A DNA stretch of 47,813 nt from positions 1-47,813 of the forward strand of contig JAJYGF010000008.1 in the NCBI GenBank assembly GCA_021785125.1, written 5' to 3'. A model generated the notes under the pieces. It was not told the DNA's origin, searched no databases, and worked only from the letters and a program-made list of their open reading frames with translations. Origin of the DNA: a bacterium. GTDB taxonomy: Bacteria; Patescibacteriota; Minisyncoccia; Moranbacterales; UBA2206. A program made the position numbers and the translations under genes. Positions 1 through 47,813 of the stretch are shown here, in pieces (position 1 is the first letter of the stretch; each line of letters starts with the position of its first letter).

Positions 1-162
1 CACCCAGCGCAAAGAATCGGCAATATTTGATTTGCCGGAACCATTTGGGCCAACAACTGCGGTGATGCCGCGCGTCTGACCATCTTGGGAAAACGAAAAA
101 TCCAACGTGGTTTTGTTGGCAAAAGACTTAAATCCTGATATTTCCAGCTTTTTTAGATACAC
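1..162 (-). CDS. smc: SMC chromosome segregation ATPase, N-terminal fragment (runs off the window)
   Basis: Reverse translation of 162..1 gives (GTG)[53 protein letters not shown], the typical SMC head with Walker A GPNGSGKS. It is absent from the ORF track because it is truncated. Confidence 0.8.
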
Positions 163-257
163 GTACGTTTTGAAGATTAAATTGCTATTTTATTTTACTA
201 TAAGTTTGCAAAAAAAAGAAGAAGCTGGATACCCAGCCTCTTCATAATTCTTGAATT

Positions 258-947
258 TTACCAGCCTTTCGCTTCCAGCGCCGCCGCGGCCGCGTTTCTT
301 TGTGCTTCCTGTTTGCTCAAGCCCTCGCCCTTGGCCGCCAGCTCTTCATTCAGATACACGCCAACCACGAATTTCTTGGAATGGTCCGGACCGGTCTCTT
401 CCAGCACGCGATATGACGGCGTGATGCCGACTCTTTCCTGCGCCTCTTCCTGGAAGCGGCTCTTCGGATCCATATATGATTTGCTTTTTATGATTTCCGG
501 CAGTTCCACCACCACATTCTTCATGATGAAATCTTTGGCGACTGCATAACCTTTCTCTTTCCGATCAAGATAAATCGCGCCGGTGATCGCTTCAAAAGCA
601 TTGGCCAAAAGATATTGCCTCGCTTTGCCGGTATCTTTGGCTTCGCCCCGGCTCATCAGAAGAAATTCTTCCACGCCCAAATTCCTGGAAAGCTTGGCCA
701 GCATCTCCCCGTTTACCAAAGCCGCGCGCCAATTGGTCAGCTCGCCTTCCGGATTCGGATAATTTTCATATAAATATTCAGTGACCACCAATTCCAAAAC
801 CGCATCGCCTAAAAATTCCAGCCGCTCATTGTGGTCCAATTTATAGTCCTTGTGCTCATTCAAATAAGAGCGGTGAGTCACCGCCTGTTGAAGAATGTCG
901 AGATTATTGAATTTTATACCCAGCTTTTCAGCTAATTTTTCTACCAC
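258..947 (-). CDS. rnc: Ribonuclease III
   Basis: Contains HRSY..ERLEFLGDAVLELVVTEYLY (RNase III signature) and a C-terminal dsRBD-like region. GTG start. Confidence 0.93.
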   Translation of the reverse strand: MVEKLAEKLGIKFNNLDILQQAVTHRSYLNEHKDYKLDHNERLEFLGDAVLELVVTEYLYENYPNPEGELTNWRAALVNGEMLAKLSRNLGVEEFLLMSRGEAKDTGKARQYLLANAFEAITGAIYLDRKEKGYAVAKDFIMKNVVVELPEIIKSKSYMDPKSRFQEEAQERVGITPSYRVLEETGPDHSKKFVVGVYLNEELAAKGEGLSKQEAQRNAAAAALEAKGW

Positions 948-956
948 TGTGATCGG

Positions 957-1077
957 AATTTTTAATTTTAAATTTTTAATTTTAAATGAAATTCCAATGA
1001 CTGAATTTTTAAATAATTAAACATTGGATAATTTAAAATTGATTTAAAATTTGAAATTTATAATTTAAAATTTAAAA
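957..1077. repeat. AT-rich dispersed intergenic element, long copy E1
   Basis: Heptamer-like AATTTTA runs flank a core ...aaatgaaattccaatgactgaatttttaaataattaaacatt...aatttaaaattgatttaaaattt... The core is shared with copies at 3970-4108, 31206-31320 and 43847-43967. Confidence 0.7.
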
Positions 1078-1079
1078 GA

Positions 1080-1589
1080 CTATTTAGTTTCGCCTACTTC
1101 AACTTTCGCATCAGTCTCATTATTTTCCTCAATCTTCTTGTTCTTTTTAGAAGTATCATCTTTCATCGGCTCTCCCAATTCGCGATAGATCGTGCCCAAA
1201 ACGCCGTTCACGAACCTTCCGGAAGATTCGCCGCCGAAAGATTTAGCCAGTTCGATCGCTTCGTTGATCGCCACTTTCGGCGGAACTTCTTCATAGTTCC
1301 CGAAAAGAAGCTCGTTGATGCCAAGACGCAAAATGTTCCGGTCGACAACCGTCACCTGTTCCAAGGGCCATTCCGGCGCGCACTTTTCGATGAGTGGATC
1401 AATCTTGTCTCTGTTCTCGATCGTTTTGTTGACCAATTGATAGACAAAAGAGTCATCTTCAAGACCGGGAGCAAACTCCTGGATGTTTTTTTTCACAATC
1501 TCCTCTACTTTGCTATTGTCTTTGCCTTTGAAATCCCATTCGTAGAGAGATTGCATCGCGACTGAACGTGATAAATGACGGTTGGCCAT
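1080..1589 (-). CDS. nusB: Transcription antitermination factor NusB
   Basis: [20 protein letters not shown]... and the ...[26 protein letters not shown] motif. I place the start at the internal Met (cat at 1587-1589) because the track extension overlaps rpmF. Confidence 0.88.
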
Positions 1590-1594
1590 AAAAA

Positions 1595-1801
1595 TTATTT
1601 CTTGGTTGCTTTTTTGGCGGCTTTCTTCATCGTATCCACAACTTCTTTGCCTTTGTAGTATCCGCATTTCGAGCAAGCTACATGCTGTTTGATCATAGCC
1701 CCGCATTTGGTGCATTTTACAAGTTTCGCAGTTGTAAGCTTCAATTCTTTGCGAGCCCTGTCTCTTCTGGCTTTAGTGTGTCTCTGTTTCTGTGTTGACA
1801 T
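1595..1801 (-). CDS. rpmF: 50S ribosomal protein L32
   Basis: [17 protein letters not shown]... with a CxxC...CxxC zinc ribbon (KCTKCG / CSKCG). Confidence 0.9.
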
Positions 1802-1893
1802 AAATTTGTAATTATATTCTGATTAAGTTTTATTACTAATAACTAAATTATCATCTTTTTGAGGTTTTGACAAGGGTTTTTAGAAATAAAGAA

Positions 1894-1915
1894 GGCCGTG
1901 CTTTATCACACGGCC
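1894..1915 (-). terminator. Hairpin ggccgtg/cacggcc downstream of the transposase gene
   Basis: 7-bp GC stem followed on the minus strand by ttctttatttct. Confidence 0.45.
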
Positions 1916-1996
1916 ATTGCAATCTTAACGTCAGTCTCTGTACGTTAAATAAATTGCATCAATAACGTCTCCTAATTAAATTAATTTTATAAAATC

Positions 1997-2023
1997 GAGA
2001 CGCCCTATCAGGTCGTCTCTACG
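1997..2023. repeat. REP-like hairpin (imperfect copy)
   Basis: gagacg-ccctatcaggt-cgtctc followed by tacg. Degenerate related pieces (gtctctgtacg, acgtctcc) lie at about 1935-1975. Confidence 0.65.
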
Positions 2024-2032
2024 GATATTTTT

Positions 2033-2596
2033 TCATATCCACAAATTTTCGACATTGTTCCTGTCCCGTTCCCACATCTGGGGGTTGGTTCGGATATATT
2101 CCCGGATTTTGTTCAGGGAAATTTCATTGCGGATGATGTGGTCATAGAAACGTGATTGCCAGGCGAATGAATTTGAATTAGGCATTTGATGGATTTTATT
2201 CGTTACCACACCCTTAAATCCTCTAATAATTGATGCTAGATTATTTGCCTGTGGTCCAAATTTATTTTTATATTCCAAGACGCCTGTAGAGACGCATTGC
2301 AATGCGTCTCTACGTTGCGCGTCTGTACATATTTCAATAATTGCATGAACATGGTTCGGCATTATCACCCATTCATCCAATTTTACATTCGGACGGATTT
2401 TTGGTGTTTGCAATAATTCATCACGGACGATTTTCCCCATATCCGATAAAATCATTTCTCCATTTTCTATCTGACCAAAAAATTCCTCTCTATTTTTCGT
2501 ACATATCGTGACAAAATACATCCCATTTTGGGAATAATCGTATCCTGATAACCTGGCGGATTTTATTTTGTATTTGTTTTTGAATTTTGATTGCAT
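2033..2596 (-). CDS. REP-associated tyrosine transposase (IS200/IS605-like HUH Y1 family, RAYT)
   Basis: YFVTICTKNREEFFG ... MPNHVHAIIEI (HUH motif) ... WQSRFYDHIIRNE (catalytic Tyr region). This is a single-gene unit with no TnpB. Confidence 0.85.
   Translation of the reverse strand: MQSKFKNKYKIKSARLSGYDYSQNGMYFVTICTKNREEFFGQIENGEMILSDMGKIVRDELLQTPKIRPNVKLDEWVIMPNHVHAIIEICTDAQRRDALQCVSTGVLEYKNKFGPQANNLASIIRGFKGVVTNKIHQMPNSNSFAWQSRFYDHIIRNEISLNKIREYIRTNPQMWERDRNNVENLWI
2286..2313. repeat. Perfect 28-nt GTAG-headed palindrome inside the RAYT CDS
   Basis: gtagagacgcattgcaatgcgtctctac is its own reverse complement. It is translated as RRDALQCVST just after the HUH motif. Confidence 0.9.
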
Positions 2597-2606
2597 TTAT
2601 AAATGT

Positions 2607-2632
2607 TAGAGACGCAATGCATTGCGTCTCTA
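2607..2632. repeat. Perfect 26-nt REP-like palindrome upstream of the RAYT start
   Basis: tagagacgcaatgcattgcgtctcta, followed by cgaatatacgtctac. Confidence 0.9.
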
Positions 2633-2643
2633 CGAATATACGT

Positions 2644-3381
2644 CTACATCTTCTTTTTCAACAACACCTTCACCGGTTTGAAGGATTTGCGGTGAATTTC
2701 GCACGGGCCGTGTTCTTGGAGCATCTTCAGATGTTGGGCCGTGCCGTAACCTTTGTGCGAATCGAAGCCATACATCAGATATTTCTCATGCATCTCACGC
2801 ATGATCCGGTCCCGCGTGACTTTGGCCACGATCGATGCGGCCGAGATGGATTTCACCAACCGGTCTCCGCCTACCACCGTTTTTTGTTCATAACTAAAAT
2901 TCGGAATTTTTTTGTTTCCATCAAAAAGAAGAATCACCTGTTTGTGGTTTGAGACTTGTGATTTGTGATTTGTTTGGTCATTGTTTCTTGTATCTTGATC
3001 AAGCTTTCTAAATAAATCAGCAACTGCTATTTTAGCCGCTAAGTATGTCGCCTCCAAAATATTGATGCGATCGATCGTCTTGTGATCACAGATGCCGACA
3101 CCGACATAGAAATTTTCATGGATAAAATCAAAAATTTCCTCGCGCTGTTTCTCGCTTAAAGCCTTTGAATCCCTGACCAGATCCCAACTTTTGTCATTTG
3201 AAATTTGATCATTGGAATTTGTTTGGAAATTGGAAATTGGAAATTGAAAATTCCGGACAGCTGTTGCGCAAGCAACCACCGGTCCGGCTAGCGGCCCCCG
3301 GCCGGCCTCATCGATGCCGATGATGATTTTGTACCCTTCCGAGATTAATTTTTTCTCAAGGTCAAAAGTTGACTTTACCAT
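2644..3381 (-). CDS. rnhB: Ribonuclease HII, carrying two low-complexity insertions
   Basis: IIGIDEAGRGPLAGPVV..., DSKALSEKQRE, SIVAKVTRDRIM. The start is set at MVKSTFDL (cat 3379-3381). The insertions are NFQFPISNFQTNSNDQISND and DQDTRNNDQTNHKSQVSNHK. Confidence 0.9.
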   Translation of the reverse strand: MVKSTFDLEKKLISEGYKIIIGIDEAGRGPLAGPVVACATAVRNFQFPISNFQTNSNDQISNDKSWDLVRDSKALSEKQREEIFDFIHENFYVGVGICDHKTIDRINILEATYLAAKIAVADLFRKLDQDTRNNDQTNHKSQVSNHKQVILLFDGNKKIPNFSYEQKTVVGGDRLVKSISAASIVAKVTRDRIMREMHEKYLMYGFDSHKGYGTAQHLKMLQEHGPCEIHRKSFKPVKVLLKKKM

Positions 3382-3465
3382 GTTTATTATGCTAGCATTT
3401 TTTGAGATAAAAAGGTAGATTCTCATTTTATTGAAGTTCATTTCAAAGAAAGGAGGTAACAACAG

Positions 3466-3762
3466 TTGAAAGAGAAGCTTTTCCCAGAGTACCTCAACAA
3501 AGGTTCAAGGGGAGCGGCAGTTTTTTTCCTGCAAAATCTTTTGCTGGCCGGTGGCTATAACAGCACCTCCATATTTGCCGACGGCATCTATGGCGAAGAG
3601 ACAGCAAAAGGGGTCTGCGAACTGCAGGAAGAACTCGGAGTTGAGACCGATGGTCATTTTGGACCAACGACAAGAAGCGTATGGCTCCACAACGGTGGCC
3701 CCGACATCGACTCCATCACAATGGATTCGCTTACAAGCGGAACCGAAGCTATAATGCCATGA
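3466..3762 (+). CDS. Small peptidoglycan-binding-domain (PG_binding_1-like) protein
   Basis: GSRGAAVFFLQNLL...DGIYGEETAKGVCELQEELGVETDGHFGPTT. TTG start 9 nt after aaaggagg (3449-3456). Confidence 0.75.
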   Translation: MKEKLFPEYLNKGSRGAAVFFLQNLLLAGGYNSTSIFADGIYGEETAKGVCELQEELGVETDGHFGPTTRSVWLHNGGPDIDSITMDSLTSGTEAIMP

Positions 3763-3769
3763 CCAGCAG

Positions 3770-3813
3770 CCTCCCGGATAATCACTAGACAGTGTGAATC
3801 CGGGAGGTTTTTT
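3770..3813 (+). terminator. Rho-independent terminator
   Basis: cctcccgga (3770-3778) pairs with tccgggagg (3799-3807), followed by tttttt. Confidence 0.8.
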
Positions 3814-3969
3814 ATTTCTAAAAGTCTGCTATACTATAAGCATATTAATCTTCCTTGCAAAACCCACAGAGCAATCAGGGGTATGGGGGCAGACAAACAT
3901 ATGCATAATTTTTTGAGTTTTATAATTTCAAGAGGCCTTTAATTTATTAGTGGCTTTTTTATTTCGCTC

Positions 3970-4108
3970 AAATTTTTAATTTCCAATTTTTAATTTTCAA
4001 TTTCCAATCAAATCCTAATTTATAAATGACCAAATTTTTAAACATTCTAAAATTAAAGCATTAGAAATTGATTCAAAATTCAAAATTCTTAATTATAAAT
4101 TATTAATC
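3970..4108. repeat. AT-rich dispersed intergenic element, long copy E2
   Basis: aatttccaatttttaattttcaatttccaat...ataaatgaccaaatttttaaacatt...ttagaaattgattcaaaatt... It lies directly upstream of dnaE. Confidence 0.7.
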
Positions 4109-4110
4109 CA

Positions 4111-7100
4111 ATGTCTGAAGCCTCTAAGCCTAGATTTACACATTTACACGTCCATACCCACTATTCCCTTCTCGATGGTCTCTCAAAAATAGACCAGCTT
4201 TTGGACCGCGCCAAAGAGCTGGGCATGGACTCGATCGCCATCACGGACCACGGCGTTCTCTATGGTGCGATCGAATTCTACATGAAAGCCAAGGAGCGCG
4301 GCATCAAGCCGATCATCGGCTGTGAGATGTATGTCACCCCAAACGATCTCCACAGCAAGAATCCGACCGCTGAAGACAGGAAGAGATATCACCTGATCGT
4401 CCTGGCCAAGAATGAAAAGGGCTACAAGAATCTGATGAAGCTGATTTCGATCGCACATCTGGAAGGTTTCTATTACAAACCCCGCATCGACCGCAAGGTT
4501 TTGCGGGAACATTCCGAAGGATTGATTGGACTTTCCGCCTGTGCCGAAGGCGAAGTGCCAGCCAATATCGTCATGGGCAACATGGAAAAAGCGGAACAGC
4601 TGGCGTTGGAATATCAGGACATTTTCGGCAAAGGCAATTTTTATCTGGAAATCCAGCACCATCCGAAATTTCCAAATCAAGCAATTGCCAACAAGGGCCT
4701 GATCGAGCTCGGCAAAAAACTGGACATCAAAGTCGTGGCAACCAATGACATACATTATGTCAACAAAGATGATGCCCACATTCAGGATATTCTTCTTTGC
4801 ATCCAGACTAACCGCAAAGTGGAAGAGAAAGATCGCATGAATCTTCTGGATTTCGAACTCTATCTCAAAAGCCCCGAAGAAATGGCCGAGCATTTCGCGC
4901 ATATTCCGGAAGCGCTTGAAAACACTCAGGAAGTCATGGACAAATGCAACTTGGAAATCAAACTGGGCGAGACCCAGCTTCCCCACTTCGACGTGCCGGA
5001 AGGCTTCACCGCGCAATCGTATCTGGAAAAACTCTGCGAGAAAGGGCTTGTGAAAAGATTTGGAGACGGCGTGACCAAAGAACATAACAAGAGGATGCGT
5101 TATGAACTAGATATTATCGAGAAAACCGGCTACGCTTCATACTTCTTGATCGTGCAGGATTTCGTCAACTGGGCCAAGAACAACGGAATTGTCGTCGGAC
5201 CAGGCAGAGGAAGTGCGGCCGGAAGTTTTGTTTCATACCTGACCGGAATAACCAATATAGATCCGATCAAATACGATCTACTGTTCGAAAGATTCTTGAA
5301 TCCGGAAAGAGTCTCCATGCCAGATGTGGACATGGACTTTGCAGACGACAAGCGCGATCTAGTTTTACAATATGTGCGGAGAAAATACGGCAACGATCAT
5401 GTGGCCCAGATCATCACGTTCGGAACCATGGCCGCCCGCGCGGCGGTGCGCGATGCCGGACGAGCTTTGGGCTTTCCATATGATTTCTGCGACAAGACTG
5501 CCAAGCTCATTCCGCAATTCTCCAGCATCAAAGACGCCTTGGAAGAATCGAAAGAATTCAAAGAGGCATATGAATCAAGCGCAGATGCCAGAAAATTGAT
5601 CGACAGCGCCATGCGTCTGGAAGGCGTGGTACGCCATGCCTCCATGCATGCCTGCGGCGTCGTGATCACTAAAGATCCGGTCAGCGAATACACCCCGCTC
5701 CAGAACATCGCTAAGGCCGGCGAGAACGGCGGAACCGTGACCCAATATTCCTCTTCGACCAAATCCAGCTTTGTGGAAAAAATCGGACTCCTCAAGATGG
5801 ACTTCTTGGGACTCAAAAACTTGACTATCATTCAAAACACTTTGCGCATCGTGCGAAAGACCCATGGCTTGGATCTCGATATCGACAAGATCCCATTGGA
5901 CGATGCCAAGACATATGAGCTTTTCCAGAAAGGCGAAACGACCGGCGTGTTCCAATTTGAAAGTTCCGGCATGAAAAGATATTTGAAACTTCTGAAACCG
6001 ACCGGCATTGAAGATATCATCGCGATGGGCGCCCTCTATCGCCCCGGGCCGATGGACTGGATCCCCGATTTCATCGCCGGAAAACATGGCGCAAAAAAAA
6101 TCAACTACCTCCATCCTAAGCTGGAACCGATCTTGAACAAGACGTATGGCGTGGCCGTCTATCAGGAACAGGTCATGCAGATCGCACGTGATTTGGCCGG
6201 CTTTTCCCTCGGCGAAGCGGATATGCTCCGAAAAGCCATGGGAAAGAAGATCTTCGCCTTGATCCAGGAACAGAAGATCAAATTCATCGACGGATGCGTC
6301 AAGCAAGGCATCGACCGCAAGATCGGCGAAAAAGTTTTTGAATTTATCGAACCGTTCGCCGGCTATGGATTCAACCGGTCCCACGCAGCTTGCTACGGCC
6401 TCATCGGCTATCAGACCGCCTATTTGAAATCCCATTTCCCCGCCGCTTTCATGGCCGCGCTTCTGACATCCGACCAAGACAACATCGACCGCGTGGCGAT
6501 CGAAGTTTCCGAATGCCGCGACATGGGCACCGAAGTTATGGCGCCGCATGTCAATGAAAGTTTCGAAGAATTCGCGGTGATTAAAAATGAAACTGCAGAG
6601 ACGCAATTGAATGCATCTCGAAAAGACCGCATCCGCTTCGGACTTAACGCCATCAAGAACGTCGGGCACACCGTCGCGCATGAAATCGTGGAAGAACGGA
6701 AAAAAAACGGCAAATTCAAAAGCCTGACTGATCTGATCGAAAGAGTGCAATCCAAAGATCTGAACAAGAAATCCATTGAGGCCTTGGCGAAAGTCGGCGC
6801 CTTGGAAGGTCTGGGCGAAAGGAACCAGATCATCGCATCGATGGACAACATCCTGGCTCATGCCAAAAATTTCCAAAAAACCAAAGATTCACAACAATTT
6901 AGTTTGTTCGGTGATGCTGACATAAAATTGCCGGAAATCCAACTGCTTGAAACCGAACCGGCTACCAAAAAACAAAGATTGGCCTGGGAAAAAGAACTGA
7001 TGGGGCTATATATCAGCGATCATCCGGCGCGCGAGTATATGGATTATTTCCGCCAGATGGGTGTGCCGATCAGAGATATCAATGGCTCGCACGTCGGACG

Positions 7101-7626
7101 AAACATCAGCGTCGGCGGCGTCATCTCGAAGATCCACAAGATCTATCTCAAAAATCATAACACCATGCTGTTCGTGACCATCGAGGACACGGTGTCCAAC
7201 ATGGAGATCCTGGTCTTTCCGAAGGTTTTGGAAACGACTGGTTCCGTTTGGGAAGAAGACAAAGTTATTTTGGCGAGCGGCAAGATTTCCGACAAAGACG
7301 GCAATTTCAAGATCCTGTGCGATTCCGTCAAAACCGTCAACCAGGACGAAGTGGAGCAATTCAGACGGATCCTGGCCACCAAGAAAGCCAACGAAAAGCC
7401 GAAAGAAGAAGCGACCAAATTATTTTTGACACTGCCGAACAATTCCAACCAGGAAACTCTCAAAAAACTTTCGCAATATTTCGACAAATGCGACGCTGGC
7501 AAAATGAAAGTCTTTCTTTCCATCAACAACCAAAAACTTGAAACGCCGTATTGCCTCAAGTATGTCGAAGGTTTCGAAGAAAATCTCAAGAATCTCGCCC
7601 CAGAAGCCAGAATCGAACTAGTTTAA
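4111..7626 (+). CDS. dnaE: DNA polymerase III alpha subunit
   Basis: 1171 aa. PHP domain HLHVHTHYSLLDG, the GSAAGS/PDVDMDF polymerase core, and an OB-fold tail. Confidence 0.97.
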   Translation: MSEASKPRFTHLHVHTHYSLLDGLSKIDQLLDRAKELGMDSIAITDHGVLYGAIEFYMKAKERGIKPIIGCEMYVTPNDLHSKNPTAEDRKRYHLIVLAKNEKGYKNLMKLISIAHLEGFYYKPRIDRKVLREHSEGLIGLSACAEGEVPANIVMGNMEKAEQLALEYQDIFGKGNFYLEIQHHPKFPNQAIANKGLIELGKKLDIKVVATNDIHYVNKDDAHIQDILLCIQTNRKVEEKDRMNLLDFELYLKSPEEMAEHFAHIPEALENTQEVMDKCNLEIKLGETQLPHFDVPEGFTAQSYLEKLCEKGLVKRFGDGVTKEHNKRMRYELDIIEKTGYASYFLIVQDFVNWAKNNGIVVGPGRGSAAGSFVSYLTGITNIDPIKYDLLFERFLNPERVSMPDVDMDFADDKRDLVLQYVRRKYGNDHVAQIITFGTMAARAAVRDAGRALGFPYDFCDKTAKLIPQFSSIKDALEESKEFKEAYESSADARKLIDSAMRLEGVVRHASMHACGVVITKDPVSEYTPLQNIAKAGENGGTVTQYSSSTKSSFVEKIGLLKMDFLGLKNLTIIQNTLRIVRKTHGLDLDIDKIPLDDAKTYELFQKGETTGVFQFESSGMKRYLKLLKPTGIEDIIAMGALYRPGPMDWIPDFIAGKHGAKKINYLHPKLEPILNKTYGVAVYQEQVMQIARDLAGFSLGEADMLRKAMGKKIFALIQEQKIKFIDGCVKQGIDRKIGEKVFEFIEPFAGYGFNRSHAACYGLIGYQTAYLKSHFPAAFMAALLTSDQDNIDRVAIEVSECRDMGTEVMAPHVNESFEEFAVIKNETAETQLNASRKDRIRFGLNAIKNVGHTVAHEIVEERKKNGKFKSLTDLIERVQSKDLNKKSIEALAKVGALEGLGERNQIIASMDNILAHAKNFQKTKDSQQFSLFGDADIKLPEIQLLETEPATKKQRLAWEKELMGLYISDHPAREYMDYFRQMGVPIRDINGSHVGRNISVGGVISKIHKIYLKNHNTMLFVTIEDTVSNMEILVFPKVLETTGSVWEEDKVILASGKISDKDGNFKILCDSVKTVNQDEVEQFRRILATKKANEKPKEEATKLFLTLPNNSNQETLKKLSQYFDKCDAGKMKVFLSINNQKLETPYCLKYVEGFEENLKNLAPEARIELV

Positions 7627-8742
7627 ACTCTCAAACTTTATTACCACGATTTCCGGCGTCGCGTCCGTGCGCATCGTCGGCCCCCATGTGCCGACGCCGG
7701 CCGAAGTGTATATTGAAAAGTTTCCGTCCTGGTTCAGGCCGTAATAATATCTGCCGTATATCAGCCGGTCGATGAAGCTGATCGGGAAAAGCTGGCCCTT
7801 GTGCGTGTGGCCGGCCAGCATCAGACTCACACCGGCCGCTTCCGCCTGTTTGACCGCATCCGGATTGTGATACAAAAGGATACTTGGCTGATTCCTGTCA
7901 AATCCGGGCAAATTATCCACGACATTGACAATATTTTTCTTTTCCATCCTTTGCGGATAACCAATGCCGATGATCTGCATGCCGTCGATGCTGGTCATTT
8001 TATCATCCAAGATTTTGACTCGGGTTTTTTGGAGTGCGCCCAGAGCTTCATCCACACCCAGATATGTCTCATGGTTGCCGGTCACGAAATACATCCCGTC
8101 CGGCGCCTTGATGTCGTCAAGCGGTTTCACCAAAGAATCAAGTTTTCCGTCCATGCCGTCGAAAAGATCGCCGGTAATGAAAACGACATCCGGCTTTGCC
8201 GAATTTATCTGATCCACAACTCCTCTCAAAAAATCGGCGCCCAGTACCAGCCCAAGATGCACGTCCGATATCTGCACGGCCGTCTTGTTCCTCCAGGCCG
8301 ATGGAAGATTTTTTATTTTAATCTCGATATGTTTCAACTTGGGATGATAGGCATTCCATATCCCGCAGCCCGAATACGCAAACGCGATAACAATAGCAAG
8401 AGCAACCAAATATTTTTGATATATGGCCGATCCGGCCGAACCGTAAATCCAAACTAGAGCCCAAACAACCGCAAAAGCCATCACCAGATTCAGAGCGACC
8501 CCCAGCCATATGCCGGATGAAAAATATAAAGTTCTCGTAAGACCGTTCTCGTTATAATGGGCCAGTATCGAAGATGCGATGAAACTGACCGACAGTATCG
8601 CCAATATGACGCCCAGGCACAACTTGGCGTTATTGCCGGTGATTTCAAAAAACTTTATCAAAGAAAAATAGATAAAAAAATGGCCTCCGAACAATATTGC
8701 CAGCAGGACAATCAGAATGATGATCATGAATAAGGCATTCAT
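7618..8742 (-). CDS. Membrane-anchored metallophosphoesterase (calcineurin-like)
   Basis: Four N-terminal TM helices, then ISDVHLG ... GDLFDG ... GNHE ... GHTHKGQ motifs. The 3' end overlaps dnaE by 9 nt (convergent). Confidence 0.8.
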   Translation of the reverse strand: MNALFMIIILIVLLAILFGGHFFIYFSLIKFFEITGNNAKLCLGVILAILSVSFIASSILAHYNENGLTRTLYFSSGIWLGVALNLVMAFAVVWALVWIYGSAGSAIYQKYLVALAIVIAFAYSGCGIWNAYHPKLKHIEIKIKNLPSAWRNKTAVQISDVHLGLVLGADFLRGVVDQINSAKPDVVFITGDLFDGMDGKLDSLVKPLDDIKAPDGMYFVTGNHETYLGVDEALGALQKTRVKILDDKMTSIDGMQIIGIGYPQRMEKKNIVNVVDNLPGFDRNQPSILLYHNPDAVKQAEAAGVSLMLAGHTHKGQLFPISFIDRLIYGRYYYGLNQDGNFSIYTSAGVGTWGPTMRTDATPEIVVIKFESLN

Positions 8743-8770
8743 GGTTTAATTTTACGCCCTTTTCGGACAA

Positions 8771-8802
8771 AAACAAGCCCCCGTATGCCTAGGGGCTTGT
8801 TT
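8771..8802. other. 11-bp GC-containing hairpin in a divergent intergenic region
   Basis: aaacaagcccc-cgtatgccta-ggggcttgttt. It looks like a terminator on both strands yet sits between two divergent gene starts. Confidence 0.4.
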
Positions 8803-8870
8803 GTTGGAACAAAATATGCTCCATTTGTGTATACGCAAGACAACAGAAAAAGTTACAAGCGCCTTTGCGG

Positions 8871-8899
8871 TTGACTGTCGGTATGTTTTTTTATAATAT
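8871..8899 (+). promoter_or_regulatory. Putative sigma70-type promoter of thrS
   Basis: TTGACT (8871-8876), 17-nt spacer, TAATAT (8894-8899). The ATG at 8907 follows immediately and has no SD. Confidence 0.45.
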
Positions 8900-8906
8900 T
8901 AACGGT

Positions 8907-10664
8907 ATGGACAAGCAGGAAAAATTGGATTTGCTCCGTCACTCCGCCGCCCATGTTTTGGCCGCGGCGGTTTTGGAAATGTTTCCGGAAGCCAAATTCG
9001 GCACTGGACCGGCCATTGAGAACGGGTTCTATTATGATTTCGACCTGCCGCGGACTCTGATTCCGGAGGATCTGGAAATTCTGGAAGGCAAGATGCGTGA
9101 AATCATCAAAGCCAACCACCCGTTTGATCGCGCCGACCTTTCCGTCAAGGAAGCAGAAGAAAAATTCAAAGAACTCGGACAAGACTACAAGATTGAATTG
9201 ATCAAAGATTTGGAAAAAGAAGGACATAAAACAGTTTCAATCTACAAATCCGGACAATTCGTAGATCTTTGTTCCGGCCCGCATATCGATTCGACCGGCG
9301 AGATCAAGCCGGATGCGATCAAACTGACCAAGATTTCCGGCGCCTATTGGAAGGCCAGCGAAAACAACAAACAGATGCAAAGGATTTATGGTGTGACCTT
9401 TGAATCGAAAAAAGATCTGGAAGAATATCTTCACATGATGGAAGAAGCGGAAAAAAGAGACCATAAAAAAATTGGGCGAGAGATGGGTTTGTTTATTTTT
9501 TCCGACCTGGTCGGACCGGGCTTGCCGCTTTACACTCCAAAGGGCGCGATTGTTCGTCGCGAAATCCAAAATTATTCCAATGAACTTAGGCAATCGATCG
9601 GATACCAGGAAGTGCACACGCCCCAAATCAACAAAGCCGCGCTTTTCAAAAAATCCGGACATTACGACAAATACAAGGACGATATGTTCAAAGTGACTTC
9701 GAATTATACCGAGGAAGAATATTATTTGAAACCGATGAATTGTCCGCAACACACCCAGATCTTCGCCTCCGAAATGCGGAGCTACAAGGATCTGCCGGTA
9801 CGGATCGCTGACTTTGCCAATCTTTATCGCGATGAAAAGCCGGGACAGCTCTCGGGACTGGCACGCCTCCGTGCTTTCTCGCAGGACGACGGACATTGTT
9901 TCTGTTCAGAAGACCAGATCGAAAATGAGTTTAATGCCATTTTGGGATTGATTGAAAAATCCATGCAGACTTATGGCATGGAGTATCATATCCGCTTGTC
10001 TTTGCGCGATGAAAAGCAAAAAGAAAAATACCTCGGTTCGGATGAAGTTTGGGAAAAATCTCAAGCAACTTTAGAAAAGCTTCTTAAAGATAAAAAGTTG
10101 AAATATGTCCGCGCGGAGGGCGAAGCCGCTTTCTATGGACCAAAGATGGATCTGGTCGCCAAAGATTCCATCGGCCGCGAATGGCAGCTTTCGACCATCC
10201 AGCTCGATCTAAACATGCCGGAAAGGTTCGGATTGGAATATGTAGGCGCCGACGGCCAGAAACATACGCCGATCATGATTCACAGCGCCATCGTCGGCTC
10301 ACCGGAAAGATTCATGGGAGTTTTGATCGAACATTATTCCGGCGCATTTCCAACCTGGCTCTCTCCTATTCAAGTCGTAATCATTCCAGTTTCAACAGAA
10401 AAATTCGGTGATTATGCCAAATCCGTAGAGACGCGATTTATTGCGTCTGGAATCCGCGTGAAAGTTGATGATTCTTCAGAAACTCTCGGCAAGCGTATCA
10501 ACGAGGCACAGAAGAACAAAATTCCATACATGTTGGTCGTCGGACAAAAAGAAATAGACGCCGAAAGCGTGGCTGTTCGAAGCCGAGATAAAGGTGATGA
10601 AGGAACGATGAAAACGGATGAATTTTTGGAAAGGATCAAAAAAGAAATAACCGATAAAAAATAA
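8907..10664 (+). CDS. thrS: Threonyl-tRNA synthetase (short form without the N-terminal TGS domain)
   Basis: Starts at LRHSAAHVLA (editing-domain HxxxH). Class II motifs and a C-terminal anticodon-binding domain are present. The start is chosen at MDKQEK. Confidence 0.93.
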   Translation: MDKQEKLDLLRHSAAHVLAAAVLEMFPEAKFGTGPAIENGFYYDFDLPRTLIPEDLEILEGKMREIIKANHPFDRADLSVKEAEEKFKELGQDYKIELIKDLEKEGHKTVSIYKSGQFVDLCSGPHIDSTGEIKPDAIKLTKISGAYWKASENNKQMQRIYGVTFESKKDLEEYLHMMEEAEKRDHKKIGREMGLFIFSDLVGPGLPLYTPKGAIVRREIQNYSNELRQSIGYQEVHTPQINKAALFKKSGHYDKYKDDMFKVTSNYTEEEYYLKPMNCPQHTQIFASEMRSYKDLPVRIADFANLYRDEKPGQLSGLARLRAFSQDDGHCFCSEDQIENEFNAILGLIEKSMQTYGMEYHIRLSLRDEKQKEKYLGSDEVWEKSQATLEKLLKDKKLKYVRAEGEAAFYGPKMDLVAKDSIGREWQLSTIQLDLNMPERFGLEYVGADGQKHTPIMIHSAIVGSPERFMGVLIEHYSGAFPTWLSPIQVVIIPVSTEKFGDYAKSVETRFIASGIRVKVDDSSETLGKRINEAQKNKIPYMLVVGQKEIDAESVAVRSRDKGDEGTMKTDEFLERIKKEITDKK

Positions 10665-10672
10665 GGAGTTGC

Positions 10673-10975
10673 CTAAAGCAGCTCCTTAGCAAAATTTTTT
10701 ATTTCATGATTCAATTCGTCCATGGATTGAAGCAGATTTTGGCGCTTTTCAATCAGATTGCTGAAAATTTTTATTATTTCAGCTGAAGAAAAGACTTGGA
10801 TTTCGTCAATATCCGAAATGGCGATCTCTTGCAGAGCGTCCGTAACCAGAGAAACCATAATCTTATCCTCAAATACTTTCTGACATACGGCAAAAAAAAT
10901 ATTTTCATTTTTTAAAGTTACCTTAAGAACGGCTTTTTCTCCGACTCTCGATAATGCCTCTTTTACATCTTCCAT
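10673..10975 (-). CDS. Hypothetical protein (100 aa)
   Basis: Intact ORF with GGAGGT 7 nt upstream of the ATG. No family recognised. Confidence 0.55.
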   Translation of the reverse strand: MEDVKEALSRVGEKAVLKVTLKNENIFFAVCQKVFEDKIMVSLVTDALQEIAISDIDEIQVFSSAEIIKIFSNLIEKRQNLLQSMDELNHEIKNFAKELL

Positions 10976-11111
10976 TTTTTACCTCCATAATTAAGAACTA
11001 TTAATATTACAATCCACTCCCGTAATCCAGTTTACGAAAGATTGGATGAAAGACTTGATTTCGCCGTTATTTTGGGGTATCCTGATGGATACCGACCTTG
11101 TAAGAACTCTT

Positions 11112-12443
11112 ATGAAATATTACATCAAAACTTTCGGATGTCAAATGAATCACAGCGATTCGGAACGGATTGCCGGGTTTTTGGAAAAGAATAAATACAA
11201 ACCATCTTCAGACATAAATGGGGCTGACTTGGTCATTTTCAACACCTGTGGCGTGCGCCAGATGGCCGAAGACAGAGTTTATGGCTACATCCACAATATT
11301 AAGAAACAAGAAACAAGAAACAAGAAACAAACGAAGATTATTCTGACCGGATGTTTATCCAATAGGCCAGATGTTCAGAAAAGACTTAAGAATAAAGTTG
11401 ATTTATTTTTTCCGATAAATAATTTTGAAACATTTGAAAATTTTGTCATTAAAAATTCATTTAAAATTAAAAATTTAAAATTAAAAATTTCGGCACAAAA
11501 AAATATTTCCAATAAAGAAAGTATCACCTATCTTTCCAACGGTCCAAAATATACCAACAACTTCCAAGCTTTCGTGCCGATCATGACCGGCTGTAATAAT
11601 TTCTGCGCCTACTGCGTCGTCCCCTATGCCCGCGGAAGAGAAGTTTCCCGGCCAGCAGAAGAAATAATCTCCGAAGTGAAAGATTTGGTCCAAAAAGGGT
11701 ATAAGCAAATAACCTTGCTCGGACAGAATGTAAACTCCTACAATGACGGCAAAATAAATTTTTCAAGGCTGCTGAAAAAAGTGGATGCCATTCCCGGAAA
11801 ATTTTGGATCCAATTCGTTTCGAACCACCCCAAAGACGTCACGCCGGAAATGATCGAGACGGTCGCCCAATGCAAGAAAGTCTGCGAAAATTTCCACCTG
11901 CCGATCCAGGCCGGTGACGATAACATCATTCGCCGCATGAACCGCAAATATACTGCCAGAGAATACATGCGGATCATCAGCAAAATCCGATCTGCTTTCA
12001 GAAAATATAAGCCAGGCGTTTTGTATTCCATCACTTCCGACATCATCGTCGGCTTTCCGGGTGAAACCAGAAAACAGTTTTTGAAATCTGCTGAAATTAT
12101 GGAAAAAGCCAAGTATGACATGGTTTTCTTCGGACAATACTCCCCGCGCCCCGGCACCGCCGCTTGGAACATGAAAGACAATGTTTCCAAAGCCGAGAAA
12201 GAAAGGCGTGAAAAATTCTTGAATGAGATTCTGAAAAAAACGGCATATACCAATAATAAAAAATATTTAAATACAATTCAAGAAATATTGATAGAAAAAG
12301 AAAAGGGCGAATTTTATTTCGGCAAGACCCGCACTCAGAAAAATATAAAAATACCTGCCACTAATAAAGATTTGATTGGAAAATTTGTGAAAGCAAAAAT
12401 TACAAAGGCTAATGCCTGGAATTTGGAAGGAGGGATAAAATAA
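11112..12443 (+). CDS. miaB: tRNA-i6A37 methylthiotransferase MiaB, with repeat-derived insertions
   Basis: YIKTFGCQMNHSDSE (UPF0004), the radical-SAM site MTGCNNFCAYCVVPYARGRE, and a TRAM tail. The start is set at MKYYIK. Confidence 0.92.
   Translation: MKYYIKTFGCQMNHSDSERIAGFLEKNKYKPSSDINGADLVIFNTCGVRQMAEDRVYGYIHNIKKQETRNKKQTKIILTGCLSNRPDVQKRLKNKVDLFFPINNFETFENFVIKNSFKIKNLKLKISAQKNISNKESITYLSNGPKYTNNFQAFVPIMTGCNNFCAYCVVPYARGREVSRPAEEIISEVKDLVQKGYKQITLLGQNVNSYNDGKINFSRLLKKVDAIPGKFWIQFVSNHPKDVTPEMIETVAQCKKVCENFHLPIQAGDDNIIRRMNRKYTAREYMRIISKIRSAFRKYKPGVLYSITSDIIVGFPGETRKQFLKSAEIMEKAKYDMVFFGQYSPRPGTAAWNMKDNVSKAEKERREKFLNEILKKTAYTNNKKYLNTIQEILIEKEKGEFYFGKTRTQKNIKIPATNKDLIGKFVKAKITKANAWNLEGGIK
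11301..11328 (+). repeat. (AAGAAAC)x4 perfect heptanucleotide tandem repeat inside miaB
   Basis: aagaaac repeated four times, read as KKQETRNKKQ. Confidence 0.9.
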
Positions 12444-12467
12444 AAGGGAGTTTTCACTCCCTTTTTC
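12444..12467. terminator. Bidirectional terminator between convergent genes
   Basis: aagggag-ttttca-ctccctt followed by ttt. It overlaps the last codons of the minus-strand ORF. Confidence 0.7.
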
Positions 12468-12789
12468 TAAATTTAACAATCTTATTGTCAGACGGTCCGA
12501 TTACCTCCTCCTTTCTGACAGGCTGTATAAATTCTTTCGAATAGATATATATCTTGGCAATGCTTCCATCGCAATCCAGGCATTTATACAGGATACCAGC
12601 AAGAATGCTTTTTTGCGATTCATATTCTTCCCACTCTATGTGTTCCATACCATAATCATCCTGAATTACTCTGACAGCTTCGCGCAAGACCTCCCCTATT
12701 TTTTCTTGCATCTTGAACTTAGACTTACGAAAAAAACATCGCTGACACTCTCTGCATAACAAGCCTGACTGCTCGATGGCAAGCAACAT
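12454..12789 (-). CDS. Hypothetical protein (111 aa) with CxxCxxC and CxxC motifs
   Basis: Intact ORF with AAGGAGGTG upstream. No family recognised. Confidence 0.55.
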   Translation of the reverse strand: MLLAIEQSGLLCRECQRCFFRKSKFKMQEKIGEVLREAVRVIQDDYGMEHIEWEEYESQKSILAGILYKCLDCDGSIAKIYIYSKEFIQPVRKEEVIGPSDNKIVKFRKRE

Positions 12790-12860
12790 ATAATCACCTC
12801 CTTAGATTTCAGAAAGAACTTGTAATTACTGCCTTTCAAGAGTAATATTAAACAACAAAT

Positions 12861-13766
12861 ATGTCAAAAAAGCCCAAAATTATCGTCGTCCTCGGTCCTA
12901 CCTCCTCCGGCAAATCGGAGGCGGCAATCCGTTTGGCCAGAAAATTCTACGGAGAGATCGTTTCGGCCGATTCCCGGCAGATTTACCGTGGCATGGATAT
13001 TGGCAGCGGCAAAGTGACCAAAAAAGAGCAGCAGATGGCCAAGCATTGGATGCTGGATATTATCAGCCCAAAAACCAATTTCAGCGCCGGACAATACAAG
13101 AAAAAGGCCATGCGCATTGTTGACGACATCCTGAAAAGAGGAAAACTGCCGATCATCTGCGGCGGCACCGGCTTCTGGATCAAGGCCGTCGTGGACAATG
13201 TTGATTTTCCGGAAGTAAAACCAAACTGGAAATTACGGAAAAATTTGTCCCTAAAATCCGCTGAAGAATTATTCAAAGAATTAAAAAAATTAGATCCGGG
13301 AAGAGCTGCGAATATCGACGCCAAAAACAAGGTGCGGCTGGTCCGCGCCATTGAGATTGTCAAAGCCTTGGGCAAAGTGCCTCCGCTTAGTCCACAGTCG
13401 ACGGCTGACAGTTCGCGGTATGAAGCGCTGCAGATCGGGATCGAAATGCCGAAAGAGATCCTGCACGGCCGGATCAAAAAAAGGCTGGAAAAAAGATTTG
13501 CCGCCGGAATGATCGATGAGGTAGCAAGTTTGCACGCGCAAGGAGTGGGCTGGAAAAGACTGGAAAGTTTCGGACTGGAATACAGATGGATCTCTCTATA
13601 TTTGCAAGAAAAAGTTTCTGAAACGGAAATGAAGGAAAAACTTTTCCGGGAAAGCAAAGACTATGCCAAGCGCCAGATGACATGGTTCAGAAAAGACAAG
13701 AGGATAATCTGGCTGGAAAAATATTCGGATATAGAAAAACAAGCTGAAAAATTTATAAATAAATAG
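12861..13766 (+). CDS. miaA: tRNA dimethylallyltransferase
   Basis: VVLGPTSSGKSEAAIRLA...ISADSRQIYRGMDIGSGK. Confidence 0.93.
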   Translation: MSKKPKIIVVLGPTSSGKSEAAIRLARKFYGEIVSADSRQIYRGMDIGSGKVTKKEQQMAKHWMLDIISPKTNFSAGQYKKKAMRIVDDILKRGKLPIICGGTGFWIKAVVDNVDFPEVKPNWKLRKNLSLKSAEELFKELKKLDPGRAANIDAKNKVRLVRAIEIVKALGKVPPLSPQSTADSSRYEALQIGIEMPKEILHGRIKKRLEKRFAAGMIDEVASLHAQGVGWKRLESFGLEYRWISLYLQEKVSETEMKEKLFRESKDYAKRQMTWFRKDKRIIWLEKYSDIEKQAEKFINK

Positions 13767-13793
13767 TCCCGGACAAAATTACCGGGACTTTTT
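13766..13793. terminator. Bidirectional terminator
   Basis: gtcccgg-acaaaatta-ccgggac followed by ttttt. It serves miaA (+) and the convergent small ORF (-). Confidence 0.8.
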
Positions 13794-13794
13794 C

Positions 13795-13947
13795 TTATTT
13801 ATGCTCGCAGGCAGCACTAGAACATTCTGTTCTGTTAGTGATGGGATGATCACATCCATCACAGGAAGCAGCATAGCATAATCCGCATTCTTTTTTGCAT
13901 ATACAATGTTGCCGTGCTTCTATTGACAAGACTTGTAGTTTCGGCAC
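13795..13947 (-). CDS. Unannotated 50-codon Cys-rich ORF
   Basis: Manual translation gives (GTG)PKLQVLSIEARQHCICKKECGLCYAASCDGCDHPITNRTECSSAACEHK, with 8 Cys. AAAGGAGG lies 5 nt upstream of the GTG. It is below the 60-aa cutoff of the ORF track. Confidence 0.5.
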   Translation of the reverse strand: MPKLQVLSIEARQHCICKKECGLCYAASCDGCDHPITNRTECSSAACEHK

Positions 13948-14005
13948 ACATGCCTCCTTTCTCTCTTCTGGCAGTGAATTTTTAACGTTCGATTTTTCCT
14001 ACTTT

Positions 14006-14446
14006 TTATTTCTTTCCAAATATCCAAAAATTCTGTGTTTCTTCGATGATGGCCAACAACATATGCCTCGCTTCGTCAGTTTCGACCTCTCTTATCAATT
14101 TACGCATTCTTTCGATCAATTCTCCATTAAAATGATCCTTCAGAGCTTCGACATATTTTTCCGGATCCACTTTGGTGGCCGTTTCGATCCTGTTCTTCCA
14201 TTTTTCCAATTCACCAGCAAAAACTTGCGGCAGAAAATCGGTTTTGAGCAACTTCAATTCTCTGTCATAATCTCCGATTGATTTTCCGGCTTCCAGGCGC
14301 GATTTGATTTTTTCGACTATAGCATCGACTGACTTAGCGATATCACCTTTCAGACTGAAAAACATCGCTTTGATTTCCGCTTCACTTGTCGCATCCTTTC
14401 CATTTTTTTGAGGCATTTCACCATCAAAAATTTTAAATTCTCCCAT
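14006..14446 (-). CDS. Hypothetical protein (146 aa)
   Basis: Intact ORF, co-directional and tightly spaced downstream of gatB. No family recognised. Confidence 0.6.
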   Translation of the reverse strand: MGEFKIFDGEMPQKNGKDATSEAEIKAMFFSLKGDIAKSVDAIVEKIKSRLEAGKSIGDYDRELKLLKTDFLPQVFAGELEKWKNRIETATKVDPEKYVEALKDHFNGELIERMRKLIREVETDEARHMLLAIIEETQNFWIFGKK

Positions 14447-14458
14447 GCAATTTTAGCG

Positions 14459-15010
14459 CTAAATTTTTGACATTTCAACCCCTAAGAACACTTCTTTTAA
14501 TATTTCTTTAAGACTCTCGGCCCTTGTATACGAAAGTCCGTTCCCAATCCTGGCATCGATAGACTTCACGGCATCTTCAACAAAAGCATTGTGACAGCGG
14601 TTCCATTGCATCATTCCTCCGGGAAGGTTGTCGTCCATATTGCCTCTCAGGCGGTTCATCTGTATGTTGAAAGCTTTGTCATCTATCGCATCGATATGCT
14701 TAACAATGTCTTCTTGGAAAAAATATGCGGCCAGCTTGACTCTCTTATCTTCAAGTGCGGTCAACGCCTCTTTCTCCACTCTTTTTGTCGGCATTTCTGC
14801 CGAATGAGCTTTATCGATCCATTCTTTGTCATCATCCGGCATGAATTTCTCAAGATCAATATCGCCATGATGGGGTTCTTCCAAACCTAAATGTTTCTCC
14901 ATCAGATATTGAGTTGCTTCGTGTGCAGTTGCAGGTGCGCTTCTTTTCTGATTTTCGGTAATTCTCCTGCCTTCCGCTGATTTTTCAAACCTTTCAAAAA
15001 TATTAAGCAT
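14459..15010 (-). CDS. Hypothetical protein (183 aa)
   Basis: Intact ORF starting 5 nt after the gatB stop. No family recognised. Confidence 0.6.
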   Translation of the reverse strand: MLNIFERFEKSAEGRRITENQKRSAPATAHEATQYLMEKHLGLEEPHHGDIDLEKFMPDDDKEWIDKAHSAEMPTKRVEKEALTALEDKRVKLAAYFFQEDIVKHIDAIDDKAFNIQMNRLRGNMDDNLPGGMMQWNRCHNAFVEDAVKSIDARIGNGLSYTRAESLKEILKEVFLGVEMSKI

Positions 15011-15015
15011 GGCTT

Positions 15016-16482
15016 TTATTTTATTTTTTGTTTCAAAATATCTATGACCACTTTCGGATTGGCCTTGCCCTTCGTCTCTTTCATGACTTGTCCCATCAGG
15101 AACTGCAAAGCGTTTTCTTTGCCTGCTTTATAGTCCTCGACGGATTTTTGATTTTTTGCCAAGACATCATCCGTTATTTTTTCAAGCTCCCCGACGTCAT
15201 TGACCTGCTCCAGATTCTTTTCCCTGATCACTTGGTGCGGCTCGGCTCCGGTCGCATACATTTCTTCCAAAACAACCTGGGCCGCACTTGAGTTTATTTT
15301 ACCATCTGCCAAAAATCCGACAAGTTCGGCGTAATTTTCCGGCGTAATTTTCACATCCCTGATAGTTTCATAATTTTTGACGAGATGCTTCTGCAGTTCA
15401 CTGACGATATAATTGGCCGCCAATTTGACCATCCTGTCTTCCGAAGCTTTGATTTCTTCGCTTTGGATTTTCTCCCTCGCCTCGGAAACAACATCTTCAA
15501 AATATTCGGCCAGATTTTTGTCGCCCGTGATGACTTCCGCATTTTCCTTGCTCAACTTATATTCCTCGATGAATCTTCTGTATTTCGCATCCGGAAGCTC
15601 CGGCAATTGCCTTTTCAGATCTTCGACATATTCATCGGAAAATCGCATCGGCGGAATGTCCGGCTCCGGAAAATATCGATAATCATGCGCGCTTTCTTTT
15701 TTTCTCTGCGCCACTGTCTCGCCGCGATTTTCATCCCAGCCGCGCGTTTCCTGGATGACCCTATCGCTTTTTTCCAAAATTTCCGTCTGGCGTTTGATCT
15801 CGAAATCCACCGCTTTTTCCACAACTTTAAATGAATTCAGATTTTTGATCTCCGCCTTGGTCCCGCTCAGCTTGTCTTCACCTTCCTTGTGCAAAGATAT
15901 GTTTACCTCGCATCGCATATGCCCCTTTTCCATATCCGCATCTGAAATTTCCAAATATCGGAAGATCTGCTGAAGTTTTTGACAGAATAACCTCGCCTCT
16001 TTGCCAGTCTCGATATCCGGTTCGGTCACCAGCTCCATGAGCGGCACACCGGCCCGGTTGAAATCGACCAACGAATAATCAGCGCCTTTCGGATGCACCA
16101 ATTTTCCCGTATCCTCTTCCATATGGATGCGAGTTATGCCGATCTCTCGCCCTTCAATGTCGATATGGCCATGCTCGCAGAGCGGCTGGTCGTATTGCGA
16201 GATCTGATAGCCTTTCGGAATGTCGGGATAGAAATAGTTCTTGCGGTCGAACTTTGAAATCCTGGCCAAATCGCAATTCAAAGCCAAGCCGGCCTTCTGG
16301 ACGAATTCGATCGCCTGCTGGTTGGCCACCGGCAAAGTTCCAGGCTGGCCGGTGCAGACCGGACAGATGTTCACGTTCGGTTCTGTTTCCAACCCTTGTC
16401 CATTCTTGCTGTCGCAGAACATCTTGGATTCAGTTTTCAGCTCGACATGGATTTCCATGCCGATGACCGGGATATATTTCAT
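15016..16482 (-). CDS. gatB: Asp/Glu-tRNA amidotransferase subunit B
   Basis: VIGMEIHVELKT..KMFC, and a C-terminal YqeY/GatB domain (GQVMKETKGKANP). Confidence 0.96.
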   Translation of the reverse strand: MKYIPVIGMEIHVELKTESKMFCDSKNGQGLETEPNVNICPVCTGQPGTLPVANQQAIEFVQKAGLALNCDLARISKFDRKNYFYPDIPKGYQISQYDQPLCEHGHIDIEGREIGITRIHMEEDTGKLVHPKGADYSLVDFNRAGVPLMELVTEPDIETGKEARLFCQKLQQIFRYLEISDADMEKGHMRCEVNISLHKEGEDKLSGTKAEIKNLNSFKVVEKAVDFEIKRQTEILEKSDRVIQETRGWDENRGETVAQRKKESAHDYRYFPEPDIPPMRFSDEYVEDLKRQLPELPDAKYRRFIEEYKLSKENAEVITGDKNLAEYFEDVVSEAREKIQSEEIKASEDRMVKLAANYIVSELQKHLVKNYETIRDVKITPENYAELVGFLADGKINSSAAQVVLEEMYATGAEPHQVIREKNLEQVNDVGELEKITDDVLAKNQKSVEDYKAGKENALQFLMGQVMKETKGKANPKVVIDILKQKIK

Positions 16483-16513
16483 TAATTTAAAATTCTAAAT
16501 TTAAAATTTAAAA
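16483..16513. repeat. Short AT-rich heptamer-type spacer (E5)
   Basis: attaatttaaaattctaaatttaaaatttaaaatt fills the whole mazG-gatB spacer. Confidence 0.6.
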
Positions 16514-16843
16514 TTATCTATTGTCTCCATTACCATTTATAACTCCCCTATCTAAACGGCTATATAATTTCTCAATGTTGCTTGATGCAATATCATCCAG
16601 GGATAATTCTAATTCCGTCGCCAATTGCGAAACATACCAAAGCACGTCTCCCAATTCTTTTTTGATGGATTCCTTGGTTTCTTGATCAATTATACCACCC
16701 TTATCCCGAATGACTTTTTTTATTTTTTCCGATACCTCGCCAGTCTCCCCCGATAATCCGATAACCGGATAAATAAAGTTTTTCCCGACATTCGGATACA
16801 ATGCGGTCTTGCGGGATTTTTCCTGATATTCTTTAAGTTCCAT
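16514..16843 (-). CDS. MazG-like nucleoside triphosphate pyrophosphohydrolase (small all-alpha NTP-PPase)
   Basis: GLSGETGEVSEKIKK...ELGDVLWYVSQLA (EExxE/D-type metal motifs). Confidence 0.85.
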   Translation of the reverse strand: MELKEYQEKSRKTALYPNVGKNFIYPVIGLSGETGEVSEKIKKVIRDKGGIIDQETKESIKKELGDVLWYVSQLATELELSLDDIASSNIEKLYSRLDRGVINGNGDNR

Positions 16844-16846
16844 AAA

Positions 16847-17446
16847 TTATTTAATGATTTTTTCAATTTTATTTAAAATTTCTTTATGCAGATCCTCTAT
16901 GGATAAATTTGCATTTACTTTTTGCCATTTATATTTTTTTCCTAGAGCAAGATGGGTCTTTCTGACCTTATCCATCAAGCCTTTATCCGTCTCATGCTTA
17001 TGATTTTTTTCCACTGAATTTATAAATCTTTCTCCATCAAACAAGATAGCCATATCCTCCTTATGTAAAAATGGATAAAAAGACTCTAGAAGTTTTTTAT
17101 CAACACCCGTACCAACCCCCCAGGCAATAGTGGTTCCAAAATAATCTTCAGCTATTACATTTATTCCTTTTGATAATTTATCTTTCAGGGTATTTTCGAA
17201 GTTTAACTTATTTATAAAATGGAGCAGCTGGAATTCACGTGTCGAAAAGTTATGCGGATTGCCTTTTCTAAGATAATCGTTTATGAGATTTCCAACCGGC
17301 GCAAGATCGTAAATCGGATATTTCACATATTCAGCCTTACGACCCTTTTTCTTTAGAGCCTTTACTAGAAGCTTAGCTTGAGTTGTTTTCCCAAGATTAT
17401 TTATTCCATAAAAGACGATAAATTTTCCACGCTTGATTTTGCCCAT
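16847..17446 (-). CDS. tmk: Thymidylate kinase-like P-loop kinase
   Basis: KFIVFYGINNLGKTTQAKLL P-loop, with DYFGTTIAW corresponding to the DRY region. The start is set at MGKIKRGK (cat 17444-17446) because the track extension runs through a terminator and into the upstream gene. Confidence 0.72.
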   Translation of the reverse strand: MGKIKRGKFIVFYGINNLGKTTQAKLLVKALKKKGRKAEYVKYPIYDLAPVGNLINDYLRKGNPHNFSTREFQLLHFINKLNFENTLKDKLSKGINVIAEDYFGTTIAWGVGTGVDKKLLESFYPFLHKEDMAILFDGERFINSVEKNHKHETDKGLMDKVRKTHLALGKKYKWQKVNANLSIEDLHKEILNKIEKIIK

Positions 17447-17465
17447 GTGATGCCATTTTATCACA

Positions 17466-17509
17466 TAAAAAAGCAATTTAAAAGGCCGCCCCTGTTGGGG
17501 GGACGGCCT
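17466..17509 (-). terminator. Rho-independent terminator after the ThyX-like gene
   Basis: On the minus strand: aggccgtcccccc-aaca-ggggcggcct followed by tttaaattgctttttt. Confidence 0.7.
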
Positions 17510-17514
17510 GTGAG

Positions 17515-18888
17515 TCACACCTTCCTTTCCGGAAAATAATCTCCTCTTTTCCTGAGCTTCATATCCCGGCCGCAATATCGATTCCCTTCCGCGCAGCGGC
17601 CCGTACGGTAGCAAGGCGGTTCCAACATCTTCAACAATTTGGAATTCTTGCCCTTGGATTTTTCAATGGCGGCCTTGCGCAAAAGCTTGCACGCTTGATA
17701 GATCTCTTCCTGCGCGCACCAGCAAAGGCGCTTACCCTGCTCGTGAGCTACTGCATTAAATGACCCACGCTTCCTGTATTTCACCATCGCGCCGTACGGG
17801 GCGATAATCATCGCCAGAGTCGCCGGAATTTCTCTGGAAATCTTTATCCACTCCTCCATCAAGCCGATAGCGTCTTTTTGCAGACCCATGCTGGTCAAGA
17901 TCGGCGGCAGATAGAAGTTTCCGGTAAATCGCGGCTTGCTCCTACCAATCGTCCGATGGCGCTGATCCTGGCCCATCGTGGCCAAAGAAAGCTCGATTTC
18001 GGTCAGAATTGCACCAAAGGAATTATCCATATACTCCGGTTTGAAATGCAGATGGTCGACCGGATGCATATCCTTGGACTCGGGCATGGAAAAATCCTTT
18101 TCGCCGATTATGTTCAAAAGCTTCAGTTTCGGCTTTTTGCTTATCTTTATTGAAGATTTTTTTGGAAGCTCCAATGCCCACTCGTCCCGCCTTCGCTTCT
18201 CCGGATTGAACATGAAGGACAGCTCCGGAAATTTTTCCAGCACCGCCTCGACCATCTTTTCCGTCACATAACGCATGGCCGGCGTCCAGGCAGATTCATA
18301 CATGGCAACCAACGCGGTAAGATTGATCGTGTAATCGAACGCAGTCGGAAAAATCACAGGAATAAACATACGTGTCTGTTCCTGTGCGATCTTCGGACTA
18401 TTCTGCTCGATGTAACCCTCATTCACATAAGGCCTCTCGGCTTTCAAGAAAACTTTCGATTTCTCGCGTGCCGCCACAATGTTTTTGTTGTACATGGCAA
18501 CCGCGTTTCTAACATAACGCATAACTTTCTTTCGCTGCTCGCCCTTGACCTGCGGCCAGAACTGGCGGACATATTTTTCTATTTCCACGAAATCCGGTTC
18601 TTCGAACATCTTGGCGCAATAGCGCCCGCTTCTCTGGTCGCTGTTGTAAAATGGATGCGCCAGATGCATGCCAAGCGTTATATCGCCGACGGAAATGCCT
18701 TCGATCGCGAATGTGAAATAGGTATGCTGCAGCGTCGTGTGATGTCCGACATCGAAAAGTCTCTTCTTTACGTCGAGCAATTTTCCAAATTCCGGCATTT
18801 CAGACTGGTAACACACCTTAGCCGCATGCGAAGCCAGCACCAGCGGATCCGCATCGGTATGCGCCAAAAGCTTTACTTTGATCATCAT
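17515..18888 (-). CDS. thyX: ThyX-family (flavin-dependent thymidylate synthase-like) protein, double-length form with a Cys-rich tail
   Basis: GHHTTLQHTYFTFAIEGIS...HLAHPFYNSDQRSGRY aligns to the ThyX motif region. DQRHRT and CAQEEIY lie further downstream. GAGGAGG precedes the ATGATG at 18888/18885. Confidence 0.72.
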   Translation of the reverse strand: MMIKVKLLAHTDADPLVLASHAAKVCYQSEMPEFGKLLDVKKRLFDVGHHTTLQHTYFTFAIEGISVGDITLGMHLAHPFYNSDQRSGRYCAKMFEEPDFVEIEKYVRQFWPQVKGEQRKKVMRYVRNAVAMYNKNIVAAREKSKVFLKAERPYVNEGYIEQNSPKIAQEQTRMFIPVIFPTAFDYTINLTALVAMYESAWTPAMRYVTEKMVEAVLEKFPELSFMFNPEKRRRDEWALELPKKSSIKISKKPKLKLLNIIGEKDFSMPESKDMHPVDHLHFKPEYMDNSFGAILTEIELSLATMGQDQRHRTIGRSKPRFTGNFYLPPILTSMGLQKDAIGLMEEWIKISREIPATLAMIIAPYGAMVKYRKRGSFNAVAHEQGKRLCWCAQEEIYQACKLLRKAAIEKSKGKNSKLLKMLEPPCYRTGRCAEGNRYCGRDMKLRKRGDYFPERKV

Positions 18889-18939
18889 TTCCTCCTCTTT
18901 GTTTGTCCGGGTTTTTAAAGACCTGCTCATATATTCTCC

Positions 18940-19494
18940 CTAGCTCTGGTAACTTTTTATTATATTGTCAATCTGCGCATACAAATCCGTAAAATCTCCG
19001 TTGTTATCGACTACATAATCCGCTCCTTCCTTCAGCGCCCTGATCTGCGCTTCCGCTTCTTGCTCTTGGTCTTTTTTGAATTGCTCCAGCGTCTTTCCGG
19101 CGTCATCCGTATTCTCTCTTCGTTTCTTTATCCTTTCAAAACGTTTCTCGATATCAGCCTCAACATATACCAACTTGAAGTTCGGCATTTCTCTTAAATA
19201 GAAGATGTCTGAAAAACGACGGACTCCATCCACAGCTATGACCGGATGAGCATCATTATCGGCATCATGAAAAATAACTTTGGATAAAATATCTTCAGAA
19301 AAATTCTGTCTAAAAATAGTTGAGATTTTCTGTAAATTTTCTCTGCTTTCCTCCAAGTACATCCTACCCGCCACATCTCTCAACATCGTTGAAAAACGAT
19401 GGGTACTGCCATCATATTTTTCTACGATGTATTTTGCAATCGTGCCTTTGCCCGATGCGATTTCCCCCGCCAGACCAAGAACTACTTTTTGCAT
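18940..19494 (-). CDS. P-loop nucleotide kinase (dNMP-kinase / dephospho-CoA-kinase-like)
   Basis: GLAGEIASGKGT Walker A. About 180 aa. Paralogous to 20098-20643. Confidence 0.62.
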   Translation of the reverse strand: MQKVVLGLAGEIASGKGTIAKYIVEKYDGSTHRFSTMLRDVAGRMYLEESRENLQKISTIFRQNFSEDILSKVIFHDADNDAHPVIAVDGVRRFSDIFYLREMPNFKLVYVEADIEKRFERIKKRRENTDDAGKTLEQFKKDQEQEAEAQIRALKEGADYVVDNNGDFTDLYAQIDNIIKSYQS

Positions 19495-19516
19495 TTTATT
19501 TGAAACTTAAAAAATT

Positions 19517-20008
19517 TTACATGTCCGCATATTTTTGCGTCTCATGATTCAATAATTCGTATGCAACTCCAGCCTCTTTAAAAATTTCCTTGCTACGCTC
19601 ACCGGCATGGTAATCCATGTTGCACACTACCCTCTTTATACCAGCATTGATTATCATTTTGGCACAAGTGTAACAAGGAGTCATATGGCAATATAAAGTA
19701 CCTCCATCCAAGGCCACTCCAAATCTGGCCGCCGAAACGATAGCATTCTGCTCGGCATGAGCCGTACGTATACAATGCCTGCTTTCATGGCCATCTTCAT
19801 GCTTTACGGTATGCATTTCATGACCTGCTTCATCGCAATGAACAGTGCCGACTGGGGAGCCTATATAGCCAGTTGATAATATTCTTTTGTCTTTAGTTAT
19901 GACACACCCGCTTTTGCCCCGATCGCAGGTACCCCTTGTCCCAACGACCTCCAAAACATTTATGAAATATTCATCCCATGAAAGCCTTTTACATTTTTGC
20001 TCTTCCAT
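19517..20008 (-). CDS. dCMP deaminase (ComEB-type)
   Basis: HAEQNAI ... PCYTCAKMIINAGIKRV zinc-deaminase motifs. Confidence 0.9.
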   Translation of the reverse strand: MEEQKCKRLSWDEYFINVLEVVGTRGTCDRGKSGCVITKDKRILSTGYIGSPVGTVHCDEAGHEMHTVKHEDGHESRHCIRTAHAEQNAIVSAARFGVALDGGTLYCHMTPCYTCAKMIINAGIKRVVCNMDYHAGERSKEIFKEAGVAYELLNHETQKYADM

Positions 20009-20064
20009 TTTTTTAATAAGAAGTTTTTAAGTTATTCTATTTTACCGCTTTTCCTTTTGCCGGT

Positions 20065-20092
20065 CAAAAAAGCGAGGCACTTGCGCCCCGCT
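20065..20092 (-). terminator. Terminator-like hairpin after the first kinase gene
   Basis: On the minus strand: agcggggc-gcaagt-gcctcgct followed by tttttt. Confidence 0.6.
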
Positions 20093-20097
20093 TCATT

Positions 20098-20643
20098 TTA
20101 TTGCATGATTTTTTCCATCGCCGCGTCCGTTTCTGCCAGAAGATAGTGCAGATCCTTCTCATTTCGGATGATGAAATCCGCCTTCTCTCCGATTTCCGGA
20201 ATCAAAACCTCCGTCTCGGCCCGTTCGATCTCCTGGAATTTTTCAAAAGTCACATCATCGTCGCTTTTTTCTCCCCGATTGGAAGTCCTTTGCCAACGCA
20301 TCTTCTGATCGGCCGTAACATACATGACATGGCCGCCCAATTCCTTCACAAAATCATTGTCTTCCCAGAAACGAATGCCGTTTACGACGATCACACCTTC
20401 AGATTCATCGATCTTTTTACGCAAAGCCTTGGCCAGGATATCCTTGCCGAATCTTTTCTTGAATTCCAACGCCAGCCACTGCTGGTCCTGCTTGGAAGCT
20501 TTTTCGAAATAAATTGCCAATGTTTCTTTGATCGGATCGGCAAATCTCATGAGTTTTGCATCGTATTTTTGATGCAGATAATTTGCTACCGTATCTTTTC
20601 CGGAGCCCGTTTCCCCGACTAATCCGATGATAATTTTCTTCAT
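20098..20643 (-). CDS. P-loop nucleotide kinase (dNMP-kinase-like), paralog
   Basis: GLVGETGSGKDT Walker A. 181 aa. Confidence 0.62.
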   Translation of the reverse strand: MKKIIIGLVGETGSGKDTVANYLHQKYDAKLMRFADPIKETLAIYFEKASKQDQQWLALEFKKRFGKDILAKALRKKIDESEGVIVVNGIRFWEDNDFVKELGGHVMYVTADQKMRWQRTSNRGEKSDDDVTFEKFQEIERAETEVLIPEIGEKADFIIRNEKDLHYLLAETDAAMEKIMQ

Positions 20644-20672
20644 TTATTGTTAAAATTAACTGCTTACACTTA

Positions 20673-20701
20673 ATTATACCAAGAAAAAGGACTTTTTCCA
20701 A
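20673..20701 (-). promoter_or_regulatory. Promoter with extended -10 for the nucleotide operon
   Basis: On the minus strand: TTGGAA, 17-nt spacer, TATAAT, with the spacer ending in TGG (TGgTATAAT). Confidence 0.6.
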
Positions 20702-20708
20702 ATCAAAA

Positions 20709-20733
20709 ACTCAGCCTTATAGCCGAGTTTTTT
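20709..20733. terminator. Imperfect hairpin plus T-run downstream of rplA
   Basis: actcagcc-ttat-agccgagt flanked by A-runs and T-runs. There is one mismatch in the stem. Confidence 0.4.
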
Positions 20734-20750
20734 GATTTATGTAAAGCACC

Positions 20751-21425
20751 TTACGCTATTTTCACTTTCATTCCCTTGCCCATAGTCGAGCAGACGGAAA
20801 TGTTGGCGATCAACCTTCCTTTGAATGCGGCCGGTTTTGATTTCTCCACCGCCTCCACAAAAGATTTGATGTTTTCGATCAATTTCACATCCTCAAAAGA
20901 AAGCTTTCCGACAGCCTGGTGGATATTGGCAGAGTCGTCATTCTTGAAAGCCGCGCGGCCCTTCTTCAAGGCTTCCACGGTTTCAACCACCTTGGTAGTA
21001 ACAGTTTCAGTCTTCGGATTCGGCATCAAACCTTTCGGTCCGAGAATCTTGGCAACTTTTGCCAGCTTTGGCATCATTTCCGGAGTAGCCACCAAGACAT
21101 CAAAGTTTATTTCCTTGGCGAACTTGTCGATCATCTCTTCTCCGCCCATGATATCCGCTCCGGCCTTTTTGGCTTCAGCGGCCTGGGTAGAGGTGATGAC
21201 TGCCACTCTTTTTGTCTTGCCTGTGCCATGGGGAAGACTTACTGTCGAGCGGATCTGCTGATCGCCTTTTTTCGGATCAACATTGGTCTTGATGTGGACT
21301 TCGACAGTCTCATCGAATTTGGCGACCTTATTCTCCTTCATCAGCTTCACAGCTTCTTCCAAAGAGTAGACGGTGTTTTTGTCTATCTTCTCAGCCGCTG
21401 CTCGGTATTTTTTTCCGTGTTTCAT
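20751..21425 (-). CDS. rplA: 50S ribosomal protein L1
   Basis: MKHGKKYRAAAEKID... The start is set at the internal Met (cat 21423-21425). Confidence 0.95.
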   Translation of the reverse strand: MKHGKKYRAAAEKIDKNTVYSLEEAVKLMKENKVAKFDETVEVHIKTNVDPKKGDQQIRSTVSLPHGTGKTKRVAVITSTQAAEAKKAGADIMGGEEMIDKFAKEINFDVLVATPEMMPKLAKVAKILGPKGLMPNPKTETVTTKVVETVEALKKGRAAFKNDDSANIHQAVGKLSFEDVKLIENIKSFVEAVEKSKPAAFKGRLIANISVCSTMGKGMKVKIA

Positions 21426-21483
21426 ATATTTGCGTGGTTCATGCGTCTCAAGGACTCGGGACTCCCACAAAAATAAAAATTAA

Positions 21484-21909
21484 TTAACCTTCAATTTTGA
21501 TGCCCATGCTCCGGGCGGTGCCGGCGATGATCTTGGCCGCCGCATCCACGTCATTCGCATTCAGATCGGGCAGTTTCTTTTCCGCAATTTCGCGAAGCTT
21601 GGCTTCGTTGATCTTTCCAACCTTGTTCTTCAATGGATTGCCTGAACCCTTCTCAACGCCGGCCGCTTTTCTCAGCAAGTCTGAAGCTGGAGGAGTTTTC
21701 AGTACAAAAGTGAAAGTCCTATCTTCAAAAACGGTGATCTCGGCCGGAATGATGTCTCCCATCTTGTCCTTAGTCGCTTCATTGAATTTGGTGCAGAATT
21801 CCTGGATATTCAATCCGTGCTGTCCCAGCGCCGGACCGACCGGAGGCGCGGGATTGGCTTTGCCCGCTCCGATTTGCAATTTAATTATTGTCTTAATTTT
21901 TTTTGCCAT
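21484..21909 (-). CDS. rplK: 50S ribosomal protein L11
   Basis: [27 protein letters not shown]. Confidence 0.96.
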
Positions 21910-21922
21910 AACATTGCTGTAA

Positions 21923-21953
21923 TTTCCGAGAAGCCGCCATCCTAGCGCGGAAA
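21923..21953 (-). promoter_or_regulatory. Hairpin in the nusG-rplK spacer (possible L11/L1 leader structure)
   Basis: tttccg...cggaaa closes an internal GC-rich loop (cgctaggatggcggcttct on the mRNA strand). Confidence 0.3.
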
Positions 21954-21963
21954 CACATGTAAT

Positions 21964-22509
21964 TTATAATTTATGAATCTGTAAAAAGTCCAATTCGACA
22001 GGAGTTTCGCGCCCGAAGATTGAAACAAGAACTTTGATTCTTCCCTTGGCTTCGTCAACCTCATCCACCTTGGCATCGAAATCCTTGAACGGCCCGTCCA
22101 CGATCTTGATCGAATCGCCAGTTTTGACATCGATCTTATATTTAGGCTCGGCCATCCCCATCCTTTTCTTGAGCATCTCTATTTCCGCCGGATCGACCGG
22201 AGTCGGAGTGGTTCCCAATCCGATGAAGCCGGTGACGTTCGGCGTGTTGCGCACGACATACCACGAAGCATCAGTTACGATCATCTCCACCAAGACATAG
22301 CCCGGATAGATCTTTTCTTCCACAACGGTCCTTTTTCCAGACTTGATCTTGATTTTTTTCTCGATCGGCACCATGACGTCAAAAATCAAATCCTGCATAT
22401 CCATAGATTCGATCCTTTGCTTCAGGTTGCGAGCGACATTATCTTCGTATCCGCTATATGTATGGATCACATACCATGCCCTTCCGTGATGTTGGGTTTG
22501 TTTTGCCAT
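21964..22509 (-). CDS. nusG: Transcription termination/antitermination factor NusG
   Basis: WYVIHTYSGYE, and the KOW motif GDSIKIVDGPFKDFDAKV. Confidence 0.95.
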   Translation of the reverse strand: MAKQTQHHGRAWYVIHTYSGYEDNVARNLKQRIESMDMQDLIFDVMVPIEKKIKIKSGKRTVVEEKIYPGYVLVEMIVTDASWYVVRNTPNVTGFIGLGTTPTPVDPAEIEMLKKRMGMAEPKYKIDVKTGDSIKIVDGPFKDFDAKVDEVDEAKGRIKVLVSIFGRETPVELDFLQIHKL

Positions 22510-22510
22510 A

Positions 22511-22696
22511 TTATTTTATGATAAAAGTTCTTAATAAATAACCGAAGATATAATCAAGACTTCCCAAAAAAATCGCCACTGCGATGCTTATTCCGATAAC
22601 CAGCAAGGTGTAATTTGTGGTTTGCTGCCTATTGGGCCAATTAACCTTCAAAAGTTCCGCTTTGGCTTCTTTTAAAAATGTTTTTATCTTGTCCAT
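22511..22696 (-). CDS. secE: Preprotein translocase subunit SecE
   Basis: 61 aa, a single TM, KVNWPNRQQ motif, and conserved position upstream of nusG. Confidence 0.85.
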   Translation of the reverse strand: MDKIKTFLKEAKAELLKVNWPNRQQTTNYTLLVIGISIAVAIFLGSLDYIFGYLLRTFIIK

Positions 22697-22774
22697 TGGG
22701 CTTATTTGAGCTATTTTTTGATCGTCTGCTTTTTGAAGCTTTTTAAAAAGCCTCTACGGCTTTTCATTGATCCA

Positions 22775-22803
22775 ATATTACAGCATCTTGCTATCATTGT
22801 CAA
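22775..22803 (-). promoter_or_regulatory. Promoter of the secE-nusG-rplKA operon
   Basis: On the minus strand: TTGACA (22803-22798), 17-nt spacer, TAATAT (22780-22775). Confidence 0.6.
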
Positions 22804-22933
22804 ATAAAATTATTTGCCGCTCAGAGGCAGCGCTTCAAGAGCAAAATCTTGTGATGGGCTTTATCCAGCACCTTTAACGAAACTGCCATTATCTTACAAA
22901 CAAAAAGGCTTTTCAGGGTGAAAAATCTTCTGT

Positions 22934-23031
22934 AGTGGCCCGTATCGGGACGGACCTCGAACTAAACTTGACAATCTATTTAAAAAGCTGTGTGACTATT
23001 TTGAAAAAAATACCAAACCTCCAACCTTCCA
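22934..23031. repeat. 3'-flanking repeat R, copy 1
   Basis: agtggcccgtatcgggacggacctcgaactaaacttgacaatctatttaaaaagctgtgtgac... It is homologous to 24842-24939 and 25591-25666. Confidence 0.75.
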
Positions 23032-23364
23032 TTAAGCAGCCTTCAATTTATACATCTCCAGTTTCTTTTCCAATGTTGCTACTCGTTTTTCCAACTTAAT
23101 AAATTCTTCTTTATCAGGTTTTTCTTTAAGAGCTTTCAAATCGTTTTTGACTTCCATAAGCTCGTCTTCGACGCGGGAGAGATATTCAAGGACTTGGTTG
23201 AAGCGACTGTCCACTTCTCGCCTGAATTCTTTGATCTCCCTTCGGATGCCCTCCTGCCCTTCCGCCAGCAGATCAAACTTCCCCTTGATGTCCTCCAGGA
23301 TTACAGCAACCTCACTTTCTTTATAGGTTCTTTCACCGCTTTTTAAAGCTTCGTTGTCATTCAT
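23032..23364 (-). CDS. Coiled-coil protein (110 aa), paralog A
   Basis: Heptad-rich sequence. The C-terminal 45 aa are nearly identical to those of 24940-25323. Confidence 0.7.
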   Translation of the reverse strand: MNDNEALKSGERTYKESEVAVILEDIKGKFDLLAEGQEGIRREIKEFRREVDSRFNQVLEYLSRVEDELMEVKNDLKALKEKPDKEEFIKLEKRVATLEKKLEMYKLKAA

Positions 23365-23393
23365 AAACCTTAAGACATAAGATTAGTGAATTT

Positions 23394-23421
23394 ATTATAG
23401 CATGGTCATTTTATCTGGCAA
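23394..23421 (-). promoter_or_regulatory. Promoter with extended -10 for paralog A
   Basis: On the minus strand: TTGCCA, 16-nt spacer ending in TGC, TATAAT. Confidence 0.55.
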
Positions 23422-23743
23422 GAGCACGGATAAAAAGATGTGAGAAATTGCCTCTGGAGACAAATAAAAAAATCTGACGCATATTTTCTTCAGCTTTTTC
23501 ACTGAAAATTCTTCGAGTCAAAAAAAGAGAACCCGCTAAAAGCATTATTCCTATGGCTAGGAAAAGTAAATCAATAACCCTGTTGTATTCTATGGTAAAT
23601 GCCTGCTTGAAAAACTCTACAATGAGGATCATTATCCCCAGAACGGCAAACAAAACAAGGAATCTAGAATTAAAAAGGACGGTTTCGAAATACTCTTCTA
23701 CCTTCTGGCTGAACGTTCTTTTGACACTCCCCTCTTTTCCCAT
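23411..23743 (-). CDS. Small two-TM membrane protein (hypothetical)
   Basis: GAGGAG lies 6 nt upstream of the ATG. The 3' end overlaps the duplicated promoter segment, so the C-terminus is uncertain. Confidence 0.5.
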   Translation of the reverse strand: MGKEGSVKRTFSQKVEEYFETVLFNSRFLVLFAVLGIMILIVEFFKQAFTIEYNRVIDLLFLAIGIMLLAGSLFLTRRIFSEKAEENMRQIFLFVSRGNFSHLFIRALAR

Positions 23744-23882
23744 CGCAGACTCCTCTCTTTTTCAGAAAATAGCAACAGATACATCTCAAAAAATTACAAT
23801 ATACAATATTTCAATATTTTAATTTTATTGTATAAAAACATTATTCTCTTATTGAAAAATCTACCTTTATGCGCCAGAATCC

Positions 23883-24569
23883 CTAAACCTCAGGCCTTAC
23901 CCCTCGGTCATCCTGTTTTTTTATTGTTCTTCCAAGCTTCGCTCTTTCCTTGTCCTCTTTAAGAGCCATGATCTCTCGCGTGCGCATCCTGGCAAATTCG
24001 ACATATTTATGAAAAAGATCCTTGGCTTCATTTTCTTCCAGTTCCTTCTCGCCGACCTGTCCTTCGTACCAGGCTTTCTCTTCAAAGCCGAAATCCTTGG
24101 TTCCTTGCGATGGGCGTGACGCATATTTTAAGAAAACTGATTGGCCGTCCAAAACCCCATTGATTATATCTTCTTGCCACCGTAGCGCGTAGGTCGTCGG
24201 ATGGCGTGCTACATCTCCCGCACCTCCGGGATACGGGATGTCCTTCTTAGCGTTTTCTTTGGTAAGGAACAGGTCTCCTCGTTCGCGCAGTTCCAATTCT
24301 TCTTTTTCCTTATCGGAAAGTTCGCCGGCCTTCTGTTTATCTTTTAGCTCATTGATCCTGTCTGCATCCGCTTTCACAATATCTTCGATCTTCAATGTCG
24401 TTCTTAAATTTCCGATCACATCCATTACGTCTCCGTAAAGCACAACGTCAGCCATATTATTAGCATAAATTTTTTCTTCTTTTACATTTTCATCGTATAG
24501 CTCCCGGCTGTCATTTAATGATTTTCTCCTTTTAAGCTCGGAGTCGAGCAGCATTGATTCGAATCTCAT
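23883..24569 (-). CDS. Hypothetical charged protein (228 aa)
   Basis: Intact ORF with no obvious SD and no recognised family. Confidence 0.55.
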   Translation of the reverse strand: MRFESMLLDSELKRRKSLNDSRELYDENVKEEKIYANNMADVVLYGDVMDVIGNLRTTLKIEDIVKADADRINELKDKQKAGELSDKEKEELELRERGDLFLTKENAKKDIPYPGGAGDVARHPTTYALRWQEDIINGVLDGQSVFLKYASRPSQGTKDFGFEEKAWYEGQVGEKELEENEAKDLFHKYVEFARMRTREIMALKEDKERAKLGRTIKKQDDRGVRPEV

Positions 24570-24775
24570 TGGATAAAAAATTAATTGTTAAGTGCGGAAG
24601 GAAGAGGAGGGCTTAGCTTTTTAAATTATGTTTTTATTATATTGAGCTGTTATTTACTGTCAAATCGGTGGTCATCTGCATATTTAAGCGCTTGGATAAA
24701 GGGAAATAGCCAGTTCGAGTCTCCTGAGCGCTTTACTTTTATGGAGGGAAAAATGATTAAAGGTTGAGTGTTAAA

Positions 24776-24812
24776 AAAACAAAAACCGCCTATTTAAGCG
24801 GTTTTTGTTTGA
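24776..24812. terminator. Strong bidirectional terminator
   Basis: aaaaaccg-cctatttaag-cggttttt with A-runs and T-runs on both sides. On the minus strand it ends the paralog-B transcript after repeat R2. Confidence 0.8.
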
Positions 24813-24841
24813 GGGAAAAATTGCCTCTGGAAGCAAGTTTT

Positions 24842-24939
24842 GGTGGACCGTATCGAGCCAGACCTCGAACTGACCTTGACAACCTATTTAAAAAGCTGTG
24901 TGATTTTTTTGAAGAAGATACCAAGCCGCCAACAATCCA
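24842..24939. repeat. 3'-flanking repeat R, copy 2
   Basis: ggtggaccgtatcgagccagacctcgaactgaccttgacaacctatttaaaaagctgtgtgat... Confidence 0.75.
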
Positions 24940-25323
24940 TTAAGCAGCTTTCATTTTATACATCTCCAGTTTCTTTTCCAATGTTGCTACTCGTTTTTCC
25001 AACTTAATAAATTCTTCTTTATCAGGTTTTTCTTTAAGAGCCTTCAAATCGTTTTTGACTTCCATAAGCTCATCTTCCACGTTGGATAAATATTCAAAGA
25101 CTTGATCGAAGCGACTGTGCATTTCTTTGAAACCGGCTTTCATTTCCTTTCTTAGCTCAATTGCATTATCATCCACCTTCTTGTGGAGATTATCAATTTC
25201 CCTTCTTATATCTTTCTGCCCTTCTGCCAGCAGATCGAATTTGCCCTTGATGTCTTCCAAGATTACCACGACTTCACTTTCTTTGAAGGACTTCTCAGAT
25301 TCTTTTGAAGATTGATCGTTCAT
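24940..25323 (-). CDS. Coiled-coil protein (127 aa), paralog B
   Basis: The start is set at MNDQSSKE (cat 25321-25323) because the track extension covers the promoter. It has a 17-aa insertion relative to paralog A. Confidence 0.7.
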   Translation of the reverse strand: MNDQSSKESEKSFKESEVVVILEDIKGKFDLLAEGQKDIRREIDNLHKKVDDNAIELRKEMKAGFKEMHSRFDQVFEYLSNVEDELMEVKNDLKALKEKPDKEEFIKLEKRVATLEKKLEMYKMKAA

Positions 25324-25355
25324 AAATTTTGAAAAATAATAGTTAGTATGAATCC

Positions 25356-25383
25356 AGTATAGCATGGCCAGTTTAGCAGACAA
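25356..25383 (-). promoter_or_regulatory. Promoter with extended -10 for paralog B
   Basis: On the minus strand: TTGTCT, 16-nt spacer ending in TGC, TATACT. It is positionally homologous to 23394-23421. Confidence 0.5.
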
Positions 25384-25590
25384 GAATCCAGTGGTAAAGA
25401 CGGGACAATTTACCTACGGAGACAAATTTTTACAGGCTAAGGATTCAGTAAATACCGGAAGGGTGTTTTAAAGCTCGAACTCAAATAATGGCTTGGGAAA
25501 GGGATAAAGGAGACCATGAGTTAACTGCTTATTCATCCTCGAACTCTGATTTTGCTTCACTTGAGCCTTAAATAAGGGATAGCTTTATAA

Positions 25591-25666
25591 AGTGGCCCGT
25601 ATCGAGCCAGCCCTCGAACTGAGCTTGACAAATTATTCAAAAAGCTGTGCAGCTATTTTGAAAAAC
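25591..25666. repeat. 3'-flanking repeat R, copy 3
   Basis: agtggcccgtatcgagccagccctcgaactgagcttgacaaattattcaaaaagctgtgcagc... It lies just downstream of the 25699-26322 gene. Confidence 0.7.
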
Positions 25667-25698
25667 AGAGTCTAAATTAGCTCTTCATGGATTATATA

Positions 25699-26322
25699 CT
25701 ATAATTTGAATCTTGGAAAGGGCTCTGATTTGGCAGGCTTTAGAATATATTTCTTGATCAGTTCGTATCTGCCCATATTTATGTATACATCAAACATAAT
25801 CGTGAAACCAGTAAATAATATTTTCCAGGCTAATTTCCCGGGAATAATATTATCCGAATAGATCATAACATTAGCCAGAATGTGACCGGTGGCAATAAGC
25901 CCCATGTATATTGCAACACTTGAGATATAGCCACTTTTTATATGTTTGTCTCCATTTCTAAGCCAGTGCTCGAACAGTGGAAGATTATTAGTTTTGGGCA
26001 AATGATAAGATAGCATGTCTTCTAAATGAAAAAGGAATGTACTGTTCCGAATAGTATGTCCGACTTCTCCGATCCATATATTCAAGAACATTATTGCGAC
26101 ACACGGAAGAAATACGAGGAAAACCACAAAGGTCAGAACTTCGTAATGAGCCGCTCTAAGATAATATGCCAACAATAATAATCCGCCAACTGAAACAGAA
26201 GACCATTGGAGAGTGCTCTGTTGATTTTTAAACGAAGTGATAATTTCTTCTCTGACTGATCGATATTGTTCAAGCCATATTTTCAGCGAGTCATCTTCAA
26301 TATGCTTCTCGTGCATGATCAA
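25699..26322 (-). CDS. Multi-pass membrane protein (hypothetical, 207 aa)
   Basis: 4-5 hydrophobic segments. The segment is AT-rich. It starts 15 nt downstream of the oxidoreductase gene. Confidence 0.62.
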   Translation of the reverse strand: MIMHEKHIEDDSLKIWLEQYRSVREEIITSFKNQQSTLQWSSVSVGGLLLLAYYLRAAHYEVLTFVVFLVFLPCVAIMFLNIWIGEVGHTIRNSTFLFHLEDMLSYHLPKTNNLPLFEHWLRNGDKHIKSGYISSVAIYMGLIATGHILANVMIYSDNIIPGKLAWKILFTGFTIMFDVYINMGRYELIKKYILKPAKSEPFPRFKL

Positions 26323-26337
26323 TCCCCGAAAATAAAA

Positions 26338-27495
26338 CTAGTGGTTTCGTTTACTTTTGAAAAAAATTTTGGACAGCAATATATCAGGGCGAAGCCTTTT
26401 CTTTATATCCAGAAAAGTTCGCTCGCCGCTCATAATCCTACAAAATATATTCCAAGGATAATGATATTTTCTGAGGTTTTTAAAAACAGGAAGAGAAATA
26501 TGGTTAAAAAGTTTTGAAAATGAATAGGATGTTTTTAATTCTAAAAGTATTTCCTCATTTATTATATCTTCATAATTATCTAGTGCCTTTTTATCACCTT
26601 GCAAAAATTTATTAATTTGCCTGCCAGCAATCTGAGCACTTTTTATGGCATAATAAATTCCCTCACCAGTCCAATAATCTGCCAAGCCTGCCGCATCCCC
26701 AATCAAAAGGGCCTTACTGGAAGTGATAGGACGTTTGGTTATTCTATGCGGTATAGTATGTGCTTCAACTTCACATTCATTTGGCTTCAAACCAAAGCGA
26801 GTTAGCCATTCATCGAAATAAGATTTTACTGCTAGTCCAGAAAGTTGAGGCCCCATCACGCCTATGGAAACATAGCTACCATTTGGAAAGAGCCAACCAT
26901 AACCGTCTTTCATAAACCCCCAATCAAGAGCTATCTTTTCCTTATACTGCTTTGGAATATTTTCGATGGGCACTTTTGCCTGGATAGCCACATGACGATT
27001 ATCTATGGGATCCAAGCCTACGCTTTTCGCTGTAAAGCTGTTGGCACCGTCTGCGCCGACAATAATATTAGAACTAAAATCGCCTTTGGCGGTTTCCAAT
27101 TTGAATTGTTGTCCTTTATCTGATGAAATGCTCTCAATGGCCACGCCTTCCATTAGGACCGCTCCAGATTCAACAGCTTTACTCAACAAGAAATTATCAA
27201 ATTTTTCTCGATCTATTGTGTAGAGAAGCGTTTTGTTATATTGCTTGCAAAATTCTCTCTGCAAGTTATGAGTTAAGCTTACTTCTCTTATATCATTTAT
27301 GAGAACGTTCTTAATATCAAAAGGAATAAGATCGATAATCCTGGCAGGTAATCCACCCGCACACACTTTCCTTCGAGGGAAGTTCTTCTTATCTAGTACG
27401 CAAACTTTAATACCCGCTTCGGCAAGCATGTAAGCGAGTGATGATCCGGCAGGACCAGCACCTATTATAACTACGTCATACTTTTGCATATCCAT
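26338..27495 (-). CDS. FAD-dependent oxidoreductase, geranylgeranyl-reductase family
   Basis: YDVVIIGAGPAGSSLAYMLAEAGIKVCVLDKK...KVCAGGL, later GADGANS and LIGDAAG. Confidence 0.8.
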   Translation of the reverse strand: MDMQKYDVVIIGAGPAGSSLAYMLAEAGIKVCVLDKKNFPRRKVCAGGLPARIIDLIPFDIKNVLINDIREVSLTHNLQREFCKQYNKTLLYTIDREKFDNFLLSKAVESGAVLMEGVAIESISSDKGQQFKLETAKGDFSSNIIVGADGANSFTAKSVGLDPIDNRHVAIQAKVPIENIPKQYKEKIALDWGFMKDGYGWLFPNGSYVSIGVMGPQLSGLAVKSYFDEWLTRFGLKPNECEVEAHTIPHRITKRPITSSKALLIGDAAGLADYWTGEGIYYAIKSAQIAGRQINKFLQGDKKALDNYEDIINEEILLELKTSYSFSKLFNHISLPVFKNLRKYHYPWNIFCRIMSGERTFLDIKKRLRPDILLSKIFFKSKRNH

Positions 27496-27732
27496 ACTCT
27501 ATATCATAAAAACAATGTTGAAAGATTATTTTGAAATTCTAAGACAGGTGTAAGAGTATAGCAGTTTCCTCGAACTTATAAAATGTTTTATTAGAGGGGT
27601 AAATGGAAGGATTGTTTAAAACGGTAGATTTTTGTAAGCCAATGCTCGAACTAATGCTTTAAAATAGATTTCCTTTATTGAAGGCTTATTAAGATAAGAA
27701 AGCCGTAATAAGTTCGAGAAAATAATAAACGG

Positions 27733-27805
27733 TGGACCCTAGGGGATTCGAACTCCTGACCTCCTCGGTGCAAACGAGGCGCTCTACCAACTAAGCTAAG
27801 GGCCC
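27733..27805 (-). tRNA. tRNA-Ala (anticodon UGC)
   Basis: Manual cloverleaf: GGGCCCT/AGGGTCC acceptor with G3:U70, D arm GCTT/GAGC, anticodon arm CCTCG-TTTGCAC-CGAGG, T loop TTCGAAT (one A:C mismatch in the T stem), discriminator A. CCA is not fully encoded. Confidence 0.9.
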
Positions 27806-27871
27806 AAAAAATTAAAAACTGTAATTTAGTGTACCAGACATGATAAATTTGTCCATACCAGCCCTAACCAG

Positions 27872-28219
27872 CTACTTTTTGTCATCAAATTTGACGAAAA
27901 GAAAGCCGATCATAAAAGTAACCAGCGCCAAAATATAAACTGCCAAAACGCTGCTGTCCCGCCAAATATTGAGCATGGCCAGGCCGATTCCCAAAATGGC
28001 AAACAGTATTCCGCCAAATTTTGACCATTTCCAGGCAATATACGATAATATCAGATAAAAGCTGCCTGGCATCACCGCCAAAATAGGACTGCTCCATTGC
28101 AGATTTTCAGAAAATATTTCCCCGATGAAGAGGTACATCAAGACAACCAGAACAGCCGCCAAAATCCTAGGAATGAGATTTTGCTTAAATCTGAATTTGA
28201 TTTTTTTTCTTTTCCCCAC
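27872..28219 (-). CDS. Small membrane protein (115 aa, 4 TM)
   Basis: Hydrophobic ORF abutting the murD stop. Confidence 0.6.
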   Translation of the reverse strand: MGKRKKIKFRFKQNLIPRILAAVLVVLMYLFIGEIFSENLQWSSPILAVMPGSFYLILSYIAWKWSKFGGILFAILGIGLAMLNIWRDSSVLAVYILALVTFMIGFLFVKFDDKK

Positions 28220-29611
28220 TTATTTCAATTTCGCCACCGCATCCTTGAATTTGTTTCCGCGATCAAATTCGTCGACAAATAATCCGAAGCTGGCCGCGCC
28301 TGCCGAAAGCAAGACCACATCCCCTTCCACAGAAACGCTCCGTGCCGCTGCGACAGCTTTTTCCATGGAATCGACAACGGCAAAATCTTCTTCCTTCGGC
28401 GATATTTTTTTGATTCCAGCGATAATCTTATCGGTGGCTTTGCCTTTTAAAAAAATTGCCGCTTTCGTATTCTCTGAAATTTTCTTGGCAAAATCATCCA
28501 TGTCGAGATTTTTATCAGCACCGCCGCATATCAAAACTACCGGCTCCGAAAAAGAATCGATGCCCGCCATGGCGCTTCGCGGATTTGTGGCCGCCGTATC
28601 GTTGTAATATTTCACACCGTCCAATTCTCGCACGAATTCCAATCGATGGGAAATCCCTTCAAATCCATAAATCGCCTTCCGAATATCCTTGATTTCCGTT
28701 CCGAGCACGAAAGTCGCACCCACGGCCGCCAGTATATTGCCGAGGTTATGCCTTCCTTTCAATCCGATCTCATCCAGATCAAGAACCTTTTTCTCATCGA
28801 TGCCGTTATTGATGTACACCGCGCCTTCCGACACATAAACGGATTTCCCGCCAACGATCGTTTTTTCTGAAAATTTTACGATTTGCGATTTGATTTCCGG
28901 TTCCAATTCGCTCAACTTCGGATCATCCCAATTCAAGACGCAAAATTCCCGAGCCTTCTGCGAACTGCAGATAAATTTCTTGTCGGCAAAATAATCTTCC
29001 ATGGTCTTATAGTAATTGAGATGGTCTGGAAAAATATTGGTAATTACCGCCACGCGCGGGCTAAGCCTGTATCTGCCCAAGGCGCTAAGCCGCCAGCTGG
29101 AAAGTTCGAAAATGACGACGCTATCCTTTTTCAGATCTTTTAACTTATCCAGTACAGAAATTTGTCCTATGCCGACTTTGACCGGATTTTTGCCGGCCTG
29201 CTTCAGGATCTCATAAATCAAAGTTGAAGTGGTTGTCTTGCCTTTCGTGCCGGTCACTCCGATAATCGGCTGGACGCACAGCTTAAAAAACAAACTTGAA
29301 TCGACTTCGACCGGGATGTTTTTTTTCAGAGCCGCTTTTATCGGAGCGCTGGTCCAGGGAGCCGGCGGTGTCTTGATCACCATGTCTGTGTCTGTAAAAT
29401 CTTCGATGCGATGCTGTCCTAAGACATATTCGACATTTTTCAATCCTTTCAGTTTTTCCAGCGCCGGTGCCAATTCTTCCTTGCTTTTCAGATCGGTAAC
29501 AACAAGCTTCGCTCCGACCGACGACAAAAAACGGACGGTGCCGATTCCTCCGCCGTGAAGCCCCAGTCCCATGACGGTAATCTTTTTATTTTTCAAATCT
29601 TCGATTTTCAT
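28220..29611 (-). CDS. murD: UDP-N-acetylmuramoylalanine--D-glutamate ligase
   Basis: VMGLGLHGGGIG Rossmann N-terminus and GVTGTKGKTTT P-loop, with Mur ligase middle and C-terminal domains. Confidence 0.93.
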   Translation of the reverse strand: MKIEDLKNKKITVMGLGLHGGGIGTVRFLSSVGAKLVVTDLKSKEELAPALEKLKGLKNVEYVLGQHRIEDFTDTDMVIKTPPAPWTSAPIKAALKKNIPVEVDSSLFFKLCVQPIIGVTGTKGKTTTSTLIYEILKQAGKNPVKVGIGQISVLDKLKDLKKDSVVIFELSSWRLSALGRYRLSPRVAVITNIFPDHLNYYKTMEDYFADKKFICSSQKAREFCVLNWDDPKLSELEPEIKSQIVKFSEKTIVGGKSVYVSEGAVYINNGIDEKKVLDLDEIGLKGRHNLGNILAAVGATFVLGTEIKDIRKAIYGFEGISHRLEFVRELDGVKYYNDTAATNPRSAMAGIDSFSEPVVLICGGADKNLDMDDFAKKISENTKAAIFLKGKATDKIIAGIKKISPKEEDFAVVDSMEKAVAAARSVSVEGDVVLLSAGAASFGLFVDEFDRGNKFKDAVAKLK

Positions 29612-29633
29612 AGGTGCGACATTCGGCAGATGT

Positions 29634-31205
29634 TTATTTTCTTATGATTTCCCCGTTTCTCTTTCCGGTGTATACACCCTCGGAAAGTGCCAATTTGCCA
29701 TTCACAACGACAAAATCAATCCCGCGGCTGTATCGATACGGATTTTCCGGCGTTGCCAGATCCTTGACCCTGCGTGGATCGATTATCGTCACATCCGCAA
29801 AATATTTTTCTTTCAATAATCCTCTTTTCACAAGATTGAATTTCAGCGCTGGCGCGCCGGTCATTTTCCGTACGGCCCCCTCCCAGCTCAAAATTCTTTC
29901 GCCCAGAACATATCTGCTCAAAATCCTCGGAAAGGTTCCAAAACTTCTGGGATGCACCGATTCTCCAGTCTTGCCATGATCTTCGCGATAGCCGGATCCA
30001 TTCGAAGAAACCATGGCAAACGGACTTTTTAAGGCTTTCTCGATATTTTTTTCATCCAAGACTTCCAACGACGCTATCACTCGGCCATCCGAAGCGATCA
30101 AGATATCAATGATCGTATCTTCGACTGTTTTGTTCTGCGAATCGGATATTTCGATTATTTTACGGCGGTCTAAGGTTTTGTTCAAAGGAGAAATAGCGAT
30201 TTCCATGGTGGAATAATCCAAGTCGGAATTTTTCATTTCAGAAACTACTTTGGCGCGAATCTGCGGTTCTTTCAAACGCTGAAGCATCATCTTTTTTCCG
30301 CCATTGGATACCCAGGCCGGCAGAAAAGTGTAAAGCACTGAGCTTGTATGCGTATATGGATAGATGTCGAAGGTTACGTCCAGACCGATTTCATTGGCCC
30401 GCGCGACAGTGTTCAGCGCATCATCCATAGCAGGCCAATTTTTTTCACCCATTGCTTTAAGATGAGAAATGTGCATCTTGACTCCGGATTGCCTGGCCGT
30501 TTCTACCGCCTCTTCCACCGCAGAAAGCAGATTTTTTTCTTCATTCCTCAAATGAGTGACATAAAGACCTCCGCGTTTCGCCACGATCGCGGACAATGCC
30601 GACACCTCTCCCGCATCGGCATTTCTGGCATGCGTGTAAATAAGACCGCTCGACATTCCCAAGGCGCCTTCTTTCATGGCCTCGGCCAATTTTTCGCCTA
30701 AAAATTCGATTTCTTTTGGAAGAAGATGCCTATTGTCATCGCCCAAAATGCTACGACGCAAAGTCGCATGCCCAACCAAAGTGGCGAAATTGACAGATAA
30801 TTTCCTTCTGGCGACGGTATTCAGAAATTCTCCCACAGTAGACCAGTCAAGGCTGGTCATGTTGATATCCGACCATTTCTGCAAAGATTCGATCGCTTTC
30901 GGACCAAGGATGGGGGCCAAGGACGAACCACAATTTCCTCCGATAATCGTCGTAATGCCTTGATAGACGAGGCTTTCCAGATCGGGATCGGAGAAAATAC
31001 GCCAATATGTGTCGCTATGATTATCGACATCGATGAACCCCGGACAAACTAGCCTGTCACTGGCATCTATTTCAACATCTCCTTTTTCATCGCGCAAGCC
31101 CCCTATTTTGACAATGCGATCTTCTTTGATGCCGATATCCGCCCGATACATCGGATCTCCCGTCCCGTCAATCACGGTTCCGTTTTTTATGATGATGTCG
31201 TACAT
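29634..31205 (-). CDS. N-acyl-D-amino-acid deacylase (D-aminoacylase family amidohydrolase)
   Basis: YDIIIKNGTVIDGTG...ADIGIKEDRIVKIG...CPGFIDVDNHSD, and 523 aa length. Confidence 0.82.
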   Translation of the reverse strand: MYDIIIKNGTVIDGTGDPMYRADIGIKEDRIVKIGGLRDEKGDVEIDASDRLVCPGFIDVDNHSDTYWRIFSDPDLESLVYQGITTIIGGNCGSSLAPILGPKAIESLQKWSDINMTSLDWSTVGEFLNTVARRKLSVNFATLVGHATLRRSILGDDNRHLLPKEIEFLGEKLAEAMKEGALGMSSGLIYTHARNADAGEVSALSAIVAKRGGLYVTHLRNEEKNLLSAVEEAVETARQSGVKMHISHLKAMGEKNWPAMDDALNTVARANEIGLDVTFDIYPYTHTSSVLYTFLPAWVSNGGKKMMLQRLKEPQIRAKVVSEMKNSDLDYSTMEIAISPLNKTLDRRKIIEISDSQNKTVEDTIIDILIASDGRVIASLEVLDEKNIEKALKSPFAMVSSNGSGYREDHGKTGESVHPRSFGTFPRILSRYVLGERILSWEGAVRKMTGAPALKFNLVKRGLLKEKYFADVTIIDPRRVKDLATPENPYRYSRGIDFVVVNGKLALSEGVYTGKRNGEIIRK

Positions 31206-31320
31206 AAAAAATTTTATAATTTTTAATTTTTATAATTTTATAAATAAATCTAAATTTTTAAACATTAAAGAATTAGAAATTATTTAAAAATTAAAAATTG
31301 GAAATTAAAAATTTATAACT
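31206..31320. repeat. AT-rich dispersed intergenic element, long copy E3
   Basis: ...ataaataaatctaaatttttaaacattaaagaattagaaattatttaaaaattaaaaattggaaattaaaaattt... Confidence 0.7.
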
Positions 31321-31340
31321 ACATAGCTAAATTGAACGAA

Positions 31341-32348
31341 TTAAATCAACTGGTTACCTACTAGCTCTGCCATCTCCACCAACCTATTAGAATATCCCCA
31401 TTCATTGTCATACCAGCCGACAACTTTCACTAGATTGCCATTAGCCATAGTAAGTGCCAGATCCACGATCGAGCTTCGCGGATCGCCTTTATAATCCATG
31501 GAAACCAGCGGCTCATCCGAAACGCCCAAGACGTTCAAAAGTTCACTTTGTGCCGCATTCTTAAAAGCGGCATTGATTTCTTCGGCAGAAACCTCGCGCT
31601 TTACATTGCAGATGAAATCGGTGATGGAAACAGTCGGGGTCGGGACGCGCAAGGCAATGCCATCCAACTGGCCTTGCAGATGTTTGATAACCTTGCCGAC
31701 TGTCTTGGCCGCGCCGGTCGTGGTCGGAATAATGTTCAAGGCCGCGGCACGGGCGCGGCGCAAATCTTTGTGCGGCAGATCTTGCAAACGTTGATCATTC
31801 GTATATGAATGCGTCGTCGTCATAAAGCCTTTTTCCACCCCGAAATTTTCATCCAACACTTTGATGATCGGCGCCAAGCAATTAGTCGTGCAGGAACCGT
31901 TGGAAATGATGTTCTGACTTTCCGGATCATATTCATGTTCGTTCACGCCGATCAAAAAGACCGGTGTATCGTCTTTCGGCGGCGCGCTCAAGATGACTTT
32001 TTTGGCTCCGGCCAAAAGATGGCTTTGGGCTTTTTCCCGATCGGTAAATATGCCGGTGCATTCCAGCACAATATCCACGTCCAGATCGTGCCACGGCAGG
32101 TTCTGCGGATCTTTTTCCGAGAAATATTTTATCTTTTTTCCATCGACGATAATTTCCGAATTCAGTTCGTCACAAGACACCCCGTGGCCGCTATGGCCAT
32201 AAGAGGAATCATATTTGAAAAGATGCGTGACTGTTTTGATATCGACCAAGTCATTGATAGCCACCACTTCCAGATCATTTTTTGTTAGAGCGATTTTGAG
32301 CGACATGCGCCCGATCCGGCCGAAGCCGTTGATTGCGATGCGTGCCAT
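31341..32348 (-). CDS. gap: Glyceraldehyde-3-phosphate dehydrogenase
   Basis: INGFGRIGR and the SCTTNCLAP active site. Confidence 0.96.
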   Translation of the reverse strand: MARIAINGFGRIGRMSLKIALTKNDLEVVAINDLVDIKTVTHLFKYDSSYGHSGHGVSCDELNSEIIVDGKKIKYFSEKDPQNLPWHDLDVDIVLECTGIFTDREKAQSHLLAGAKKVILSAPPKDDTPVFLIGVNEHEYDPESQNIISNGSCTTNCLAPIIKVLDENFGVEKGFMTTTHSYTNDQRLQDLPHKDLRRARAAALNIIPTTTGAAKTVGKVIKHLQGQLDGIALRVPTPTVSITDFICNVKREVSAEEINAAFKNAAQSELLNVLGVSDEPLVSMDYKGDPRSSIVDLALTMANGNLVKVVGWYDNEWGYSNRLVEMAELVGNQLI

Positions 32349-32375
32349 ATATTTTTTATTTATATTTTATGCTTT

Positions 32376-32651
32376 TTATTTTACTCCAATACCGGCTATC
32401 TTCCAATTATCACCTGCCACTTTTTTGATATTAAAAACAGTATTTTCAAGCAAAGTATTATGCGCGATGGATTTCAGACCGAACTCCAGATTCTCGATGC
32501 TGATGTCTTCAGTATGTTCAGGATACCCATCATGCGCCAAAGCGATCGAACCTATTTCCAGATCAACCGAATCAATCTTGGCTAAATTTTTTTCTTTTGC
32601 CGCAGACAATAGCACATCCACTATCTCTTTGGCTAGCATAAAATCATGCAC
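32376..32651 (-). CDS. hypA: HypA-like nickel metallochaperone lacking the zinc-finger module
   Basis: The MHDFMLAKEIVDVLL...KIDSVDLEIGSIA pattern matches the HypA N-terminus (MHE-type Ni site). The 91-aa protein contains no cysteine. Confidence 0.6.
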   Translation of the reverse strand: MHDFMLAKEIVDVLLSAAKEKNLAKIDSVDLEIGSIALAHDGYPEHTEDISIENLEFGLKSIAHNTLLENTVFNIKKVAGDNWKIAGIGVK

Positions 32652-32690
32652 TAATTTTGTCTGCGAAGAATGAGCAGGAACAAAATTGAG

Positions 32691-32803
32691 TGTCCCGCAC
32701 TAACTCGCACTTCTAAATTATTAATACCACTTATATAGCCGTAGGCGAATTCGCACACTAAATAAACAATACCACCAGCTCAATTGGAGTTAGTGCTGGG
32801 ACA
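32691..32803. repeat. 16-bp inverted repeat enclosing about 80 nt between the large-subunit gene and hypA
   Basis: tgtcccgcactaactc (32691-32706) pairs with gagttagtgctgggaca (32787-32803), with one bulged base. The loop contains the palindrome gcgaattcgc. Confidence 0.6.
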
Positions 32804-32809
32804 TAACTC

Positions 32810-34072
32810 CTAATGTACGGCGCAACTTATACAAGGATCGTAAGCCCGAATAAAGCCGCGTAATTTTTTCTGCTTATCCTTATCCTCCAGATCGATTATC
32901 TCTTTGATATAGTCCGCCACGTCATCCTCCAGATTGGCCAAGAATTGCGCGGTCGGAGTGATGATGTTTACGTTTTTCACATAGCCGTTGCCATCGACTT
33001 CGACATGATAATACAATGTACCGCGCGGCGCTTCTACGGCCGCTATGCCGACACCCTCCCGGACCTTGTACTCTTTTGTCACGACATTGTTGAGATCCGC
33101 ATTCAGAAGCTCCTTGATCAACTTGGCCGATTCTTCGATGGAATGAATGACTTCCACTACTTGTCCCCAGATGTTGTGGAACGGATTGTAATCCGGAAAT
33201 TTCAGATTCAAGCTTTCCAGATATTTGGCCGCATTCGATGAAAGTTTATCGCGATTATTGTTGATGCGCGCGATAGCACCGATCATATAACTGTGGCCAG
33301 CGTGGTCAACTTTCTTGATCACTTCGTGCTGTTTCTGCAATTCGTGAAAATCGCTTTCGAATTTTTCCACCGGAATATGCAGACCTTGCGAAGAAATCAC
33401 ATCACCTTCATAGATCGCATATGTTCTGTCTTTGCCAAGACAGACATATTCCGTCCCGCGCGAAAAATCAGGGATTTTTATTTTTCGGAAAAATTCTCCG
33501 AGCGCCAAAGCATCCGCAAGCCTCGCTTCGCTATCCATCAAAATCTTGCGGAGAGCTTCCGCATCCGGCGCCTTTTTGAAGCCGCCGACTTCATTGGTCA
33601 AAGGATGCACCACGCGCCCGCCGATGACCCGCACGATGTCCATGCCGTATTCGCGCAAGCGGATAGCGATTTTCGTCTCCTCCGGATAATTCGTAACCAA
33701 CTGGATGTCATTATCCATGTCCAAAAAATCGGCCAGCGACAAAAAGAAAAGATGCAGCGCGTGCGAATGCACGATCTGACCCAACTCCAAAACGGTACGC
33801 AGTTTCTTGGTTTCCGACGAAACCTCCACTTTCATCGCCGCCTCTAAGGCCTTGATGGACGTCAGATTATGCACCACCGGACAGATCCCGCAAATCCTCT
33901 GCGCAATCGTCGGCATGTCGGCATATTGCCGCCCGATCAGGACACCCTCGATCAGACGGATGCCTTCCTGCACCTCGACCTTGGCCGATCTGACATCGCC
34001 ATTAAGGACGCTGGCCATGAACCCGGCGTGCCCTTCCATCTTGGCTATATGATTTATTTTTATATCCGCCAT
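32810..34072 (-). CDS. [NiFe]-hydrogenase large subunit, group 3 type
   Basis: N-terminal RICGICPVVH and C-terminal DPCISCAVH, with the stop directly after the His. 420 aa. Confidence 0.93.
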   Translation of the reverse strand: MADIKINHIAKMEGHAGFMASVLNGDVRSAKVEVQEGIRLIEGVLIGRQYADMPTIAQRICGICPVVHNLTSIKALEAAMKVEVSSETKKLRTVLELGQIVHSHALHLFFLSLADFLDMDNDIQLVTNYPEETKIAIRLREYGMDIVRVIGGRVVHPLTNEVGGFKKAPDAEALRKILMDSEARLADALALGEFFRKIKIPDFSRGTEYVCLGKDRTYAIYEGDVISSQGLHIPVEKFESDFHELQKQHEVIKKVDHAGHSYMIGAIARINNNRDKLSSNAAKYLESLNLKFPDYNPFHNIWGQVVEVIHSIEESAKLIKELLNADLNNVVTKEYKVREGVGIAAVEAPRGTLYYHVEVDGNGYVKNVNIITPTAQFLANLEDDVADYIKEIIDLEDKDKQKKLRGFIRAYDPCISCAVH

Positions 34073-34084
34073 ATTTGTGTTTGT

Positions 34085-35044
34085 TTAATTTAATTTACAG
34101 ACAGATTTCAATTCCACCATGTCTTCCGCGGTCGGCGCCGGATTTTTCAAGTCCTGATCCTGCATCAAATAATACATGATCGATTTCGGGTTTTGCACGT
34201 GCTGCATGCCGAGCGCATGCCCCAGTTCATGTGCGATGGTCATGCGCAGATCGTCCGCCGCCCTGAATTGATATATATCTATGCCTTGGCTTGGATTGAA
34301 AACACCCTTTTCAAATTCCTGCGAGCCGCCGTACTCACTCTGGAAAGTGGATACTTGGGAATTATAATTGCTTACGATGTTATTTTCCTTGGCCGCGATA
34401 CCGTTGATCTGGTCAGCCAGATGTTTGAGGTCGCTTTCCTCCGACTGCAAATTTTTCAATTCAGAATCGAGATCTTTCCGCTCATGGGTCAATTTGTCGT
34501 ATTCCGGCGGCGGCGCTCCGCCTTGGGCGTTCCATTTGGCCACTTCCTGATCATATGAATCCAGCTTTTTTTGATAATCCGCCAGATTGGATTTGAAATC
34601 GGCCAGGCTTTGGTCATATTTCTGCGTCAATCCGCCGTACTGTTTGTCCAGAGTCGTTTTTTGGACGCTCAAATTTTCAAGGTCCGCGTTCAGCTGGTCT
34701 GCTGCGTCGGATTCCCGCTGTCTTTGGTCATACACCAATTTTATCTGCAGTTTCGCATTTGGATCATACTCCAAAAGCTGTCGGCCGGATGCCTTATTCC
34801 AGATGTCTGCCGCTTGCACCGCGATCGTCTTGACTTGATCTGCCGTAATGTTGAATCGTGGATCCACCGAGCCGATTGCGAATTTGAGTGGACGATTACA
34901 CGGCTTGTCCAGCGCGGCCGGAGCGGCGGACAAAGACAACAAACTCCGGTCTTTCTCGATAAATTTATTAAAAAATATCCAGAATAGTCCAGCCAAAACC
35001 GCCGCGAAAAGCAGCCACAGAAATATTTTTTTCAAAAACTTCAT
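34085..35044 (-). CDS. Membrane-anchored matrixin/metzincin-type zinc metalloprotease with a coiled-coil insert
   Basis: N-terminal TM helix, AHELGHALGMQH (HExxHxxGxxH), then a Met-turn candidate SIMYY. The central region is Q/D/K-rich and coiled-coil-like. Confidence 0.8.
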   Translation of the reverse strand: MKFLKKIFLWLLFAAVLAGLFWIFFNKFIEKDRSLLSLSAAPAALDKPCNRPLKFAIGSVDPRFNITADQVKTIAVQAADIWNKASGRQLLEYDPNAKLQIKLVYDQRQRESDAADQLNADLENLSVQKTTLDKQYGGLTQKYDQSLADFKSNLADYQKKLDSYDQEVAKWNAQGGAPPPEYDKLTHERKDLDSELKNLQSEESDLKHLADQINGIAAKENNIVSNYNSQVSTFQSEYGGSQEFEKGVFNPSQGIDIYQFRAADDLRMTIAHELGHALGMQHVQNPKSIMYYLMQDQDLKNPAPTAEDMVELKSVCKLN

Positions 35045-35049
35045 AATTT

Positions 35050-35823
35050 TTACCCGGCAGATTTCTCTCTGGCTTCAATGTCGTCGCGCAAACCGAATAT
35101 TTCCGCGATGTTTTCGAACTTTTCATCCGGAATCATGTTTTTGAGCGTCGCTCGCATCGCTTTCACATTGCCTTTCGGTCGCAAGCCGCGGCAGCCTTGG
35201 CAAGTCATCCTGGCCGTAGGACAGACCGCGTTGCAGCCGCCCAGAATCATCGGCCCGAAGCACGGTTTCTTTTCCAGGAGCAAGCATTTGTTCCCGGCCG
35301 CCTTGCATTCCACGCACACCGGAGCATCGGGAATGGCCGGAATTCGCCCTTCCAAAAGTTCCGGAATATATTTCAAAAATTCTTCGCCCGAAATCGGACA
35401 ACCCGGAAAAACGAAGTCCACCTTCACGAAATTGTCCAACTCTTTGATCTCCGGATTGCTGATGCCGTTGATATATTTGTAAACATGTTTGATGGTGTTC
35501 GCGCCTTCGTGGTAATTTTTGATCTCCGGCACGCCGCCCATCGCCGCGCAATTGCCGAGCGCCACCAAAAGCTTGCTCCTTTTGCGCAAAGCCGCCAAGG
35601 TCTTCACATTGTCTTCTGTAACGGGATTGCCTTCGACCAAAACCAGATCCAGATCCACTCCAGGATCCTCCTCGTCTTCCAACAAGCGGAAGTCCACCAT
35701 CTCGATCTTCCCGACAAAATCCAGGAATCTTTCGCCCAGATCCAGAAGGGCGAATTGGCAACCCTCGCAGGATGTCAGGCTTGCGATAGCTACTCTGGGC
35801 TTTTTATTTTTGTTTTCTTCCAT
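35050..35823 (-). CDS. [NiFe]-hydrogenase small subunit, group 3 type (delta-like)
   Basis: VAIASLTSCEGCQFALLD, GNCAAMGG, GCPISGEE and C-terminal Cys clusters. Confidence 0.9.
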   Translation of the reverse strand: MEENKNKKPRVAIASLTSCEGCQFALLDLGERFLDFVGKIEMVDFRLLEDEEDPGVDLDLVLVEGNPVTEDNVKTLAALRKRSKLLVALGNCAAMGGVPEIKNYHEGANTIKHVYKYINGISNPEIKELDNFVKVDFVFPGCPISGEEFLKYIPELLEGRIPAIPDAPVCVECKAAGNKCLLLEKKPCFGPMILGGCNAVCPTARMTCQGCRGLRPKGNVKAMRATLKNMIPDEKFENIAEIFGLRDDIEAREKSAG

Positions 35824-35824
35824 A

Positions 35825-35899
35825 GTATTTTAATAGAGTAATCTTAGCACAATTTTGTTTCTTTGAATATCGCCATTTTGGTATTAAAATAGAGTTATG
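35825..35899. promoter_or_regulatory. Direct repeat pair GTATTwwAATAGAGTwAT in the divergent hydrogenase promoter region
   Basis: gtattttaatagagtaatc (35825-35843) and gtattaaaatagagttatg (35881-35899). Confidence 0.3.
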
Positions 35900-35915
35900 A
35901 TATTTTTGTGCACAT

Positions 35916-36320
35916 ATGTCCAAAGTTTGCGTAGGAACAAGCCTTAATCCGATCATCTATAAATGCGACCTTGAGATTCCCAGGCCGGCCATATCAGACG
36001 AGGAAAAGATCGAGGCGCTGATCATGGCAGTCGTATTCACTTCGATCCTGCCCGTATTGATAGCGTATTTCGCGCATTCCGCCATCCCGCACAGATGTTT
36101 CACCCGACTGGACATCCTTTGCACCTTGCCGCTCGGTTATGTCTTGATGTATTTGTCCTCCATAATCCTCTACATTGCCGCGTATGCCAACTTCGGTTTC
36201 CGGTATATCGCGAAAAAAAATTTAAAAACTCCTTCGATACTCATGGTCGTAGCCGTGATTTTTTACCTGATAACTTTCGTCCTTTCTCTTATTCCAGCCC
36301 TTCTCTATAAGGTCACTTAG
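35916..36320 (+). CDS. Membrane protein (134 aa, hypothetical)
   Basis: 3-4 TM segments. Its stop is adjacent to the start of the hypF fragment. Confidence 0.55.
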   Translation: MSKVCVGTSLNPIIYKCDLEIPRPAISDEEKIEALIMAVVFTSILPVLIAYFAHSAIPHRCFTRLDILCTLPLGYVLMYLSSIILYIAAYANFGFRYIAKKNLKTPSILMVVAVIFYLITFVLSLIPALLYKVT

Positions 36321-36321
36321 T

Positions 36322-37464
36322 ATGCACCTGTTTGGATGCGAAATTAAAAATCACAAAAATATCTTGGCCCTGGGCGCGGAATCCAACGGCAATTTTTCTA
36401 TTTTTTGGAATAATATAATTTATTTTTCCGAAGATTTCGGCGATCTGCAAGATAAGTCCAACTTTAAAAAATATAAAAAAGAATTATCAGACTTCATTAA
36501 GAAAAATAAATTTAAACCTGATATTATTTTGTCCGATCTCCATCCGAATTACATCGCAACATATTTTGCGGAAAAATTAGCGAAAAAATACAAAGCCGAA
36601 CATATTCAGGTCCAACATCATATCGCGCATATATTTTCTGCTATTGGAGAAAAATCTCTAGAAACTAAAAGCTATAAGCTAAAAGCTGCGATTGGAATTG
36701 CCTGCGACGGTACCGGATATGGATTAGACGGCAAAATCTGGGGCGGAGAAATTTTTCGAATACGAACTACAAACAACAAACTACAAACTGACAGGATTGG
36801 ATATCTTGAAAATCAAATCCTGCTAGGCGGCGAATTAGCCATTCAAGAACCTGCACGTATGCTGATCAGTATCCTTTCCAGATTCCTGACCAAAAAAGAA
36901 GTTCATGCACATGTAAAAAAATATTATTCGAAACAAGAATTTGAAATTCTATATAACCAATTGCAACAAAATTTCAATTGCCTCGAAACTTCCAGCACCG
37001 GCAGAATCTTGGATGCCGTTTCTTTACTTTTAGGTTTTTGCGAAAATAAAAGAAACTACAAGCATGAAACAATTGATCTCTTAGAAAAAAATTCTACGAA
37101 ACCTTATACGATCAAGCCAGTAGTAAAAAATAATATTCTGATGACCACGCCGCTTTTTGAATATTTGATAAAAAATAGCGACAAAGATAAAAATAGATTG
37201 GCTGCCACCGCCCAATTATATATTGCCAAAGGGTTGTGGACAATAACAGAAAATCACTGCAAAGACATCGGATGTCCAACAAGCAAGAAAAGCAAGAGAC
37301 ATTTGATGTCCAACGTTTTCTTCGCCGGCGGCATCGCCAACAACAAAATTATTTCAAAATATTTAGAATCAAAAGGCGTCTATACAAATAAAAAAATCCC
37401 GCGTGGAGACGCGGGAATCTCTTTTGGACAAATATTGTACCACTTAGCAAATCCTTGGAATTAG
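36322..37464 (+). CDS. hypF: HypF C-terminal (Kae1/ASKHA-like) domain only
   Basis: LALGAESNGNF, SDLHPNYIAT, VQHHIAHIFS, GIACDGTGYGLDGKIWGGE, SSTGRILDAV, FFAGGIANN, GDAGISFGQ. No acylphosphatase, Zn-finger or YrdC-like region is present. Confidence 0.8.
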   Translation: MHLFGCEIKNHKNILALGAESNGNFSIFWNNIIYFSEDFGDLQDKSNFKKYKKELSDFIKKNKFKPDIILSDLHPNYIATYFAEKLAKKYKAEHIQVQHHIAHIFSAIGEKSLETKSYKLKAAIGIACDGTGYGLDGKIWGGEIFRIRTTNNKLQTDRIGYLENQILLGGELAIQEPARMLISILSRFLTKKEVHAHVKKYYSKQEFEILYNQLQQNFNCLETSSTGRILDAVSLLLGFCENKRNYKHETIDLLEKNSTKPYTIKPVVKNNILMTTPLFEYLIKNSDKDKNRLAATAQLYIAKGLWTITENHCKDIGCPTSKKSKRHLMSNVFFAGGIANNKIISKYLESKGVYTNKKIPRGDAGISFGQILYHLANPWN

Positions 37465-38427
37465 CTTGCCTCTCGGCATATCGATCTTTTTCAACCCTCC
37501 GATGCTTGTTTCAAGATAAACGCCCCTGCCTTTTTCCACTCTTCCGATTGTTTTAGCCTCTTTATTAAAACGCTTTAAGGTAGCCAGAACTTTCTTAGCG
37601 TCTTTCTGCGGAACAGTCGCCAAAAATCTTCCTTCCGATGGAAAGGAAAATTTATCGATGCCCAGAAGTCCCGAAAGCGCGGCTGTTTCTTTGGCAAACG
37701 AAAGATTATTTTCCTCCAGCACGATTTTTACTTTCGATTTTTCCGCGATCTCATTCAGAACTTCCGCCGCACCCCCGCGGGTCGGATCTTTGGCAGCTGT
37801 CAGATATTTTGCAACGCTTTGAATCTCTTTGTTTAACGGTTTGCAATCGCTTTTTATTTTGGTCTTGTAATTGAATCTTTTAGCCAAAAGCGCCACCGCG
37901 TGTTCGCCTAAATTGCCAGAAGAAATAACGACATCGCCAGGCATAGCACCATTATTAGAAATAATTTTTCCAGCCAGGCCGATTCCGGATGTCGTAATTT
38001 CAATCTTGTCCAATTTTCCTTTTTCGGTCACTTTCGTGTCGCCCGTCACGATCGGCACACCCGTCTCTCTGGAAACTTTTGAAATGGAGGCGATTATTTT
38101 TTTCAAATCCTCTTCCGGAAATCCCTCCTCGATCACCAGGCTCAAGGAAATGCCGATCGGTTTCGCCCCCATCACTGACAAATCGTTGATTGTTCCGCAC
38201 ATAGCAATCTTGCCGATGTCTCCGCCAGGAAAAAAGATCGGATCCACAATAAAAGCATCGGTCGTAAAAACCAGCTTTTTTTTACCCAATTCATATGAAG
38301 CTCCGTCGTCTTCAAGATTCTTCCATTTGGATGGAATTTTGAAATTTTTTCGAATATCCGAAATCAAACCGTTGGATTTTTCTCCGCCGGCTCCAGCCTC
38401 CAGTTCAATTGTTTTATCCCGTGTCAT
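37444..38427 (-). CDS. hypE: Hydrogenase maturation protein HypE
   Basis: AIR-synthase-like fold motifs and the C-terminal PRIC. The start is set at MTRDKT. The 3' end overlaps the convergent hypF fragment by 21 nt. Confidence 0.93.
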   Translation of the reverse strand: MTRDKTIELEAGAGGEKSNGLISDIRKNFKIPSKWKNLEDDGASYELGKKKLVFTTDAFIVDPIFFPGGDIGKIAMCGTINDLSVMGAKPIGISLSLVIEEGFPEEDLKKIIASISKVSRETGVPIVTGDTKVTEKGKLDKIEITTSGIGLAGKIISNNGAMPGDVVISSGNLGEHAVALLAKRFNYKTKIKSDCKPLNKEIQSVAKYLTAAKDPTRGGAAEVLNEIAEKSKVKIVLEENNLSFAKETAALSGLLGIDKFSFPSEGRFLATVPQKDAKKVLATLKRFNKEAKTIGRVEKGRGVYLETSIGGLKKIDMPRGKLIPRIC

Positions 38428-38428
38428 A

Positions 38429-39457
38429 TTATTTTCTATTATAACGATACTCCACATTGCATGAGCCTTCCACCGAAACCATGCACGCTCCTTGCGGCTT
38501 GTCCGGCGTACAGACCTTGCCGAAAAGCGGACAGTCTTTCGATTCGATCAGTCCTTGCAGGACGAGCCCGCACTTGCAAGCGCTCGGCTTGGGTTTTATT
38601 TCTTGCCTTATTTTTTTAATTAAATCTCTATACACAAATTCCGCATCCTGTTTCTGATATTTTTTTCGGATCTTCAGGCCCGAACCCCTGATCTCACCCA
38701 AACCTCTCCATTTTGCGTCCGCGATTTCAAAAACTTCTTCGATCAATTTTCTGGCTTTGGGATTGCCAGCTTTTTTAACCAGGCGCGTGTAGGCATTTTC
38801 CACCCTGGCTTCGCCGGACAAAATCTGGTCCAAAAGCATGTTGATCGCCAAAAGAACATCCTCGCCCTCAAAACCGGCAATCACCTGCGGAAGCCTGAAT
38901 TGTTTGTATGGCTCCATACCGATGATCGAACTGACATGGCCCGGATCGATGAATCCGTCCACTTTGATATCCTTATTCGCCAGAAGCGCGGCCATGGCTG
39001 GCGGAAAAATCTTATGTGCCGAATAAACAATCAGGCCCTCCTTGACCGCCCAGGCCGTCATGCCGGCCGTTGTTTCAAAGCCCAACCCGAAGAAAACTAA
39101 GCCCGGTTTTTGTTTCCGCATCTCGACCGCTTCCGTGATATCATACATCACCTGGACATCCGCCCCATTTCTTCCGGCTTCTTCCAAGCTCATCAGGTTG
39201 CCGGGCACATTGATTGTATCGCCGTAAATCGCGATGGGAATTCCTTCCAAAGCCAAGCCAACTACGATATCGATGTCACTCTGATCCGTCACGCACACCG
39301 GACAGCCCGGACCGGAAACCAGCTTGATATTCTTCGGCATCAAACTTTTTATCCCGTGCTCCGCGATCGTCTGCGAGTGCGTGCCGCACAGTTCCATGAA
39401 GCGCAGCGGACGTCCGATCTTTTTAGCCTTCTCATTGATTTCCGAAATCAAGCTCAT
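38429..39457 (-). CDS. hypD: Hydrogenase maturation protein HypD
   Basis: MELCGTHS, GPGCPVCV, FETT and PGHVS motifs. Confidence 0.95.
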   Translation of the reverse strand: MSLISEINEKAKKIGRPLRFMELCGTHSQTIAEHGIKSLMPKNIKLVSGPGCPVCVTDQSDIDIVVGLALEGIPIAIYGDTINVPGNLMSLEEAGRNGADVQVMYDITEAVEMRKQKPGLVFFGLGFETTAGMTAWAVKEGLIVYSAHKIFPPAMAALLANKDIKVDGFIDPGHVSSIIGMEPYKQFRLPQVIAGFEGEDVLLAINMLLDQILSGEARVENAYTRLVKKAGNPKARKLIEEVFEIADAKWRGLGEIRGSGLKIRKKYQKQDAEFVYRDLIKKIRQEIKPKPSACKCGLVLQGLIESKDCPLFGKVCTPDKPQGACMVSVEGSCNVEYRYNRK

Positions 39458-39660
39458 TTATTTTCTGCCAAATACCGATTAACATCATTGGCATGATCCA
39501 CATCCATCTTCTCGATGGCAAAACCGGCATGCACCATGACAAAATCCCCGACTTTCACGTCTACCATGGAAATATTGATCTCCTTTTTGATGCCATTGTA
39601 ATCAATTTCCGCCATTTGGCCGTTAACTTTAAGTATTTTCCCCGGAATGGCTAAGCACAT
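39454..39660 (-). CDS. hypC: Hydrogenase maturation chaperone HypC
   Basis: MCLAIPGKILKV N-terminus, 68 aa, and a 4-nt overlap with hypD. Confidence 0.9.
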   Translation of the reverse strand: MCLAIPGKILKVNGQMAEIDYNGIKKEINISMVDVKVGDFVMVHAGFAIEKMDVDHANDVNRYLAENK

Positions 39661-39690
39661 AAAGTAAGTCTAAATTTAAAATTTAAAATT
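39661..39690. repeat. Short AT-rich heptamer-type spacer (E6)
   Basis: aaagtaagtctaaatttaaaatttaaaatt supplies the last codons (NFKF) and the stop of the upstream gene. Confidence 0.55.
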
Positions 39691-41121
39691 CCGCGATTGT
39701 CCTCCGCCATTCACGCATCCGCCCGGACAAACCATGCCTTCGATGATTTTCGTCTCAATCCTGCTCTTGGACAAGTTATTTAAAATATTTTTTATCTGTT
39801 CGATGCCGTCCGCCACGACATATTTGGCTTTGGTTTTTTTGGCCAAGATCTCAGCCGCGCCGCCGGTTCTAATGATGTTCTTTGCAGATTTGCCGTTCAA
39901 AAGGAGCTTAGCTCCTGGAGGAGCTAAGCTCCTAACAAGTTCATTATTAAAATCAGTTTGCTTTATATCTGCCAATTTTATATTTTTTTGACGAATTATA
40001 CGTCCTAACTCCCTAACGGTAATAACATAATCCAAATTTTCGCTTTTAGAAACTTTCTTGGCCGTGCAAGAGGAGATGGAAATCACCGCGATATCATCCG
40101 GATTTATCTTCTGCTCACGCGCATAATCCCGCTTGATATGCTCCGCCATGATTTCATCCGGATTGGCGACATTCAGAATATTTTCGACAAATTGCGGATA
40201 ATATTTTTGGATATACAGATTCAGAGACGGACAATGGCCGAGGATAATATTTTTGCCAGGACTGTCTTTTATCTTTTTCTCCATCTGTTCCAACATCAGT
40301 TCCATCCCGAACCCCAGATCAAAAACTTTTTCAAAGCCGATCGCCTGCAAAACTCCGACTATCTTTTCTTTTGAATCCATCTCTTCTTGTTCAAATGCCA
40401 CACTTTCCAAGATCGCCGGATCAACCAAAGCCACGGCCATCTTTTTCAGATCATCCAGCTCCCCGATGATTTTCGGCAGATCATTTTTGTCCGTAATCGC
40501 TCCCACCGGACAATCTTTCACGCACTGGCCGCAAAAGATGCAATCCAGCGGTTTTTCATACGGCGTTCCGACCACGACATCGCCCGCCCGATTGTTGAAC
40601 CCGAATTCTTTGGTCGGGCAGACATTGATGCAGCGCCGGCATTCCACGCACAGTTCCGTCGTCCGGGAGATGGCCGGGTTGCCCTCGTCCACCACCACGC
40701 GTAGACGATTATCCTTCAAAAGATCCAGCTCTTCGCCGATCGTCAGCTCTTCTTTTCTCGGCACGAAATGGAAATTTTCAATTTTATATTCTTCCGCCAG
40801 ATCCTGTAATTCGCATTTTCGGTTTTTCTTGCAGGTCACGCATTTTCCGGCATGGTCGGACCACAAAAGTTCCAGATTTATCCTGCGAGCCCGGGAAACT
40901 TCTTCACTTTCGGTCGCAATCTCCATCCCATCGGAAACCTGCTTGTTGCAAGAAGTGATCAACTTTCCATTTTGTTCTACTACGCAAATTCGGCACAATC
41001 CCTCATGAAAATCTTTGAGACTGCAAAGCGTCGGGATCTTGATTCTGTTTTTCTGGCAGACTTGATAGATCGTTTCTCCCGCCCGCGCTTCGTATTCTTG
41101 GTTGTTTATCTTTATTTTCAT
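39676..41121 (-). CDS. Fe-S subunit of HydA/HoxU type: N-terminal 2Fe-2S plus 4Fe-4S domains fused to a shortened [FeFe]-hydrogenase H-domain-like region
   Basis: The N-terminal Cys pattern (CxxC...C), the CVTCKKNRKC, CVECRRCINVCP and CIFCGQCVKDCP clusters. H-cluster-motif equivalents are LGHCPSL, ISSCTAKK and GMVCPGGCVNGGGQ. Confidence 0.75.
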   Translation of the reverse strand: MKIKINNQEYEARAGETIYQVCQKNRIKIPTLCSLKDFHEGLCRICVVEQNGKLITSCNKQVSDGMEIATESEEVSRARRINLELLWSDHAGKCVTCKKNRKCELQDLAEEYKIENFHFVPRKEELTIGEELDLLKDNRLRVVVDEGNPAISRTTELCVECRRCINVCPTKEFGFNNRAGDVVVGTPYEKPLDCIFCGQCVKDCPVGAITDKNDLPKIIGELDDLKKMAVALVDPAILESVAFEQEEMDSKEKIVGVLQAIGFEKVFDLGFGMELMLEQMEKKIKDSPGKNIILGHCPSLNLYIQKYYPQFVENILNVANPDEIMAEHIKRDYAREQKINPDDIAVISISSCTAKKVSKSENLDYVITVRELGRIIRQKNIKLADIKQTDFNNELVRSLAPPGAKLLLNGKSAKNIIRTGGAAEILAKKTKAKYVVADGIEQIKNILNNLSKSRIETKIIEGMVCPGGCVNGGGQSRNFKF

Positions 41122-42362
41122 TTGGATAATTTATAAATCTCCTTCGGAAAATATTGCAGCGCATCACCAAATGCCGTGGCCGCGAATTTGCCGAGCGGAC
41201 AGAAAGTCGTATTATTCAAAGTCCACAAAATATCTTCTATAGCCGCTTTGTCACGATCGGAAATTTCCCCGTCCCGCAGGCGTTTGGCAATTTCCCACAA
41301 TCGGAAAGTACCTTCACGGCACGGCACGCATTTGCCGCAGGATTCTCTTCGGAAAAAACTCGCCCAAGACAAAAGCAGTTCATGGATATCCGCCATTTTA
41401 TCGACCACGAGAATCGCACCTGAGCCCAACGGAATTTTAGCTTCACGATCGTATTCCAATTTCATCTCCAAATCTTTTTCCAATGCCAGTCTTCCGGATG
41501 AGCCGCCGACCTGCGCGAACCAAAACTCTTTTCCCGCATATATGCCGCCACCATAATTGTCGATCAATTCCTTCAGAGTTATCCCCAACGGGGCTTCGAC
41601 AACATCCCTATTTTTGACCGCGCCGTCCAGAATAAATAGTTTCGTGCCGGGAGATTTTTTCGATCCGACCTTGGCGAATTCCGCGCCGCCGTTTTCAATT
41701 ATCCATGGAATATTGGCGATCGTTTCCGCATTGTTCACCGCCGTCGGCTTACCGAATAATCCTGATTGAGTAGGGAATGGGGGACGCATCCTCGGCTCTC
41801 CCCTTTTTCCTTCGATCGAATTGATGAGCGCCGTTTCTTCGCCGCAGATGTACGCGCCAGCACCTTCAAAAATCTCGATTTCCAATCCATATCTCGAATG
41901 CAAAATTGCCGGACCCAAAAAAACTTTCTGCTTCGCTTGCCCAACCGCCCTTTCCAAAATTTCCGCCGACTTTTTGTAATTTCCGTTGATGTAGATAAAA
42001 GCTTTCTTGGCACCGACAATGAGCGAAGCGATAATGATGCCTTCGATCAGCATATGCGGGTCATTTTCCGCGATCATCCGGTCTTTGTATGTCCCCGGCT
42101 CGGATTCATCCAGATTGCAAATGAAATATTTTTCTGTCACTTTTTCTTTTTGCACCGATTCCAATTTCAAACCAGTCGGAAAACCGGCTCCCCCGCGGCC
42201 GCAAAGGCCGGAGGTTTTTATTTCTTCCACGGCAATTTCAGGATCCATCTCCTTGATAAACTTGAAAAGCGCTTGATAACCGCCGGCTGCGATGTATTCA
42301 TCGATACTCTGTGGATTTATCCGGCCCCAATTCTGGGTGATGATTTTTATTTCAGTTTCCAT
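41118..42362 (-). CDS. NuoF/HoxF/HydB-like NADH-binding flavoprotein subunit
   Basis: GRGGAGFPTGLK (FMN), GEETALINSIEG and ESCGKCVPCREG (4Fe-4S). It is 414 aa, the core only. Confidence 0.9.
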   Translation of the reverse strand: METEIKIITQNWGRINPQSIDEYIAAGGYQALFKFIKEMDPEIAVEEIKTSGLCGRGGAGFPTGLKLESVQKEKVTEKYFICNLDESEPGTYKDRMIAENDPHMLIEGIIIASLIVGAKKAFIYINGNYKKSAEILERAVGQAKQKVFLGPAILHSRYGLEIEIFEGAGAYICGEETALINSIEGKRGEPRMRPPFPTQSGLFGKPTAVNNAETIANIPWIIENGGAEFAKVGSKKSPGTKLFILDGAVKNRDVVEAPLGITLKELIDNYGGGIYAGKEFWFAQVGGSSGRLALEKDLEMKLEYDREAKIPLGSGAILVVDKMADIHELLLSWASFFRRESCGKCVPCREGTFRLWEIAKRLRDGEISDRDKAAIEDILWTLNNTTFCPLGKFAATAFGDALQYFPKEIYKLSK

Positions 42363-42374
42363 TTAGAAAGTGAA

Positions 42375-42457
42375 GGGTATTTTTATTTTCAGGCTAATTG
42401 CAAAAATATAAATAGAGTTTTTATACTTATCAATTCCGGCTGAAAATAAAAATATCC
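42375..42457. repeat. 18-bp AT-rich inverted repeat between the nuoE-like and nuoF-like genes
   Basis: gggtatttttattttcag (42375-42392) pairs with ctgaaaataaaaatatcc (42440-42457), with one G:T pair. The 47-nt loop contains aatagagt. Confidence 0.7.
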
Positions 42458-42469
42458 TGAACAAAAATA

Positions 42470-42916
42470 TCAAACATAATTCCTGAGAATATCATCCACA
42501 TCATTCGGCGCAACTCTGGCAAAAACATTGCCGTTCACCACCACAACCGGACCGCTGCCACACTGGCCCAAACAACTGATGATTTCCAATTTGACTTTCG
42601 GATTGAACATGTCGCCCGCTTTGATATGCAACTGATTTTCGATCTCGCGTATGACTCTATTGGCGCTCTTAATCGCGCAATTCGCGCCGGAACAGACTTG
42701 GATGACTAGGGGCGGATCTTTTTGGGTCTTGACCAGATCATAAAAACTGGCCGTTTCAAAAACTTCGGATAACGGCAGAGAAAAATAATCCGCTATTTTT
42801 TGCGCGTCCTCTTTCGCCACATGGCCGAATCTGGCGCTTATTTTTTTCAGCACCGGCAATAAATTTTTCGTCTCCGGATCGAATTCCAAAAGAATTTTCT
42901 CGGTTGTGACATTCAT
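42470..42916 (-). CDS. NuoE/HoxE/HydC-like thioredoxin-fold 2Fe-2S subunit
   Basis: VCSGANCAIKS ... ISCLGQCGSGPVVVVNG. Confidence 0.88.
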   Translation of the reverse strand: MNVTTEKILLEFDPETKNLLPVLKKISARFGHVAKEDAQKIADYFSLPLSEVFETASFYDLVKTQKDPPLVIQVCSGANCAIKSANRVIREIENQLHIKAGDMFNPKVKLEIISCLGQCGSGPVVVVNGNVFARVAPNDVDDILRNYV

Positions 42917-42922
42917 AAGTAG

Positions 42923-42931
42923 ATTATATCA
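42923..42931 (-). promoter_or_regulatory. Extended -10 element (TGATATAAT) upstream of the nuoE-like gene
   Basis: The minus strand reads gtgatataatc a few nt before the ATG region. The -35 is weak. Confidence 0.4.
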
Positions 42932-42943
42932 CGTAAAATAAAA

Positions 42944-42980
42944 AGCGAAGATATTCCACTCCGCCCAGATCCGCTTCGCT
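42944..42980 (-). terminator. Hairpin after fba
   Basis: On the minus strand: agcgaag...cttcgct (7-bp stem, long loop) followed by ttttatttt. Confidence 0.4.
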
Positions 42981-43842
42981 ATATCCGGCCCACACTTCCA
43001 AAAAGATTCATTTTGTGCTTGACGCTCTCTTTCACCGCCTCGCGCGCCTCGCCCAAAATTGTTCTGATATCAAATCCGGGATCACTTTGCCCCTTGAAAG
43101 TCGCGCTCAAGCTGTTCACGAACGCCATCCTGGTATTGGTATCAACATTAAAACAGCTCACGCCTCGCTTGATCGCCTCAGTCGCTTTGCCATCCTCCCA
43201 ATCCGACGCTCCGTGCAAAACGATGGGCACATCGACAATTTCACGTATCTTGCTCAACCTATCCCAATCCGGCACTTCTCTCTCTATGAAAAACCCATGC
43301 GCGTTGCCGATAGCCACCGCCAACGTATCGATGCCGGTCTTTTCAACAAAATCCTTGGCTTGCTCCGGATCGGTCATGTACTTATCCCAATCCACGGCGC
43401 CCATCTTATGTTCGAACAAGTATGGCACATTGCCCAATTCGCCCTGGACAGGAATCCCTTTTTCATGGCAGAAATCGACGACTTCTTTGGTCACCATGAC
43501 ATTATCCTCGTAATTTTTGCGCGAACCGTCGTACATGACGGAATTGAATCCGATGGTGACCGCTCTTTTGACTATTTCAAAACTTTTGCCGTGGTCCAGG
43601 TGGATCGCGACCGGAACTTCCGGCGCATAGAATTCCACGTCGTTCTTCACGATGTTATACAGCATGCGGCCGCCGGCGTATTCCATGGTCTTCTCCGTGA
43701 TCTGGATGACGACCGGAGACTTGGTCTCTTTGGCCGCTTCGACGATCGCCCGGGTCGTTTCCATATTGGTGGTATTGAAGGCGCCGACCGCATAGCCGCC
43801 CGCCTTGGCTTTTTCCAGAATTTCTTTGACGCTGACAATCAT
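42979..43842 (-). CDS. fba: Class II fructose-bisphosphate aldolase
   Basis: GYAVGAFN, HLDHG and LHGASD motifs. Confidence 0.95.
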   Translation of the reverse strand: MIVSVKEILEKAKAGGYAVGAFNTTNMETTRAIVEAAKETKSPVVIQITEKTMEYAGGRMLYNIVKNDVEFYAPEVPVAIHLDHGKSFEIVKRAVTIGFNSVMYDGSRKNYEDNVMVTKEVVDFCHEKGIPVQGELGNVPYLFEHKMGAVDWDKYMTDPEQAKDFVEKTGIDTLAVAIGNAHGFFIEREVPDWDRLSKIREIVDVPIVLHGASDWEDGKATEAIKRGVSCFNVDTNTRMAFVNSLSATFKGQSDPGFDIRTILGEAREAVKESVKHKMNLFGSVGRI

Positions 43843-43846
43843 ATGC

Positions 43847-43967
43847 TTAAAAATTTTAAAGTCTAAATTTTAAATTTAAAATGAAATCTAAATGATTAAA
43901 TTTTAAATATTTGTAACTTAGGAATTTAAAATTGATTTAAAATTTATAATTTAAAATTAAAAATTTC
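43847..43967. repeat. AT-rich dispersed intergenic element, long copy E4
   Basis: ...aaatgaaatctaaatgattaaattttaaat...aatttaaaattgatttaaaatttataatttaaaatt... Its right end provides the last codons and the stop of tpiA. Confidence 0.7.
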
Positions 43968-44721
43968 CGTTTATTATTTCCGCGATTTTCACAAAGCTAT
44001 GCGGCACCAAACTCTCTTTTCCCACCAAAGCCCCGTCCATACCGGAATCGACGCAAGTCTCTTTCGCATTGGAAGGCGCCACCGATCCTCCGTATATGAT
44101 CATCGCTCTTTCGGCGGTCTTCAAGCCGTATTCTCCCGCTAGAAATTTCTTTATAAGCAGTCTGGCGCTCATTATTTCGTTCGTTGTCGGAAGATGATCG
44201 GGATTGTTCGAGCTGATGGCCCATACCGGCTCGTAACAAACTATGATACTTTCTATTTTTACTCTATTTATTCCGGCCAGGCATTCTTTTAATTGCCGCA
44301 TGATAACATTTTCACCGATCTGGTCTTTGTCCTCGCCCACGCATAATATGGGTTTCAGTCCGTTTTTCAAAGCCGCCAGAAGTTTCGCATTTATCGCGGC
44401 ATCGGTCTCACCGGAATATTTTCTTCTTTCGCTGTGGCCCAAAATCACATACTCACAGCCGAAATTCTTGAGCATGGCCGGAGAAATTTCTCCGGTATAC
44501 GAACCTTCGCCTTCAAAAAACATATCTTGCGCGCCAAGCTTGAATTTCTTGTCTTTCATTCCGGCAAAGCCCTCCAGATGCACGAATGGCGGACACAAGA
44601 CAATTTCGGAATAGGAAAGATTCTTGCCATCCAGCTCTTTTTCCATCCATTGCAAATACTTATCCCGCTCCGCCGGACTTTGCAGATTCATCTTGAGATT
44701 GCCTATGACAATTTTTTTCAT
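43957..44721 (-). CDS. tpiA: Triosephosphate isomerase
   Basis: IGNLKMN, GHSERR, YEPVWAI and GGSV motifs. The start is set at MKKIVIGN. Confidence 0.93.
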   Translation of the reverse strand: MKKIVIGNLKMNLQSPAERDKYLQWMEKELDGKNLSYSEIVLCPPFVHLEGFAGMKDKKFKLGAQDMFFEGEGSYTGEISPAMLKNFGCEYVILGHSERRKYSGETDAAINAKLLAALKNGLKPILCVGEDKDQIGENVIMRQLKECLAGINRVKIESIIVCYEPVWAISSNNPDHLPTTNEIMSARLLIKKFLAGEYGLKTAERAMIIYGGSVAPSNAKETCVDSGMDGALVGKESLVPHSFVKIAEIINGNF

Positions 44722-44725
44722 ATCA

Positions 44726-45205
44726 TTACAAATACATGGTGACACCCAACACGATCAGCCCCGAAACCATCGTGCCCAAAAGCAAAAGCGGCAGGGATTT
44801 TTTCAGCGGTATGTCAAAAATGAACGCCGCCAAAGCTCCGGTCATGCCGCCGATAAGCGGAATGGGCGTGGCAGCCAGAATAAAAATTGTCCACGAACCG
44901 TATTTCTGCATTCTTTTATCCGCCCTTTTGCGAGTATGTTCAAACAGCCATTTGAAAAATTTGTCAAAAACAGAAATATGTTTTGAAAGGAATTTGGCTA
45001 TCGGATCAAGAGCCAGAATTATGATTACCATGGCAAAAAAAGTTCCGAAAACAGAATAAAACCAGGACCAGAAAGCGCCTAAGCCGTAAACTTTATACGC
45101 CAGCGGCAAAGCCGCGCGCAGTTCAGTCACCGGAATGGCCGCGATCAAGAATGTCGCCAGCGGCTTTGGAAAATTTGAAAACAGATGGAAAATAAAATCG
45201 TGCAT
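44726..45205 (-). CDS. Small multi-pass membrane protein (COG2426 / small multidrug-export-like)
   Basis: IPVTELRAALPLA motif, 4 TM, 159 aa. Confidence 0.55.
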   Translation of the reverse strand: MHDFIFHLFSNFPKPLATFLIAAIPVTELRAALPLAYKVYGLGAFWSWFYSVFGTFFAMVIIILALDPIAKFLSKHISVFDKFFKWLFEHTRKRADKRMQKYGSWTIFILAATPIPLIGGMTGALAAFIFDIPLKKSLPLLLLGTMVSGLIVLGVTMYL

Positions 45206-45231
45206 AAATTTATATGTCTTATGTTTTTTGG

Positions 45232-46248
45232 TTACTGATTTCGTAAGAAATCAGCGGCAACCTCCGGCTGAATAGTGGAAATTTCAATTCCGGTCGAAAG
45301 CTCAAATCCCGCCCAATTCGCGGTGTGCGGCAGGATCTCAATATGCCAATGGAAATGCGGATAATCCTTGCCGTCGCATGGCGATGTATGGAGATAGAAA
45401 TTATAGGCCGGGTCATCCAGAGCCTTAAAAATATTTTTGATCGAGATCTGCAACGCTTCGGCCAGAGCTATTTTTTCCTTGTCATTCGTCCTTTCAAAAT
45501 ACGGCTTATGTTTTTTCGGCACGACCCAGACTTCGAAAGCGGCACGCGACGAGAATGGACAATACGCCAGAAAATGCTCGTTTTCAAAAACCACCCGCTT
45601 CTTGTGCTCCAATTCCCATTCGATTATGGCGCAATAGACGCAATGCTTGTTGGCCTTGTGATAATTTTCCGCTCCGTCCAGTTCTCCCTGGACATACGGC
45701 GAAATCACCGGAATAGCCATCAGTTGGGAATGCGGATGTCCGATGGAAGCTCCGGCTTCCTTGCCGTGATTATGGAAGATCTCGATATAGTTCACGCTCT
45801 TCTTATTCATCAGGTCGATGTATCTTTCCTGATATGCGTCGACGATCTCCGCCACCTCCAGCACGTTCATCTGGGCGATCTGCCGGTGGTGGTCCCGCGT
45901 CACGATCAATTCATGATAGCCGGTACCGTCCATGGCGAAATACGGACCCTCTTCTTTGTGCTTCACTTTTTTCTCAGGCTCGAAGGCCGGATATTTGTTC
46001 GGAAAGACGCGCAAGCTCCAATCGCCGTCAGCACGCTCATACATGAGCACGTCTTTTTCCTGGCCCGTCTCTTCCGGATAGCAGAAAAAACAAGGCTTGT
46101 TCGGATCCTCTTCGATCGGCGCCCTCTTCTTCGCAAAATCCTCCGGCCGCTTGGCACGCCCGGTCGCGATGACGACCCAATCTCCGGTCACCAGATCCTG
46201 CCGCAATTCGGTTGGTTGTGTTTTGTTTTTTGTATTTTTTTCCTCCAT
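45232..46248 (-). CDS. galT: Galactose-1-phosphate uridylyltransferase family (HIT superfamily)
   Basis: LRQDLVTGDWVVIATGRAKRP, CFFC and GHPHSQLMA. Confidence 0.88.
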   Translation of the reverse strand: MEEKNTKNKTQPTELRQDLVTGDWVVIATGRAKRPEDFAKKRAPIEEDPNKPCFFCYPEETGQEKDVLMYERADGDWSLRVFPNKYPAFEPEKKVKHKEEGPYFAMDGTGYHELIVTRDHHRQIAQMNVLEVAEIVDAYQERYIDLMNKKSVNYIEIFHNHGKEAGASIGHPHSQLMAIPVISPYVQGELDGAENYHKANKHCVYCAIIEWELEHKKRVVFENEHFLAYCPFSSRAAFEVWVVPKKHKPYFERTNDKEKIALAEALQISIKNIFKALDDPAYNFYLHTSPCDGKDYPHFHWHIEILPHTANWAGFELSTGIEISTIQPEVAADFLRNQ

Positions 46249-46272
46249 TTTATCTGGCCGAAGCCAAAACGA

Positions 46273-47028
46273 TTATTTATTTTTTATTTTATATTGCCCG
46301 GTCAACATCCGCCACTTCACCTGCATCAGCTCTTTCAGAGTGTTTATGTAAGCTTTAACATTTACGAGACTCTGTCCGGCATCCACCCACACCACCGGAA
46401 TCTCAACAATCTCATATCCCATCTTTTTGGCCAGCATCAGCATCTCGAAATCTCCGCCCCAGCGATCGACTTTCATCTTTGGAATTATATCCAGCGTCGC
46501 TTTTTCGGAAAGGACCTTGAAGCCACACTGCGTATCTTCGATCCCTCGAAGACCCATCAAAAATTGAATAAATAAGTTTCCGGCGTCGCCCAGCACTTCC
46601 TTCCATTTCGGCTGATGTTTCTTAATCTTCGACTCCTTCATATCGCGCGATCCTATGATGACATCTCTTCCATCTTTCATCTCTCTCCAAAAATTCTCCA
46701 TGTTAACGATGGAAGTCGCACCGTCAGCATCGGTGAACAGTCTAAACTTTCCGTTGGCTTTGAGCAGGCCTTCCCGGACGGAATACCACTTCCCCCTATT
46801 TTCTTTCCTGTCTATAATTTCTATCTTACTCACAAGCCCAGAAAGGCTCTTCACAAATTCGACCGTATTATCCTTCGATCCATCATTAATAACAATAACC
46901 TCATAATCTATGCCTTTTTGTTTAAGATGCGTGCCGATATCTTGAAGATTTTTTTCAAGCTCATTGCCTTTGCGACTGCCTTCGTTGTAAGCCGGAATGA
47001 TGACCGACAGATAAGGTTTCTGCTCCAT
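46273..47028 (-). CDS. Family 2 glycosyltransferase (dolichyl/polyprenyl-phosphate glycosyltransferase-like)
   Basis: LSVIIPAYNE, VIVINDGSKDNT and FTDADGA. Confidence 0.88.
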   Translation of the reverse strand: MEQKPYLSVIIPAYNEGSRKGNELEKNLQDIGTHLKQKGIDYEVIVINDGSKDNTVEFVKSLSGLVSKIEIIDRKENRGKWYSVREGLLKANGKFRLFTDADGATSIVNMENFWREMKDGRDVIIGSRDMKESKIKKHQPKWKEVLGDAGNLFIQFLMGLRGIEDTQCGFKVLSEKATLDIIPKMKVDRWGGDFEMLMLAKKMGYEIVEIPVVWVDAGQSLVNVKAYINTLKELMQVKWRMLTGQYKIKNK

Positions 47029-47097
47029 GTTTTTAGGCTTTTATCAATAGTTAAAAGGCATACTTCCGATTGCGGTAATTATAGCACAAACCCAGCA

Positions 47098-47141
47098 AGC
47101 TGGGAATTTTAAATTTAAAATTTTAAATTTTAAATTTTAAA
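47098..47141. repeat. Short AT-rich heptamer array (E7)
   Basis: gggaattttaaatttaaaattttaaattttaaattttaaatt, with ATTTTAA-type units. Confidence 0.6.
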
Positions 47142-47558
47142 TTATTGCCTGTCCAGCCAGCTTTGCAGGATTATTCTGGCCGCTTCCTGATTATCTAGAT
47201 CTTTGATGTTTTTCTTGCCGGTCTCTTTGATCCGGTCTTCAGCCATCTTAGTTGTGAACGCCTCATCTTCAAATTCCACCCGGACCATCGGAAAAAAATC
47301 CCCGATCTCATCGGCAAATTTGGAAATATTCAAAGAACTGAATTTCTCCGACTCTTTCGGCTTACCGATGACGATCGTCTCAATTGCTTCTTTTACAAAA
47401 ATATCTCCAAGCTTATCAATCAAAGCTCTATCATTATCCAAAGTGCCATAAGCGAAAGCAATTTTGGTCTCGCTATCCGCTTTGGCCAATCCAATCTTGG
47501 CTTCTCCAAAATCTACCCCTAAAATATGGCTTATTTCGGCTGAATTTTGCATAGGCAT
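47142..47558 (-). CDS. ruvX: Holliday-junction resolvase-like RuvX/YqgF
   Basis: ILGVDFGEAKIGLAKAD N-terminus, 138 aa. Confidence 0.88.
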   Translation of the reverse strand: MPMQNSAEISHILGVDFGEAKIGLAKADSETKIAFAYGTLDNDRALIDKLGDIFVKEAIETIVIGKPKESEKFSSLNISKFADEIGDFFPMVRVEFEDEAFTTKMAEDRIKETGKKNIKDLDNQEAARIILQSWLDRQ

Positions 47559-47650
47559 TGACTTTTTAATAAACTTATGATAGAATACAAAATCAGTTTC
47601 GATTACATGTTCTTATTATAAACTTGCTCTTTTATTAAGAGGAGAATGCC

Positions 47651-47813
47651 ATGCTAAAGAAAATAATAGTTTTTTTGTTAGGATATGTCTCATTCCTGTT
47701 TCTTTGGGATGCGGCATTAACATGGCGGTTTAAAATCCCGTATGTCAGTTACCTGACAATAGGTCACGACATAGCAATAGCCACCATCTTGGCCATAGCA
47801 GCTATCGCAATAC
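47651..47813 (+). CDS. Membrane protein, N-terminal fragment (runs off the window)
   Basis: aagaggag lies 6 nt before the ATG. MLKKIIVFLLGYVSFLFLW... is hydrophobic. Confidence 0.5.
   Translation, partial: MLKKIIVFLLGYVSFLFLWDAALTWRFKIPYVSYLTIGHDIAIATILAIAAIAI

Follow-up and report, generated by a model that had tools for sequence, protein, structure and literature searches.

The question raised by this locus, from a Moranbacteria (CPR) MAG, is whether its [NiFe] small and large subunits and its NuoE-like, NuoF-like and HydA-like proteins (hereafter the trio) form one hydrogenase or belong to two separate systems. We analysed the locus within the window (the whole stretch of 47.8 kb) and compared it with related loci.

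Gene content and the [NiFe] catalytic pair

Each ORF named in a preliminary description of this DNA was found exactly where it had been placed, and profile HMMs (Pfam, NCBIfam) detected the expected domains in every named gene (Table 1). The locus is bracketed, as described, by gap on one side and by fba and tpiA on the other; gap adjoins the hydrogenase genes in most related loci. Genes for beta/gamma subunits, a HoxU-sized subunit, HydE/F/G and HypB were absent from the entire 47.8-kb window. This agrees with the earlier claim that canonical beta/gamma and HoxU genes are missing from the window. Nor did such genes adjoin the catalytic pair in related loci: across 71 of these, the neighbourhood contained 204 unassigned ORFs, none with a ferredoxin-type CxxCxxCxxxC motif.

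Table 1. Features of the hydrogenase locus (window coordinates)
Feature	Position	Strand	Size (aa)	Domains and remarks
gap (GAPDH), flanking glycolysis gene, NADH source	31341..32348	-		Gp_dh_N + Gp_dh_C
HypA-like, nickel-binding domain only	32376..32651	-	91	PF01155, 31 bits, profile positions 1-69 of 112; begins MHD
[NiFe] large subunit, group-3b-like	32810..34072	-	420	PF00374
Metzincin-like membrane-anchored protease, between small and large genes	34085..35044	-		PF00413, E=2e-9
[NiFe] small subunit, group-3b delta type	35050..35823	-	257	PF01058; Cys for three [4Fe-4S]
Hydrophobic ORF, divergent from small-subunit gene	35916..36320	+	134	no Pfam/NCBIfam match
Short HypF, Kae1-like carbamoyltransferase half only	36322..37464	+	380	PF17788 + PF22521
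Bidirectional terminator-like hairpin, convergent hypE/hypF junction	37397..37416	.		consensus match only
hypE	37444..38457	-		AIRS + AIRS_C
hypD	38429..39457	-		PF01924, E=2.5e-121
hypC, [NiFe] maturation chaperone	39454..39660	-		PF01455, E=2.5e-25
HydA-derived Fe-S connector	39676..41121	-	481	Fer2_4, NADH-G_4Fe-4S_3, two 4Fe-4S motifs, Fe_hyd_lg_C (Pfam)
NuoF/HydB-like FMN- and NADH-binding subunit, one [4Fe-4S], core only	41118..42362	-	414	PF01512 + PF10589 only
NuoE/HydC/HoxE-like thioredoxin-fold [2Fe-2S] subunit	42470..42916	-	148	PF01257, E=1e-30
fba + tpiA, upstream flanking glycolysis genes	42979..44745	-		PF01116 and PF00121

The catalytic pair had been called group-3b-like, and its best PDB and NCBIfam matches were indeed the alpha and delta subunits of P. 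furiosus SHI. The large subunit scored 227 bits against SHI alpha, 157 against A. mobile HydL, 155 against MvhA and 121 against HoxH; its best NCBIfam match, sulfhyd_HydA, was under cut-off. It carries RICGICPVVH, and DPCISCAVH stands immediately before the stop codon with no C-terminal extension. Its homologues showed 72-93% identity, the named ones being Moranbacteria/Parcubacteria MAGs. The small subunit matched SHI delta best (9e15_A, E=2e-35), in an alignment spanning the medial and distal cluster Cys; its match to the single-cluster HydS of A. mobile reached only 2.5e-17. The pair thus resembles group 3b (P. furiosus SHI, HydADBG / HyhLSBG) in sequence, length and cluster-Cys pattern, and one large subunit from Moranbacteria was assigned to group 3b by HydDB (PMC5037454). 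However, the 3b holoenzyme is defined by its beta (Fe-S) and gamma (FAD/NAD(P)) subunits, which are missing from the window and from the neighbourhood in the 71 related loci, and scores stayed under the NCBIfam equivalog cut-offs (248 vs 880 bits).

The gene between the pair, described simply as a protease, is present, and its identity was refined to a membrane-anchored metzincin with the motif HELGHALGMQH and a hydrophobic N-terminal helix. It is co-oriented with the small and large genes (gaps of 5 bp and 12 bp) and occupies the same position in ~30 related loci; others have a PDDEXK_3 gene or nothing there. A role as hydrogenase maturation endopeptidase was rejected; the large subunit has no extension for cleavage.

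hypC lies 15 bp downstream of the hydA-like gene, an adjacency kept in relatives. The short HypF is the C-terminal half of the protein, covering TIGR00143 positions 387-739 of 741. In related loci where it was found (42-71% identity, metagenome set), it is likewise on the opposite strand. The convergent "hypF fragment" of the preliminary description therefore exists, but as a conserved short HypF and not as debris. The HypA-like protein contains no cysteine and therefore no Zn site; almost every related locus has it conserved at this place, downstream of the large-subunit gene. The hydrophobic ORF had no tblastn match among 75 related loci and is probably outside the hydrogenase system.

State and origin of the HydA-like subunit

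The N-terminal part of the HydA-like subunit has motifs for a [2Fe-2S], a His-ligated [4Fe-4S] and two further [4Fe-4S] clusters; an H-cluster domain in degenerate form makes up the C-terminal part. Its best PDB matches were HydA subunits of bifurcating [FeFe] hydrogenases. GHCPSL stands in place of the L1 motif TSCCPxW, the proton-relay Cys (Cys299 equivalent) being replaced by His and the Trp lost. SSCTAKKVS (SSC..K..S) stands in place of the L2 motif MPCxxKxxE, with Ser at the Met353 equivalent and the Glu lost. MVCPGGCVNGGGQS is kept, and the protein stops 5 residues beyond it, without the C-terminal tail of ~65 aa that covers the H-cluster. Scores fell under the NCBIfam cut-offs (TIGR02512, 175 vs 406 bits; NF040763, 317 vs 765); HydA of a canonical relative (L112) passed TIGR02512. 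In sister lineages, L1, the L2 Cys and L3 are deleted entirely and the operon is kept, and some relatives have a truncated HydA of ~340 aa, essentially HoxU-sized. Judging by these motifs, the HydA-like subunit cannot be a normal [FeFe] hydrogenase.

The domain has nevertheless kept features that would suit a still active or sensory [FeFe] hydrogenase, in which case the locus would encode two hydrogenases, an [FeFe] HydABC and a [NiFe] enzyme. The [4Fe-4S]H subcluster ligands C297, C352, C465 and C469 were invariant in 46 aligned sequences, and the equivalents of Lys358, Met497 and GGGQ are retained. The predicted structure keeps the [FeFe]-hydrogenase fold (pLDDT mostly 81-96), with [FeFe] hydrogenases as top Foldseek matches, CpI and HydA being most similar, and the H-domain shows purifying selection (see below). 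We consider this reading very unlikely, in view of the substituted L1 and L2 residues, the missing tail, the scores far under cut-off, the deletions in sister lineages and the absence of hydE/F/G from the window. An independent [FeFe] enzyme accompanied by HydEFG, raised in the preliminary description as a counter-case, was not found in the window.

dN/dS was ~0.04-0.19 for nuoE, nuoF and the N-domain of HydA; for the most part, these values resembled those of the small and large genes. For the H-domain remnant it was 0.07-0.13 in 5/6 pairs and 0.31 in L089-L090, and dN was 1.3-2.3 times that of the N-domain. By these estimates, the trio is under purifying selection although its HydA has no catalytic site. 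A non-functional remnant undergoing decay in the streamlined genome of a symbiont would fit the very fluid gene content of the neighbourhood among relatives, the truncated HypF and HypA and the missing HypB. However, every ORF is intact, dN/dS was well under 1 for every gene tested, and dozens of species have conserved these truncated forms of HypF and HypA, so that we regard decay as extremely improbable.

An NJ tree built on NuoF plus the N-domain of HydA placed the degenerate forms in one monophyletic clade, nested among canonical [FeFe] trios with the same upstream synteny. The GalT-like / Sm_multidrug_ex / tpiA / fba context also precedes canonical [FeFe] nuoE-nuoF-hydA trios on other Moranbacteria-labelled contigs. 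The locus shares several features with NADH-dependent [FeFe] hydrogenases of the non-bifurcating kind (group A6): the best NCBIfam model for its HydA-like subunit is "NADH-dependent [FeFe] hydrogenase, group A6", its beta subunit is non-bifurcating by all Losey criteria (see below), and other Moranbacteria-labelled MAGs have, at this same position in the genome, canonical relatives with intact H-cluster motifs and core-only NuoF. It differs in its decayed H-cluster site and in having a [NiFe] pair and hyp genes instead. We suggest that a non-bifurcating NADH-dependent [FeFe] HydABC may have stood beside tpiA-fba, that a 3b-type [NiFe] pair and hyp genes were then acquired, and that the H-cluster site of HydA subsequently decayed.

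The NuoF-like subunit and comparison with known enzymes

The CxxxxC...CxxxC ligands are visible in the NuoE-like translation, and its NCBIfam matches to nuoE_fam and HoxE were both under cut-off (HoxE model, 85 vs 224). The NuoF-like stop and the hydA start overlap by 4 bp. The NuoF-like subunit aligns only with residues 117-521 of A. mobile HydB (597 aa) and therefore lacks its N- and C-terminal cluster domains. Under the residue criteria of Losey 2020, all four positions were non-bifurcating: the motifs are ESEPGTYKDR, GAGAY and GGSSG, i.e. T/K, GAGAY and GGSSG where the bifurcating type has A/M, GAGAF and GGPSG. The same test correctly flagged both long-HydB outgroups as bifurcating. Going by domains and residues, the enzyme of this locus is not electron-bifurcating, which strengthens the earlier proposal of a simple NADH-linked enzyme.

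The bifurcating NiFe-HydABCSL enzyme mentioned in the preliminary description is indeed on record, as NiFe-Bfu of Acetomicrobium mobile (Feng et al. 2022, PMC8880783; PDB 7T2R/7T30). Like the present locus, it combines a HydA homologue without a working H-cluster, NuoF-like HydB, NuoE-like HydC and a [NiFe] small/large pair. The former H-cluster position of its HydA holds a plain [4Fe-4S] (PMC8880783), and the four Cys ligands there are likewise kept in our HydA-like subunit. The identical five-subunit composition, and the fact that the closest solved relatives of the NuoF-like subunit are Bfu-type B subunits (9bov_B, 392 bits; 7t2r_B, 384 bits), could suggest the same reaction here, NADH and reduced ferredoxin yielding H2. 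We hold this reading to be highly improbable. The domains that carry the ferredoxin branch, the N-terminal [2Fe-2S] and the C-terminal 2x[4Fe-4S] (PMC8880783, PMC9304861), are missing from the NuoF-like subunit, whose residues are non-bifurcating. The small and large subunits belong to another lineage (3b), with three clusters in the small subunit against one in that of A. mobile. The HydA-like subunit aligns with A. mobile HydA over the N-terminal 200 residues only, its C-terminal domain not being alignable, but with true [FeFe] HydA over its full length. These differences in HydB, small-subunit clusters, 3b affinity and HydA alignment point to an independent origin of the locus, convergent with NiFe-Bfu. 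Schut et al. 2022 listed NiFe-Bfu only in Synergistetes and Halorhabdus. The two share one idea, a [NiFe] module on a HydABC scaffold.

The enzyme of this locus probably works like group 3d HoxEFUYH (e.g. Synechocystis; Hydrogenophilus thermoluteolus 5XF9), a non-bifurcating, NAD(H)-linked enzyme in which a diaphorase of NuoE/NuoF/NuoG-N-terminal type feeds a soluble [NiFe] dimer; the ~340-aa HydA variants of relatives are essentially of HoxU size. However, the pair here is not HoxYH (the HoxH score above was against 5xf9_D, and HoxY is a one-cluster subunit), the connector comes from [FeFe] HydA and not from HoxU (HoxU model, 112 bits vs cut-off 333), and the locus has no HoxW endopeptidase, its large subunit lacking the C-terminal extension.

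One enzyme or two

Among loci with at least 1.5 kb of downstream sequence, hyp and/or [NiFe] genes followed a degenerate or truncated HydA in 31/33, but followed a canonical HydA in the same tpiA-fba-nuoE-nuoF context in 0/27. The synteny survey that had been proposed as a check thus revealed that degenerate HydA tracks the [NiFe] genes. Several species have a single co-directional cluster, nuoE-nuoF-hydA-hypC-X-small-M10-large. All five subunits of our locus are intact, with cofactor ligands present. We infer, with moderate confidence, that the locus encodes one soluble five-subunit non-bifurcating NADH:H2 hydrogenase, in which a 3b-type [NiFe] module replaced the [FeFe] site in situ, independently of the A. 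mobile enzyme.

Other observations count against the five-subunit assembly. At least 10 related species have the small/large pair with hypA and gap, but not the trio, at the syntenic site next to fba; therefore, the pair can apparently persist without the trio module in cis. Of 40 related loci whose upstream sequence extends for at least 9 kb, 25 showed no trio. Conversely, on contig L094 the trio runs straight into dfx-gap, and hyp, small and large genes are all missing. In our window, the stem of the hairpin is 8 bp long and includes 6 GC pairs; on the minus strand, TTTTTTTATT comes after it, and this terminator-like element would end the nuoE-to-hypE transcription unit. With the opposite-strand hypF unit and this putative terminator (a consensus match) between them, the two halves are predicted to be separate transcription units and hence not co-transcribed here. 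A three-cluster delta-type small subunit normally docks on a beta subunit. In A. mobile, it is a one-cluster small subunit that docks on HydA (PMC8880783).

These observations would suit two independent systems: a small/large heterodimer working alone with another acceptor, such as ferredoxin or the desulfoferrodoxin found in the operon of most relatives (dfx lies between large and hypA in ~50 related loci), and a trio acting as a separate NADH:acceptor oxidoreductase or persisting as a relic of a lost [FeFe] hydrogenase. We consider this unlikely. The near-constant company of degenerate HydA and hyp/[NiFe] genes, never seen with canonical HydA, the purifying selection on a trio with no catalytic site of its own and the compact co-directional clusters argue against it, and the window contains neither dfx nor any other partner gene.

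In the favoured five-subunit enzyme, NADH would be oxidised at the FMN of the NuoF-like subunit, the NuoE-like [2Fe-2S] protein being the usual side partner of NuoF. Electrons would pass through the NuoF-like [4Fe-4S] into the HydA-derived subunit and along its four N-terminal Fe-S clusters; this subunit would now serve as a connector of HoxU/NuoG-like type, and the [4Fe-4S] that its former H-cluster domain still ligates may also participate. They would then follow the three clusters of the 3b-type small subunit to the large subunit, at whose [NiFe] site H2 would be made or consumed. H2 formation from NADH is endergonic unless H2 is very low, which counts against this enzyme; at low H2 partial pressure, it may dispose of glycolytic NADH as H2. 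An [FeFe] hydrogenase appears to have kept its NADH-handling part while its own catalytic centre decayed and a [NiFe] pair was attached. If so, the locus would be a rare natural case in which one H2-making catalyst was swapped for another on the same scaffold.

Gene content and the [NiFe] catalytic pair

Every ORF coordinate of the preliminary description was reproduced in our ORF list. Genes of the HydA, HydB, HydC, HydS, and HydL types lie together in a 10.5-kb part of the window. Outside the hydrogenase locus, the window carries housekeeping genes (dnaE, thrS, miaB, miaA, gatB, thyX, tmk, rplA, rplK, nusG, murD, and others). Pfam analysis of the larger ORFs revealed no beta/gamma-type, HoxU-sized, HydE/F/G, or HypB genes in the 47.8-kb window, and Rfam and tRNA scans revealed one tRNA-Ala and nothing else. 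Nearly all named homologues of the large subunit with 72-93% identity come from MAGs labelled Candidatus Moranbacteria or Parcubacteria, indicating that the host is a CPR (Patescibacteria) bacterium. Outside the hydrogenase locus, a 187-aa ORF with a partial IS200-like match may, judging from its sequence, be a transposase remnant, and a 471-aa ThyX-containing ORF shares ~100 bp with the beginning of the thymidylate kinase ORF.

Features of the hydrogenase locus and other ORFs of the window
Feature	Position	Strand	Assignment or remark
tpiA	43957-44745	minus	Pfam
fba	42979-43842	minus	Pfam
NuoE-like [2Fe-2S] protein	42470-42916	minus	Pfam
NuoF-like, 414 aa	41118-42362	minus	Pfam: FMN/NADH domain and one [4Fe-4S] domain only (PF01512, PF10589)
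HydA-like, 481 aa	39676-41121	minus	[2Fe-2S], His-ligated [4Fe-4S], two ferredoxin-type [4Fe-4S] motifs, Fe_hyd_lg_C domain
hypC	39454-39660	minus	Pfam
hypD	38429-39457	minus	Pfam
hypE	37444-38457	minus	Pfam
Terminator-like hairpin, strong	37397-37416		after hypE
HypF, Kae1-like half	36322-37464	plus	Pfam
Hydrophobic ORF, 134 aa	35916-36320	plus	no family
[NiFe] small subunit	35050-35823	minus	Pfam
Matrixin-like (metzincin) gene	34085-35044	minus	Pfam
[NiFe] large subunit	32810-34072	minus	Pfam
HypA-like ORF, 91 aa	32376-32651	minus	Pfam
gap	31341-32348	minus	Pfam
ThyX-containing ORF, 471 aa	17515-18930	minus	ThyX (Thy1) domain at residues 20-235 only; C-terminal half without family
ORF, 187 aa	2033-2596	minus	partial match to IS200-like Y1 transposase (PF01797, profile positions 63-120 only)

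The catalytic pair had been described as group 3b-like, and database comparison agreed. The large subunit carries the motifs L1 RICGICPVVH and L2 DPCISCAVH (group 3b pattern RxCGxCxxxH, DPCxxCxxH). Its best PDB match was the alpha subunit of P. furiosus sulfhydrogenase I (SHI; E=4e-66, 227 bits), ahead of 3c, 3a, 3d, and A. mobile proteins (A. mobile HydL, 157 bits; MvhA, 155; HoxH [5xf9_D], 121), and its best NCBIfam match was sulfhyd_HydA, with a score under the equivalog cut-off. The small subunit was nearest to SHI delta, with alignment across all 12 cluster-binding Cys (proximal, medial, and distal [4Fe-4S]); the single-cluster A. mobile HydS gave a weak match (E=2.5e-17). A Moranbacteria large subunit was previously placed in group 3b by HydDB (PMC5037454). 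The likeness to group 3b is confined to these two subunits; genes for the beta (Fe-S) and gamma (FAD, NAD(P)H) partners characteristic of the group are absent from the window. A Cys-motif screen of 204 clustered unassigned ORFs in related hydrogenase loci revealed no ferredoxin-type motif, and the reported absence of beta/gamma and HoxU partners holds for these screened loci as well as for the window.

The large subunit terminates at the His of DPCISCAVH, and a C-terminal processing protease is therefore not needed. The gene between the small and large subunits does encode a protease-type protein, as proposed; however, it is not a hydrogenase maturation endopeptidase. A HycI/HoxW-type identity was rejected because the product is a membrane-anchored metzincin (motif HELGHALGMQH). 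The protein has a transmembrane helix at its N terminus and a long coiled-coil stretch. Its gene is separated from the pair genes by 5 and 12 bp, and occupies the same position in ~30 related loci; elsewhere a PDDEXK_3 gene or nothing is found instead. The metzincin has no obvious tie to hydrogenase function. Another Patescibacteria MAG (L074, 3422-5179) encodes a single 585-aa [NiFe] small-large fusion with 33-34% identity to the window proteins, followed by a glutaredoxin-like gene.

HypA and HypF occur in short forms. The HypA-like ORF begins with MHD, like the Ni-binding MHE motif, and contains no cysteine, the Zn-binding CxxC...CxxC domain being absent; these same features led us to reject it as a rubredoxin-type electron carrier. 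Nearly all relatives conserve this short form downstream of their large-subunit gene. HypF consists of the Kae1-like C-terminal half only (TIGR00143 positions 387-739), without acylphosphatase, Zn-finger, or YrdC-like domains, and short HypF genes lie on the opposite strand in related loci where detected (42-71% identity in the metagenome set). In L024 (PFCG01000030.1, Moranbacteria CG10_big_fil_rev_8_21_14_0_10_35_21), two [FeFe] maturase genes (5416-6693 and 6722-8155; see also L021, 7569-8945) are located directly upstream of small/metzincin/large. They encode a HypC-HydE fusion (TIGR03956, 295 bits; cut-off 254.6) and a bona fide HydG (TIGR03955, 564 bits; cut-off 312), and the 16-kb locus contains no HydA, NuoEF, or hypD/E/F. 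The fusion of an [FeFe]-type maturase to a [NiFe] chaperone, and the position of both maturase genes beside a [NiFe] enzyme, suggest an unconventional supply of CO/CN ligands. We found no paper on a HypC-HydE fusion or HydG beside [NiFe] genes. Compact loci without hypD/E/F in cis, with or without the NuoE/NuoF/HydA-like trio, encode a 226-239-aa protein without Pfam family between hypC and small (L156, 11633-12334; L003, 7612-8331; L065, 7731-8435; and others); it is absent from the window. A DUF6390 and EamA gene pair occupies the hypC-small position in L025, L043, L049, and L088.

Degenerate HydA and core-only NuoF

The best solved relatives of the HydA-like protein are HydA subunits of trimeric [FeFe] hydrogenases (8a6t, 7q4v, 7p5h; E values 1e-57 to 1e-65); A. 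mobile NiFe-HydA aligns with it over the N-terminal 200 residues only. Its H-cluster motifs are decayed. L1 (TSCCPxW) reads GHCPSL, with the proton-relay Cys replaced by His and the Trp lost. L2 (MPCxxKxxE) reads SSCTAKKVS, with Met353 and the Glu lost. L3 (ExMxCxxGCxxGGGQP) is largely kept, as EGMVCPGGCVNGGGQS / MVCPGGCVNGGGQS, and the ~65-residue tail past L3 is missing. The protein scored 175.2 bits against TIGR02512 (cut-off 405.95) and 316.9 against NF040763 (NADH-dependent [FeFe] hydrogenase, group A6; cut-off 765); L112, a canonical relative, scored 494.5 and 744.1, respectively. These degenerate catalytic motifs, the missed NCBIfam cut-offs, and the absence of HydE/F/G from the window indicate that the HydA-like protein is not an independent [FeFe] enzyme, and set it apart from [FeFe] group A. 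Such genes carry diverse public labels: 'Fe-only hydrogenase', '[Fe-Fe] hydrogenase large subunit C-terminal domain-containing protein', '2Fe-2S iron-sulfur cluster-binding protein', 'ferredoxin', and 'NuoG'.

The four Cys ligands of the H-cluster [4Fe-4S] (C297, C352, C465, C469) are invariant in 46 aligned sequences. In an AlphaFold single-chain model, H-domain residues 220-475 had pLDDT mostly 81-96 with one dip near 405, the Fe-S domains (residues 90-210) were of low confidence, and the top 50 Foldseek matches were all [FeFe] hydrogenases. The simplest reading of the alignment and model is that the H-domain would still fold and bind the cubane but no longer hold the [2Fe] subcluster. Cluster A5 of A. 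mobile NiFe-HydA is likewise reported as a cubane without [2Fe] subcluster (PMC8880783).

Two collection scans, one with a large-subunit anchor (71 species-level loci) and one with a HydA-like anchor (80 metagenome loci), supplied related loci, and both sets were mapped with tblastn. HydA homologues fell into two populations. Population A proteins (336-528 aa) share 60-81% identity with the window protein over their N-terminal Fe-S part, and their H-cluster motifs are either degenerate like the window's or deleted (L1, L2 Cys, and L3), giving a HoxU-sized protein of ~340 aa. Population B proteins (548-618 aa) are 46-55% identical in the main clade and 34-37% in three distant outgroups, with canonical motifs TSCCPSW, MPCTSKKYE, and EVMACPNGCIGGGGQP; at least one member was deposited as Candidatus Moranbacteria.

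The preliminary description favored a simple NADH-linked enzyme over a bifurcating one, and the core-only NuoF with its non-bifurcating residues bears this out. The alignment of NuoF-like with A. mobile HydB (597 aa) spans residues 117-521 of the latter, and NuoF-like hence has neither the N-terminal [2Fe-2S] domain nor the C-terminal 2x[4Fe-4S] ferredoxin domain (BfuB clusters B2-B5). Those domains form the ferredoxin branch, and are present in all bifurcating members but not in non-bifurcating homologues (Feng 2022; Schut 2022). In a bifurcating beta subunit, the DPGAxMD motif carries A/E and M, GAGAF carries Phe, and GGPSG is present (Losey 2020; Schut 2022); we scored as non-bifurcating a core-only beta with T/S and K/S/A at the A/E and M positions, Tyr in GAGAY, and no GGPSG. 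A202 and M204 mapped cleanly on the 7t2r_B alignment; 'F182' (Schut 2022) could not be mapped, and Phe/Tyr was taken from GAGA(F/Y). The window NuoF has EPGTYKD, GAGAY, and GGSSG, the features of a non-bifurcating NADH-dependent HydABC-type diaphorase. Almost all CPR NuoFs of both populations had the non-bifurcating pattern (two have A/K, and some canonical ones V/K or N/K), and A/M, GAGAF, and GGPSG were absent from all surveyed NuoFs of the degenerate clade and the canonical Moranbacteria type. The long-HydB outgroups L151 and L154 had the bifurcating pattern, indicating that the residue test discriminates.

Linkage of the trio to the [NiFe] genes

Among loci with at least 1.5 kb of downstream sequence, population A HydA was followed by hypC/D/E/F and/or [NiFe] small and large genes in 31 of 33 cases, and population B HydA in 0 of 27. 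Upstream synteny common to population B is GalT-like / Sm_multidrug_ex / tpiA / fba / nuoE / nuoF. In a neighbor-joining tree of NuoF plus the HydA N-domain (no support values), population A forms one clade nested within the canonical trios, and short HydA forms have three or more separate origins among long ones. Several species have a contiguous, co-directional nuoE-nuoF-hydA-hypC-X-small-M10-large-dfx-hypA-gap order, and look-ups of P0181 and P0152, picked for their long contigs to see whether trio-less genomes carry the trio elsewhere, gave only more trio-containing compact loci. The genes nuoE and nuoF and the HydA N-domain had dN/dS values of ~0.04-0.19, in most cases like those of small/large (0.03-0.13). 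The H-domain remnant is constrained as well, with 0.07-0.13 in all but one of six pairs, the divergent L089-L090 (0.31); dS was saturated in most pairs (>1, some undefined), so that these values are rough and serve only as 'well below 1'. The dN ratios are usable: H-domain dN was 1.3-2.3 times N-domain dN. A trio that is conserved, has no catalytic output of its own, and is tied almost exclusively to [NiFe] genes is what would be expected if it serves the [NiFe] pair.

The main alternative is that the [NiFe] pair and the trio work separately. The large-subunit-anchored loci with at least 9 kb upstream speak for it: the trio was present in 15 of 40 and absent from 25, and fba is adjacent in 10 of these 25, indicating that the trio is truly missing from the syntenic site. 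No other Fe-S or flavin partner was found in the trio-less loci. The converse case is L094, which has the trio without the catalytic pair, and no hyp, small, or large genes on the contig. In the window, the opposite-strand ORF134-hypF unit splits the nuoE-hypE block from the small-gap block; together with the hairpin after hypE, this arrangement predicts separate transcription units. A promoter scan gave 34 matches (21.9 ± 5.1 expected), none convincing for either half, which leaves the hypE/hypF hairpin as the one noteworthy signal. With its three clusters, the small subunit departs from that of A. mobile, which has one cluster and docks on HydA. On the other side stand the near-exclusive linkage to [NiFe] genes and the co-directional loci. 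We consider separate function unlikely.

The L094 segment (6526-12954) reads tpiA-fba-nuoE-nuoF, two inserted ORFs, and a degenerate HydA (473 aa), then directly dfx-gap. A desulfoferrodoxin gene (2Fe superoxide reductase, 124 aa) lies between large and hypA-like in ~50 related loci (e.g., L001, 11283-11657; L079, 10191-10562); the window lacks it and has a 158-bp gap there (32652-32809). In trio-less species, the pair may use desulfoferrodoxin as an alternative electron acceptor.

A probable NADH-linked five-subunit hydrogenase and its possible origin

The arrangement noted in the preliminary description is confirmed, and its interpretation is supported. The locus probably encodes a five-subunit, non-bifurcating, NADH-linked [NiFe] hydrogenase, whose diaphorase and connector come from an NADH-dependent [FeFe] HydABC enzyme and whose catalytic pair is 3b-like. 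Such a system would function like HoxEFUYH and resemble NiFe-HydABCSL in composition, while lacking defining features of 3b, 3d, Bfu, and [FeFe] group A. The resemblance to group 3d is functional and not one of membership: the HoxU model scored 112 bits (cut-off 333) and HoxE 85 (cut-off 224). NiFe-HydABCSL is similar in having the five gene types together and a HydA without a functional H-cluster site; however, its BfuB clusters B2-B5, signature residues, and one-cluster small subunit are all absent from the window. NiFe-Bfu is listed solely in Synergistetes and Halorhabdus (Schut 2022), and the system described here probably originated independently of the A. mobile enzyme. Moranbacteria pairs have been termed P. 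furiosus-like or bifurcating 3b enzymes (PMC10811913); according to Valentin-Alvarado 2024, Berkelbacteria/Moranbacteria 3b hydrogenases share the P. furiosus arrangement and may bifurcate, with no mention of a NuoE/NuoF/HydA-like module. A literature search of incomplete coverage revealed no published description of this arrangement in CPR.

More tentatively, the fitting of a [NiFe] catalyst to a HydABC scaffold could have been invented here for a second time, independently, with surviving intermediates and the old H-cluster [4Fe-4S] as the junction to the small subunit; we regard this extended proposal as possible, with the balance somewhat against it. Within one CPR lineage, the tpiA-fba-nuoE-nuoF-hydA locus occurs in four states: a canonical NADH-dependent [FeFe] hydrogenase; the window form, with the [NiFe] pair added and the H-domain reduced to a [4Fe-4S] holder; a form with HydA cut down to HoxU size; and loss of the whole trio. 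In the window form, the surviving [4Fe-4S] at the former H-cluster site would connect with the distal of the small subunit's three clusters; the wiring of A. mobile is different, with cluster A3 fed by the small subunit.

If correct, this reading would document a swap of metal centre from [FeFe] to [NiFe] on a conserved NADH-oxidising scaffold, an example of modular redox enzyme evolution whose living intermediates remain open to expression and comparison. The enzyme would be a minimal, ferredoxin-independent counterpart of NiFe-HydABCSL, helping to sort the structural elements needed for bifurcation. Annotation of the HydA-like genes and the catalytic pair would be corrected, with one non-bifurcating NADH:H2 enzyme taking their place in CPR metabolic reconstructions. 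Such an enzyme would make H2 only while the H2 partial pressure is very low, in keeping with a dependence of these bacteria on H2-consuming partners.
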